A stretch of 63,500 nt of DNA, counting the filler, from Diploschistes diacapsis (lineage: Eukaryota): NCBI GenBank assembly GCA_023645945.1. It is 4 parts of 4 records of this genome, joined end to end, with 100 filler letters (N's around TTAATTAATTAA, not from the genome) between each part and the next. Parts side by side here need not be neighbours in the genome. Positions count along the whole stretch, not along the records: positions 15,991 to 31,858 come from JALAIB010000535.1; 3 more parts are not named here. One strand, given 5' to 3'. Shown in pieces: positions 1 to 63,500 of the stretch; position 1 is the stretch's first letter; the number at the start of each line of letters is the position of its first letter. Made by a program: the position numbers and the translations under genes. The notes under the pieces are model-generated. The model saw nothing but the letters and a program-made list of their open reading frames with translations, had not been told where the DNA came from and ran no database searches.

Positions 1-36
1 GCTGGAGGGCGGGGAGGATGGGGAGGAGGAGAGCAT
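1..36 (-). CDS. Possible 5' start of a gene running off the left edge (MLSSSPSSPPSS...)
   Basis: ATG at 36-34 on the minus strand, preceded by a pyrimidine-rich leader; only 12 codons visible. Confidence 0.3.
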   Translation of the reverse strand, partial: MLSSSPSSPPSS

Positions 37-501
37 GGTTTGCGATGGGGGATTTTTCTGGGTGGAGAAATGGGGACGGAGGTGTTTTTCTGTGGATGAT
101 AGTTTGGTGGGCGTTGGGTTTGGGGAGATGGAATGCAAATGGAATGTGATGGGTGAGGAAATTGGGACGTACGGAGGCTTGCTGCAGGGGAAGAAGGGGA
201 AGAGCTGTAATGGCCTCTTTGATTGTTTTTGAGGAGCGCGGGTTTCTACCTCGGCTCAATTATCTTAAGAGTTTCCTCGCATACTTACTTACTTACGTGT
301 ATCACTTGAAACTAGCGTCAGCAAACCGTGGAAAGCACTAATCTCCTCCTGAAGCCTTGACACTTTCTTTCTATACTAGTTCGTACCGCTCAAAGGCTAG
401 GAAAATCTGGATAAAGAAAAGAAAAAAAATATTGATATTTAATCAACCAGCATACCTCCCCTAAATACAATCAGCATGAGAATTGAATCAAGCAGACCGA
501 T

Positions 502-581
502 GGGACTTACGGGACTCGAACCCGGAGCCTCTAGATAGCTAAAACTAGGAGTCTAGCGCGCTACCATTGCGCCAAAGGTAC
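502..581 (-). tRNA. tRNA-Arg(CCT)-like gene with a short (~9 nt) intron; acceptor stem defective (possible pseudo-tRNA)
   Basis: Minus strand GTACCTT TG GCGC AATGGTA GCGC G CTAGA CTCCTA [GTTTTAGCT] A TCTAG AGGCT CCGGG TTCGAGT CCCGT AAGTCCC A. D, anticodon and T arms are good; 3 of 7 acceptor pairs are mismatched. Confidence 0.7.
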
Positions 582-823
582 TTCATCGAATGAGCTTATT
601 TAACAATATAAAACGTACTAATACTCATTTGTAACCAAGACCTCGGCCATCTTATGACTTTGACCTTTTGTTGCAGTGTATTTCGAGCTTAAATTATCCC
701 TTAGTATGAAGACCAGAAGAGCGCGCTCTACATTGATGCTATTTTCATGTCTCTCCGCGTGGTCGTAGCCTGGTAAATGATACTCGGCATGAAAGGTTTG
801 CATGAAGAAGAACAAGCTCACAA

Positions 824-2553
824 TCATCTAGCGAAAAGAGCAACCATCCCCTGATCCCCTACAACAACCATCCACTCTCCGCCCACGCTCCAAGCGACCT
901 GCCTCGCGGCAAAGCTCACTCTGGGCACCGTCGATTCCGCATGGCTCATGAGCTTTCGAAATGGATCATCCAGGCTGTACTTCATCGCCGCCTTTGAATA
1001 CGTCACCGTATCCGTCGTAGCCTCGGAAGAGACGATGGGCGTGTGTCCGGTTGTCGTGGAAGAAGCCACGCTTGCTTCCCGCTGCTTCGCACCGCCACGT
1101 TTCTTACCTTTGCCACTGCGACTTCGCACGCGATCTCGGAATTCGTCCGAGGCGCTTGCCTGTTCGTCCCATTCTTCGAGGGTCTGGAGGTCCCAGAAAT
1201 AGACTTTGCTTTCGTTGTTGCCAATGGCAAGGATCGGTCGCTTCATCGGGGCGTTGAAGAGGGAGAACCGGACATAGAAAGGAGGTGTCTTGGGAGCATC
1301 GAACTGGAAAAGCCGCTGGTAACCGCCGCCCCAGGCAGATCGGGTCGGGCGAAACTCGTGCGTTGTTGGTGCTCGAGATGGAGGTTCGACGCTCGAGTCG
1401 AACTCGTCTATGCGCCAGACGACGATCATGTTTTCGTTGGAGCATCGCGATATGATCAAGTCATTGTAGAAAGTGAGGCTGCAACGGTCAGCGGGTTGGT
1501 CACGGACAGAGAAAGCATAATTACCAGTCCACAACGTTCGTATGTAGCGCGCTGGTTGAGAAATGCGGGTAGTGCAGTAGAGTTGGCTTATCCGTTCCAG
1601 AGTCTTTGTTTGGAAGCTCCGGTATCACCCAAACGTTGACAACGTTATCCATGCCTCCTGTAAGAAGATACCGGCCACTAGCGTGAAAGGCATTTACAGT
1701 AAATTAGCTTTGTCGGCCACGAAGCTCAATGGTTGAGCAACTCACTAGGCTCAGCAAGCCCTCCCTGTGACCTTCACCGCCACATATGAGAATGCACGGC
1801 TGCTTCTCATGCTTGGGGTCGAGGCTCCAGAATCTAACTGAGTAGTCCAAGGAGGCAGACGCAAGTATGGCTGGTGATAATGGCGACACGGCGAGGTCGT
1901 TGACTTCCTGAAGCGCTTCAGTCTCACATCCACACTTGACATCTATCCAGTCAAGTACCTTTCCGTGACCGATCAACGTCTACATGGTCAGTAAGTTGAG
2001 ATTCAGCGTAAGCCCTAGCAACTCACCTTCACCAGCTTCTTCTTCCGCACGTTGAAAATACTAATCGCAGCCTGCTGACCTGCTACGCATAGTAACGGGT
2101 CTCCCGTTTCAAGGTCTTGAGACCAGACACAGCTGTTCAAGCTCGCATTGGGCTGAGATCCACTCAGCTTGATGGCAGAACTGTGCAAACAGCCCTTTCA
2201 GAAGCTTACATCGTCATCATGGAACCACGCAAGGACCTCTATGCCTGCGTTTTCTGATGTGAGAGGCCGGCATACAAATGTCTGCATGATCAGTTGACGG
2301 CCATTGTACCAGTAAATTGAGATATTACCGTACCTCGCCCTTGCCGACTACGGCGAACACCGGATCGACTCCAGCTTCGGTGTAGGGATAGAATTTGCAG
2401 TCAAAGAACGAAGTGCTTTCGTCGGATTTGCTAAGTGACTACTCTGCTCAATCTATGCACAAAGTACCCAGGTATGGTATGTTGAGGCTTACGCACGTTT
2501 ATTCGGGCAAAGGACTTGAAAACAGGGAACTGAGAGGTGAACTGATGAGCCAT
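824..2553 (-). CDS. EED: WD40 Polycomb PRC2 subunit EED/ESC (multi-exon)
   Basis: Spliced exons give MAHQFTSQFP..., FFDCKFYPYTEAGVDPVFAVVG, TLIGHG.EVNDLAVSP...LASASLDYSVRFWSL, GHREGLLS, GRYLLTGGMD, FYVRFSLF, RQVAWSVGGEWMVVVGDQG, which are typical of fungal EED. Confidence 0.9.
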
Positions 2554-4029
2554 GGTGGAGAAGGTATCACAAATGTAGTTGGATGGTCTAGCATGATGAC
2601 CTGCAAAGTCGGATGCAACTGAACTTGAACTTCTGGACCAGGTGGCTAAGCAATGGGTAATTCGAAGATAACTGGAAGTATGTGCCTACGCACGCTTTGT
2701 GGGACGCGTCTTCTTCGTCTTCTTCGTCTTCTTCGTGGAGGTTGAGTTTCCTCAAATATGTATATATATACTGGGTACCTAGCTAAGGGCGACTCCCACC
2801 ACTTTTACAAAATCGATACATTTAAAACGACTGTTCAAGCATACACTACTAGGAATCTTGATCACCCTATGCCAAAACTGGAGGCGATTCCAACTTAACA
2901 GAACAGCAAAGTCGCCTTTAAACCTTTTATTGTGTCGATTGAGCGGAGCGGAAAATATATTCACCCGAAGTGCGGGAAGAAAAGGCGCTCTTGAACGAGA
3001 GCATCGTGCGCTCTTGACTTCCTTCACTCACAAGTTTGAAATCTTCCCAGGCTGTTGTAAAAGACCTGTCCGCTATTCAATGTTGCAGGGAGCCGCTCTT
3101 GCGCAACCTAGCAACTGTCCTCTCACCTCATCCCGTTAGAGCAACGCTATCCTTCGAGACCAAGATTCTCGGTATCTGGCTCCTCTCCTATTCGCGGCTT
3201 TCTTACTGCTCATCTGCTGTCTAGGTCCGATGTCATCATCATCTACCTTTGGATACCATCCGCCTCTAGTGCGTCCAAAACTCGTAGCTACTTGGGATGA
3301 GCCTCCTACAATCCCGAAGGCCCAGAGAGTTGGTCCTAACAAGCATGGACATGGAAACCCGTGCAAATTGGAAAATTCAGCGGCATACTGCAGAATCATC
3401 GATTTTTGAAGTCTAGCAGATGCAGGTATCTGGGAGTTAGCTTGGGTGCTCTTTTGTACCATGCTCGGCAAGCCCTTGAGATGGCCAGTAAAAGGATATA
3501 GCCAGGAATCAGTCGGGAATGCTGCATATCTGCGCCGCAGTGCACCCGAAAACATTCAAACGGTTGTCCCATCTTCCTCAGGCCATAGATACTAGTAGCT
3601 TCCTAGTCGCCAAGGTATGAAGAGTGCAGGCATCCTGAAATGGGCCGCAGAGATAAACAAGGAACGACATGTCACAGTGCGTCCTGCCAAAGTGGGCATG
3701 GCGCAGGTGTTGCGTTGTTCCCCGGGTCGTTATCCCTCCTCGCGGCTGTACAACAATCGCCGCTTAAGTGTCTGTAGCCGTCGTATGAATCGAGCCGGAT
3801 CGGGGAAGGACCCGAAATTGCGCTTCAATCACTAGCATGAACCTTGTCGACAATAGAGGACAGAAAACCATCTTTTTTACGTACGGATATCGCAATCCCA
3901 AGCTCAAGCGTAGGACGACTCGGAGGATCAAGCGTGCTGACAAGGCTCGGGCATAGGGTCCGGGCCTGTACTAGGCATATGAAAGAAACCATGATTTGCA
4001 TGCAAGTGCTTTAAGAAGTTGTGCTCTAG

Positions 4030-4090
4030 GAAGGGGGAGGGGAGAGGAGAGGAGGGGAGAGGAGAGGAGAGGAGAGGAGAGGAGAGGGGG
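4030..4090. repeat. (GGAGA)n purine-rich microsatellite
   Basis: Tandem pentamer run visible directly. Confidence 0.85.
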
Positions 4091-4326
4091 CCCCGCGGTA
4101 CAAAGGCTTGGAATGCGGTCGGAATGCTAGTGTAGTAAGTAGCCTTCTATGTATCTGTCTATCTATCATCGAGTGATGTAATTGCCAGCTAGCTAAGTAT
4201 TTTCCCCTAACGCTTATCATCCTTGCAGGGCTCGGCACAGGACACAAAGAGACGAGGAACACCATGGCCGGTTACGACGGCGACAACCAAATGTCACCAA
4301 CCTAATTTTTTTCTGTCAACTTTTGC

Positions 4327-4370
4327 TGCCTCTTGTGCCTCTTGCCTCTTGCCTCTTGCCTCTTGTCTCT
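4327..4370. repeat. (TGCCTCT)n heptamer tandem repeat
   Basis: About 6 near-perfect copies. Confidence 0.8.
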
Positions 4371-5610
4371 GCCATCACTACGCCTGGTCGGGTATAGACT
4401 TTCGGCGCTGCCGTCTGAACTGATTTCGTTATCGATATTGGATGTACTTGGAGCCCAGCGGCTAGCTACTTTGCCGTTCCTGGATACCGGGTTTCTCATA
4501 TGAGGATTGCCGTCCTACCGTGACCAAGGACTGCACTACTACAGCCTTCCGCCCAATAGCTCAACGAGTCGGACGCACAAGCTTCCAGCAAAGGAAGGAA
4601 GCCACTCTCCTCGGTCTTGACCATTTCAGACCTGTCATTGCCTTTCGCCCTGACTGCACTCTGTGATCAGTCGCCATTTCCTTTCTGCCTACTGGCTGGG
4701 CTCGGCATAGTACGAACGGCAAGCCCATAAGCTTTTCTGAACGGCGTAGCCTTTGATTGCCACCGTTCCCAAATCCAAAAAATATCGCTGCCAGAAATTG
4801 GGTCTTTTATCCCGAACCATAGTCAGTAACCCAGCGGTCGTCAACAACCATCCACCGGGACCCTGCTTGTTAACCAGATGTCCCTTTGTTTCCGTGGGGA
4901 GCCCCTTGCTGATGCTGTATGACACAGATCCATCGCTCGAGTGCCTCGTCATTTACAGCTGAGGAGCAATATCTCATTGGCTCAGGTAGCTCCAAATTGG
5001 CCCTTTACGACAGTTACGCCGGCATAGGGTTTTGAATAGCCGCTGTTGCCCAGCTCCTCAACGGGATACTTTGATTTGCAGGGGCCTAGTCAACCTTTTG
5101 GCTTGGTGCTCGTGCATGAACATAGCTGTTCAGCAGAGTGTTTGCAGCTTCAGCAAACCTCTATGGGCCGATCAAGTGGTAAGTATTATCTTTCTAGGCG
5201 ACTCTGATTTAGGAAAGCTACACAAAGACCACGCGACGGACGTCATGCAAATAACCTAACCCGCAACCCACTGTGAAATATAGTACATTGAATATTACTT
5301 CTGCCTTCATTTGTACTACTTCGAGCTTCGCAATCACCGAAAAGTGGGACTGCAGCGTCACTTCCCATTCTAGGTACATCGCAGGACGTGCGATATATAA
5401 TTGACCTATGGAGATTCCTGTTGGCCAGATTCAGATTCTTCAACCTCCACTAAGGGCACTTCAGAAGACGACGGTTTACGTCGCTATTCTTCCGTCTCCA
5501 CGTTGCATCTCCTAGGCCTCTGTACCTTACTATCTTGTGCTCGATCGAGTTTCCATCTTCAAGACCATATCTGGCGCTGAGGACTTCTCGCGAGTCCCTA
5601 CCAAACAACG

Positions 5611-7207
5611 ATGGACACAACATTCATCACTATACATGGTATGTCGGAATGCTGCTAGGGACAGGGCCTTTGTCGTACTCTTCTAAGATTGAATAGATCT
5701 CACTCTCGATGCCCGTATCCTGTACGCCTCCGACTCGATTACAGACATATTGGGATACCAGCCTGAAGAGGTTGTCAACAAGTCTTGTTGGGAATATTTT
5801 CATCCACAGGAAATACCATTCGCTCAGGCTATCCATGGACGCGGCATCCAGCTTGACAAAGCGGCCGTGCTGAGTTACTGTCAAATCAAGAGCAAGCGTA
5901 ACCATTGGATAGGCTGCGAGTGTGTTTTCACCGTGGTTAATGACATCCTGCTAGGATGCACAAGCATCTACAGGGAAAGCGAACGAAGTTTAAGTACGTA
6001 TTCTACGTAACGATTCAAACGATGAAGCTGATAGTTCGTGCAAGGACGGGCCAAAGATGCACCGATCATCCGACAGCTCTTTTCTTCTTCACCAAGGGAC
6101 CCTCGATATCATATGCTTTCATACATATCGTCGAAATTCTCTTCAGGCCCCAAACACCACGTTCACGAGCCTCGAGCAGCTCTTTTTTTGAACCGGTTCA
6201 CTAGGACTCTTCCAATCATGTACGCTACCAACGGTTTGGAGAACACGCTCGGTGTATCTTCTGCTGAGCTACAAAATAAAAGCTTCTATTACTGCATGCA
6301 GGAAAACTGTCTACCAGAGGCGATAAGGGTGCTTGAAAGCGCTAAAGCGAACGACTCGATCGCCTACCTTCGATTTTGGTTCCGAGATCCTAGATTAGAC
6401 GATATGAATAACCAAGACGAAACCATGTCAGAAGCGCCCAGCACTGATAACGATAACGATGACGACGATGGCGGTGTTCGATTAACGAACGGAATGGACA
6501 CCGATACGAGCGACTATGCTGCTCGTAGTTCCTCATCCGGGTTTACATCATCGCAAGAGCAGAATGGAACGTCCCCATCCAGGAACGGTAGCAACGGCCA
6601 ATTCGCTCATCCCTCGGATTCTTCAGGCTCAAGTAGTAATGGCAGTCGGCCTTCAGCAATATTCGACCTTCCTGCAAGGGCAAATTCCTCCGCATCGTCA
6701 TTGTCCGGCCAACTCTCTGATGATGAGAGAAACCACCATCGGGATATCGAGCTTGAGGCTGTGGTGTCATGCACCTCCGACGGCCTGGTGGTGATCTTGA
6801 GAGCCGCTCGGCCGTTGGTTCTCGATTCAATTCGCGCACCCTCTCACATGAACGAGCCTCGTTACAAGAACGGTTTGTTTGCATCACCGTGGGCTTCGGA
6901 ACCCATTATTCCGACGCAATCGCCGCGCATCGACGAGATCAATCCAGCATATAGGGCATCAGGTACCCCTGCACTTAACGGGAATGGCCAGCTTATGGGC
7001 ATGAACAAGCCTGGCCCACCGACCGAGGACTTCATGGACTCGATCCGCGATGTTGCAGTCTTTGCTTGGGCTCTTACCGGCATTAATGGCTGTTTGGCGC
7101 AGTACAGCCGAGGAACACCTATGCCAGGTGCGCAGCCGTATGGCGGCATGCCTGTGTGGCAGCGGGACGTCTCAGATGGAGGTATGGATGCTGACAGTGA
7201 GTCTTGA
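5611..7207 (+). CDS. Conserved fungal PAS-domain protein (3 exons)
   Basis: MDTTFITIH | DLTLDARILYASDSITDILGYQPEEVVNKSCWEYFHP (PAS fold), second PAS-like segment EPRAALFLNRFTRTLPIMYAT...ESAKANDSIAYLRFW; GT-AG introns at ~5639-5697 and ~5994-6045. Confidence 0.85.
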
Positions 7208-7969
7208 ATAATCGAGACCTGGATCTTGGTCACTGACCTCCCCTAGTGAGCGGATCCTCTTATCGATGATGTCGGGACGCATACAACGGGGAAGGCCATA
7301 TCCATTCTCTATAGGCCCATAAAACTAGATATGACTGTTTTTATACGGTCAGTTGCTAACACTGGTAGTGTCGCAACTTTCGGACACCTCGCCAAGTCAC
7401 AGGGGTGCGGCGTTGGGAGGTCAAGCATCAAGGATTTTGCATAGGGCATGGAGGATAGCATCGGGAAAGGGTGACGGGCCAAGGTGCTACGATTCACGAC
7501 CTTAGGGGACAAATTGTGGATAGGCAGAGTAAATGAATCAGTTGGCGTTGGTGTTTTTTTTTTATACTTCATCTGATATCACGATTTAATGACGCAGATG
7601 ATGGGGTGTAATTATACTTGATGCGCATACCGGAGTCGAGATCTTCGAGTATACCATGAAACCGCCCGCCATTGACCTAGCGGCAATAGAATCCGAACCT
7701 ACATGAACTGAACAGGACCTCCATCAGGTCCTGTGCTGTTCATACTAAAGCTAGAATACGTGCTACCTTATTTGCTTCGTCTGCTCTTACTATTTATTCC
7801 CTTGCATGTGAGAAGCCCGCTTAGTCATCGTATAACCCGCCTGGTTCGCCGCAAGCCAAGGCCCTCGTTCGAAACGTCTTCTAAGTTTCATCTTCGAGAG
7901 CACAGCGCAAAAAGAGCGCCCACGTACATCCTCGACCCAAAGCAAACGACTGAAATCCCAAGTCTCATC

Positions 7970-8962
7970 ATGGCCAATGGGTACGTCCTTTCCTCCCTGC
8001 CCTTTCCTTCGCGTCCCGTACAATACCTCCACCGCAAAGCTGCCATCCCAGGACTTGCCCCATCCGACATCCTTGCCGACCGCCAGCTTTCAACTGCACT
8101 AACCCGCGATGGCCATCCCCTTCGTCCATCCGGAAGAATCACTGTGCCCCACCTAAAAGCCCCTTTCCTGCGCTCTACTCTGCTGTTCTATCGCTTATTT
8201 GCTTCTGCCTGGCTGATTGTGCTAACGATGAGTGTTGGATGGGCAGGTGGAGCATCCTGATCGGCCTTGTGGTCGTGGTCGCCATGAGCGGCGCGGTGTG
8301 GGTGTTTAGTCCGAAGGGGGAGACGCGGACGTATGTTTGGCGTTGTTTCCTTTTTTTTCTCTTGGTTGGCTGGCCCTCTCGCTTGGGACTCTTGGGATGC
8401 TTGGGGATCTTGGGATGCTGGGGAGGGTCCGGAGTTAGGAAGGAGGTGGGAGAGCTAGGAGGTAGCGGGGTGGTGGGAATAAAATGCTGGGAAGAGAATA
8501 AACCATTTCGACATCTGGTGGGAAAGAGAGACCTTGCATTCGAGGGTGATGTGCAGCGCGGGAGTCGAGGCCAGGAGGAGCATGGGTGGTGGAACTGATG
8601 CTGGCTCAACGCACGGCATCAGGAGATGGATACTTTATTTCCCACATACGCACGCTCATCGCACCCACTTCTTCTACCCGACGTCTTTCCCACTAAAAGA
8701 TATAGGTTGCTGACTATCTTCTCCAAAATACAGAATCTGGCGCTCCACCCTCCTCCTCTCCTTCTCAGCCTGCTACATAATGTGGGGTAAGCACAACAAC
8801 TCCACTTCCCTCCCCTTCCCTGGCTCCCCTCAACAAGAGATGAACGAATGCGATGGAAAGGCTAATCCAGAGGTAGCAATCACCTTCCTCGCCCAACTCA
8901 ACCCCCTCATCGCGCCCAAGAACAACAAGTGGCGGCCGGGCCACACGCCGGGCAGCGAGTGA
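7970..8962 (+). CDS. VMA9: V-ATPase V0 subunit e (4 small exons)
   Basis: Exons join to MANG|WSILIGLVVVVAMSGAVWVFSPKGETRT|IWRSTLLLSFSACYIMW|AITFLAQLNPLIAPK..., including the W.ITFLAQLNPLI signature. Confidence 0.92.
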
Positions 8963-10531
8963 GGGAAACAAGAAACAAAATGAAAAGGAGGAGAGAGAAA
9001 AGCAGGGAGGGAAGAGAGGAGGGGGGTTCTGTATACTGGGAAACCTTGTGGGGAGGAAAAAGCAGCAAAAAAGATCAAAGACGGCTGCTGCTGCTGCCGC
9101 TGCCTTGCCGGCGGTTATGTTGCACTGCGTTTGCTATCTCCAAGCGGCAAAAGGCGTGCTAGAAGTGTACACATGTATTGCTGCCTACGACTAAGCCAAG
9201 TGGGAAGAAGAAGAAGAAGGGCCATGCTTCTTTCGTTGCTATTGCTGGTGCTTTTGCGAGAGCGCCCGAGTAGGGGCAGCGGCAAGACGTGCCCGCATGC
9301 ATTGGCATACTGTTGGGCATTGCGAGGCGCTTGGTATTGGGTTCTTTGGTCTGGTTTTTTTGTCTTCGTGTGTCAGTTTTGTGGGGGAAACCGGAACAGT
9401 TTGGAGGGTATTCGGTTGTTTCAATAAACTGTATCCTTTGGGATTGAGAGACTACGGACATACTTGCACCGATTATTCTCTCGTGTCCCACGGCCATGCT
9501 GTTCAGCCAAAGCACTAATCATGGTCAAGCCAAGTCGAGACCTTGGGCTAGCCTACCGTGAGCAGTGGCACTGCCCCGTTGTTCCTCCTCGAGGCGACTG
9601 GTCCTGCACGCAGAGAAAAACGAAAGGGCTCTCACTCACAGCCAAACACAGGGTCTAGCTCCATTTACTTGGTTTTTGCTTGACCTCGATCGCTCGATCG
9701 CTCGCTAGTTTACTTTTATAGTACAGCTGTGCAAAAAAGCGTAAGCCTTTCTCGCCAACTTCCTTCCCATCTCTCCGGTCCGTGCGTCAAAGCAGAGGTC
9801 AAGATGGACCAGCCGAGGAGCTTCAAGCCAGCCGCAGCGTGTCCCCGCCCGCACTTCTCGGAAAGGCACGATAGGAAGTAGTAAAATGTGGATATAAAAA
9901 TGGAACATGAACGCCAGGCTTGCTGAGCTCACCTGTAGCACGCATTGGGCCCCGGAAACGCATCCGTACCGTTAGCCCCAATGTAAGAAACCCGTTTGAT
10001 ATCCACCATGGCGTTGGTCATGTGTTTCCGCGTCCCGCGTTCCGTGTCCCGTAGTCCTGTATTCCTAGAGTCGAGTTTGTTCCATTGCATAGACAATGAT
10101 GACCATTGATCACTTGCAAGAGAGAATGAGATCTGTGCTGTCATGTCATTCAACCTGACACGCGCGCCTTCCATTGCCAAGGCATGCAGACGGTGTGAAA
10201 TTTTGCACTTCATTAGCACGCCCGTTCCTCGTCAAGTAGTCGTAATTCAGGTCGTGAGGAGCCATAATAGATGATAAGGAAAGAAGTGGTATCGTAGAAC
10301 GGCTATGGTGTTAGAAGAAGGAAATGTCGCCTCAGACACGATGCTTCGTAAGAAACATGCTCCTTCCAGACGGTATTACTGGCCCATGGTGAAGAGAAGT
10401 CGATGATGCATAGAGAAACAAGGGTAAAAAGGACGTTCCTATATGGTATAAATGAATCGAGGCGTGGATGGCAGCATTGGCTTCGAGTGAGCCCTGTTAA
10501 TCTGAAGGTGGACGTCAAAGTTACATGACAC

Positions 10532-13317
10532 CTAGATCGCTCTGCCGATACTACGGATATCTCGAGGATTTTCAAAGGGGGTAAATGGGCGACTTGGCTC
10601 TGAGATGTTTTCTTGTACCCCAACGCCTCTGCAGAGGGGACAAGAGTTACGGCCGCGAGTGAGCCACTGTAATTCACGATCAGAGCTGGTTTCATACGAG
10701 TACGATATCTTGAAACTTACCTTATCGACGCACTCTTGATGAAAGATGTGATCACAGTCGACAATCTTGCGAATCTCCTCACCGATGGTGTAGTGGCAAA
10801 AGCAGATGCGGCAGTCGATGGCCATTGGAAGGCGTAATGTGGTAGGAGCGTTCACGCCAATGGCTTCGAAGCTACCATCCTCGAGTTGAGTGTGGACAAT
10901 ATAGACACCAGGAGCAGCGGCGACAGCTTCTTCACTGGCAGTGGGTGGCTTTGCTGGACCTGCTAAGGCTGCGAAGTTTAGTAGGTCTTCGTAGGTGGGA
11001 TTCTAGATAGATCAGAGGCGTTAGTGTGTGACTTTTCTAGAGATGGGGCTCCTTTCAGCAGCCTTCGCCATGTACGACGAAACGTGTCACCTACATCGCT
11101 GAAGATTGTACTTCCATTTAAAGCAGGGTGGTCTTCCTCAAGATTGGTTCCAACCACATAGATCATCCAACTTCTTTGACCTTCGGGAGCAACGATGCCG
11201 TTGCGTCGAGAGTCTCTAGCTCCATTTTCACGGTGCCTGTTGGCTTCCGAGTCGCTGCGACGGCGGGCACGAAGGCCACCGGCCCCCTCGTTGGGATCGC
11301 TTTGAGCAGGGGAAGGCACGTTACGGCGACCCCGAAGCAGTGACAGCAAGCGACGCATTTCTTCTGACTGCTCGGCAGAACTCCGAGCTCGACTTGAAGT
11401 GGTCTCACGAGAAGGCACCGGAGAAGAACTGAGTGGCCGAAGTGAAGCGGAAGGCGGTGAATGATGTCCAGGAGATAACGCCGGTGCACTGAGGATATCA
11501 GATGATAGTGACGCTTGATCAGAAGAAATTGAGTCTATGTTTGACATCCATGCAGGTAAAGGTCGTCGAGCCTCTTCCGCTCCCTCTCTGACTGCCATAG
11601 AGCTCTGGGGACGAGATGAGCGACGGCGTGATAAACGAGACCTTCCAGTAACACTTCTCAGAAGACTGCTGCCGAGACCAGCGCCTGAAGGAACTGTTCT
11701 AGGGAGGTCAGAAAGATTCAATAAGGTATCCAGCCCAGTTCCTACTGCTTCGCTTCTTTCGCGATTAACAGTGGATGATGGAACTGAACGCACGCCGACT
11801 AATACGACGGTAACGGTTCTGCTTCCCATAAGTTCCTGTGCGTTGATAGACGCCTGCTCTTGCTGCGCTTCACCCTCGTTTATGATTTCTTGATTATTGG
11901 CAAACCTAAAGACTCGCCAGAAATTAAGGGGAGAGGCCCCATCGTTGTTACGATTATCTCGTGGAGTACCATTTGGTTGGCCGGTAGCATTGTTCAGTTC
12001 TTCGACGAATGCGTTCAACCCTCCATCGAAATGGTCTTCGCCCATGGCTTCGAGGTTTGCTAACGCATCCGTAGTACCGGACAGCTGAGCTGCAATTGCT
12101 GCTGCAGCAACTTGCAAAATCCTAGCTAGTGAGGTTTCATCGTCCCTTCTAATAAGTCGACTGGATCTACCTTGAAGCAGCTGTGGAGTTCTACGTCTTT
12201 CCCTGGCATCGTGTCCGGCTAAAACCGTTTGCTCTGCTTGCTCTTGGGGTGACAGCAACGAAGCGGAAGGATTCTCAAGCAGAGCGCCCAGCGATTCAAG
12301 GGGTGTACTTCCAGTGGCGTCTGAAGCCCGACTTGCCGGTTCATCGTGGTCGATATCTGGACTCTGCGATAACCTGGAGGGAATCAAATTATCCGCGTCG
12401 TCTGCTTCCCTTGACCTAGTGGATCGACGAGGCACGGCCAACGTCTGAGGGTCGCTATTAGCTTCGTGATAGCTACTTCTAAACAAATTCTCAAGGGGCC
12501 CAGAAATCGACTGCCGAGCCCTTGAAAGACGTGACCGTCGTCTAAAATGTGGTGGATCCTGTGTACCTTCTTCGGGTCCACGGAGAGTGGCTGAAGAGGG
12601 AGCCGCTGCGTGGCCAAAAGAACTGACTGTTCCATTCTGATGATCCGTCTCCCCATCTTCTGCATGCAGTATGGGACCTGATATTGGCCCAAGGCGTGCG
12701 CTGGCGCTTGTGCGACTATTGGCTCTGAAAGGCCCTCGAGAAAGATGATTCAACACAGAGAAACGGCGCCGGATGCTACTTGAGCCTAGCTCTGCTGTGC
12801 TGCCTGAAATAGGTCCATCCAGGCTAGGAGATGGTGTATCGGTGTTTTGATCAAGGCTCTCGAAACGACCTTCTGGTGTCTGACTCAATAAAGAGTACCT
12901 CTGTCGGAACCGCAAGCCCAATCTCGATGTGACCGAATGCGGTCGGGGCGTTGGAACTATGTTATCATGAATCGATGTATTTGGTGTCTGAGACCCCTCT
13001 CGCCGCACGAGTGGCCGCTCTTCCGACTCAAATGTACTGATAATTCGACTTGTGGAGGTCCTCTCTTCAACAAGGTTTGAACCGGCCGAGGACAAATGTA
13101 CTGATGCTGGGCGACGAAATGTACGAAAAACTCTTGCTAAATGCCCCGAAGTTTGCGTCGAGCTACTCTCGCCGCCCGATAAGGGCCACTCCTCTCTAGG
13201 AGCCTGACGGGTGCGTGACTCCGGCCTGTCCGTTGTCAAAGAGATTGGAGATGTTACTTGGTCCACTGCCTCGCGACATCCATGCTCACCCTGCAAAGCA
13301 GAGCTGCTTTGACCCAT
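10532..13317 (-). CDS. RING-H2 finger E3 ubiquitin ligase-like protein with a long disordered N-terminus
   Basis: 779-aa ORF plus exons giving NPTYEDLLNLAALAGPAKPP...CRICFCHY...DCDHIFHQECVDK|WLTRGRNSCPLCR (C3H2C3). Confidence 0.9.
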
Positions 13318-14599
13318 CTCTTTATTCTACTAGGCCGGCGTGGCTCGTTTGCGGCGTGTGAGAGATCACAGACTCTATCGCATATTGGCGGAGACTGGGA
13401 GTACGACCACTTGGTGGCACTATGATAACAGCTACAGTTAGCTTGAACTTAGAAAGCCTGGTTCACCAAAGCGTGACCGTCAAGTCATCATGAACGGGGA
13501 TCAGGCTCCGGGTTTGGAGAAGCACATACCGGAGAGTGAGGACTGTTAGGATGAGGACCGCTCGCAGGTAGGGAAAGAATATAACGGACACTAAGATTCC
13601 TATCGAAGCTGGCGCATATAAACCTCACTTCATCAGAAACTTAGGTAGCTAACGCTGCGGGCTAGACCAGGCTATGAAGGCATCCTGGGCTGAGGCAGTT
13701 CAGAGCGATGGGATAGAAGTAGTCAGGATCACACGAGGATTCCAGTTTCAGGTCCTTAGTTCCGCCTACAGGGAAACGCCTATGGAGAAAACGAAAGTGT
13801 TGAAGGTACCTAGTGTGGATAATGTTTAAATGATAACCTAGTAAGAACTCAGAGCCGAAGGCATGATAATGGCCTTCAGAGCGCCGAGACTCAAGCACCG
13901 GGATGGTGGTGCTATCTACACATCTAAGCGAGTCCCAGCTACGATAGTTATTCTACTTTTGTTCTTTTTGGATAGCCGGATATACAACAGCATATCGAAC
14001 AGCGGGAGTTTTTCGATTATTTATGTTCACCACTAAACCACTTGCCCGATTTAGGAAGCCAATTTGACAAGCTAGAGTTCATGATAAGTAGCGAGCTTTC
14101 GCATAGTAAGGGTTTTAGTTTTTTAATCCGCTAGAGACTGTTATATCCCTTCAAGTAAGCCATCAACAGGGCGCCTTAGATATTCACTTTCTTGTTTTAG
14201 CCGTGAGAGGGAAGTTGAACTCCAAAAGCCATGTTGTCATCCTCTTCCCTTCGTCAATCTGTACGACTCTTTGCTTTACGAAAGTTTCGCTTACCATTTT
14301 GCCGGTTGGTGTCTCATTCACAGAGCCCGTAATTCTCCTTTAGTAGGCAAGACTTGGGCCGTTGAGGTTTCGCTTTTCGAGGAAGTATGAGATTTGTGTA
14401 TAGAGTAGAAGTACAAACCGTGTTGACCTCTCATTCCTCACCGCCTACTTGTGTATCAATCTCCTTAATCGTGGTTGTCGTGTTGGCTTTGACCATGCTG
14501 TCTCTGTCTAGATGAAGACTGCGGAGCTCAGCGCTGCCCTTGAATGTTTCCTAATGAGATAGTGCAGTCCTTCTGCAAGCATTGCAACCGTGTCGTAAT

Positions 14600-15644
14600 G
14601 CTGCCTAATCATCTAGATTGGTAGCATAAGCCGGTCACATTTACTTGGTGCAGATGCTATGGTCTCTTTTTGTGCACCAGCACTCAAGGTAGGCGACTGA
14701 TGCCTGCTATTGGCCTTAGCTAGGAATAGTATTTGAATGCCGGTCTCATCAATCGGCATTGTCGCCTTTGCGATTACTAAGTATTTCTTCAGGGTGAGAT
14801 TTGGCGGATCTGTAACGCTCATTAGGAGCAGTGCCCATACTTTCTCGAGCGTATGTTATTTTCTCCAACGATATAGGCGGAGAGTGGCGCGATTCGGTAA
14901 CTAGATCGCTGCTAATTCTCTCGAGAACCAGCTGGCCTGGCCTGCAGATGAATCAGCGCTCTCATCAAGGGTTGGCGAAGCCCAGATGCTCAAGAATTTG
15001 GCTCATGTGGCAGATGACAGGCATTTCTTCACCAAACAGAGGAGGATAAGGTTCTTGCGCTATGGGCGAATACAGGATGGCGCTTAATCCTACATTGAGG
15101 ACACCCTTGATATCCAAGTCGACAGAATCACCTACCACACGCGTCATTTGCGGAGACGCCCAATGCCGCAATAACAAAGTGAAATATGCGACAATCCGGC
15201 TTGGAACATCGTGCTCCCTCGGATGTGAAAATGCGGTTGACGAGGTGATGTTGTATTCCGATAACTTTAGCTTCAGCTGCTTGGTTCTCGATCTGCCCAT
15301 TAGAAATTATGGCGAGACGATAGCTATGTCCACAGAAACGGGGTAGAGTCTCGATCCTTCCTAGCGTAGCTCTCCCAGTCTTTCTACACGCTGGTTGGTA
15401 TATAGCGAGAAACTCCCTGAACTCCTCGATGCTCGGTTCTGGTTCTGTTTGAAGAACAGTTGGACGTTCATCGCATCCGCCTCTTCGTACGTGATCTCCC
15501 TCCAAAGGTACTTATCTTATGCTTGTTGAAGAGCTGCTTTGTACAGCATAACATTTACGTGAAAAAAGATAGAGCGGATTGCGTGAAATGGGCATGGTTA
15601 AAAGTGAGTGTTGTCCAGGGTTGAAGAGGACAAGCTCTGACCAT
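14600..15644 (-). pseudogene. Degenerate HAD-superfamily hydrolase
   Basis: Broken motif I (VLF.LDNT..H), LAIISNG, SKPD..IF, VGDS.DLDIKG spread over several frames with stops; 3' limit approximate. Confidence 0.7.
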
Positions 15645-15890
15645 AGGGAAAGATTCTTGCGAGTATTTATATTACCTACTAACAAGTTTATAATATTATA
15701 GATATTGTGTGCGGTACCCCGTCTAATTTTTCAGTGCTCGAATTTCCACCAGACAGTAATATATTTTTAATAAAATATGCATTATCTTCTAAACCAAGCG
15801 TCTATTAAAAAACAAGCTCCGTTATTATCCATATAAATGGAATCACCGATATATTAAATAATATTAACGTATATGCATAGCGAGCGGACA

Positions 15891-15990
15891 NNNNNNNNNN
15901 NNNNNNNNNNNNNNNNNNNNNNNNNNNNNNNNNNTTAATTAATTAANNNNNNNNNNNNNNNNNNNNNNNNNNNNNNNNNNNNNNNNNNNN
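15891..15990. other. Assembly gap with artificial TTAATTAATTAA linker
   Basis: 44 N + TTAATTAATTAA + 44 N, identical at all three gaps. Confidence 0.97.
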
Positions 15991-16288
15991 GGGGGGGGGC
16001 CGCCTGACGGGATAGGGGCAACTTCGATAGTGAAAGGGGCTTAGAGTAGATACTTCACACTGGTGACAGTGAATACATGGCGTGTATGGCAAAAGATGGC
16101 TTTCAAAAAGCTTGAAAAAAAAAACTGAAAAAAAACTGGCAATCGGTGGTCCTGGCCGTTGTTCTTGGAAGAGAATTGGCCACTATTTTCCTCAAGTGAT
16201 GGTCCCCACACATTGGTAGTCTCAGCAGGTGGGCTGATCAGGTCTGAGCATTGCGGGGTGAAGACCATCCACACAAGGAAGAATCGGT

Positions 16289-18553
16289 TCATGCTATGAG
16301 TCCCACGTGAGCAAACTCGATGTTATCCCCCTTGATGTTGTCCTTGAGATACTTGATCGCGCACTCGACGCAGCAGTCGTCCTTGCGCAGGAACCACGCC
16401 TTGAAGCGCGGCTGCCGGGCCTTGGGCCTGTGCAGGTAGAAGTCCGCCAGCATCATCCAACGCAGCGTGCTGTCGCCCACCGTCGAGGACACGTGGACGC
16501 GGCATTCGGAATCGCGGGCGGGCAGCGCTTCGTTGCGCCGCTGCCGGTCCTCCGCGGCCTGCTCCGGGGTCGTCATCGCTCGCGTCATCTTGGCGTACAG
16601 ATTGTGCTGGATTGCTGGCGGATTGGTCTGTAATTCCCAGGGGTCATCCTCCCTTCCGACTGGGTTTGAGAGGCTGCGGGGAGAGCCCTGGAAGACCCAG
16701 GTCTTGGAGGGCACGACAAGCTTTTGCCCAGGGAGGCTGCGGTTGAGGCATTCGCAGGGCGGTAGGAAAGAGCTTCTCCAGTAGATCTCTTGCATGCCGC
16801 GGAAGCCAAGCTCGAGTCGCAGGTCTTCAGATTCGTGTCGGTTTTTCTCGACGTGGAAATGCATGTCCTTCCGGACGATGAAGGCGTTTTCGTCAACACC
16901 GATCATGTAACTAAAGTTCGAAACGCCGTTTGGGAAGCTTGCGATTGAGACTGTGTCGCCGCTGCGACCGGTTATCTTGTATGGCCACCGTTCGTTAACA
17001 TTATCTGTTGGCAAAATTATGGATTGAGCGTCGGTAATGAAGGATTTGCGCTCTCCATTTCGCGAGGGGACTCCATTGACAATAGCTACCTCAGAGCCCA
17101 GAGAATCAGGGTCGCGACCAGTCAGCCCGATAGAGTGCAGAACCACAGACCACCCCCACGCGCTTACGACTGAAGCGGATGCTACGGCAGGATCATCGTA
17201 TCCTAGGATAATCAGAGATAGGAATTCAAAGTATGCTCGATATGTAAAGTTTCTACTGGTGATAGATGGTGAACGGAACTGGACATCGTGATCCAGGCTT
17301 ATTGGAACGTCGTGGCAATCTCCAAGGTTCTTCACCATGCAAAAGGCGAGAATTATATCCACGATGTAAGCCATTCTTGGTTCCCGTAGGACTAATGGAA
17401 CGTCGCAATCAGTAAGCGATGCCCCACTTTCTATGGAAATATGGGGGAATATCAACTTGCTAGCTGCGAGAATACGCGCCTCCGAAGGCACGGGGTCCAC
17501 AAGACAAGATGTGACTGGGTCGCTCCTTGTCTTGGTATCTAGAGCACACGAAAGTGCAGTAAAAGTGATGTGAGCGGCGAAGGTCTCGGGACTTAGATGT
17601 ATTTTTGTGAAATGATTGGCATTGATGTGGAATAATCTGTGGCCAAAGCCGTACATTGGATGCCGATTCGAAGGCCATAGCGTATTTCCAATCGCCGTAG
17701 ATGGTACAGACAAGAATTTTATATCTTTTGTTCTGTCCAGTAAAGCAAATCGAAGAGGCATCGGCCCCGATCCGGGAGTCCAGGAGCAGTTGATTGAAGC
17801 ATTGGGTCTTCCATTACCAAATTTCAGTGACTTGTCATCGCATATGATTTCAACTGTAAGACCGAGCAAATCATGGGCCCATATTATCACGGTAGAAAGG
17901 CCCCTCGTCGACTGAATGGCAATGAAATGCTCTTCTGGCCAATGTTGGACCGCGGGCAGTGCGTCTACCAACCCTTCTAGGATATATTCAGGGATCGTTC
18001 TTAGGTCCGTACAAAAAGTAAAACCAAGGTCAGCGACAAGCACAGTTTCGACTGCTCTGAATTTGGATTCCCAGGGGAAACCGCAAGTTTGCTCTCTAAT
18101 GCAACGCATTGTACCAAGCATATCCGCATATGTGGGGAGTTCGAGATCGTTCGCGTGGTATTTGGTAAACGTTTGGACTAGCGATTGAGCTAAAGACTTG
18201 ATCTCATGGCCCCAAATTAAAGCGGACAATTGAACAACCATCGAAAAGAAAGGCACTTTATCGACAGCATTACGGACAGTCGGCCCGGCACCTGCCTCAA
18301 GCACGACTTCGGCGACACCAGCCAGCTTGTGAACACTTGACGTCCTGACAGCATTGCGAAAGGTGCGAGAAAAAGCGTCATCGATCCGTGAACGCCCAAA
18401 AATCGAAGCAAGATCGTGCTCTGTCACGATGTCCGAACCGGATTTCTTGAACGATCGAACAAGTCCCAAGAGGCTTCTGCTTGCGATGTTCACAATAGGA
18501 ACGAGCGGTACAATCTTGCTTAGCTCAACCGAGAGGGAGAATTGGCTGTCCAT
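16289..18553 (-). CDS. Uncharacterised fungal protein (~750 aa, single ORF)
   Basis: 765-codon open frame, likely start MDSQFSLSVEL; motifs SGSDIVTEHDLASIFGR, GWSV...DP, GVPSRNGERK..I.D and C-terminal CCVECA resemble a widespread hypothetical ascomycete family. Confidence 0.75.
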   Translation of the reverse strand: MDSQFSLSVELSKIVPLVPIVNIASRSLLGLVRSFKKSGSDIVTEHDLASIFGRSRIDDAFSRTFRNAVRTSSVHKLAGVAEVVLEAGAGPTVRNAVDKVPFFSMVVQLSALIWGHEIKSLAQSLVQTFTKYHANDLELPTYADMLGTMRCIREQTCGFPWESKFRAVETVLVADLGFTFCTDLRTIPEYILEGLVDALPAVQHWPEEHFIAIQSTRGLSTVIIWAHDLLGLTVEIICDDKSLKFGNGRPNASINCSWTPGSGPMPLRFALLDRTKDIKFLSVPSTAIGNTLWPSNRHPMYGFGHRLFHINANHFTKIHLSPETFAAHITFTALSCALDTKTRSDPVTSCLVDPVPSEARILAASKLIFPHISIESGASLTDCDVPLVLREPRMAYIVDIILAFCMVKNLGDCHDVPISLDHDVQFRSPSITSRNFTYRAYFEFLSLIILGYDDPAVASASVVSAWGWSVVLHSIGLTGRDPDSLGSEVAIVNGVPSRNGERKSFITDAQSIILPTDNVNERWPYKITGRSGDTVSIASFPNGVSNFSYMIGVDENAFIVRKDMHFHVEKNRHESEDLRLELGFRGMQEIYWRSSFLPPCECLNRSLPGQKLVVPSKTWVFQGSPRSLSNPVGREDDPWELQTNPPAIQHNLYAKMTRAMTTPEQAAEDRQRRNEALPARDSECRVHVSSTVGDSTLRWMMLADFYLHRPKARQPRFKAWFLRKDDCCVECAIKYLKDNIKGDNIEFAHVGLIA

Positions 18554-19269
18554 GGTCAATAATAACTGATTTTCGAAGCATAACACGTTTTTAACGTCTT
18601 CTGCTATTCTCTGTGGAAGGAAATTAGTATTAAAGCATGCAAGGCAACAAGGTCCGGTAGCGAAGCCATGCGATAAACAAACTCGTTGAGTTATCCACTA
18701 TATAACGTTATGATATATGGAGGAAGAACCGTGGATCTGAAAGCCTATGGATGTTCGTAGTTGATTGGGAGTTTGGATGGGAAGTTGTCGGTCGGCAAGT
18801 TTTGATCAAGCGGAGGCTCGGCTGATGGTGATTGACAGCTGAAGAGCCCCAGCCAACCAGCGGCTCCCATCAGCCGCCCACTTTGCTAAAACACCCACCC
18901 GTAAGTTATTGGTTGCCTTTCCATTATTAGTAATTCAGTTGATTCCATAATTTGTAGTTTGCATATGAGACATGCCAAAAGTATTTGGTTGTTCCCATGA
19001 GATGATGCGCATCGTAGGTGCTCAAAGCAAAGTGGCTCTAATGTACTATTTTGCTAGAGACAATCGACTCGTGTCACCGAAAGCACTAGAGTTTCCTTAT
19101 AGAGAGCATCTATGAAACTTTCTTTGATTGGTTATCTCCCATCAGATTCTTCATGCAGCATCCCCAATACAGAGAGCAAGACCCGTTCCCGGAACCCGTT
19201 GAAACCATCGCAATCAAACATTTGACGTATCAACTATCAACGAAACTCCGGGTGGCGTGTGTCCTTCCT

Positions 19270-19832
19270 TCACTCTTCGGAATGGTCATAGAACAACTTC
19301 TTGTACTTATGGGTGCACTCCACTACAGCATTAGCCGCTGCGTAGTCTAGTACATTCAGTCAGTTGTAATGTTCCCCTAGAAGGTGTTTGCGAGTCTACC
19401 GAAGTTTGGCCCAAAGTCAGTTGCCTGATAGCTTTTGACTGTCAGGTCAGGCTGTACTCTGCCTATCACCTCCGCAGCATTATTCACCATCAAGTGGGCG
19501 TCCTGGTGCTACAGATCAGCACTGCGCCCAGGAAGCTCTGCGGTAGCTATATAGAAGCAGCCTTAAGCCACTCGTGAGGACAATGTGGACATGAAAAGAA
19601 TAAGAGCCGTTGCTTGCTTCAGACCATGGAAGCACAGCAGCAAAGATAAGACAGAAAAGAGATCAGGATGCGTTCAACTGACTCTGTTGAGGTGTATAAC
19701 AACACTTCCATCTGCTTCCAGGGACGCTGTCTCGCCTCGCAGCGTGACCACCTTGCCCACGATTCTGACAGTCTGGTGAGAGAATTGCTCAAGATAGCGA
19801 GCATTTATGCGCGGCGTTGCTTCAGCCGCCAT
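19270..19832 (-). CDS. RPA3: Replication protein A 14-kDa subunit (3 exons)
   Basis: MAAEATPRINARYLEQFSHQTVRIVGKV...|DAHLMVNNAAEVIGRVQPDLTVK...DFG.NF|DYAAANAVVECTHKYKKLFY. Confidence 0.93.
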
Positions 19833-19947
19833 TGTGACTATGTGTACCTCAATAGTGTTGTGCGTAGAGAATTGAAGCAGGGCGGTCAAATTGGATAGGG
19901 CTACGAAGGGAAAGAAGCGTCACAGTAGTTTCTTCTACTAGCACGGG

Positions 19948-19959
19948 ACGCGTACGCGT
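19948..19959. promoter_or_regulatory. Tandem MCB (MluI) boxes upstream of RPA3
   Basis: ACGCGTACGCGT ~120 bp upstream of the RPA3 ATG; MBF sites are typical of DNA-replication genes. Confidence 0.65.
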
Positions 19960-20368
19960 CGATGCGAAATCACGTGTGCGTTTTACAATGCCCACCAGTT
20001 TTTGGATAATTCGAGTAAGGATTATATCCTTACTCTATACTTTACAAGTATGGCATTTCTATACAACGCCTAGTAACTACCGTTCTTTCTCTACCCAGCA
20101 CCGAAAAAGAATCTTCAGGTATACCCAAGGTCACGCTTGGTCTTGTCGGAAGAGGGTGTCAAGACGGCAGTAAAGGTATTACCGGTGCACCAGAGATGAC
20201 TAAAGTCAAGGCAGTGATCTGACCAAGTCTGGACTCTGCGACTCGCTAAATATAGCAATATCCATATTAGACGATCATTGCCTTGGCGCCGAGATCATCA
20301 ATCGCGAGCGGAGGTACGTCCTCGAGGAGTTAATTCGTGTCATCGATTATGCCTGGTGTTTGTTGACA

Positions 20369-21017
20369 CTAATCTGCTATTTGGCACGGCTCTAAGCTAA
20401 GGACCGAATTCTCACACCCACCAGTCGCTGCGTGGCTCTGCGGTCTTCGAGATTGATCTCCGCCTTCACGGCGCGGCTCGGTACGACGAGAGGGTTCGAG
20501 TCCCATGGGCTCCATCATCTTACGTAAGGGCTCGTTGGAAGGTGTTGTTTCCATCCAAACCGCGCCGGCCTGGAGCTCCTGGAATGGTGGCAGCTGTAGC
20601 CTCATAGGCAAATCCTCGACGCTGCAAGTGGTGGTCAATGAGCAGGCCTGTGTCGCCAAGAAGCCCGAGATCAGCGCCGTTGGGTGACTCGATCATGGGT
20701 TCCATTGGAAGGGAATTGAATCTGCCAAATCCGATAATGGTGCCAGCCGGCGTTTTGGTAATCGTATCAATCTCGCGAAAGCAGCTGACCACGAAAGCGT
20801 TTTTGCCTTGAGCTGCAGTCTCGCGCCATTCCAATATGCGGTCTTCGAATATCCTGGCTGTCGTACCGTCCTCGATTCTGGTAAAGTGGTTATTGGCTGG
20901 CGATGAAAGCAGTTCGTTGATCGCTGCGCCTTCGCTGGGGTGTGCACCACGAACTTCAAAGCGTGGGGTGAATATCGAGTGCTCGAAGGGGTGATGCAGT
21001 GGTAGTTTCTTGTCCAT
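20369..21017 (-). pseudogene. GNAT (RimJ/RimL-type) acetyltransferase, frameshifted
   Basis: TPRFEVR...IIGFG.FN...DTGLLID..LQRRGFAYEA; the continuation ELQAGAVWMETTPSNEPLRKMM is in another frame. Confidence 0.65.
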
Positions 21018-21909
21018 AGTGAAGGCAAGGCGGATGACCCCACAACGTCGGGTCGGACCAAGGAGCCTCTTTGTACAAGTCTACCCCGAGATGTTTTGTC
21101 TGCGAAAGCCGAAGTAAGCGTTAAGGTGTTTCAGGAGACATCTAGGCTCTTAGGTTTTAGGATTATTTCACTAACGGCTTGCCGCACATGTTGCCAGCAG
21201 CGTTATAACGGGTTGCACCTGGATCCCCAATCCAGCAGAACCATGCTCCTACTCCATATACGGGGCTTAGGATCATTCCCGGGTAATACCCAGAGTACTA
21301 CCCCGGTTTCTCTGCGCTTACAGATTCCCATGAGAACCAGAGCACGGGATCAGTGCAGTACATCTTATACAGCGCTAAAGCATCCATTCCCGCGATGTTG
21401 TGGCAAAGATACGGATCAACGCAAGTTGCAGGGAAATTTCCCTCTGAATATTGGAGGTGGTTTTCCCTCGGTGCCAAGAATGCCGACCCTCTAGTCTGAC
21501 TCTCCACCCAAGCCGGCTTCAGTGGGGACCAAAAACAGTCCCCCTTCAGACACAACGGAATCGTCCATTCACCGACAGAATGGATGCCTTCACTGCCCCA
21601 AGTATGGCGCCTGAACGGACGGGCAGCAAGGATCTCGATGGATCTTCTCACACTCTGCTACAGAAGAGCACCTTCTCTGACCTTCATGAAGTCCTCTCAA
21701 AACGCGTCTCGTCACCCATCTTTTATGTACGCGACCAACTACAACCGAGCTCTACCTTTAGGCCAGCGACCGCGACCTTTGTCTCTCTCTCCTCTCCCTG
21801 CAGAATCCCTCTACCAGCTATACTATCCTACGTATAAGATACCACCCCGCACTGTGGGCCACTACCAGGGGCAAAGAATTGCAGGGAAGAGTGGTTTCTG
21901 CAAGGCCGA

Positions 21910-24255
21910 ATGGCCATACAGGATTTTGGTCGCAGGACAATCGCCCAACTCTCGCCTGAGCATTATCGATGCCATCGACAACAACTTACCGAGAAGGGTA
22001 CTGTAAGAAAGCGGCATGCGGACTCAACGAAAGAAAATATTTGGGGTGTGATGATGAAATGGACCAGGTGAAGATTCATATTCTATGGGTAAACCGAGAA
22101 GAGACGCCGATACTAACACAGTTAGACATTGCGAATTTCTTGGAGAAGACAGGCTCAGCTTCCTTGTGCGTGCCACCAAGGAAGACATCATGACCTTCCT
22201 CAAGTGGATTTTGGACGTTCACCCTCGAGTCCGGAAAAGAAGTACTTTAGATGAATACTGGAGAGTGTGGTGTATGTTATATCGAAAGTCTGTTGGCAAA
22301 GGTTTGCATGCTAAAGTCATGGGAGAGGTCCGCGATGTGAGGATAAAGAATTGCCTTTCTTCGGGACTGATCGCTAATCTATGGTAGTACATTGATGGAT
22401 ACTTAACTATCAAGTACAGCCTCGACACCGGTGTGCGGGAAAAGCCAGTCATGGACGTTGATGACGTGTTTCTCGTTCTTCATCATCACTGGGTTCTAGA
22501 CACATCGGTGTTCCCGGACGAACGACAACGCCTACAGTTCTCTTTCTTGCTTCTGCTCTCTGCGTACACGGCAACAAGGCCGGCGGCCTTAGTGTACAAG
22601 GCGACCAATCGCACCAAGCAAAGAGAGCACTACCTTGGATGGGAAAACGATGTCCCCGGCGACCATGATGAAATGGATCTGGACTGGGAGGATATCAAAC
22701 CTCTCTACTATGAGGATATGACGTTGGTGATGCTCCCGAATCCGGAGGCGAAGCGAGATCTACTTGCCATGGAGATCACCCTGAAGTATACCAAAGGGTA
22801 TCAGAAGAAGCCGAACCCGTGGGTTTCTCCGCCGTGATTCGGTGGCAGCCTGCTAACAGCTCTCCAGGAAGACTTATATTCTGACTGAAGTTGACACCCT
22901 TATTTTTGATCCGATCTTGCTCATGATAACGATGGCCATCCTCGACAACGCGTTTGAGTCCAAGGTCAGCTCCATGGAAGACATAATCCGTATTCGAGTT
23001 CGTGCGCCACGACGCAGTTTGGAATTCAAGTGGCGTGCAAACATGCTCAAAAAGCCGGTTTTCCGGCAGGCCGAGCGCACGCCCACTAGCATTCAAACGT
23101 CGCCTGTGAAGGCGTTACGCTACCACACCTACCTCTACTTTCTTCAACGATTAGGTCTCCAGGCAGGACTGATGCAAATCCTTGAAGGGTATGTCCTCCG
23201 ACGGGGAGCTGGCGAGGCTGTCGAAGGTACGTGGTACTTGTCCAAGCTGACCGATGTGATGCTAAGGCCGTACAGGCGTTGCCACTCAACCTCAACTTCA
23301 ACAAGTCATGTGCCATCGGGACGCTGGTATCTACCAGGCTTACATCAATCAACGCGTCCAGTGTGACGTACAAGCTGCATTCCTCGGCCAACCTTCGTCC
23401 ACCGCTCTTTTCAAAGCCGTTACCCATATGAGCCGCCATGCTGACCCACGCGTGCCGACCGAACCAACTGCGGGCGAAGTCAACGCTCTCAAAGAGGACC
23501 CCGGGATCGTTCAACTTCGAGAACTAAGAGATCGACTATCGAGTGAAGCTCGCAAAGAAGCCGGCACCCTGAAGAAGGCGGAAACGCAAGGGACCAAGAT
23601 CTATCAGATGTACAAGGAAGCCGACAGAGCGCTTCGTTCTGCAAAAATGACAGCACTCAATTCGGCGAAGAAAGCCGCTCGACAGCAGTTTTTCGATACC
23701 ATCAGCACAATTGAGATCAACAAACAACTTGACCTCTCCATGCTCGATCTCGATGAGGGAGACTGGGAGCCGCAAAAGGTGGACCACAAGTTAGAAGAAC
23801 GACAGATCCTTGCCGACCTGTTCTGCAAGGACACCGACGTCGTGAGTGATCGAGAGAAGCTCCATCACAGGATCTGCACCACGAATGCACTTGTGGCGTT
23901 GTGCCGCAAGAAGGATGTTCCCGTACGACTCAAACCGGATCGAACGTGGGGAATCCGACACAAATGCGAATCTCCAGAAAGCCAGCCCTTTCCCAAGGCT
24001 CCGACAACGACGCAGTGCGTCTTCTGCTTCTGGAATACAAGAGAGCCATGCGAAGTCCGACTCCACAACTTCTCAACAGTGTACAAAACTCGGGATCATG
24101 TCGAACTCCATCTCAAACAATTTAAGGAAAATGATGACATCCCATGCCTGGACCCCCAATGTCAAGCTTCCGCCGTCGTCCTCCGTGGACACATGCACTT
24201 CAAGAACCATGAAGCTCGTATGCACAATTACGATGTCTTTCGAACATTCAGTTAA
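21910..24255 (+). CDS. DUF3435 tyrosine recombinase (Starship captain), intact, ~712 aa
   Basis: Exons 21910-22067, 22126-22336, 22388-22818, 22868-23226, 23276-24255 join in frame with GT-AG introns. Motifs KPVMDVDD..HHW..DTSVFPDERQRLQ..AYTATRP (Arg), YTKG (Lys), YVLRRG, MCHR, QAYI (Tyr), DVQAAFLG, HMSR..DPR.P and C-terminal QCVFC...HFKNH..H zinc fingers. Confidence 0.93.
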
Positions 24256-24318
24256 ACACCGCGCTTTAACGATTCGGATGTGACTGCGCATTCCTGGACG
24301 AACATCCGGGCATAAGGT

Positions 24319-25255
24319 TCATACGGAAGACCGCTGCTTACGAAAACCGGGAGCGCGGGTCTCAAGAATATTTTTGGGCGGCTCTAGCGGGCCATTTTCA
24401 ATCCCCACCAGCTTCACTTGATTGAACCCTAGATCGTCGGATTGAAATTTTTCGGCTTCTTCCACTTGCAAGCGCAATCTGGTTGAGAGTCCGTAGAGAT
24501 TAACGGCCTCGTTAGCCATCTCATGCTGCCCTGTAGCTGCATTTCTTGCGTTGGCGTAACTGCGAAATACTCATACGAAGGCGTGAACATGGTAAACGTT
24601 GATGGCATTAGGACGACTCAAAAAGAAGATCATGCGTTGGTGTGAGGCCGGAGCATCGGTGTCGATAAGTCGTTCGCTCTGATGGAAAAAGCTTTTGACA
24701 GTCGCGTGGTGCGTGACGTTTCGTTGGAAACCCTGCTGGGTGCCAAAGAATGTTTTTGTTCTGGTTGCTTGCCAGGAGGGCGGGCAACATCTCAGACGAT
24801 GTGGTGAATCCGGTCAATCACTGCTTCTCTAATGGCAACTAGGAGACCTCATGGTGCAGAAAAGCACGGCGCGTTGGCGTGGGACGCTTTCAACAGAGTC
24901 TGCAAACAGCGTCCTTGGTCAGATCCGGGGACGACCATCTCTGCACGCGCTCAGTGTGGTATGGGGACTAAATGGGACTCTGGTCATGCTCTGAATAGTA
25001 TGCTCTGGCAAATCCCATTTCGGCATGAGATTCCACGGGCGGGTTTTGCAGGGGGCCTGTTATGGAAGCCTTCCCTTTTCGTATCAACTTGGCCCAAGTT
25101 GATAACGACGGTCGACAATCATAAAATTTTTCGGGGAGGCCCATGAAGCCCACATCTGCGCCTGCATTCGTTGTTGTACTCTTTTGATTTACAAGCAGAC
25201 CCCTCACTCCGGTCTCTCCACAGCCGAGACAAAAACCGCGTTCTGTACTGTACAT
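24319..25255 (-). pseudogene. Possible degenerate ORF of unknown function
   Basis: Short ORF pieces (MYSTERGFCLGCG..., MANEAVNLYG...) interrupted by stops; no family recognised. Confidence 0.3.
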
Positions 25256-25579
25256 TGGTCCTCAGATTAAAACTGGTCTCCTGCGCCTCTCTCTTCACGC
25301 ATCAGTGGTTGGGAAGTGGAGGGAGTTAGGAGGGCTTGTATAGAGGCAGCATCGCCATGCAAGATCTACGTCAATGGCCTATATCCCAGAACTCACCTAA
25401 GCAATATCGACGGCATCGTTTAAACCTGGCTTAGGAGGAGGCTGTGAAGAAATCACATGCGGAATCGACCAAAAATAACATTTGGAGAGTCATGACCTTG
25501 GAACATTGTTCGCTTTGTCAAGTTAGCTCTTGGGGGATGACAGTTGAAGAGTTAAGAATCGGACATACTCTGCACTTAT

Positions 25580-27975
25580 TCATCCATCAATTTTTGTCTC
25601 TCCACTCATCTTCCTCTTGATCTCAGCCAGCTTCTTGATGACCTGCCTGTGAAGTGGATGTTTCAAGCCGTAGCCCGCGTCACCAATTTTCGCCAAAGAA
25701 TCAAGAAGATCCTCAGCAGCGTCGTGTGCTTGGGCAAGTTTTCCGCTTTCGTCAAAGCATTCGACCAAGAACCATTCAGCTAGAATTCTCTGCACGTGAT
25801 CATCCGAACCCTTGTGGCGTCCGCCTTCGGCATGCTCAATCAGCACCCTCTTATACAATTCCTCAGCTTCGGCATATCGTTTCAGGCCCACCCAACTTCG
25901 AGCAAGAAACATCTCCGCCAGTACCACACCATTGTGTGTCCTGCCAACGCTTCTGGTGCCGATGGGTAGAATTCGCTGCAGTCTCGCTTCAGCAGCTTGA
26001 TAATCTCCCAGGCCATGCTCTACTCTACCGTAATTAAGTTCTGCAAAAAGCGTATAGACGCCTTCTTCACCCCAGATGACCTTTCTCCTCTCCAGGACCT
26101 CATCCATTAGAGCTCTTGCTCGATCAGGCTCGCGGTTATCTGCTGCAAGCGCTAAGGCGATATCTTCCTTGGTGAACAGGATCTCGTCTTCGACATCGTT
26201 GCAGGCAGACAGGCCTTCCAAGGCCAGCTCACACAGCCTAACAGACTCTGAATAGCGGAAAAATCTCGATTGGACAGCTCCTAGGTGTCCCAGAGCCAGT
26301 AGAGAGTCTTTGTGTTTTGGACCATGGCTTTTGAGAGCTTGGAACCCTTCCTATGCCTTCGTATGAAGCTCGAGCGACTCGGTCAGCCTTCCGGAGTAGC
26401 ACAGGAATTGAGCAAGAGAATCAATGGCTTTCAGTGTTTGTGGGTGACCATCGCCATACATTCGCTTGGAGGATGCCACCATTTCTCGCATCATTCGAAT
26501 GGAATGTGGAAACATGTCGAGATGATAGTACGTTGCTGAGAGTGCAGCTGTGATCCGATGGCAAGCAGGGTGGTCCATGCCTCGCACCTGGATGACATAT
26601 GCCCTCACCTGTTCCTGCAATTGTCTCGCAGCTTCCCATTCGCCACACTGGAAGTACAAGATGCTGAACTTTGCGAGACGCATTGCTTCCGGTGGCGTGA
26701 GCGATGAAACTCTTTGGATGGGGAATATTGTTCTGCGTATCTGTGCTTGGATAGCGTTGAACTTGTTATCCAGATTTTGTTGGCACTGTCAAACATGACG
26801 AATGTGCGGCAGAAGCTGTGTTGAGATGAAATGTCGAGATGTGCGCATTGACACTCTCTCAGGACTCAAGGCGTTGGAATCAAGAATGATGCATTTAGCT
26901 AATGCAATAGCAGCTGCTTCGCACCATATAGCTTCTGTTCCAGGACTGTCCAGGCGAATACGCATCCATTCATGGATCAAGGGGATGCACAGTGTATGTG
27001 TCGGTCTCTTCCCCAGGACTGATGAAGGAATGCTTCTGCAAATGGTAGATTGCCTGGTCGAGCCGAACGGAGTCTACCTCACCGTCCACAAGTGCATCCT
27101 GCCTCAGAATTGCAGGGAAGACGGTTCTTTGCTGTATAAATAGCCATGAGTACTTCGGATTGGTCAGAATCTGCTCGACGAATCGCAACAGTTTGCTTTT
27201 AACATTGTCGACCCAGCCCTTGCTTATTTGCTGAGGAAAAGCATCGGAATCTTCCTGCTGCGCCCGACTAGCATCCTCCTCGATGACGGGATTCCTCACC
27301 GCCTTAATCAAAATGTCCCGGCGAATGTTTCGGTGGTGAAGGTATGCGAAAAGCTGCATGAGCTCGAAGGCGTCTTTGGCTGCTTGGTCTGTCGAAAATT
27401 CCATGCCGGTTAGAAGGGGTTCAGAATTGACATAGACGCAAGCGCGACGCTCACGGTCATGCTTGTCGGTGGCCTTCTTGCGTTTGACTGCCTTTCGAGC
27501 TAGAGCTTGACGATTATTTTTGAAATACTTGAGATACCCATTCCACGAGGTGTATCCTTTCCTGATGGTCTGACCGGCCAACACCAGGGCCAGTGGCAGG
27601 CAGTGGAGTGTCTTTGATATCTTCTTCGCTTCCCTCATAGCTTCTTCTTTATATGGTGACTGCTCCTCCGCTGTTGTAAGAAGCAACTCCTCGGCTTCAT
27701 TATCTGCCAACCTCTCAAATGAATAGAATCTTGGACCGATCGTTCCTAGGTGTTTCTTGTCACTGTCTCGAGTGGTAATCAAGATGCAGCCGCGTTCTCC
27801 AGGGGAAGTAATCTTCCCAGTCAAGGTGTTCATCATCTGCATTGTCAATAATGAGGATCCACGGCATATCGGCGTTGGCCAAATAGTGCTTTGCGGCTTC
27901 CTTGGTTGCAGCTACCTTGCATTGGATAACGATGTCACACATTGAAGCTTCAGCGTTCGCTCGAGATTTTACTTT
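25580..27975 (-). pseudogene. NB-ARC + TPR fungal NLR-like gene, 5'-truncated and frameshifted
   Basis: WILIIDNADD (Walker B), GCILITTR, LPLALVLAG, Y.MHPL/IHEW.R, kinesin-light-chain-type TPRs (G.DHP.TL); frameshifts near 27805 and 26975, stop at 26351, P-loop missing. Confidence 0.85.
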
Positions 27976-28049
27976 TTGCCGCCCAGCTTTGCTGTCCAAG
28001 GACCATCATTACGGGCTTCTCTTTGCTATTAATGTGCGTATCTCTCTTC

Positions 28050-29700
28050 CGTTTATAGCGTCCGTCTCGCTCTTCGGGCGACTCCCCGAGACATAATGGG
28101 TGAAGCGATTTATTTCAATATTTAGAAAATGGGCGGTAGTAAAAGATTCTCCGTTGCCGCTGTTCGAAGCTAGAGCCGAATTTCAAGACGTTATTGTAAG
28201 TGAACTCGTCTTTTTTGATTTGACAACGATCGCAATTCTCCGACCGGAATCGGGCTCGAGTTCAACGACTACAACGGTCCTAAAAGCCGACAAATCTATT
28301 CTGTCCATTTTCGAGCATTTGCCCAATTCGTTAGAGAAAAAGGAAGATGCATCATTGCACACAACAGGAACAAGTATGCTGGACTTGAGATGGTACCTTG
28401 AATGGCTTGCACAACAAACCCAGAACCTTCCTCACAGTATCAAGGAATTTTGGCAGAGAAATCTAGTGAGAGAAGTAAGTATAGATTTGTAGCTAATCTG
28501 GAGCAAAATCTACTTACATACAGTAGATGCCAAGCACCATCGTCATAGATGATGCCTCGGCAGCGAGGTCGGCACTACCTGCCCCAGCAACAATCCCAAG
28601 CAATCCACCAGCCAGCTCAGCGACTACCACAAATTTATTAAAGAACATGAACATGTCGGGAGCCGTCGATTTCAAAACGAATACATTCTTATATAATACA
28701 TTTATGACAGTTAACCGGTTTATACGAGAGTCGCCGAGTCGAGCATTCACGAAGTTATTTAGTATCTTAAAGAAAATTAGATTTTCAAGCAGCAAGCCGA
28801 TGCGGCAGCGTATAAACCTATATAGCGCCTTCCGATCTTTGCCATTCTCGGATGGCAGACTATGCTCTATTTACTATCCTTCAATACGAATCCATCAAGT
28901 TGTTTGGAAATTTATTAACAACCTAGTCAACCCAATTCCCAACTCGTCTACAATACCTTTAGAACACCAGCCTCCCTTTCTGATCGTTTAATGGCAATAT
29001 TTCTTAGAGGATATGGAAATATCTTACCCGCACGATGCGGAGGGTTCACGAAGGTAGCCAGCGAGAAAAGCCAGGTAGCGGTATTTTAGATTCCTTTGGA
29101 AGCAGATGGCATGAACGCTTATTTACTCGTCTTGTTCTTTAACACTAAAATCCGATGGGTGGATCCGCCAGCCCTATACCTGGATTATGATAAATTTTTA
29201 AAGACATTGTTTCTCTTTAAATATCCTTCAATCTGTGTTGTTACTTTTTAAACCACTGGAGCACTCTTCGCTTTCGCAGGCCCGGACTTTTCAGGTATAG
29301 ACCCTCGACTAGATTTGGACGCAATCACGGATATCCTGCAAGAAATTCTGCTTTCATATCGCTTGTTGTTTGGACGGAAAGAGGTATCACGCAAATACTT
29401 TCGGAGGAAGCTGTCAGACTCTAAGCCTAGTTTTATCGAAAATCCAGATCCTTTTCTTTGGCAATTATGCATTAAAAAATTCCTTTACTCATCCTTCACT
29501 GCTTCAGGATCGATTTACGTACTTCTTTCATCGTGATTCCTCTGTCTTGGGAGAGCGGGTTGAATTACTGGAGAAGAAGCTTGGAGGGACGAAGCCGACG
29601 GATTGGAAAGGCTTAATTCGAGACAATCGGGACACTGCATAATTTTGGACGTTTTGGTTTGTTTTTATTTTCTTATTGACCAAATAATGGAATTTTGTCT
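28050..29700 (+). pseudogene. Degenerate member of an uncharacterised fungal membrane-anchored family
   Basis: EILLSYRLLFG...SRK, DPFL..LC, LG.RV..L...L....P..W..LIRD.RD..FWTFW with stops and frameshifts. Confidence 0.6.
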
Positions 29701-30018
29701 CAGGTAATGATGGTTAGGTATCTGCAAACGGTAATCTGGCGCATTATTTCACGATGGTAGTGCAGGTAGAGAGCTAAATGGCGGAATTACGGAGGCGGCA
29801 TATCTGTTCCGGGTGCAGGTGGAACGCCCTAGACATTGTACACAATTCTTTTTTCATTTGGAAACTAATTTATAGTTCTACCTTCCTTATATCCCTGACA
29901 TAAGCTTGGGACACGGATTTTATCTTGGTGGAACCCTATTGGCAGCAAGCCCTCGAGTGCAAATTCAACCGGTGTGTGCGCCTGGCCGCGCTTGCATCTT
30001 CCTTGGATGCACCCATCA

Positions 30019-30477
30019 TCAAACTTTTGTTCGCAGAAATGAGCCCGGGTTGAAATCGACAACAATGGCGTTTTCAAGGACTTCACCAGCGAGCTTCGTA
30101 AACGCAATGTGTGTAGGATCTTTGAACACGTAGTAGTCACCATCTTCGGCACTCTCGAACTCCACAACGAAGCCATGGGTTATCCCGCCCTTGGGTGATA
30201 GGAATGTCAGAATGGTGCTCAGAGTAGATGGTGCTTTCGGTACCTGGCTCCCTTCGGGACTGTTGTCCAACCTTCCGACAATTGATTTCACATATGGTTT
30301 TTTTTGTTGTGGCTGATAAACATTTATCTTTAAGCGATATCATCTGCTCGCAGATCTGTGAAACTGAAAGTGAGCAAGTGCCTGATAAAGCCGTCCCAGC
30401 TTGTTTACATCAGGAATGGTCTCTTAAGGAACCTCTGGCTTGAACTGGAATAGAACTACGTGAATGATGCCTGACAT
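30019..30477 (-). pseudogene. Stress-responsive A/B-barrel (Dabb) protein
   Basis: MSGIIHVVLFQFK..*, GRLDNSPEG, GITHGFVVEFESAEDGDYYV.KDPTH..F...VVDF; premature TAA and a frameshift in an A-run. Confidence 0.85.
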
Positions 30478-31149
30478 CTTGGCGGGGGTCTCCGAGGCTG
30501 TAGCGGTATATCCGTCGCGCACACTCGTTGCGAATATCGGTGGGACTGGAGTAGAGCTTAGAGTTGGAAGAAATGTGGAGGCGGCCTTGCGGAAATTGAA
30601 GGAGCTAAAAGGCTTGAGAGATGGCAGGTATAAAGTAGTTATTAACAAGAACGTTGCCCAGAAAGCGAATCCTGTTCGGCTGTTTGTAATCCAGCACATC
30701 TTCTGGGACGAAATGGTTTAAAAGTCTGAATTCAGGTGCGGGGTTGAAGCAATTGCGTTCCGGTAACGATTGAATAAATTCAATAACATGGGCTTGGATA
30801 CACGTACGCATATTACATCGATATCAGATCGTCCATCAAGTATAGTATTACGACGAGCTCAGGAAGGGAGGATGCAGAGTTTCAATAATCGAGAAGGATT
30901 TCTGGAAGATCGAAACTCCGATAGATTTACTTAAAGAAACCCAAGATCTTGAACCACCAGACTCGCGCACCTCTAGGGCATGGCTAGGTTCTCTGCACCG
31001 TTTGGAACTTATCTTATTTGGCCTTGATGACTTCGCTTCAATTACTGCCTGGGTGCTTGGGATGAATGGCAAGGTTGTGGCGGTGGTTTGGGGTTGGATC
31101 AGACTTATTCTCACTGTGAGTACTTAAAGCGAACATCTCACTTGACAGC

Positions 31150-31676
31150 TTCACTGAGTTGGTTCAGTTTGCGCGTCCCGTCTTACCGGAGATCATTGAA
31201 ATGCTCAAGGAACTATAGAATACACTTCCTCGTTATAAGAGATTTGAGGACGAGCTCCCAATGACGAAAGCGCTAGAGGATGCACTATGCGACATGTATA
31301 CCGAGATCATCATCTTTTGCGCGCGAATAATAGCCTTCTTCTACAGCAACCCCAACGTCCGAGGAAGTTGTACTGCTTGGTCTTAATTCAATATAGATTT
31401 TCATGCCACGATAGACAATTTGAGACGCTATTCAGGTCCAAGAGACGCTTAATTGGCGTGAAGATGAAGAGAAACTCTGCGTGATGGCGATATGTGGAAT
31501 GGGCGGCGTGGGTAAGACCCAGCTTGCTCTTCATTGTGCCGACACGTCGCTTTCGCTCTACGACTTGATTGTATGGGTACCTTCGGAACTTTAAATTAAG
31601 ATGACCCAAGCGTTGTCCGCTCTGGCACAGAAGCTGGATCTACAGAAGGCTGGGGCAAACGAGGATGACTTTTAAG
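31150..31676 (+). pseudogene. NB-ARC NLR fragment truncated by the TIR element
   Basis: Helical N-terminal domain (LPRYKRFE..LP....LEDAL.DMY.EII.FCA) then P-loop GMGGVGKTQLAL; ends abruptly at CAGGG (31677). Confidence 0.75.
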
Positions 31677-31858
31677 CAGGGCGATTCGGGAGCACTACTT
31701 GTTCCCCACCCCGGTCACATATAGTGTGTCTGTTAAGCTATTTAGCTCATATCTAGTTCCTATAATAATTAATATATATTATATATACGAGCTATATTGC
31801 GTTATAAGCGTGTTATTTCCGATACATCCATATAAATTATAAAAAGTTAATTTTAAAG

Positions 31859-31958
31859 NNNNNNNNNNNNNNNNNNNNNNNNNNNNNNNNNNNNNNNNNN
31901 NNTTAATTAATTAANNNNNNNNNNNNNNNNNNNNNNNNNNNNNNNNNNNNNNNNNNNN
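31859..31958. other. Assembly gap with artificial linker
   Basis: N44-TTAATTAATTAA-N44. Confidence 0.97.
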
Positions 31959-31979
31959 AGATATAATAATATCTTGTTT

Positions 31980-33221
31980 CAGCTTATAAAAGCTTAATAC
32001 GTTATTATATATAAGATACTATTTATTCCTCGATTGTTTGAAAGATAGCTTTCGTAATTGTTAGGGACTGTAACTTCAACATAAGATTTGGCTTGACCAA
32101 CAGATATGCCAGTTGTTTTAATCAGCTCGAAACGTTTTTAATAATAGGAGTTAATTGAATCGAGATGATTCGTGTGAAATTGCGGCTGCTGTTAAACTTT
32201 GAAGATGCCTCTATCTTCCTTTATAGATTATTATTAGCCAACATGTCCGTGTTTAGGTTCTCCATTAATCTTTTCAGATATGGTATATAGGTAAAAACGA
32301 TGCCGAGACTTTGAATCAGCTGCGTCATTAACATAAACGTCCATACTAAAAATGACATAGATCCGTCTACGTTTTTAAAAATCAACATAATCTGCGTTAT
32401 ACTGCATATTATTACACTATATTTTAGATTAACATGGTTCAGAAACGTAAACTAGCCAAAAATGCATACAATATGCGAACCGAGAAAAACGTAATAACAA
32501 TAAACTTCGTCTTAGAAGGCAATTGGACATTATATACGATAACGGAAGGAAGGACAATAAATATAGCATCTATAATAATACTAAGGAGTTCAAGATATAT
32601 ATAAAAGCCTTCAATATCGAAACACTGCGTTCCTTTATAGTCCCATAATGAAAATAAATAGCATAAAAATGCGAAACCGAGTATTCCTATAACGACCCAC
32701 AGGCCAGTTATAGCGAGAAGAATAAAAATAGCCCTTTAATAAAATACAACGGGCGTGAAAATCCTGACGAAGAAAGTAACCGATAATTTTGAGCAAGCTT
32801 AGCTTAACATAAAAAAAATCAAAAAAGCATAAACGGACTGAATTAATTAGTTTATCTTCGGATCGGAATCATCAATTAAGATTACCTTTTTCTGAACGAT
32901 AAGCTCGTCCGTTGAAACGTTGTCCACGATTAGCCCCAAATTATGACTTATAGCATTCGATAGAACTGCCGTTTGACATATAATAAATATCTATTTAATG
33001 TTAAAAATCGGTTTCTACACGATAAATGATAGACGTATAATCGAAAGAAAAATAAAGATATTATTAAGGCCTGTAGAACGCGTGATATGAAATCTTGTCA
33101 GTAAACGGGCGAATATAATCATAATCGTTGCAATAAGAAGACATCAATTAAAAATATTAATTAAGGATTTGTGATCGGTAGAAGAATCCGTAGGATAGGA
33201 ATGCACTGATTGTAAAGACAT
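31980..33221 (-). pseudogene. RIP-inactivated PTH11-like / rhodopsin-domain integral membrane protein
   Basis: MSLQSVHSYP..STDHKSLINIFN*CLLIATIMIIFARLLTRF...G.(DD); further hydrophobic helices with many TAA/TGA stops. Confidence 0.65.
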
Positions 33222-34834
33222 AATGTTTTTAACTTTCGAGATATGGAATCGACGAAAAAATGTTCATAGAAATGAGAATAATAAATAATTAACATTATCA
33301 AGATAAGCCAAATGGAAGGTCGGTGGCGCTCGGGTAATCTCTTCCAGCTTACCTTTCCTTCCTACCGGATGCTAATTTGTTCTAAAACATTGCTCGGACT
33401 GCTGCCTTACGAGCACCGTTAAATAATATTCTTTCTTAATTGCCTTTATGAATCTAAAGCACGTTACGAGCTGCTGAACTTATATTGAAATTGAACTTAG
33501 GCTTAGAAGGCGATCTTAGGAAAAATTAAGCATAGATTATAGAAAGGAGTATATAATTAAGATTAAATTGGAGTTAACACAAAATAAATCGCAATTTTTG
33601 TAATGTATATCTCGAACCGAAATTAAGTTATTCTACGGGGCCACTAAGGCAGCGCTAGTATTAAACGTGGACAAAATAATTTCTCCACTTGTATGCCGGA
33701 AAGCAATACCGATTTTCCCGATCTTTATTTATATCAAGCCATTGCTTATCGTCAAGAAAGCCTTACTTTTTATTCTAAGCTCGGTACTGCGATATTATTA
33801 GAAACAGCTGTTATATAGATTAAAAGGATTAGGTATAATGTGATTCGATTACATAATGTTTTCAAATTGTGTACATACAGATTTACAAATAAGATGTTTA
33901 TTACTAAGCTTTCGGGGTTAAAGGCTTATATCCGTAATAAAGAAATTGATTTGAATATAGAATAAGGAAAATTATATCGAGATAAGAAAAAACGTAAGAT
34001 ATATAGGGGGCTATCCGAATCCTATATTATAGGGATTCCGATTTGGAAAGTTCTTAACTATAATATAAGAATGGTACTGTTACTAATAGCTAAAAAATAT
34101 CCTCTAGTTAAACCTGTTATATTAACTTTTATATGACTGCATCTCAGCGTATAGCTTCACCGTAAAGCTTTAGTTCTAAGACTTTGTTTTTACTATCTAA
34201 GTAGAATCGTAATTTCATCGCTTTCTAAATTATACCGTCGGGTTTGTCTTCTCTTTCTAAACCCGGCATGGGCAATTCCGAATTTCCCAAGGTAAAGAAA
34301 AAGCTGCTTTCTAGACAAACTCTGTTTTGGCCCTTCAGCTCGATGGTAGATCCGCCGTAGTAGGTGCACCAGGTGCACAGCTAGTTCAGTGTGTCATCAG
34401 GAACGTCAGCTGCTCGGTTGCTGGTTGTTATCTGATCGATTGAGGGGAAAGTAATAAAATTTTCGTAGTTAAGTCTAGTAAGGGGCTGAGAGTGGGGGAA
34501 AAGGCAAATTCTTTAAAGTTCTTGGTGGGACTGGGTGTTATTACGAGATCGGTAAGCCTAGCGATTACTACATTTCGTACTATCTTTTTGAAACAAGTTG
34601 GGATCAAAGCCTGATTTATCATTATGTAACGCATTAGAAGCAGTAATAGTAGTTATACGAAAACTCGTTTTGTTCGGTTCATTTATCAATATAGATTTTA
34701 GTCACGATTGGATTGAATCATAATTAAATTTTTCGCATCATATAATTTACTCTCTTTAGTTATTTATTCTCTAAATATTATTCCGCGATAATTATAAACC
34801 TATATTTGAAAGTCTTAAGCTTCCTGGAAAATTA

Positions 34835-35950
34835 ATGTCCAAGACGCGGAATGTATATTTCATTTAATTATCCTTAAAGTCGTATTGGTGGTGTATAAAG
34901 CATTGGTACCTTTACGTTTGATTTCTGCGAAGAAATAAGTAAAACAATAAGACTATAATTTAACTGAGTTCTATCAGAATTATTATGCTACCGACTATAT
35001 TGCGGAATTCGTGAATGCTATCATTAATATACTCTTCGTTTATTTTGCGTAGAAAGGTGCAAGAAATTGTTAGAAATATCATTACGATAGAATTTTCTTT
35101 CTCGCATTTATCGGTTATAGAAACGTGGGCGTTAATAGTTTCGCATTTCACGTTACTATGAAGCGTAAGTATTCTTATAATATCGGCTCTATCTCTAACT
35201 TACTAGGCTAGATTTAATGCAATTGTGTGATAAGTTATCTATAATATATATCGCTTGTATCATGTTTTATGCCGTCTGGGCTTATGGTTTATTAGTTATG
35301 AATCGTTGGTTTCTAAGTTTTTTAATTATAATGCTGGTTTTACTATTTATACATTTCTACATTCTTTTCCGAAGTAAGTCTTTTATACAAGGCGAGACAT
35401 GCGTTATATTCGTTAAGATGATAATATAGATCCGTTTTTTCAATAAGTGGTTTTTGCCTTGTTAATCATTGCAGGCCTAATTAGAGCTGGACAACAAATC
35501 AGGACCTTTTCTTAACTTGATTTAGCTTAGGATTCGAGTAACAAAATTACGTACGAAGAGATGCTTTAGATCGCTCGCATAAGCATACCTCTTCTCCTCT
35601 TCGGTTTTTTCATATGGATTCTGGATGACAAGCTTTGCGAGAATCTGCGCACTATTAAGAAAACGATTAGGTTACCGTAAGGTATTCTTCTAGAAGCACA
35701 TAGATACTAATAAAATAATTTTATCGGTTTATACGGCGGTGTTTATCTAAAATAGACATATTTTCTCGAAAATCGTTACGTACAACTTCATTGTCTGGAA
35801 TAAGCTAAATCCTAATTAACGCTGCATATGTTAAATTATATTAAATATACGGCTTCGAACCTGCTTAAATTAAAAGAAGAAATATCAAATATATTAGTTA
35901 GATTATATATATTTTATTCCGGAAGTACGGTGTCAAGATAAATTAACTTG
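34835..35950 (+). pseudogene. RIP-inactivated alkaline ceramidase (YPC1/YDC1 family)
   Basis: T.DFCEE|NYYATDYIAEFVN, AFHVTMK, MQLCDKL.IIY, WILDD.LC..LR.....LP*GILLEAH. Confidence 0.85.
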
Positions 35951-36369
35951 AAGTGAAATCAACTAGAAGGTGTCATATAGGACATTTCTTTTCTGTCTAG
36001 ATCCAGAATCTATGCTTTTTATACCTCACTCGAAGCTTTCTATAGTATAATGACCGATTTTTCTTGTGATAGTCGTTAATTTACTGATGGATTGTTAGAG
36101 GTAGGTCGTGCCGACCTAGTTGTTAAGGCGATATCTATAACGATACCGCTCGGCATTTACTGTATATAAAGTAGAATTTGCTCTAAATTAATTACGAATT
36201 ATCACTCACTTTTCTAATTAGATTTATAGGTTTTTATATGCCATTTCTGCCTAACCATATCTTTCAATTTAGCTTATCCGTCATCTCTTATTTAGTTAGT
36301 GTAGAAATGTTTCTAGCAGTACGCCTTATCTTTATAATAATTACGGAGTAATACTTACGGCACTACGTC

Positions 36370-37760
36370 AACTAGAATATGTATAATTGGGTCGAATTAC
36401 CCCTAAACGCCGAATACTACCTAAACAGTAGACATAAAGAGATAAAGAAGGTTCAAAACACAATATTACTAAATAACGAAACACTACAGTATATTAACAA
36501 AATTAGGATTTTAAGAAAGAATCCTCAACTAAAAGAAAAAGATAGGGTCTAACAAACAACCTTAGAACACGCAGACCTTCTAAAAAGCTCGATCATATCA
36601 AGATCAGATCCTTCCTTATCGATAAACAACCATAAATACCAGACGAAACGAAGAAAGTTAGTTATCGATTCAAGCTACTAAAGGACGTGAAGATCCACTT
36701 AATATTCCATGTTAGATGCCTTGAACCGCCGCATCTAAATATATTAATATAGGAAACCTATTATTTCGAAAGATAACGAGAACGAATACGAAGTCGAGAG
36801 GATCCTAACCTTCGGATTTAACGGGTTTTTAATTAAATGGAAAAGGTATTTATCGAGTTAGAATATATAGGAATCAAGAAAAATCTAATAAATTACAACG
36901 ACAAACTAAAGAATAAACTAAAAGAGTTTTGGAAGACCCCAACGGGGCATTCAAAGAAAAAAGGAAGCCTGGACGAAAAGATAGAAATTTGCATTTTTAT
37001 ATCTTCGCCCGCTGACCCAGGCCGGAATTAAATCAGCGGCCTTTATATTAAGGAATGCACGTTTTACTGACTGAGTTACTGGATCTAATTGTGAAGGAAA
37101 ACATACGTAAAGGATATTTTATCTTAATAATAATCTATTTTACCCAACGCGAGATAATATTAAAGAAAAAGGAGTAATAATACGATCCGAGGTGTAAATC
37201 TCGTCACGTCTTAGCCATTTTTGTATATAAATTAATTATCGGTGACAGAAAGGTTACGTGATTGATAGACAATAGTTAACAACCGTCTAGCGTTTGGCAT
37301 CTAACAGGATTAGAAGATGTATATAAAGAGCGTCGTTATAACTTTTATAAATCCTAACGTGTTCAGATCTTATATTATTCTTATCTAAAAATATCAATTT
37401 AAATAGAATAAAAATGTGGATCTCGTCTATACTTTTTATTTTATTCGTAATAAATCACGCTTAAGAGCGATTTCTTCGACCAGATTTAATAAAGTTAAAA
37501 GAAACTTCCCATTCACTTGCTGCTATCGTAAAGAATAAGGGTTCTTCTTAAATTTTCGACGTTTTTTGCGATACGCTCACGGCTGACCGAGATTTCCTCG
37601 TGTGAATTAAATAATACCTTATATAGGATAAATCGGACTATAATCTCTTACCGATTCTTAAATATTGCGAAAAACTTTAAAAAACTAATCATCACTTAAT
37701 ATGATATATCCTTAATCCCTCCTTAACGTTATTAAAAACGCCTTTTTAATATCATAACAA
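36370..37760 (+). mobile_element. Ty3/Gypsy chromovirus 3' remnant (integrase C-terminus, chromodomain, polypurine tract, probable LTR; LTR end approximate)
   Basis: LRTRRPSKKLDHIKI..F.I, IH.IFHV..LEP, NEYEVERIL (chromodomain), purine tract AAAGAAAAAGGAG at ~37162 followed by an LTR-like start. Confidence 0.75.
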
Positions 37761-37989
37761 ATCTAGCTTCTAATTATTCCGAAATTTGCTATCTTTACAT
37801 CCCGATATTTCGGGCGTTTTACGAACCGCTGCCAAAACCAACTAAAATAGGCTCGACGAGATCAACGCCTATTAAAAAGTTCCGATTCTAACATTCTCGG
37901 ATACTTAAATTAAAAGTATAAGATAAAAACGCCGATCATCTTCTTACTTAATTTATTCTTATACTTACCAGAACGTCGTAATATTTAAA

Positions 37990-39720
37990 TATCACATACC
38001 CGAAACATAACTATTTAATTAACGTAAGCGCCGAAACTCAAAGCGGCTTACGCCTCAATACAATAAAATTCTATAATACGTTTCTAAAAGACAAAAACAC
38101 GGTCATCCCGATAAAACTTAAATTCCACTAACTTTCTAAGATAACTTATCTAAGATTAACTTAACTAAACGCGCCTTAAAAGAATTAAATCGAAAAATTA
38201 CTCAAACGGCCTCAAATTCCCGTTTAACCTACTCACGACCGTACCGACCGATTACTTGACGTATATTCATTAAATTAAAAAAGAATTACCGACCTTTTAT
38301 ACCAATCGTTAAATATATTCACGATTATAAAGCGAAAAACTTAAAAAACATAAAATAGATTACGAGATACGATAGTTTAGATCTATCGGACCTTCGAGAT
38401 ATACGTGAATAATATAATTATTATATTTAATATTAACTAATTTCTAGTTTTTAAAACCTTTAAATCCTTTAGACCCAGCAATGAGCTCACGAACTAATTC
38501 CCGCGTTTCGAAATAAAAATCGAAATTAGCTTCGAGTAATAAACCCTCTATAAACACTTCCAAAAGCACTGGTCCGTATAATCGAAATTTTCAACAGAAT
38601 CTCGTTAATGGTAGCGTCTTCCTACATACGTATAGGCACCCGGATGGTCGGGTACCAGCGAAGCTAAATAACTAGAAAGAAATTAATCGACGATTTTCAC
38701 AACCGCGACCTTCTTTTTCGCCATTTAAATTCTTAAAAGAAAGATATGCGGAATTTATACAAGTAGATGTAGATGTAATGAAGGAAAAGTAAGTAATAGT
38801 ATTAATAATTCCAATCATTAAAAAAGATATTAAAAACGTTAAATACTGTTCGAGAAGGATCGTATTTATAAACCTCGATTATCTTACCGATAGCACGCTT
38901 ATATTTAACAATCCAGATATATATTACGACGCGCGTCCCGAATAGCTTAATCGGCGGGTATATGATAAACTTAGTAATTATATTATTCCATTAATACAAG
39001 ACGATTTTCTTTTAGCGCCGAACTTCTTCATAGCGGTAAAGGAACCGGATGGATTTCTGGCGATAATAAACAAATAAGCGGGCTATAACGGTGTATTAAA
39101 AGCGAAAGGTATATATAATTTATAATCATACGGTTAAAATAAATTTATCTTCGACAATAATGCTTTTACCATTTCGTCCATTTACCACGGTAATTAGCTT
39201 AAGATATATACTATTTATTTTTTTTAGCTAGCTAATTTTGGAAACCGGTCTGAATATTTTATACATTAAGTCAAGAGATGGTTTATAATAAATAACCTCG
39301 AAATCTTTTTTAAAGGTATAATATACTATCGAAATGGTCGGGACTAGGTAAAGGAACGGAAGGACGAGGCGATTAAACGAACAAACGAGAGAATAAATAA
39401 ATATTATATTAAAACGCTCGTTATCGATATAGATATTATACCTACCTCCAGCTTCGTAAGTAAAACAATATTAGATAAAATCATTACGGTCGAGGCGCTT
39501 AGTCAAAAATCTAGAATTTTATAAACGAAAGATAACAACATAATTAATCATTATGAATCTAAGACATCCTTAATTAAACTCTCGCTGGAGCACAGAACCC
39601 CGATCAAAGGTTCCAATAAATAATCAAAACGATCGCCCCAGTCTCGACGGAAATGACTTAATACCGACGACTACGATCTCTTTTAAAAACCTAAATTGCA
39701 ATTATCGAAACCATCCGGGT
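37990..39720 (+). pseudogene. RIP-inactivated member of a widespread uncharacterised fungal family (possible PD-(D/E)XK-like nuclease fold)
   Basis: F*DNLSKINLTKRALKELNR, DLSDLR, STGPYNRNFQQNL, PDIYY.ARPE*L, LAPNFF.AVK.PDG, DNNAFTISSIYHG. Confidence 0.7.
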
Positions 39721-40107
39721 TCTCCCAGCAATTTGAAAAACAAGTCTTACGGCAATAGTTATAGAAAAGCTAACCTCTAATGAAAAAAAGGCTTGATACT
39801 GGAGCTAGAAGTTGCTAAGATGATCGATCGTAGGAACATTAAATGATTGTATAAATTAATATAATAACAGTCGTTTTGATTTGACGAACTGATCGGTTTG
39901 GGAATGCGAGTTTACCCGCGACGGTAAAGCGTTGTTAAAAGACTTATTTATAAAACTCGCTAATTCTACGTTACAGCATATCTAAAGATGCTGAATGAGT
40001 TATCCCCTCTTATTTACTACTTTATAGTATTTATACGCGATTATTACGAATTAGGATCCTATCAGTTCCTCTCGATGATTAAATATGTAAAAACGATGCG
40101 ATAATGA

Positions 40108-41441
40108 ATTAACTTATAATAATTTTTATAATAATTCTTTATACGAGCCACACCTATATAAATTATAAAAAGTTGATTTTAAAATAAACGTAAATTAGAT
40201 CCGCTTAAGTAATTATATAGGAAACTAGATCTATGAAATGCCGTAGAACTTTAAAACTGATGAAATTAGGGTTTAAAGGCCTTTTACGTTTTAATATAAC
40301 CTTTAAAAAGTAATTATAACTACCTTTATTTAGCCCCTATACTTACTTAAATACTTCCTCATCCTCCCTCAAACCCTTTTTAACCTTGTCGTCGCCTCGA
40401 GAAGTATTTCCGCCGCCGCGATCTTATTATCCTTCCCGAAACTCATCTTATTACCCTTATTAACGACGAAATCTTCCCTATCTTTCTTAAAGCCCGCGAC
40501 CGCGTAAAAGACTGAATTTTCGTTAACGGGTATTATATCGTCGTGAAACGTAGCTTCTTTAAACTCGTCTATAAGTATCACGATACGTAAACGCGTAATA
40601 TCCGTAAATTAAACGATACGTAAAACCACGTATATCTATTAAAAGATTTATTTTTTCGAAATACGCGTGTATAGAAATAAAAACGAATATATATTCGCCG
40701 TTTATATTCTATAATACTTTATCCTTTCGCCAATAATTCCTTTTTTTTCTTCGAGCACAAGCAGCGCGAACCAGAACGCGAAGAGATCGACAGACGTATA
40801 AGAAAACTGCGGCGAGCAAAGGTCTCTCTCCGAGCGGCAAGGAGCATCTCTGGGGATGCGGGCGGGGCGGAGGTGTCGAAAAAAGACTATTATAATGCTT
40901 ATAGGTCGTTAATAGTATCAAAAGACGGGAAAGGATCACCGCCGAGGCTCGAGAAAAAAGTAAGAGAAGAAAGTAAAGGAGGAAAAGGAGCGTATTGCAA
41001 ACACCCGAGCGGAGTTAGATGCAATAATAAAAAACTTACAACACCGGTTACTAATCCTGCTGTCATCATCGCCGCCAACAGCACCCCCATAGTTCCCAGC
41101 GTAGGCCTCCCTTATCTTTCTTTTTTAGCCCCCTCTTCTGCCCTTTTCCAGCCCTCCATCCCTCTACTCCTTCCTCCGCAACCAATCACGCAGCTAGTTA
41201 CCCAGAATATAAAAAAAGGAGAAAAAACAGGCAAAACAGCAAAAGGAGCAGGCGAGAGAAGAGAAAAGAAAAGCAAAATATAAAACGCGCAAGACAAATA
41301 ATTAGGTGACAGTGTCGCAAGATGGCTATTTAGATATTGATAATTTAGATACCTTAAAAAGCGACATTTTAAGTTCTAAAAATGAGTTTTAAAAAAAAAG
41401 TGACCTAACTTAACCTGTATGTAAAATAATTGTCAGCCCTA
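40108..41441 (+). mobile_element. TIR-less internal copy of the bounding DNA-transposon family, with a MULE-like N-terminal domain remnant
   Basis: 40108-40183 aligns to 31740-31858 and 41283-41441 aligns to 47801-48038, mostly by transitions; the frame from ~40384 reads ...EIFP.F..ARDRVKD*IFVNG..IVV...H.T*TRNIRKL. Confidence 0.65.
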
Positions 41442-42306
41442 TAGTCTAAGATAATCGTTAATATAGATTAAAATTTAAAAAAGTTGAAACTTTAGATAGA
41501 TCCGTCCCAAATTCGGCTTAAATCGAATCCAAACGAACCGTATGTTTGAAAAAGAATCTCGACCGGAAAAAAAATATCTCTTTTCTAAAACCTTGAGCGA
41601 CATATCAATTAATAGGTTTTAAGAATTCTACGAAAAAATCCTTCGTAACGATTTTGAAGTTTTATCGAAAGATCAATTAATCGATAAATTATTAAAATTC
41701 GGAGAAGATATACACTACTTTCCGGCATCCTTAATTTCGTTTTCGATAAGAAATCACCGATGTTATTACGTGTTTTTCTTTTTAAAACGTGCGCATCTAT
41801 TCGTACGAACTTTTTATGCGTTAAAGAAGTATGAATAAAAAAAAACAAAAAAACTAAACGTACGGGGTTTAAAAACCAATTCATTCATAACTTAGATTAA
41901 ACAAAATAACGTAATATAAAAACTTTTATATTAAATATAAAATTCTTTTTTTAATCGTTTTAATGGAGCCCTATCTTGATTTAAAAGAGGCATTTATTTC
42001 GAACCATACCTATAAAGCTCGTGAATAATTTTTAGATAGTATAACGCTACAAATTATACCTATATTCAGCCTTACTTTAGGATTAGCTTTTCATAACGGG
42101 AGAGAAGAAAGAAAGGAAAAGAAGAAGAAGAAGGAAGAAAAGGAGGAGGAGGAGGAAAAAGAGGAAAATGGAAAGTCGTGTCCATTCTAGCAAAACTTAT
42201 AGTTCTAAAGGCTAGACAAGCCGGATCATGTTAGATCTTTCTAACTGTTCCGAGAATTTCAAACACCGCTTCTAGTAGCGGCAGTTAATAAAACTAAAGA
42301 ACAGAA

Positions 42307-43965
42307 ATGTCAAATAGCGTCAAAATCTTCATGTGGGAATCATCGGAACTGGCCTAGCTGGCCTACGGTGTGCAGAAATCTTGATCGAAGAGGGCATTAA
42401 TGTTACCATTCTAGAAGCACGAGATAGACTGGGTAGCCGCGTAAGTTATTGTTGAAAGAATTAATACTCAGATATCTGAAGGAGCTTCTAGATTCATCAA
42501 TCTAGTCTTATTAGGCAATTAGTAGATATGTAAGTATATTAAAATCTTAAAGTTATATTAAAAGACGTTGTTAATAAATATATAGGAGGCCTAATTGGAT
42601 TTATAGAACGGATAAGAACCCTATAAGTAAACTTATAAAAGATATAAATAGCCCGCTTGTCTGTCTTAATAAAAGCACCCGTGTATATAATTCTGATGGC
42701 ACGCTTATGAACAGTCAAAAGGCTTCGGAAGGGTTCAGAATGGTCTAAAATATTCTTGCGGACGCTTTCAAGTATAGTAATAAAAATTTTATAAATATAG
42801 CGCCGAATTTAAGCCTGAAGACATTCTTTCAAGAAAAATTACGAACCAGCGTTCTAGAAGAAGGAGCGAAAAACGCAGTCTTAAAGCTTGCGGAGATGTG
42901 GAGCGGCTTTATCGGTGATCTTTTTGAAAAGCAGAACCTGAAATAGATTTGGCTTAAAGAATGTCTTGATGGAGGTATGATATACCACTTTTTTCGACGC
43001 CTTTTAGGACTAAATGCATTTAGATAACCTGTTTTTATCGAATACTTATCAGGCAATAATAAATCGTGTTGTTGAACCCGCGGTGAGTTATGTTCAAATA
43101 TTTCTTTCTACCGTTGTCTAGTGCATAGAAAGCCATGCCGGAAATATAAAAGATCGATAGGTTACTATAACGACAATAAATGACAACTTTGATTTCAACG
43201 AAATAATAGTTATCGTTCCTCTAAACTGTTTAAAAAGGGATAACCTTAAGTTTATACCCGAAATACCGTTAAACATTAGCCGCGCTATCGCTTACGTTTC
43301 ATATAACCGTTTAAAGAAAGCTCTTCTTGCCTTTCCTATAGTTTTTTAAAAGAAGTTAGATTCAAAGGCTATTTATAACGAACACGTTACTCGTGACATA
43401 GAACATATGTTTCCGACCTTTATACATTTCTTACGTCCTACCTATATCCCAAAAGAACAGCGATCGTAGACATTGGAAATGATGGCGTTATCATCGTTTA
43501 TTGTATTTAAAGGTTACGTTTAACTTGTGCTTCAGTTTTACCTATGAGGTACGGCCGGTGCTCATATGGTGTTAGTTATCATAAACCTAGCGTCTTTAAG
43601 CATAAAATACTATAAGATTATTAATACGTTATTTCGGCTATTCTATAACCGATTTTCCAATTACCGAACAGATTACCCTGAATACGTACCAACCGCTATA
43701 GTCGCTACAAACTGGCAGAAGGACAAGTTTGCGGGGAAAGATTTATATACAAATTTCAAAATTTATGAAGGTAGAATACAAGCCGGAAGTGATCTAATGT
43801 TCGATGATGGAGTAAAGATAATAAGACATGGAATGCTAGAAAGGGGTGTCTGGTTTGTTGGAGAACATATAGCTCTTTTTGTTGCACTAGACACGTCCAT
43901 AGGCGTATATTAGAATAGTGAAGCTGTTATAACCAGGATTATTAAAACACACGACTTTTTTATAT
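42307..43965 (+). pseudogene. RIP-inactivated flavin-containing amine (polyamine) oxidase
   Basis: HVGIIGTGLAGLRCAEIL...VTILEARDRLG.R (Rossmann), GPNWI..T..NPI, W..DKFAG..Y, WFVGEH. Confidence 0.85.
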
Positions 43966-44084
43966 AATAAAATCAAACGGATAAGAAAGGTATGCTTTAT
44001 AAATAAGATTTATAACGATTAGATAAGTTCAATATTCTTTTAAAAGCTTAATAGCGTGTTTCTTTTAATTATTTAATACAAACC

Positions 44085-44630
44085 TGGCCGCCGTGTGCGC
44101 GTACAAACAGACCGCGATTAAAAAGTTAAGTAACATAAAGCCGTACGTGGCCTTTCTATTAGACGAGCGGTAAGAAGAAGAAAGAAGGGAAGACGAAGAC
44201 GCGGTCGAGGTAGCAGTACGTTACGATGACGAAAACGGTATAAAAGGTCGTGGCGGAAACCTATAGCGCGTAAACGGACTTTATAGCGTCCTCCGGGTAC
44301 CGCATCTCGGAAATAAGAATAAAAAACATAAAGTGACCCGCGTACGCGAAGACGGGGTTCGTGATGCTAATAAAGGCCGTAACGAAGTTGCTGGGTAAGA
44401 TAATGGCTCGTCCGGGTGTCGGGTACGCGCCTGCCCCGCCCATGGCGATGATCCCGGCGATCAAGATGCTGAAGGCGGCGAGGGCAGAGAATCAGTTGAA
44501 CCGGTCGAGGGTGCGAAAAAGCGAGACGAGGAAGGTTAAGATAGCGAAAATGCCGGTAAAGAGGAGGACGTAAAGGGAACGCGGCTGAAAGAGGGCGCCA
44601 AAGGCGATCTACCCGGTTACCAATTGAGCC
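44085..44630 (-). pseudogene. Internal fragment of an Mtr-like amino-acid permease (Aa_trans)
   Basis: AFISITNPVFAYAGHFMFFILISEMR.PEDA; both ends missing, stops present. Confidence 0.8.
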
Positions 44631-45099
44631 TATATTATAGATAACGAAGGTAACCGTGTTTCAAGATAAGATATCGCGGCTTACGGGACCGAAAAGGATA
44701 AAACCGACGGCGCCCGTTGAATGAACTAAAATTATACATTAAAAAATAAGGAGATAGAAAAAAGGGTTTGACATGATAGGAAATAGGGAGCGGAATAATA
44801 TAAAAATAAGAAAAGCGCAGACGTTGTACCTTCGGAATAGCGGACTTTAAATTAAATAAATAAATAGTTAATAAAGGTTGCAAAAACTCCGACTTAGATA
44901 GTCAGAGTTTCGCGTTATTAAATAAATCGAACCCGAATGCCTTTCGAGATCTATAATAAGGCTTTTGATACTATATCTTAGAATTTAACTCGCTTATCTG
45001 ACCCGGAAGTTAGCTGTTTACACGTTTTAACTTATTAACGTATTAATATTTCGATAATATGATACTAAGGATAGGATACTTAAGGCTCATTTCGTAAAG

Positions 45100-47639
45100 C
45101 GAGAATCGAATTAAGATAACTATTATGAAATATTTAATAATCGTTAAGCGACGCCCGTACAATGATTTTAATAATAATTTCTTCGACATCTATAAATTTT
45201 GGGTTAAGATCGATTATAACGAAATTTATTTTACGTTTTATTATGCGTCTGCCTTAAGCATGAAATTATATACGGTTTTTATTGTCGAGCGTTGTATATA
45301 TTGTATATCCATTCTTAAATAGGGTCCTAATTCGTATTTTTATATTACTATGGATGCGTTTATTCTGTTTATGAGATCCCGCGTTATCCTAAGGTTTATT
45401 ATTTAAAGCTTTACGTTTGCGAGAACTTTCTTCGTTTAATGTTTTTAATCATTTAGGTAGTTTATCTACGCATTTTCTTTGATTAAGAAGGAATGATGGT
45501 TTCCTAGAATTGGATGGCTAGAAGGTCCCTAGATATTCAAGATCATCGTCGTCGTTTAGAGAATCTGGTATAATAATATCGCTATATTAAAAATAATTGT
45601 TGTGTTAAGGATCGTTTTGGTTATATTAAGGTTTTATCGGAATCCTCGTCGGTTTAAACGATATATGATTTCAGTAATATAATAGAAGATAAGAATCCAT
45701 TGATAGCTTACTTTGATATTCCGTAACCGTGCCTCTTCGCCCACGAAACTAAATCGACCCAGAAATAGTTTTCCAAGGCTTAAACAACGTAATTAATAAG
45801 TTATTAACTCGCTTTATTCCAGGCACGGCTCTGAAATAAATAACGAGAAACGTTTTTCTTTATTTTAACAATATTTCGTATCGAAAAGGGATTCGCGTAA
45901 AGATCGATATTAAAAACTACAAAAGAATCGAAATCGAATAAGATATCTTTAAAAGACGTTATAGAAATAACGACCAAAGCAGGCCAGAACGAGTTAAAAG
46001 AAACTTGAAAGAAAGGAAACAATAAAAAGACGGAATAGTTATATATATAAATAAAGAAATACTAACGCAGAAAAAGTGCCCAATAACTTTTATAATAGTA
46101 TGTATCTCGACCTTATATTTAGTTTCAAGATCATTAAGCCCGTCTATCGCATCGTTATTAATTTCGATAAGGATTATGGTATCGGTATCAAAAGATATTT
46201 GTTAGATACGTGGAACGAAGCAAAATTGTCTTGCTTGAATAAAGAAAAGGCGTCGGAAGAGAAGAGACGAGGAACAGAAAAAGGTTCTTATATATTAGTA
46301 TAGACCGAGTAGGACATTTCAGCGCAGGAAGAAAAGGATGATAGATCAGAAGTTAAGAAAAAGGCACGAAAAACATGATTAAATAAACATACATAAAAGA
46401 ATAAAGAAATAGAATTAAAATATAATATTATTTCGACTTAAGATCAGGACCCGTAAAAACGTACGACATACTTTAAAATTTTTAAATAAATAAAATAGTT
46501 ATTTATTAAGAAATATTAGTAACGTTTAGACCTAAATGTTACTATTTTTTGCTTTTTTTAGTTCTGTAGCAATTTGGGCGCGGTAAGATAAGCAAAGTTT
46601 ATTTAAAACGGGTTATATTGAACCAGATATTGCTTACGAGGTCTCCCGCGCCGTTACTTTATATCTATTTTATCGATAATCTTTACCTCCCGTTTCTATT
46701 ATTCGTAAATAACAGCCGTTTGAGATACCTTTTACTCGCCTTTAATCTCGGGTTCTTTATCGGGAGAAATTGGTAACGAGAAGCGGGGACGTTTTAGATA
46801 ACGTTTTATTTACGGTTCTTTTTTAACCGTAAAGCGTAACCGCTTTCCTTATATAATACAACAATGATATCGTATGCTTATTTATATTACTTTAAGGTTC
46901 CGTCTTTTTAACTTCTATATCCGTTTCGTTCTCGTTCGATTGTTCACAACTACTCTCGACGGTTAAATAAGAATTAAATCCCGCTAGACTTTCGTTATTA
47001 AACGTGCCCGTTTCTTTTTTAGGTTTTGATGAGGGAAGGCCGTTACGGCGCGGATTAGGAATCTCGAAGACCCACGGTCGGTTTTTGCGGAAGGCGGTAG
47101 ATCTAGATCGACACTTTTTATTAATAATAAAATCATTGAATTAACCGATGTTATAAAAAGTCATATCTAGCTTCTAAACCCGGTGCGGAGGTCGGTTAAG
47201 TGTCAGGCGAAGCCTATTTCTTTTTATTTCCTTTAACAATCGAGCGATCCGTAGTATAAACGCCGATATTTTTACCCTTCTTTTTATCGCTTTCTTCGCT
47301 GGCGCTATAACTGGAACCGTAGAGGAATTAAGGTTCCTATAAGTTACTTAGAATTTCGTTATTTATTATTTATAGAATATAATGATAATAAGCCTTATTT
47401 TCAGCGTTGGCTTCGACTTTTATAAGATCTAGAACCGGCTCGCTTAATAGATCAAAACACTTCCTCGGTAACGACGCTGTCATATTAATAATTTTAATCG
47501 AATTATCGTCTTAGGGTGGTTCATTCGGTTTATAATTTGGCATTAAAGCTGGGAAGTTCCGCCCTTTATTTTAACGATAGAAGTATTTAACGCTGTATGT
47601 CGATCTTTACTAGGCGAGTATGTCGCCGGAAGGGGTCAT
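45100..47639 (-). pseudogene. RIP-inactivated multi-exon gene of unknown function
   Basis: ATG near 47639 followed by a codon-like frame riddled with TAA/TAG; no family recognised. Confidence 0.35.
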
Positions 47640-47700
47640 TAGAATTAAATCGAGTTTATATTAATTAAAGTTATTTTACGATAAAGGTATAAAACGTTAT

Positions 47701-47800
47701 NNNNNNNNNNNNNNNNNNNNNNNNNNNNNNNNNNNNNNNNNNNNTTAATTAATTAANNNNNNNNNNNNNNNNNNNNNNNNNNNNNNNNNNNNNNNNNNNN
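47701..47800. other. Assembly gap with artificial linker
   Basis: N44-TTAATTAATTAA-N44. Confidence 0.97.
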
Positions 47801-48214
47801 AAGGCGCGTAAGACTGACCAATAGTTAATAATGTCGTAAGAAGATTATCTAAATATTAATTATTTAAATAATTTAATAAATAATATATTAAGTTCTAAAA
47901 AAGAACTCTAAATATATAAAGAAAAAGGAATTTTAATAATAAGAAATATTATCACGTGACATGAATATTAAAGAAAATGTATATATAAATTTATATAAGA
48001 CCTAATTTAGCGTATATATAAATTAATTATCAGCCCTACGAGGTTTATATAGACGGGATAGGGAGCAGGTGGTGCTCCCGAATCGCCCTGACTACAACCA
48101 AGCGACTACTGAAGGCAAAGCTTCACTCTCTCTCATTAACTCAAACTAAAAGCCTATCAGCCGTACCGACTACAACATTAACGCTCAGCCATCGAGCTTT
48201 AACTAAATTGCGCC

Positions 48215-49243
48215 ATGACGAATACTTTTGGCTGCAACACTACCTCCCGCAAAAGATTCAATAACATCTTTCGTTGCCTCTACCGAGCTTGCGAATTCTC
48301 CCACAGACCACAAGCTTGGCGAGCTTCTGCCCTTAAGTATTCCATCGGAGCACGAGCACATATTGAGCGGCTTCTCTTATCATCAAGGTCTTTTTGATAC
48401 ATGTATCTCACCCGAGCAGTGGGAGCAGTTCAATGAAGATATCGGGCGGGCTCTTAGTCCGAGCAGATTTGACCGCATGGCTGCAAGGCCGGCAAAGCAT
48501 GGAATCCTTTTAATTGGCCCAATTTCTTTTTTACAATATCAATTATCAAAGAGCCAATAATCGTGCAATAGAGAAGCGAATATTGCAGAGTCTGCAAGCT
48601 GCCTTGGGTAACGACGTAGGAGAACTGGAACTACAATCGAGCTATGGAATGAAGAAACATTCGGGCCGCTTGGACTGCATGTTAATATTTGACTGACTAC
48701 ATCTGCTATCAGACGTATCCAGGAAGACGAGGAGAAGCGGAAAAGGAAGGGAAAATAAACGAGGGCCAAGTATAGTAGTACGGCCCACTATCCCGAGAAG
48801 AAGAAGAGGAAGAAGAAGAAGCAGCAGAAGATGAAGATGAAGATGAAGATGAAGATGAAGATGAAGATGAAGATGAAGATGAAGATGAAGATGAAAATGA
48901 AGATGAAGATAAAAACTCGCTGAGGTTTCTAGATGCTACAACTATGGGCAATAAATACAAGTTAGTTATCTCGAAACTCGTAGCACCGCAGCCGTATAGT
49001 TAAGACAATACCTGGCTACTGGACACCGCAAGACTTGACCACCAAATCCCATTATTGGACGGCACACCAAGCGGACCAGTTGAGGTGCCAGATACCTCGA
49101 TAGAAGCTGTCACTGGGCCACCTGCAGTAGTACCCAGCATAAAAGAACTAGACGCTCAAGCGGCAGTTGAGCTACCTGCAAGCTTAATTGTTGAACTGCC
49201 GGCTAGCTCAATTACCGAACTACCTAGAAGCTTGGCCACATGA
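48215..49243 (+). pseudogene. Degenerate hypothetical gene
   Basis: GF.Y...L....ISPEQW.QF..D, WNEETF.PLGL.V, C-terminal VELP repeats; stops and frameshifts. Confidence 0.5.
48827..48910. repeat. (GAAGAT)14 microsatellite
   Basis: 14 tandem hexamers, one GAAAAT variant. Confidence 0.95.
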
Positions 49244-49433
49244 CGAACGCCTGCTGTGGACAAGACAAGCACTGAGTCTGGAATTAGTTTCGTTTACGAA
49301 TTAACTTACTATGTCTCGTTGTCTCCTGTATCGCCCATCTGGCCCATGCATAATGGTGGTTAGCGTTTCCTCGCCCAGTACGGTCTCCGCCAATGTGCCC
49401 ACGTCACTTGACTGCTTGAGTAGCTCTTGACGG

Positions 49434-51010
49434 TTAGTTTGATGAATTCGAATATGTCCTGATGTCCATGACTGGGCACTCAGAAAGCAGCTTGATTTGC
49501 GTTGATGGTAGGCTTGAATCGCAACCTTTGTAGCCCGTGCAACCAGCAGCTGGTGCTTTTCGGCACAGCCTAATTGCTATCTGAAAAGTCGAAACATCGA
49601 GCCTGCCGGTGCGATGATTAAGACTGGAACGCTTAAGAAATGTCGCAGAGTAAACAAGATGTATGATGATACGCATACAGTCAAATTGAGAATAGTATGT
49701 AGAATCAGCCTCTTCCAGTCCCGAGATTGTGAACTTGTATAATTACCCTGGCTTTGGTTATCAGAAATGGATGTGGCAAGGTGGTCGTGGTCACCAGACC
49801 CGCATAGTCTGGGTCCGTGGTACAGATTGCATAGACATCGACAGGAGGTGGTATCGACCAGCAGCGAGCCCCAAGTTATGTCGCCATTGATGGGCTTCGA
49901 CAATAAGATGTACTGGTGCCACTGATTGTATATGGATCGGCTGTACATCGTATCATCTCTGGAGATACCATACTCTTCCAAGATGCAGGGTTTGCTTGCC
50001 CCGACCCTAGGCGTCTCGTGGTACTCTAGCCATTGCATCAACCAGCTGGCGTTTTCAGCTCCAGAGCTGCAGGCAAAACATACATTAGTTTTGGTTCTCG
50101 ATATACAAGGAATTTAGTAGATGTGGTCACGTGTTGCTAATGTAAAGATGGGTGGTGCCAAAGTCAAGGTTAGGCAGTCCAACTAACGCATCATAATCTT
50201 GGCCAGTATATCCGTCGTAATCGTACGCTTCGTTCGTGCTTGGACGTTTGAAATACCCTTTGCTTCCAAGGGACACCTGCCAAAAATTTAGAGTGTTTCC
50301 GCATGTCGGAGTATCTCGAAGAGCCTGCTAGATGATTGGAATCGAGTTGTTTGATGTACGACGACATTGTGTTTGCCCAAGCCGTTATGACTTCGGGCTT
50401 GCATCCGCTAGGAGGCCGTGGATTTGCACTGCTCGAACCTTGGCACCTGGCCTGGACTAATATAAATACTACTGTTCAGACGTGGGACTCTGGGTGCTAA
50501 GTCTCACCTCATTGGCTAGCTCCCACGAGAATACAGTAGTGCTGTTTCGGTATTGGTTGACAAGTGCCTGCACATAGTCCATGTAGTACTGGCCAATCTG
50601 CGCGTCCATATAGAACAGATCGTGGTACTGGCCACGTCTAACAACGTTATTGACATAGACGTCCATTCCTCCATAATCGTCCCAGTTGCTGCGTTATATC
50701 AGCTTCATCTCAGAGGAAGCGGATAGCCTTACTCAGCCAGGGTGAGCGGGGTTTCAGGCCGCCGTCCTCCTCCGCCGCCTAGACCACACTGCGTCTAAGA
50801 GGGGCCAATCCATTCGAATCAAGGTTGATAGTTGGGACGCCAATTACCCAAGACGGGATATTGTACGGCTGGCGCACTCCCGGTAGCGGTATCGTATTCA
50901 TTGAATGCCCACGTCCTTCGAGTGATTAATGGATCTTTAGATGCCAAGAAAGCTGCTGCGCAGGACGCTAGGAGGATAGCTCAGTACACGATAACCATCC
51001 CCTTGAACAG
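49434..51010 (-). pseudogene. GH5 endo-beta-1,4-mannanase pseudogene
   Basis: RTWAFNE, NWDDYGGMDVY, FSWELANE (acid/base), DFGT.HLY, KPCILEEYG (nucleophile); 5' part broken or deleted. Confidence 0.85.
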
Positions 51011-51105
51011 CGGATACTACGCCCGTTGTCGAAGCCAGACAAGGGGAAAGAAACTTAAAGAGAGACATAATGATAGGAGTTGATAGTTAAGACTGTACTT
51101 GCATT

Positions 51106-51143
51106 AGTGAAGGTCGTGGGTTCAATTCCCGCTGCTGCCACCA
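51106..51143 (+). pseudogene. tRNA 3'-half fragment ending in encoded CCA
   Basis: AGTGA AGGTC GTGGG TTCAATT CCCGC TGCTGCC A CCA; good T-arm, no matching 5' acceptor strand upstream. Confidence 0.6.
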
Positions 51144-51730
51144 CTAAAAATTCTTCATTCCAGGCTAGGTAACCTGGCTTTCTAATCCTAAAGCGGCTAG
51201 TTACTTTCGGCGCAACAGGTCGGCATTCAGTATCAGTATCGATAAAATAGGTTTTCGAAATATTTGTCTATAGGGCTTTTTTACAGCCAATAATTGGGTA
51301 CAAAAGATATTAGGGTAAGTTTCCGCGAATCATTGTATGGGGATGGGCCCATCAAAAGTAAATGCAGCTGTGGTTTCACTACGGAATTAAGCCCTAAGTC
51401 CGAAAAGACTTGGCGGAATACCTTTTATTTATAAATCTGTAGCTAGACAATTTAAACACACGATGCAATCGAATCACATACGTGCAGGCAGGCGAGTGAG
51501 CATTGTCTTCGAAAGACGCGCTTCCTGTGCGTTGGACATCATAAAGCCAGGTTATACTTGGTGTGCAGCTTGGGTGCCCTCTAAGCTTTTTCAAGGATAG
51601 GAGTAGTGGAGATCTCCTGTAGGGTTGTGATTTTAGGTGGGAGGTTGAGGGATGTCCCCGTTGACTAACAGTCTAATCCGGCCCTGCAACAGATGCCTTT
51701 CGGACCCGACTTCGACTAAACTTTTATCTA

Positions 51731-51911
51731 ACGTGTTTCACCACGAAACGGAACACCCCACGAAGCGGAACACTACATTATAATGTAATTGCGCTAGATT
51801 GAGCGCTTCCATATTTGTACGAAGCTAAATCTGTTCTCAACTACACTACCCCGTTCTTCGGCCTTTTTTGATTACATTATATGTAGTGTTCCGTTTCGTG
51901 GTGAATCACGT
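51731..51911. mobile_element. MITE of the pogo/Fot1 (Tc1-mariner) type
   Basis: TA|ACGTG...CACGT|TA with ~40-bp TIRs (ACGTGTTTCACCACGAAACGGAACAC...TACATTATAATGTAAT); the left arm carries an extra 17-bp direct repeat. Confidence 0.85.
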
Positions 51912-52517
51912 TAAATCCGATATCTACGCCTGCTTTGTCAGCACCAACTACGACCTTTGCCTGAGTTTTTCCCGGATCCCTATGGAAAAGCTTCCATGAG
52001 TTAGGTAGTTTCTTCGCAACAACTGTGCTGGCAGCACCATCAACAAAAAATAAATACTCTTCGTGCCGATATTCCCCTAACAATAGGAGCCAGTTGAGTA
52101 AAAGCATGAGAAGGCCCGCCGCACCCTTTTTGGCAGAGCAAGGCGGAGCTGGTGATACCAACATTGCACTCGAATTTCCAGCACCGCCCCCCACGGCTTC
52201 AACCGTTGCACTTGCACAAGCGCAAATAACTCTCTAACCCATTGGATGACAACTGGCAGGACTGCACACCACCAATCAAGGCTTGTGTTTGGCGTGTAAG
52301 CTTTGTTTAGAACCTCTTTCCAACGTCTGGTTCAAAGATGGTCAAAATACCCCCGACCTGCCTCTTTCTTCGTCATTTCTCGTTTCTGGGCATTTTCTTT
52401 CTATACCCCATCGTCACGATAATAACGTTCGGCCAGCAGGCTGGCATTTGCTTTATTTTTCCTTCGTTCTAGGGTCTGGGCATTCATTATAATTTGCATT
52501 CACTTTATTAATCCCAA

Positions 52518-54786
52518 ATGGCTTCCGGTAGCTCTCGTCGCACGAGTCGCAGCAGCCTTCCCCTCTACAATAATACGCAGTATCACGGTGGGCTAGCAGA
52601 GGATTTCATAAATGTGCAGCCAATGCCAATACATGATGAGAAGGAGGGCCAGGATTCCGAATCTGACTACTCGGCGACTAGAAGCTCGGCCAATTACATG
52701 CCGCCGCCATTCCCTCCGCCAGGATGGCACGATGACGAAGAAAAGGAAACATTCTGGCACAGACATAGGAAAGTCATCAAATTGGCCACGGGTATGGTCT
52801 TTATGGTTTTTGTCTCAACGGCTCTGCTTTACCCTGTCTTCATTAACCGGCAGACGGAAGACTGGACAGAGGAAGAGACGCCTGAGATTAGTGCCAAACA
52901 ACTAAAATTCCATGTCTTCCTTTGGCTTTTCATTTCTTGGACGAATTTGCTGCTGTGGTGGGGTCTAGCCAACCTCATGCCACACGTCTTTCGGTTCTTT
53001 TCGGGTATCTTCAATCCTGGACAACAAAAGTACTGGCATATCCTGAACTTCATGATACCCGCCGTTACTTTGTTAGGAGCAGCAATCGGCAATTATGTAT
53101 CATATGTTATTGTAGGTCCTTTGAAAGATAAGGGGCGACTTTAGCTGACGATTGATAGCTAATCTTCAACAACACCAGCCTGCTTATCAACGCAAAGACA
53201 GAGAAGGGAGATTCAGAGTTGGAGAAGCTTCTCATCAAGTTGCTGACGAGGACTACGACCTTTCCTTCGAAACGCCCATGGCCACGGCTCCTCAATGAGC
53301 TGATGACGACGCTGATCTTGTGGGCGGGTGTCTATTTCTTCGAGAAAATGTTGATTACTTTCATTTCCATCCACTACCATTACCGGTCCGCCGGAAAGCG
53401 CATCGAAAGTCACAAACGCATGCGCCATGCACTCAACGTGCTTTATGAAGCATCGACATCCCTGTTCCCTTCTTTCCACGAGCAGTTCAAGCTCGAGGAT
53501 GAGATAATCGCGCGAAGAAAGCACAAGGTCCACCTTCTGAAATCAAACAGGACGTCGAGGACAGTCGACAGGGCATTGGAGGATACCAGAAGCTCGGCTG
53601 CACTCGCGAAGAGGATATGGCTATCTTTGGTCCCTCAAGGCAGAGACACTCTTACAGTCGACGATCTTGTTGAGGTCGTCAAGTCTCACCGCAGGGCCGA
53701 GGCAGAGGAATGCTTCCAGGCTATCGACATCAACCAAAACGGTGACTTGACGCTCAACGAAATGGTTCTGACGGTGATGGAAATGGGCCGCCAACGCCGG
53801 TCGATCTTTCAGGGCATGATGGACATCGATCGAGCCCTGAACAGCTTTGACTGGATCTGTGTCGTTGTGATTGCCTCAGTCATTGGATCTTATCTCGGTA
53901 ATTGTTTTGTTGGTCCTCTACAGGGCTCTGTGCTAATACGTCAAAAGTGTTACGCTACGTTCGGTCCCTGAAGAGCATAAAGGATGCCATAGGAATATCC
54001 CTTATCGGTCTAAGTTTCGGCTTTGGACGAGCGATCTTCGAGTTCCTCCAAGGCTGTATCTTTATTTTCCTTAAGCATGCTTACGACGTTGGCGACCGTG
54101 TCGAAGTGTACAACGTTGCAGCAACGGCTCGAACCTCGGTCGTTGTCGAGCGCATCTCTATCCTGTACACCGTCTTCCGCCGCATCGACAATGGAAAGGA
54201 GCTTCAAATGTCCAACGAGCGACTGAACATGAAGCGCATAGAAAACGTTACGCGGTCCGGCGCAAACAGGGAAGAGATCTCGATCTTCGTGGACTTCAAT
54301 ACCACCTTCCAGGACATTGAGAACCTCAAAGGCAGCCTGCAGAAATTCGTGCGCTCGAAGGAGAACGGCCGAGACTACCAGCCAAACGTCGAGATCAGGC
54401 TCAACAACATCTACGAGATGAACAAGCTGGAGCTCGTCTGCAGCTTCTACCACAAATCGAACTGGGCCAACGAGGAGCTCCGAGCAGCGAGGAGCTCCAA
54501 GTTCAAGTGTGCTCTCCTGTCGGTCATCAGAGGCATGCCGCTGGCCAGACCAGGCGCGCTCGGCGGCAATCCGGCGCAGAAGGAAGGCTTCGAGCAGGCG
54601 AGGGAGGATGCGGCGTACAGCAACTTCACCTCGGTGCCCGTCACGTCCGACATAACGACGGAGGAGAGGTTGGACGGCAACATGGCTAGCGGTGCCGACA
54701 TCGGCAACCTTGTGGGCTATGGCACGACGGGCCTGAGGCGGCGGGAGAACAACTTCTCGGGAGGCATACTTTATGGCGCTACGTGA
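52518..54786 (+). CDS. MscS-like mechanosensitive channel with EF-hand (Msy1/Msy2-like), 3 exons
   Basis: EKMLITFISIHYH, ALAKRIW.S, DINQNGDLTLNEM (EF-hand), CIFIFLKHAYDVGDRV, ISILYTVF, IENVTRS, HKSNWANE.LR..R.SKF. Confidence 0.92.
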
Positions 54787-56278
54787 TACCCAGAATTTTG
54801 ATATTTGATATTTTGATCCTAGTGCAATAGCGTGGCGCAAGGATGGAGATCTGATCAATTGAACTCAAGAGTCGTGACTGCGGTTTTTGTGCTTCGAAGA
54901 TACATGTTGCTGCACATTGCTGCGCATTGCATGTTTCTTTCCACCCTCTGCGTTATGTAAAAGGCGCAACACGAAATCTGGACGTATTGTCTGTGCCGCC
55001 TGCACTGGTTTCTACCAGAGCCCCGCCCCTTGCTACCATACACCACCTGTACATCAGGCCCGGCTCTTCTCACCATCTGCCTAACTCAATTCACCTACAA
55101 ACAAGGTTTGCGGCTACAACAGACGGAGCACCGCAGCCGCGATGATGTCGACTAGTATACACGGGCTGCTGGTTCTGCAAACTACTTTTCACGCCTGATT
55201 CGCATCTCAGCCCGCCGCCGCACAACCTTCAACCTTCGCCCAAGCAGGGTTTGAAAAAAGGGGAGAGACGGCAGTCTTTGTGGGGCCCTCCCTCGAGTTC
55301 AAGCTGAAACGGGGGGCTGTGTGGGCTAGCTAGGAACGGGGCGTTACAGAAAATGGGTGCGACGCGAAGCCGACATCCAACAGCAGATTGGATGTTGGTT
55401 GTTCGTGAGTGGTTGGTCTGTATAGGGCTGAGTAGGCCAAGCTTGGGGGATTGCGCCTCTGCCGAGAGATATTTGCCAAATATTTGCCCAAATTTGGCTT
55501 CTTGGCGGAAGGATAGTAGGTGAGGCCCCCCCCCCCCGGCTGCTCATAGCTGGGACTTGGTGTTTCTGGTATGCCAACCAATCCTGTTCAACGGGTATTA
55601 AAACTATATACTATATACTTAATTAGCACGCTGCGGATCTGCTTGTGGGAGGCAGAGTCAAAAAAGCCGGAAATAAGATGAGACGAGCTAATAATTGAAA
55701 GGTGGACTGACCAACTTTCTTTCTTTGCAGCCGATTAGCGATTAGCGAAGCCCCTGCATAAACTTAACATTCCCGCACAACACAACTCTAAGTCAAAGAA
55801 ATCTATCCCACACGAATCCTACACAGCCCCTTTTCTTCCAGATTTCCAAATCAATACTGACTGACACAAGCTGCCAATCCTACAGGGAGTTTATTCTTTT
55901 CCCGTGGCTCCGACACACTGTCAGCATTTGGCATCCCCAAGGAATAGCAGTAGCTTTGGGCCTTGGCCAGTTAGAGTTTAGAGGCCATGCTTTGCTAAAG
56001 GTACAAAGTCCTAATGTTAAGGTAATCGCAAAGAGCATCATCTGTGCTGCGCCGCCGCATGTTCCGGCAAGATGTTTTCTCTTTGCTGGGCATAAGCCTT
56101 TTAATTCTCCAAAGTCCCCCTTGCTACCGGTAGGCTCTTCTCATCCTCCGACCTTTCTTTTGTCTAGCTTCGAAGCCAAAGTTCACTGCTGTATCTCTTG
56201 TTCCCAAATGCAGACGCAGCACTCGTGTTGCAGATAACACCGCCTGTTTGAACTCATTCACCTTTTTGAGTCGCAACG

Positions 56279-58449
56279 ATGAGTTCGGCGTTCAATGTTA
56301 TTAACGAGGTCCCCGTGCCCCTTGTCAATGAGCCGGTACACAAAGTAGTGGTGCCGGATCCTGATCTCCACATTTTTGGAATCTCACATCCAAATCATGT
56401 CGGGCTCATACAGTCGCCGCTCGCCAGTGGCGACGATATGGCACACGGTCACCACTCGCATCCAGACGTAAAACACGACCATGGACACGAGCAAGGGCAC
56501 GGTCACGGAGACGAAGGCCACCACGGCAGTGTGTCTTCTAGCTCTAATGAGAAGAGAGACGCAGAACCAGACGAGCCAGTCCTAAGAAAGGCGCACGAAG
56601 CGCCGACGATACAGCTATTCTTCGATCTATACTTTGTTGCCAATCTGACCACATTCTCCGCGCAGCATGACATACATAATGCAAACGGTACTTGCTGAAC
56701 ATCACCTGCAGATTGAAAACTCAACGCTAATGCGTTGTCTCAGAGCTCCGATCGTATCTCGGCTATTTCACCATGATCTGGTTTACCTGGTTCCAAAACA
56801 CAATGTTCGACGTCCGGTTCAGCAACGACTCCGTTTTCGAACGATTCTGCAAAGCCGCACAGTTCGGCGTCATGACTGGCTTCGCCATTACCGGCCCGGG
56901 CTACCAGACGGGTTTCACGCCCGGTACCGGCGAAGCGCAACTGGCTGTTTCCGCTTTCAAGACACTCTCGTTGATACTAATGGCTAGTCGGTTGGTCCTC
57001 ACGTTTCAATATAGTGTGGCGCTCTTTTGGCTGAAGGGCTATAAGAAAGCTTGGCTTCCGATGTGTGGCCACATAACTGTCATGTTCGTTGCGGCCATGA
57101 TCTTCTTGGGTCTGTATTTCGCATTCTCCGAGCAAGAGAGCGAAACAGTCCTTGCGGGATGGTATGTGGTGTTTGTGCTCGAGGCATGGGCCATCAATCT
57201 CATTTCCGGAAGGACTCCATTCTTGAGCTTCAGATCGACGGTGCTTGTTGAGCGTCTCGGTCTACTTACTTTGATCATCCTTGGCGAGGGTATCATCAGC
57301 ATGAGCAACGCGCTCAACAGCGTAGGAACGGACAATGCTTACGGAGCTCCCATCATCGGGGCAATTATCAGTTGCGTCGTCGTCACTTATCTGATGTACA
57401 TGCTCTACTTCGACAACGTCCAACCAGACCGCATGGGCAATTTCCGACAGCACATCTGGGCAATCATGCACTTTCCCCTCCACGCATCCATCGTTCTTGT
57501 CGAAGAAGCGCAAGCACAGCTCGCCATTTGGCAGAAGGTTATTGGTATTAGCCTGCCTCTCAAGGCCGCCGTGTCAGCGGTCTCTCTGGCACGACCAACC
57601 ACAGACCAGATCACGAATTTGCAGGATACCCTGAACGGCATCACCAGTCGCTTCCTCGTTCTCAGCACCGATACGGCATCAAGCGCGACATCGGCACCTG
57701 ACGAAAGTGAATACTTCAAAGCGCTCAGCAATTCAACTTCAAATTCCACGGGCGTCCTGACCGCGCTCAATAGAATCGAGGCAGATGGTCTCGACTTCAT
57801 CTGTGGCAAATTCAACATCGATTTGGACACCGATCTTACCGGCCAAGACGCCTTCAACGCCATCTTCTCGCTCTACGAAGTCGTCTACGTGTATTTCTTC
57901 GCGTTCGCCGGCCTCGTGCTCATAGTGCTGTCGATTCTCTTCATGATCGGCAAGCGACACAAGCTGCGAGGCGAACTGTTTGCCGTTGTCCTCAGATTCT
58001 CCGCCGGCCTAGGTCTTGCCTTGTTGAGCACGTTTGCTGCACCGGGATTGCAGGACCCTAGTGGGCAAGGCAACGACAATCTGCACCGCTTCATGTACAG
58101 CGGCATGATGATTCCCACCGTGTTACTTGTGTACCTGACCGGTAAGTTCGACTTCCACCTTCCCTTCACATGGCTGAGAACCTTTTCGCTAATATCCATT
58201 TCTGCAGTGCTCGTCCTGGACAACCTTCTAATCCGCTACATCAAGTCGGTAGTCAAATGGCGCTTGAATCTGCATCACCACAAGAACATCCCCACGGTCG
58301 AGAGACCTGATCTTGCGGCTCAGGATGCGCCGGCAAACGCCATGAGCCCAAGAAGGGTGCATGAGAATGGAGCCAGGACAAGGCAGGAAGAGCCGAAGAG
58401 TCCAATCAGGACAACGGCCAGGGAGGCGGATCCGAAATCGGAGCACTAG
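56279..58449 (+). CDS. Low-temperature-requirement A (LtrA)-like multi-pass membrane protein
   Basis: HEAPTIQLFFDLYFVANL, WFTW....FDVRF..DS.FER..KA.QFGVM.GFA, LVERLGLLTLIILGEGI, HFPLH. Confidence 0.88.
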
Positions 58450-59203
58450 ATCTCCGCGGGTTGGACAGGGCGTATATCCTGGAACATCGTATTTGGGTGA
58501 ACAGAGACCTGTTTTGAAATCATGAACGAGGATGAGAAGAAGCAAAATGCCGTCCTTCTGTTCTTCTGCGTTCTTTGGCGTCTACGATTGAGCGAGCATT
58601 TGGATACGTCCTTTGTTGTATTATTACCCTTGCACAGCATTTAGCGGGGGGCTTGTTGTTCTAGCTATATTAAATATTGTAATTGACACAATCTTGTATT
58701 TACTTCTGTGATCATCGTGTTAGTAAGTAACGGAGCATTGTTCCACGGTAATTCCATAGGTAGACTGTTGAAAGGGTTGCCAAAAGTAACTGTACGTGAT
58801 TCCGAATGTTGTCCTTGTGCATGGTGTGCTCTACACTCTAGCTTCTCCACAGCCATTGGCGGAATCTCCCTTAAGCTCATATAACATGCCCAGTTGAGCT
58901 TCTGCGGTATCATGTCTGACAATCTACGCTTCGAGGATCTGAGTATCACAATTCCATAGCGCGCCCCATTAGAGTGCACCATCCACACTCTTTGTTGAAA
59001 GATTTACTCCTTCTCAAATGACGGTTAATCCCAAGCGCCAATGACAACCTCCAGTTCATACGTGCGGGGCAGGCTGTTCTATCAAGTATGCCTCGCAGGC
59101 TGCCTACGCGGCTCCTGGGCTCCATTTATTTTAATAAACCATCACATACTTTGATCGCAAACTTCCTACCGTGTAAGGACTTCTTCAATAATACTCTGAA
59201 AAC

Positions 59204-61877
59204 ATGAGTTTCGGGTTCAGCATCGGTGACTTCCTCGCTGTTATTGATCGTGCTAAAAAGCTCCGGAAAGACTTTGTAAATGCTCCAAATCAATTTCAGA
59301 ATATCTCGGATGAGTGTGTCGCCCCCCCCAAACATTCTAAACATTACTAAATACAGTTGCACTTTTAGGCTTAGAAGCTTAACCATTATCCTCGAAGATG
59401 TTGAAGTATTCCTCTCTACGTCCGACATTACCAAGGATCATGAGAAGAATCTCTGTGGCATCACCGCTGGCTGCCAAAGTGCTTTGGAAGACCTCGAAAA
59501 AAAACAGAACGAGTACTCTTCCTTCAAATCGCAAGCAGAAGGCATCAAAGGAAGGGTCAAACGAGTATGGAAACGATTGGCCTGGGAGCCTGAAGACATT
59601 CGTGACCTTCGAAGTCGAATCACATCCAATATCGCGCTACTTAATTCATTCACAAACGGGTTTATCAGGAACAACGTTGGTAAACTGGTGCAAGGACAAG
59701 ACCAGCAGGAACATCGAGAGCTCCTTGACTGGCTTACTCCGATTGACTTCTCAGCTCAGCAGTCAGACTTCATTTGCCGACGGCAGCCGGACACAGGCCA
59801 ATGGCTGCTCGATTCGGCAGAATATCGGCATTGGATCACAGCGAAGAGTGAAACATTAGTCTGCCCCGGAATCCCCGGAGCGGGAAAGACGATCCTTACA
59901 TCGATCGTGGTGGACAATCTGTGTAATCTCCATCGTAACGATAACTCAGTAGGAATATGTTACATATACTGCAATTTTCGACGCAAAGACGAACAGACGC
60001 TTAAAAACCTGATGGCCAGTCTTCTTAGACAACTAGCACAGGGTCAGCCTGTCTTTCCCGAATATTTAAAGGATCTATATCAGCGGCATAAGCAACGGGG
60101 GACTAGACCGTCTGTCGATGAAATCTGCCGCACTCTTCATTCAGTAGCGACCGGATTGTCCCGAGTCTTCGTGGTTATCGACGCGCTTGATGAATGCCAG
60201 ATCTCTGACGGTTGCCGATCTAGGTTCATATCCGAACTTCTGGATCTTCATACCAGGCTTGGGGCAAACGTTCTTGTAACTTCACGTTTCATTCCGGAAA
60301 TCACCAAGAGCTTCGAGAATACAGTATCGTTGGAGATTCGCGCCAGTAACGAGGACATCGGCAGATATTTGAATGGCAATCTATCAAACCTTCCACATTT
60401 GGTCTCTACTAATGCCGAACTTCAAGAGGAAATCAAGGAGAGTATCACGAAATGTGTAGATGGAATGTTAGTAGATTTCTGTTCAATCCTAATAACGCTA
60501 ATTGATATTAGGTTTCTGCTCGCTCGACTACATCTTGACTCTTTGAGAGGCAAACGCTCACCTAAAGCCGTCCGTGTAGCCTTAAAGAAACTTGTGGAGA
60601 GGTCAGATACTTACGACGCTGCATATGATGCTGCATATGACGACGCGATGGAGCGGATACAGAGCCAGCTTACAGACCAAAAAGTACTTGCCTTGGAAAC
60701 TCTATCATGGATTACCTGCGCGAAAAGGCCGTTAACGACGACAGAACTCCGACATGCGCTTAGCGTCGAGTTATATGAACCAGAACTTGACGAGGACAAT
60801 CTTCTGGACCTTCAGGACATGGTTTCTAGCTGCTGTGGCTTAGTAACCATTGACGAAGAGAGTGACATCATACGATTAGTTCACTATACAACGCAGGAAT
60901 ACTTCGAGCGGACTCAGACAAGCTGGTTTCCAGATGCGCAATCGGAGATTGCAAGCATTTGTGCCACCTACCTTTCCTTCCAAGCCTTTGAATGTGGGAT
61001 GTGTGGAAGCGATGAGGAGTTTGAGAAGCGCCTCTCTTCATACCCCTTATATGATTATGCAAGCCATTATTGGGGGTTTCACGCCTATCAGGCCCCGGAC
61101 TACGATAAGTGTCCAGCATTTTTGACTGTTCAGTCCAAAGTCAATGCGTGTAGTCAAGTATTACTGGCTAAACGGCGTTGGCCATACCACCCTGAATACA
61201 GTCGGGGCGTACCAAGGCAAATGACTGGACTACATCTTGCGGCATTTTTTGGGCTTCTTAAAGTGGTAATTAATCTTTTAGATAGTCAAGATCTAAACCA
61301 GTCAGATAGGAACGGTAAGAAAGCGCTCTCATATGCTGCCGAGTCTGGCAACAAGGCGGTGGTGCAGCTACTCCTCGACAGAGGGGCGGATATTGAGACG
61401 ACTGATCATAACGGCTGGACAGCGCTTTATACCGCGTGTATATATGGAAAAGAGGCGGTGGTGCAGCTGCTTCTCGACAGAGGGGCGGATATTAAGACGA
61501 CTAATAAAGACGGCGGGACAGCGCTTATATCCGCGTGTGATTTTGAACAAGAGGCGGTGGTGCAGTTACTCCTCGATAGAGGGGCGGATATTGAGACGAC
61601 TGATCATATCGGCTGGACAGCGCTTTTATCCGCGTGTTTATATGGAGAAGAGGCGGTGGTGCAGCTGCTCCTCGACAGAGGGGCGGATATTGAGGCGACT
61701 GATAAAAGGGGCATGACAGCACTTTTATATGCCGCTAGATCTGGGCAAGAGACGGTGGTGCAGCTACTCCTCGACAGAGGGGCGGATATTAATAAATTCG
61801 GCGAGACAGCGCCTTTATTAGCGTACAGACAGAAGACGATAGATAGAGCAGCTGCTTCTCGGCAAAGGAGCGGATGA
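59204..61877 (+). CDS. Fungal NLR: N-terminal helical (SesA/HeLo-like) + NACHT + ankyrin repeats
   Basis: MSFGFSIGDF, GIPGAGKT (P-loop), VVIDALDEC, RFLLARLHLDSL, RLVHYTTQEYF, GLHLAAFFG and ankyrin repeats. Confidence 0.92.
61354..61800 (+). repeat. 99-bp near-identical tandem ankyrin-coding repeats (about 4.5 units)
   Basis: A(G/A)CGGTGGTGCAG-type unit starts at 61354, 61453, 61552, 61651 and 61750. Confidence 0.92.
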
Positions 61878-62677
61878 AGCGGATATCGAGGCGACTATTT
61901 TATGGAGGTAAAGTCTGTCTAGGCACGAGGTAGTAATGCAATTTCTCCCCGATAGGAAGTGGGGATATTGAGGCGGCTGATCAAATCCGTTAAACAAGCG
62001 CGCATTCATATGCCGTTAGGGTATTGGCACGAGGACATCTTAGAAACTTATTAAACATAAATTCCATCTCCTCATCCCCCTCCCTTCTGTTCAAGTTTTT
62101 TTATTCAAATTCCAATCAATTCTGCCTGCGCCAACGGAGCAAGGCCGCCGATCTGACGTGGCTGTTTATGCCGCTAGTTCAATCAGAGCGCAAGGAGAGC
62201 GCGCGGAGACGGAAAGGCGACAGAAGCCAGAGGAAAGGATGAATCGGGGATCGCTGCTGAGAATGTTGTGGGTTAATCGGCGCGCGCTTATGAGGCTGTA
62301 GGAAGACTTTATAATGAAATGGATTGAGACATGCTTCTAACATCTATAATGTGTGGATACATTGTTTTGCTAAAAGTGGTATTGCTTGCCCAAAACCTTC
62401 GTGACTCTCCTACTCGCAGAGACTTTGTGGATAGAATTAATCACAAGGCTTTTTGAAAAGATACCCTGATATCATCGACTGGGTGGGTAGCAAAAAGTCC
62501 ATGAAAAAGGAGCAAAATGCTGAGAACGATTTGGGACAAGGGGGATTTGAGCCTAAACAGCTTATATTCCTTGGCATGGGCTGTTTTCAATTACATAGAG
62601 TAAAGCTAGCCCCAAAAGAGATGCGAATATACAAGTTCAACGAGCACTCGTCGTGAGCTGTACTATACAGCAGATCG

Positions 62678-63500
62678 ATGATGTCGGGGAATCGCAAGTA
62701 TGCTGGACTTCCAGACCTGGTAAGACTCACGCAAGACATCGTCGGCCATGTTTCGACTGTACTTAATAAAGGCCTAGGATTTCGCGCCAGACATCTACGA
62801 GACTCCGGAGCTCACAGACGATGCGTCCACTCGTCAGGTTCATTTTTCCAGCTCGTCATTGACACTCAAGCCATTGACCATTCTACAGACAACAGCCGGC
62901 CCTCGGACGGAGTCGCGCACCTCCTCACGATCCTCAAACGCCGTAGATGACTCTGTGTCCGGCATCAACCGCCATCGCCTGGACCCCGACAACGCTCGCT
63001 CCCAATTCCTCTCCACCCGCGTCGACACCCGTGACGCCAATTTCTCCGACCGCGTCGACCAGCTCCGCCAGTCGTACCGGGTGTCACGCCGCCATCGTCG
63101 ACGACGCCTGCTCACATCCACCCACGTCCACGACAAAGATGACAAAGAAGAGGAGGAGACGGCGTCAGACTACACAGACACCTCCAACTCCTCCGACGAC
63201 GAGCAAAGCGCAGTCCTCACCCGCGCAACTTTAGCCCGGCGTCTCGCGCGCCTCCAGCAGCAAGCCTCCGCCCTAACCTCTGCCCTCGCGCACGCTAAGG
63301 AAAGCGGCCACTGGACCACCAAGCCGATCGCCGAGCAAGACGCCGACGACGAGCGCAAACTCGCCGAACTCAACACCGCCATCAAATCCCTGCACACCTC
63401 CGCCCACGGCCCCGAGACGCCCGCCGAGCGCATGCAAGCGCGCATAGCCGGGCATCCCCCACGGCCGCCACTGACCCTGCACTCCACCCACCCCTCCTCC
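62678..63500 (+). CDS. DCTN2: Dynactin p50 subunit (dynamitin), 3' end beyond window
   Basis: NRKYAGLPDL|D.APDIYETPELTDD, ARSQF....VD..DANFSDRV...R.SYR, LARRLARL. Confidence 0.88.

Follow-up and report, generated by a model that had tools for sequence, protein, structure and literature searches.

An intact Starship-type captain, putatively of the Phoenix family, at the left end of a mobile unit in a lichen-type fungus

Described Starships and the present locus

Hephaestus of Paecilomyces variotii is an experimentally proven Starship, and its captain, HhpA, is a DUF3435 recombinase encoded by the first gene of the element (PMC10104507). The same description fits the captain found in the window, i.e. 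the whole stretch of 63,500 nucleotides of Diploschistes diacapsis DNA (assembly GCA_023645945.1) analysed here. HhpA carries the same kind of catalytic set, with a Tyr in the HxxR box and with Y381 essential, and Hephaestus inserts at TTAC under an N7-A target rule; the junction in the window reads (T/A)TAC (PMC10104507). HhpA, however, is a fam02 captain, a family other than the one putatively assigned to the window captain, and the two proteins are likened here by description.

Tangerine of the lichen fungus Xanthoria parietina was presented in 2026 as the first lichen Starship (PMC13486527). It resembles the present locus in its lichen-fungus host, in a captain located 390 bp from the 5' end (500 nt in the window), in an NLR with a horizontal-transfer signature beside the captain, in RIP-affected repeats and in the occupation of one locus in all genomes seen (PMC13486527). 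The Tangerine captain, however, has 283 aa and is described there as missing two active sites as well as the core-binding domain; it defines a family confined to Lecanoromycetes (PMC13486527). The ends of Tangerine have been mapped and an empty site is on record for it, whereas the element in the window has the 5' junction alone. The window captain has 712 aa, aligns over its full length with standard captains and appears to group with Phoenix. Neither a short or absent core-binding domain nor a restriction to Lecanoromycetes, the traits of the Tangerine family, was found for it.

Within the Phoenix family, which the starfish tables list as fam01 of clade 1, the nearest classified group is the 50%-identity cluster exooli1_134015, with members from Exophiala oligosperma, Cladophialophora psammophila, endpal1, Lindgomyces ingoldianus and Metarhizium robertsii. 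Element boundaries are known for none of these members, and the element count is 0 in the Lindgomyces and E. xenobiotica genomes. The type element, Mpha_Phoenix of Macrophomina phaseolina, has the direct repeat TTTACA, as against the TTAC-like junction of the window. The window captain resembles the family in its YxxR box, which is typical of captain clades 1 and 3, and in its position near the 5' end; for captains, the usual distance to the 5' boundary of the element is up to 2 kb. It differs in its host, a Lecanoromycetes-like fungus.

CryptonF elements belong to the same enzyme superfamily and are a possible model if the unit consists of the captain alone. They are units of a few kb with a recombinase, a GCR1_C-type domain and no cargo. 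Starship captains form clades of their own, with CryptonF as the outgroup, and a Crypton-type extra domain, which would be expected of CryptonF, was not seen on the window captain exons.

The captain gene and its protein

The gene is intact, and its product is a tyrosine recombinase with DUF3435, as in Starship captains. It is composed of the following exons.

21910-22067, + strand: captain exon 1, with the ATG at 21910 and the N-terminal MAIQ.. common to the homologues
22126-22336, + strand: captain exon 2, from the gene model and the homologue alignment, without a DUF3435 match
22388-22818, + strand: captain exon 3, DUF3435 profile 1-85, carrying R187 and K259
22868-23226, + strand: captain exon 4, DUF3435 profile 98-208, carrying Y375xxR378
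23276-24255, + strand: captain exon 5, DUF3435 profile 215-418, with H400, Y409, a coiled region and a C-terminal Cys/His pair; TAA at 24253-24255

The spliced coding sequence (21910-24255, + strand) is 2139 nt long, corresponding to 712 codons and the TAA, and contains no internal stop. All four introns (58, 51, 49 and 49 nt) have GT..AG borders and CTAAC-like branch sites, and the spliced protein was aligned with 16 homologues gap-free at the exon junctions. Compared with L001, a metagenome copy of 75% identity, the exons were 73-81% and the introns 45-57% identical, and GT..AG was preserved in three of the four introns of L001. The RIP indices of the captain (TpA/ApT 0.57, composite index -0.59) and its GC content of 0.507 show no RIP signature. 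In the one RNA library used (X15), contigs read through all four captain introns and no splice joint was seen; these contigs may represent DNA carry-over. The reading of an earlier note on this DNA, five in-frame exons of about 712 aa free of obvious RIP damage, is confirmed, whereas the confirmation of splicing by RNA that it had proposed was not obtained.

For the Pfam search, the five exon translations were used separately, the cut-off for DUF3435 (PF11917, profile length 418) being 25.8 bits. Three of the five exons matched this profile in collinear order, namely exon 3 (54 bits, E 1.8e-14), exon 4 (90.8 bits, E 1.2e-25) and exon 5 (112.9 bits, E 2.3e-32), the last reaching the end of the profile. 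Exons 1 and 2 gave no DUF3435 match in this search, and no exon matched any other Pfam domain.

The motifs TATRP, YTKG, YVLRR, MCHR and QAYI begin at residues 184, 257, 375, 398 and 407, respectively. R187, K259, Y375xxR378, H400 and Y409 occupy columns that do not vary in any of the homologues compared (14 of 14; P0010 and P0011 were set aside from the 16 for their internal deletions), and the window captain has the same residues. The catalytic set R-K-(H/Y)xxR-(H/W)-Y is therefore present in its order and usual spacing. The distances R378-H400 and H400-Y409 (22 and 9 residues) agree with Cre, in which the corresponding residues are spaced by 23 and 9.

The fold was analysed on an AlphaFold2 model of a stand-in, the Lindgomyces protein P0003 (68.6% identical to the window captain). 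Comparison of this model with the PDB gave 329 matches at E<=10, of which 22 reached E<=0.001. Among the matches listed, all those at E<=0.001 were Cre or Cre-derived chains (best E 1.2e-4), with a TM-score to the target of 0.55-0.59 in alignments over 400-440 columns for Cre-type chains; integron integrase, XerA, XerH, Flp and lambda Int ranked below the Cre chains. The mean pLDDT of the model was 67, falling below 50 across residues 368-443, where three of the catalytic residues are located. The model shows a two-domain recombinase fold, core-binding plus catalytic, in the stand-in.

A C-terminal Cys/His pattern is present in the captain and conserved across the homologues. A sequence search of the PDB, however, gave two zinc-finger rows only, both non-significant, with a C2H2 match at E 0.77, and no zinc-finger Pfam domain was found on the five exon translations. 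While the DUF3435 identity and the catalytic residues named in the earlier note were both confirmed, its C-terminal zinc fingers hold up as a conserved Cys/His pattern and not as a domain recognised by either search.

The captain and P0003 (712 aa) were compared over 711 columns. P0003 is lining1_223650, classed as fam01 in starfish Table S4, and the 68.6% identity to this classified member is well over the median of 35% within families (26% between families). By proxy of lining1_223650, the captain would be placed in the Phoenix family. Its best named relative is a protein of the Chaetothyriales yeast Exophiala xenobiotica (78% identity), a value that reads as a horizontal-transfer signature. 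The first 180 residues of the captain can be aligned with those of standard captains belonging to four further classes; the captain family is patchy across fungal classes. The X15 copy shows about 96% nucleotide identity to the window (122 differences in 2918 bases compared). PMC13486527 reports a survey, in 2026, of 1,508 captains in 554 lichen-associated genomes. In view of this survey, and of the fam01 classification of its 50%-identity cluster in the starfish tables, the word undescribed used earlier for the element is weak. Genes of this class are well catalogued.

Left junction and surroundings of the captain

The analysis adds a left end for the mobile unit, located at 21409|21410, 500 nt upstream of the captain ATG. 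The other features of the locus are listed below.

21410-21560, + strand: conserved 5'-terminal block; L001 homology begins at 21410, and X15 contigs diverge at 21410-21418
25313-25495, + strand: 5' relic of a second, divergent captain, with about 46% aa identity to residues 1-57 and an in-frame TAG
25583-27966, - strand: NB-ARC/TPR NLR pseudogene, 1.3 kb downstream of the captain; candidate cargo
31959-47700, no strand given: AT-rich, RIP-like block containing remnants of ordinary genes (Pfam); candidate cargo

Five copies, namely the window, the L001 metagenome contig and three X15 contigs, show (T/A)TAC-N5-AACGCA..GGGAAATTTCCC in a single register, and all of them keep TAC-N5-AACGCA(A/G)GTTGCAGGGAAATTTCCC. 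They have five different upstream flanks, ending in GA, AT, TT, TT and AA before TAC; the X15 contigs diverge from the window at 21410, 21417 and 21418, and the upstream sequence is different in each. The terminal block contains a 14-bp palindrome, AGGGAAATTTCCCT, at 21430-21443 and a degenerate second copy of the palindrome motif at 21451-21469 (direct repeat D1). In the window, the block is without 18-21 nt after 21450 that are kept by X15, L001 and X2, a contig set from a close relative (insertions at 21441-21450). Counted from the 5' end, no gene of the unit precedes the captain, which reads inward and lies inside the about 2-7 kb expected for a Starship. The view that it marks the start of a mobile unit is therefore borne out by the junction and by the five copies with five flanks. 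Neither 5S rDNA nor tRNA was detected near the junction (Rfam and tRNA scan), and the unit is thus not a 5S-targeting element.

One X15 flank looks like the terminal block in inverted orientation, joined through TTTAC. The 24-nt motif of this flank (<=3 mismatches) and its degenerate form had 0 matches in the window.

The sequence around the junction was also inspected for other boundaries. Self-comparison of the window showed no long repeat touching 18.7-25 kb, and short inverted or direct repeats in 18700-21950, the D1 pair excepted, look like chance. An element boundary near 19.4 kb was dropped, being based on missing cover in X3, a rock metagenome, at a depth of 3-6; cover by X3 is absent to the left of about 19.2 kb, but present over 19.9-27.0 kb and over 28.2-31.7 kb, with an identity of about 98-99%. 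The depth of X2 at 19.2-21.3 kb (30-73, against 14-18 elsewhere) was not interpreted as a repeat left of the junction, since the ORF there is GNAT-like and depths were summed across contigs. The resemblance of this ORF to a GNAT acetyltransferase has an atlas score of 0.93 and serves as a lead only. Fifteen further runs contain 7-11% of the sampled words.

On the right side, 24256-63500 was searched for inverted and direct partners of the 5' terminus; the top score was 23-25, compared with 20-30 in 30 shuffles, and no terminal inverted repeat or direct-repeat partner above shuffled controls was found in the window. The 3' end may lie beyond it. A 10-nt stretch at 49497-49506 that matches the terminal motif in reverse complement was within chance expectation. 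The cover of X15, which stops at 24430, resumes at 25052-25512 and is absent on the NLR, was rejected as an indication of the unit end because X15 is an RNA library of low depth.

The second captain relic begins about 1.06 kb past the captain stop codon. It gave a local alignment score of 110 against a shuffled maximum of 36 and was also found by tblastn; upstream of it, there was no alignment with the captain terminal block beyond 38 nt before the ATG. The NLR pseudogene, the only cargo-type gene adjoining the captain, is probably cargo; Starship elements are marked by cargo between their ends, at a size of 15 kb or more. The pseudogene lacks about 300 N-terminal residues and is interrupted by two frameshifts and by two in-frame stops; the X2 copy differs from the window at 26981 and 27801. 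Its identity of 78-86% to proteins of other fungal classes, among them a Tothia fuscella (Dothideomycetes) protein, suggests horizontal transfer. In contrast to the captain and the NLR, a flanking 802-aa ORF shows <=36% identity to any named protein. Lichen-forming genera account for 20 of its 22 named matches. The AT-rich block has a GC content of 0.34, a TpA/ApT of 1.10 and a substrate index of 0.71. Among the 231 ORFs scanned (126 + 105), none corresponded to a DUF3723, patatin or ferric-reductase gene.

Age, mobility and origin of the unit

An empty site was not seen in the one relative contig (1 of 1) that crosses the junction: X2 has the same junction. This contig begins at 21359 and thus crosses the junction by 51 nt, with the same flank as the window. 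Flanks differing from that of the window come only from X15, which is another sample, and from L001. In the X2 captain one nucleotide is deleted at 23948, which, if real, shifts the frame. Since X2 shares the junction and has this deletion, the locus looks inherited and decaying in the X2 lineage.

The explanation that we favour, and hold to be reasonably probable, is that of an intact Phoenix-family (clade 1) captain of Starship type in a lichen-type (Lecanoromycetes-like) fungus, in a unit running from 21409|21410 that represents an old insertion. The insertion at this locus is old: the junction is shared by X2, the NLR is decaying and the terminal block is partly deleted. The captain gene could still be able to act; the window copy has probably made no recent movement. 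The earlier note had proposed the start of a potentially active Starship. Of this proposal the start is supported, by virtue of the 5' junction; a bounded, cargo-carrying and active Starship following it is not supported, given that neither a 3' end with a terminal inverted repeat nor an empty site was found, X2 has the same junction, the NLR is broken and the terminal block carries a deletion.

In the favoured explanation, the unit would be organised as the (T/A)TAC junction, the conserved terminal block and the captain reading inward from +500 nt. If HhpA of Hephaestus is taken as the model, the ends of the element would be bound by the captain. Tyr409 would then cleave and rejoin the DNA, assisted by R187, K259, Y375xxR378 and H400, at a recombination site consisting of a short TTAC-like core common to the element termini and the target. 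The element would be cut out without a footprint and reinserted elsewhere. We infer the catalysis, the target core, the cargo membership and the 3' end in this scheme.

It seems distinctly unlikely to us that the locus represents a still-mobile Phoenix Starship crossing classes of lichen-associated fungi, with the terminal block as the putative binding site of its captain. Copies of about 96% identity occur at at least three different sites in the unrelated marine sample X15. The hosts of such an element may comprise the Lecanoromycetes-like fungus here, Chaetothyriales (captain relative) and Dothideomycetes (NLR relative). Its captain-binding site may consist of the (T/A)TAC junction, the palindrome GGGAAATTTCCC and a second half-site; to our knowledge, the captain binding site has not yet been defined for any Starship family. 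The TTTAC-joined inverted block in one X15 flank may be what is expected of a circle or tandem junction.

A captain moving alone in a short element of about 3-3.5 kb (21410 to about 24.4-24.8 kb), Crypton-like or a cargo-less mini-Starship, would leave the NLR, the second captain relic and the AT-rich block as unrelated neighbours. The DNA similarity of L001, limited to 21410-24244 with 1.8 kb downstream in L001 unmatched, is in line with such an element, but at 75% identity non-coding sequence or a different cargo would not align anyway. The second relic lies behind the captain as if units had landed in tandem, and Starship auxiliary genes were not found, NLRs apart. However, no 3' terminus was found near 24.4-24.8 kb, the cross-class identity of the NLR itself fits travel together with the captain, and typed members of the captain's proxy family carry cargo. 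Fungal Cryptons have a GCR1_C domain, whereas exon 5 matched DUF3435 alone. We regard the short element as quite unlikely.

The recombinase might instead be a fossil or domesticated, with non-functional ends and with an ORF kept intact by chance survival in a young fossil or by a host function. The junction shared with X2, the terminal-block deletion and the decayed cargo are consistent with this idea. The dN/dS of 0.12 between the captain and L001 (702 codons) also indicates long-term constraint, but, being taken against a distant copy, it reflects the history of the transposon and not this locus. The apparently frameshifted X2 copy, the stop in the L001 copy and the relic state of the second copy in the window are unlike a host-essential gene, and the patchy distribution of the family across classes also argues against this explanation, which we consider unlikely. 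That the captain block of a lichen-associated black yeast was misjoined to mycobiont DNA, as an assembly chimera or contaminant, is highly improbable. The likely source is a lichen metagenome, and the best named relative of the captain is a Chaetothyriales yeast; nevertheless, a separate contig assembly of the likely source run covers 15991-28514 with 0 differences from the window, and the X2 contig crosses the junction, with similar depth on flank, captain and NLR (13.9, 17.7 and 15.0) in a run labelled as a single organism.

The mechanism known for Starships is unchanged by the window captain. An intact, full-length, putatively Phoenix-type captain in a lichen fungus would be a usable substrate for a mini-element assay; its 5' junction is mapped, the terminal block next to it is conserved, and the neighbouring NLR is 78-86% identical to proteins of other classes. 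Starships are the main candidate vehicle of large horizontal transfers among fungi, and lichens bring several fungi into close contact. The captain also contributes a further data point on transfer between fungi associated with lichens.

The captain gene and its family

The DUF3435 tyrosine recombinase (captain) gene at 21910-24255 (+) consists of five open segments, with the frame shifting between them.

Captain exons forming the joined ORF, with Pfam DUF3435 matches
21910-22067, +, exon 1
22126-22336, +, exon 2
22388-22818, +, exon 3; profile 1-85 of 418, E 1.8e-14
22868-23226, +, exon 4; profile 98-208 of 418, E 1.2e-25
23276-24255, +, exon 5; profile 215-418 of 418, E 2.3e-32

The earlier note had proposed that five exons splice in frame to about 712 aa, and the joined exons indeed gave 2139 nt, that is, 712 codons and TAA with no internal stop. 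All four introns (58, 51, 49 and 49 nt) had GT..AG borders and a CTAAC-like branch site. Sixteen homologues aligned to the spliced captain over its full length, with no gaps across the exon joins. A copy on a 6.4-kb metagenome contig (L001) was 75.5% identical across 21896-24244; identity was 73-81% in exons and 45-57% in introns, where indels were not multiples of three, and GT..AG was retained at three of the four introns. The dN/dS ratio between the two copies was 0.12 (702 codons), and the L001 copy had one in-frame stop. The RIP indices of the captain (TpA/ApT 0.57, composite -0.59) showed no RIP signature, in agreement with the earlier note. The RNA-seq check of splicing, in the single RNA library compared (X15, from another sample), yielded no splice joint: its contigs read through all four captain introns, and may therefore represent DNA carry-over or unspliced RNA.

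Of the five exon translations, those of exons 3, 4 and 5 matched DUF3435, collinearly and above the curated cut-off; this Pfam search did not detect the domain in exons 1 and 2. With exon 5 as the query, 2671 candidates yielded 16 longer proteins at E<=1e-3, and PF11917 was present in each. Among cluster representatives, exon 5 alone had 678 relatives at E<=1e-3, which makes this a large family. A partial protein of Exophiala xenobiotica shared 78.4% identity with the spliced captain, a second homologue 74.1%, and a Lindgomyces ingoldianus protein, likewise of 712 aa, 68.6% over 711 columns. The catalytic R, K, Y..R, H and Y named from the sequence (motifs at residues 184, 257, 375, 398 and 407) were present as invariant columns when 14 of the 16 homologues were aligned, the other two being excluded for internal deletions. 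The C-terminal "zinc fingers" stand as a conserved Cys/His pattern, not a demonstrated domain, since a PDB-sequence profile search of the C-terminus returned just two C2H2 rows, both non-significant (E 0.77 and 1.4).

The Lindgomyces protein was used as a stand-in for structure modelling, with a 14-row alignment. The mean pLDDT of the model was 67, and was below 50 across residues 368-443, where three catalytic residues fall. A Foldseek search of the PDB with this model had 329 matches at E<=10, of which 22 reached E<=0.001; the matches listed at E<=0.001 were all chains of Cre or of its derivatives (best E 1.2e-4, TM to target 0.55-0.59). The next matches were integron integrase, XerA, XerH, Flp and lambda integrase.

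In the starfish supplementary tables, the Lindgomyces protein lining1_223650 is classed as fam01, and its 50%-identity cluster mates are captains of Exophiala oligosperma, Cladophialophora psammophila, 'endpal1' and Metarhizium robertsii (PMC11162782). The same source places Phoenix in captain family 1, clade 1, describes YxxR in place of HxxR in clades 1 and 3, and gives median captain identities of 35% within and 26% between families (PMC11162782). The window captain likewise has the YxxR box of these Phoenix-type clades. Set against those medians, the 68.6% identity with a protein of fam01 serves as a strong proxy for family, and on this similarity the window captain would belong to fam01 (Phoenix).

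The 5' junction and terminal block

The main addition to the finding is the left end of the mobile unit, at 21409|21410. DNA similarity to L001 continued patchily upstream past the ATG and terminated at 21410. In X15, the captain was about 96% identical (122 differences in 2918 bases compared), and three X15 contigs parted from the window at 21410, 21417 and 21418, each with different upstream sequence. Five copies were in register, sharing TAC, five variable bases and AACGCA(A/G)GTTGCAGGGAAATTTCCC; the dinucleotides preceding TAC were GA, AT, TT, TT and AA, and the sequence beyond was unrelated. Such a pattern is that of a single mobile unit inserted in five places, its junction having a TTAC-like core. 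The direct repeat of the Phoenix type element is given as TTTACA (PMC11162782), and the insertion site of Hephaestus as TTAC, with target-like sequence at the element ends and no duplication (PMC10104507). Captains are described as typically lying less than 2 kb from the element boundary (PMC11162782); in the window, the captain ATG is 500 nt inward of the junction, comparable to the 390 bp reported for Tangerine (PMC13486527).

Terminal block
21430-21443, 14-bp perfect palindrome

A degenerate second copy of the palindrome lies 25 nt further on, and both copies are kept in L001. Between them, 18-21 nt are missing from the window alone: X2, a run from a close relative, carries 18 extra nt after 21450, there are 21 nt at that place in L001, and an X15 contig breaks away at 21441 and continues with the same GC-rich motif.

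Outside the junction, a 186-aa ORF at 20523-21080 (-), starting about 390 nt from it, is GNAT acetyltransferase-like by protein-language-model features, with no Pfam match. The stretch 19426-19932 is a separate X2 contig at about 5x flank depth (72.8 vs 13.9); in that relative it probably represents a dispersed repeat.

Neighbouring sequence and the age of the insertion

Features to the right of the captain
25313-25495, +, first-exon relic of another, divergent captain gene (in-frame TAG, ~46% aa identity)
25583-27966, -, NB-ARC/TPR NLR pseudogene (two G-run frameshifts, two in-frame stops)
31959-47700, AT-rich RIP-like block (16 kb; TpA/ApT 1.10, composite +0.38)

The relic starts 1.06 kb past the intact captain's stop codon (local alignment score 110; shuffled maximum 36), and could mean tandem or nested insertions. 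The NLR pseudogene covered only residues 302-1093 of a homologue of 1094 aa, about 300 N-terminal residues being missing, and was 78-86% identical to a Tothia fuscella (Dothideomycetes) protein and other proteins. The frame-restoring state was found at both frameshift sites in X2, and at one also in X3, a rock metagenome run. X2 contigs lost collinearity at 27958-27969, where the window thus seems deleted for at least 5.8 kb. The AT-rich block held relics of ordinary genes (NB-ARC N-terminus, fungal rhodopsin domain, amino-acid transporter, weak ceramidase match) and no recognisable transposons, the outcome expected had RIP acted on a large duplicated segment. No DUF3723, patatin or ferric-reductase genes were found in the 231 ORFs scanned.

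Several other features were observed. An isolated NB-ARC N-terminal (P-loop) piece at 31424-31591 (+), on the strand opposite to the truncated NLR, had no tblastn match to the N-termini of that NLR's homologues. An 815-bp stretch, 30619-31433, is cleanly absent from an X3 contig (30618 joined to 31434), and is possibly a small insertion in the window genome. A short glutamine-codon-rich simple repeat at 28158-28686 had very high summed depth in three runs, and source-run contigs break there. An uninterrupted 865-aa NACHT (NPHP3_N) and ankyrin-repeat NLR lies at 59280-61874 (+), with near-tandem internal repeats at 61.3-61.9 kb. A tRNA gene at 501-582 (-; Rfam 38.4 bits, ARAGORN type undetermined with a four-base anticodon) is probably a fungal tRNA with an intron.

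The source run's own contig covered 15991-28514 with 0 differences from the window, which is evidence against a chimera. In X2 (~1-2% diverged), flank, captain and NLR were at similar depth. Its captain contig starts at 21359 and spans the junction by 51 nt with the same flank as the window; the insertion is therefore common to both genomes, and this check revealed no empty site. The X2 captain has a 1-nt deletion at 23948. Taken with the partial loss of the terminal block and the decay of the NLR, these facts suggest that the insertion is old and that its captain gene has by chance stayed whole in the window lineage. A search across 24256-63500 for a partner of the 5' terminus, inverted or direct, gave nothing above shuffled controls, so the right end may fall outside the window. 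The claim that the captain marks the start of a potentially active Starship thus gained a 5' junction, and neither a right-end partner nor an empty site.

Host background and standing of the finding

Left of the captain
16292-18697, -, single-exon 802-aa ORF

This ORF matched 55 proteins at E<=1e-3 (8000 scored candidates), with a best identity of 55%, and at most 36% among organism-named matches. Lichen-forming genera made up 20 of the 22 organism-named matches; two were verified as Lecanoromycetes, a class to which the others presumably belong. The captain (78%, chaetothyrialean yeast) and the NLR (up to 86%, dothideomycete) stand out from this background, a comparison that is not controlled because the comparator is one fast-evolving gene. 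Such cross-class identity fits the transfers between lichen-associated fungi that PMC13486527 proposes; the three transfer clades highlighted there lie in Galactica, Tardis and Prometheus, not Phoenix.

Captains have been annotated in 2,899 genomes with starfish (PMC11162782), and the 2026 Tangerine paper reports 1,508 captains in 554 lichen-associated genomes, those of Xanthoria including Phoenix and Galactica types; Tangerine is presented as the sole one of these with mapped boundaries (PMC13486527). The captain observation is confirmed, and its Starship interpretation is partly supported. The captain is a known kind of gene; the useful addition is its mapped 5' junction.
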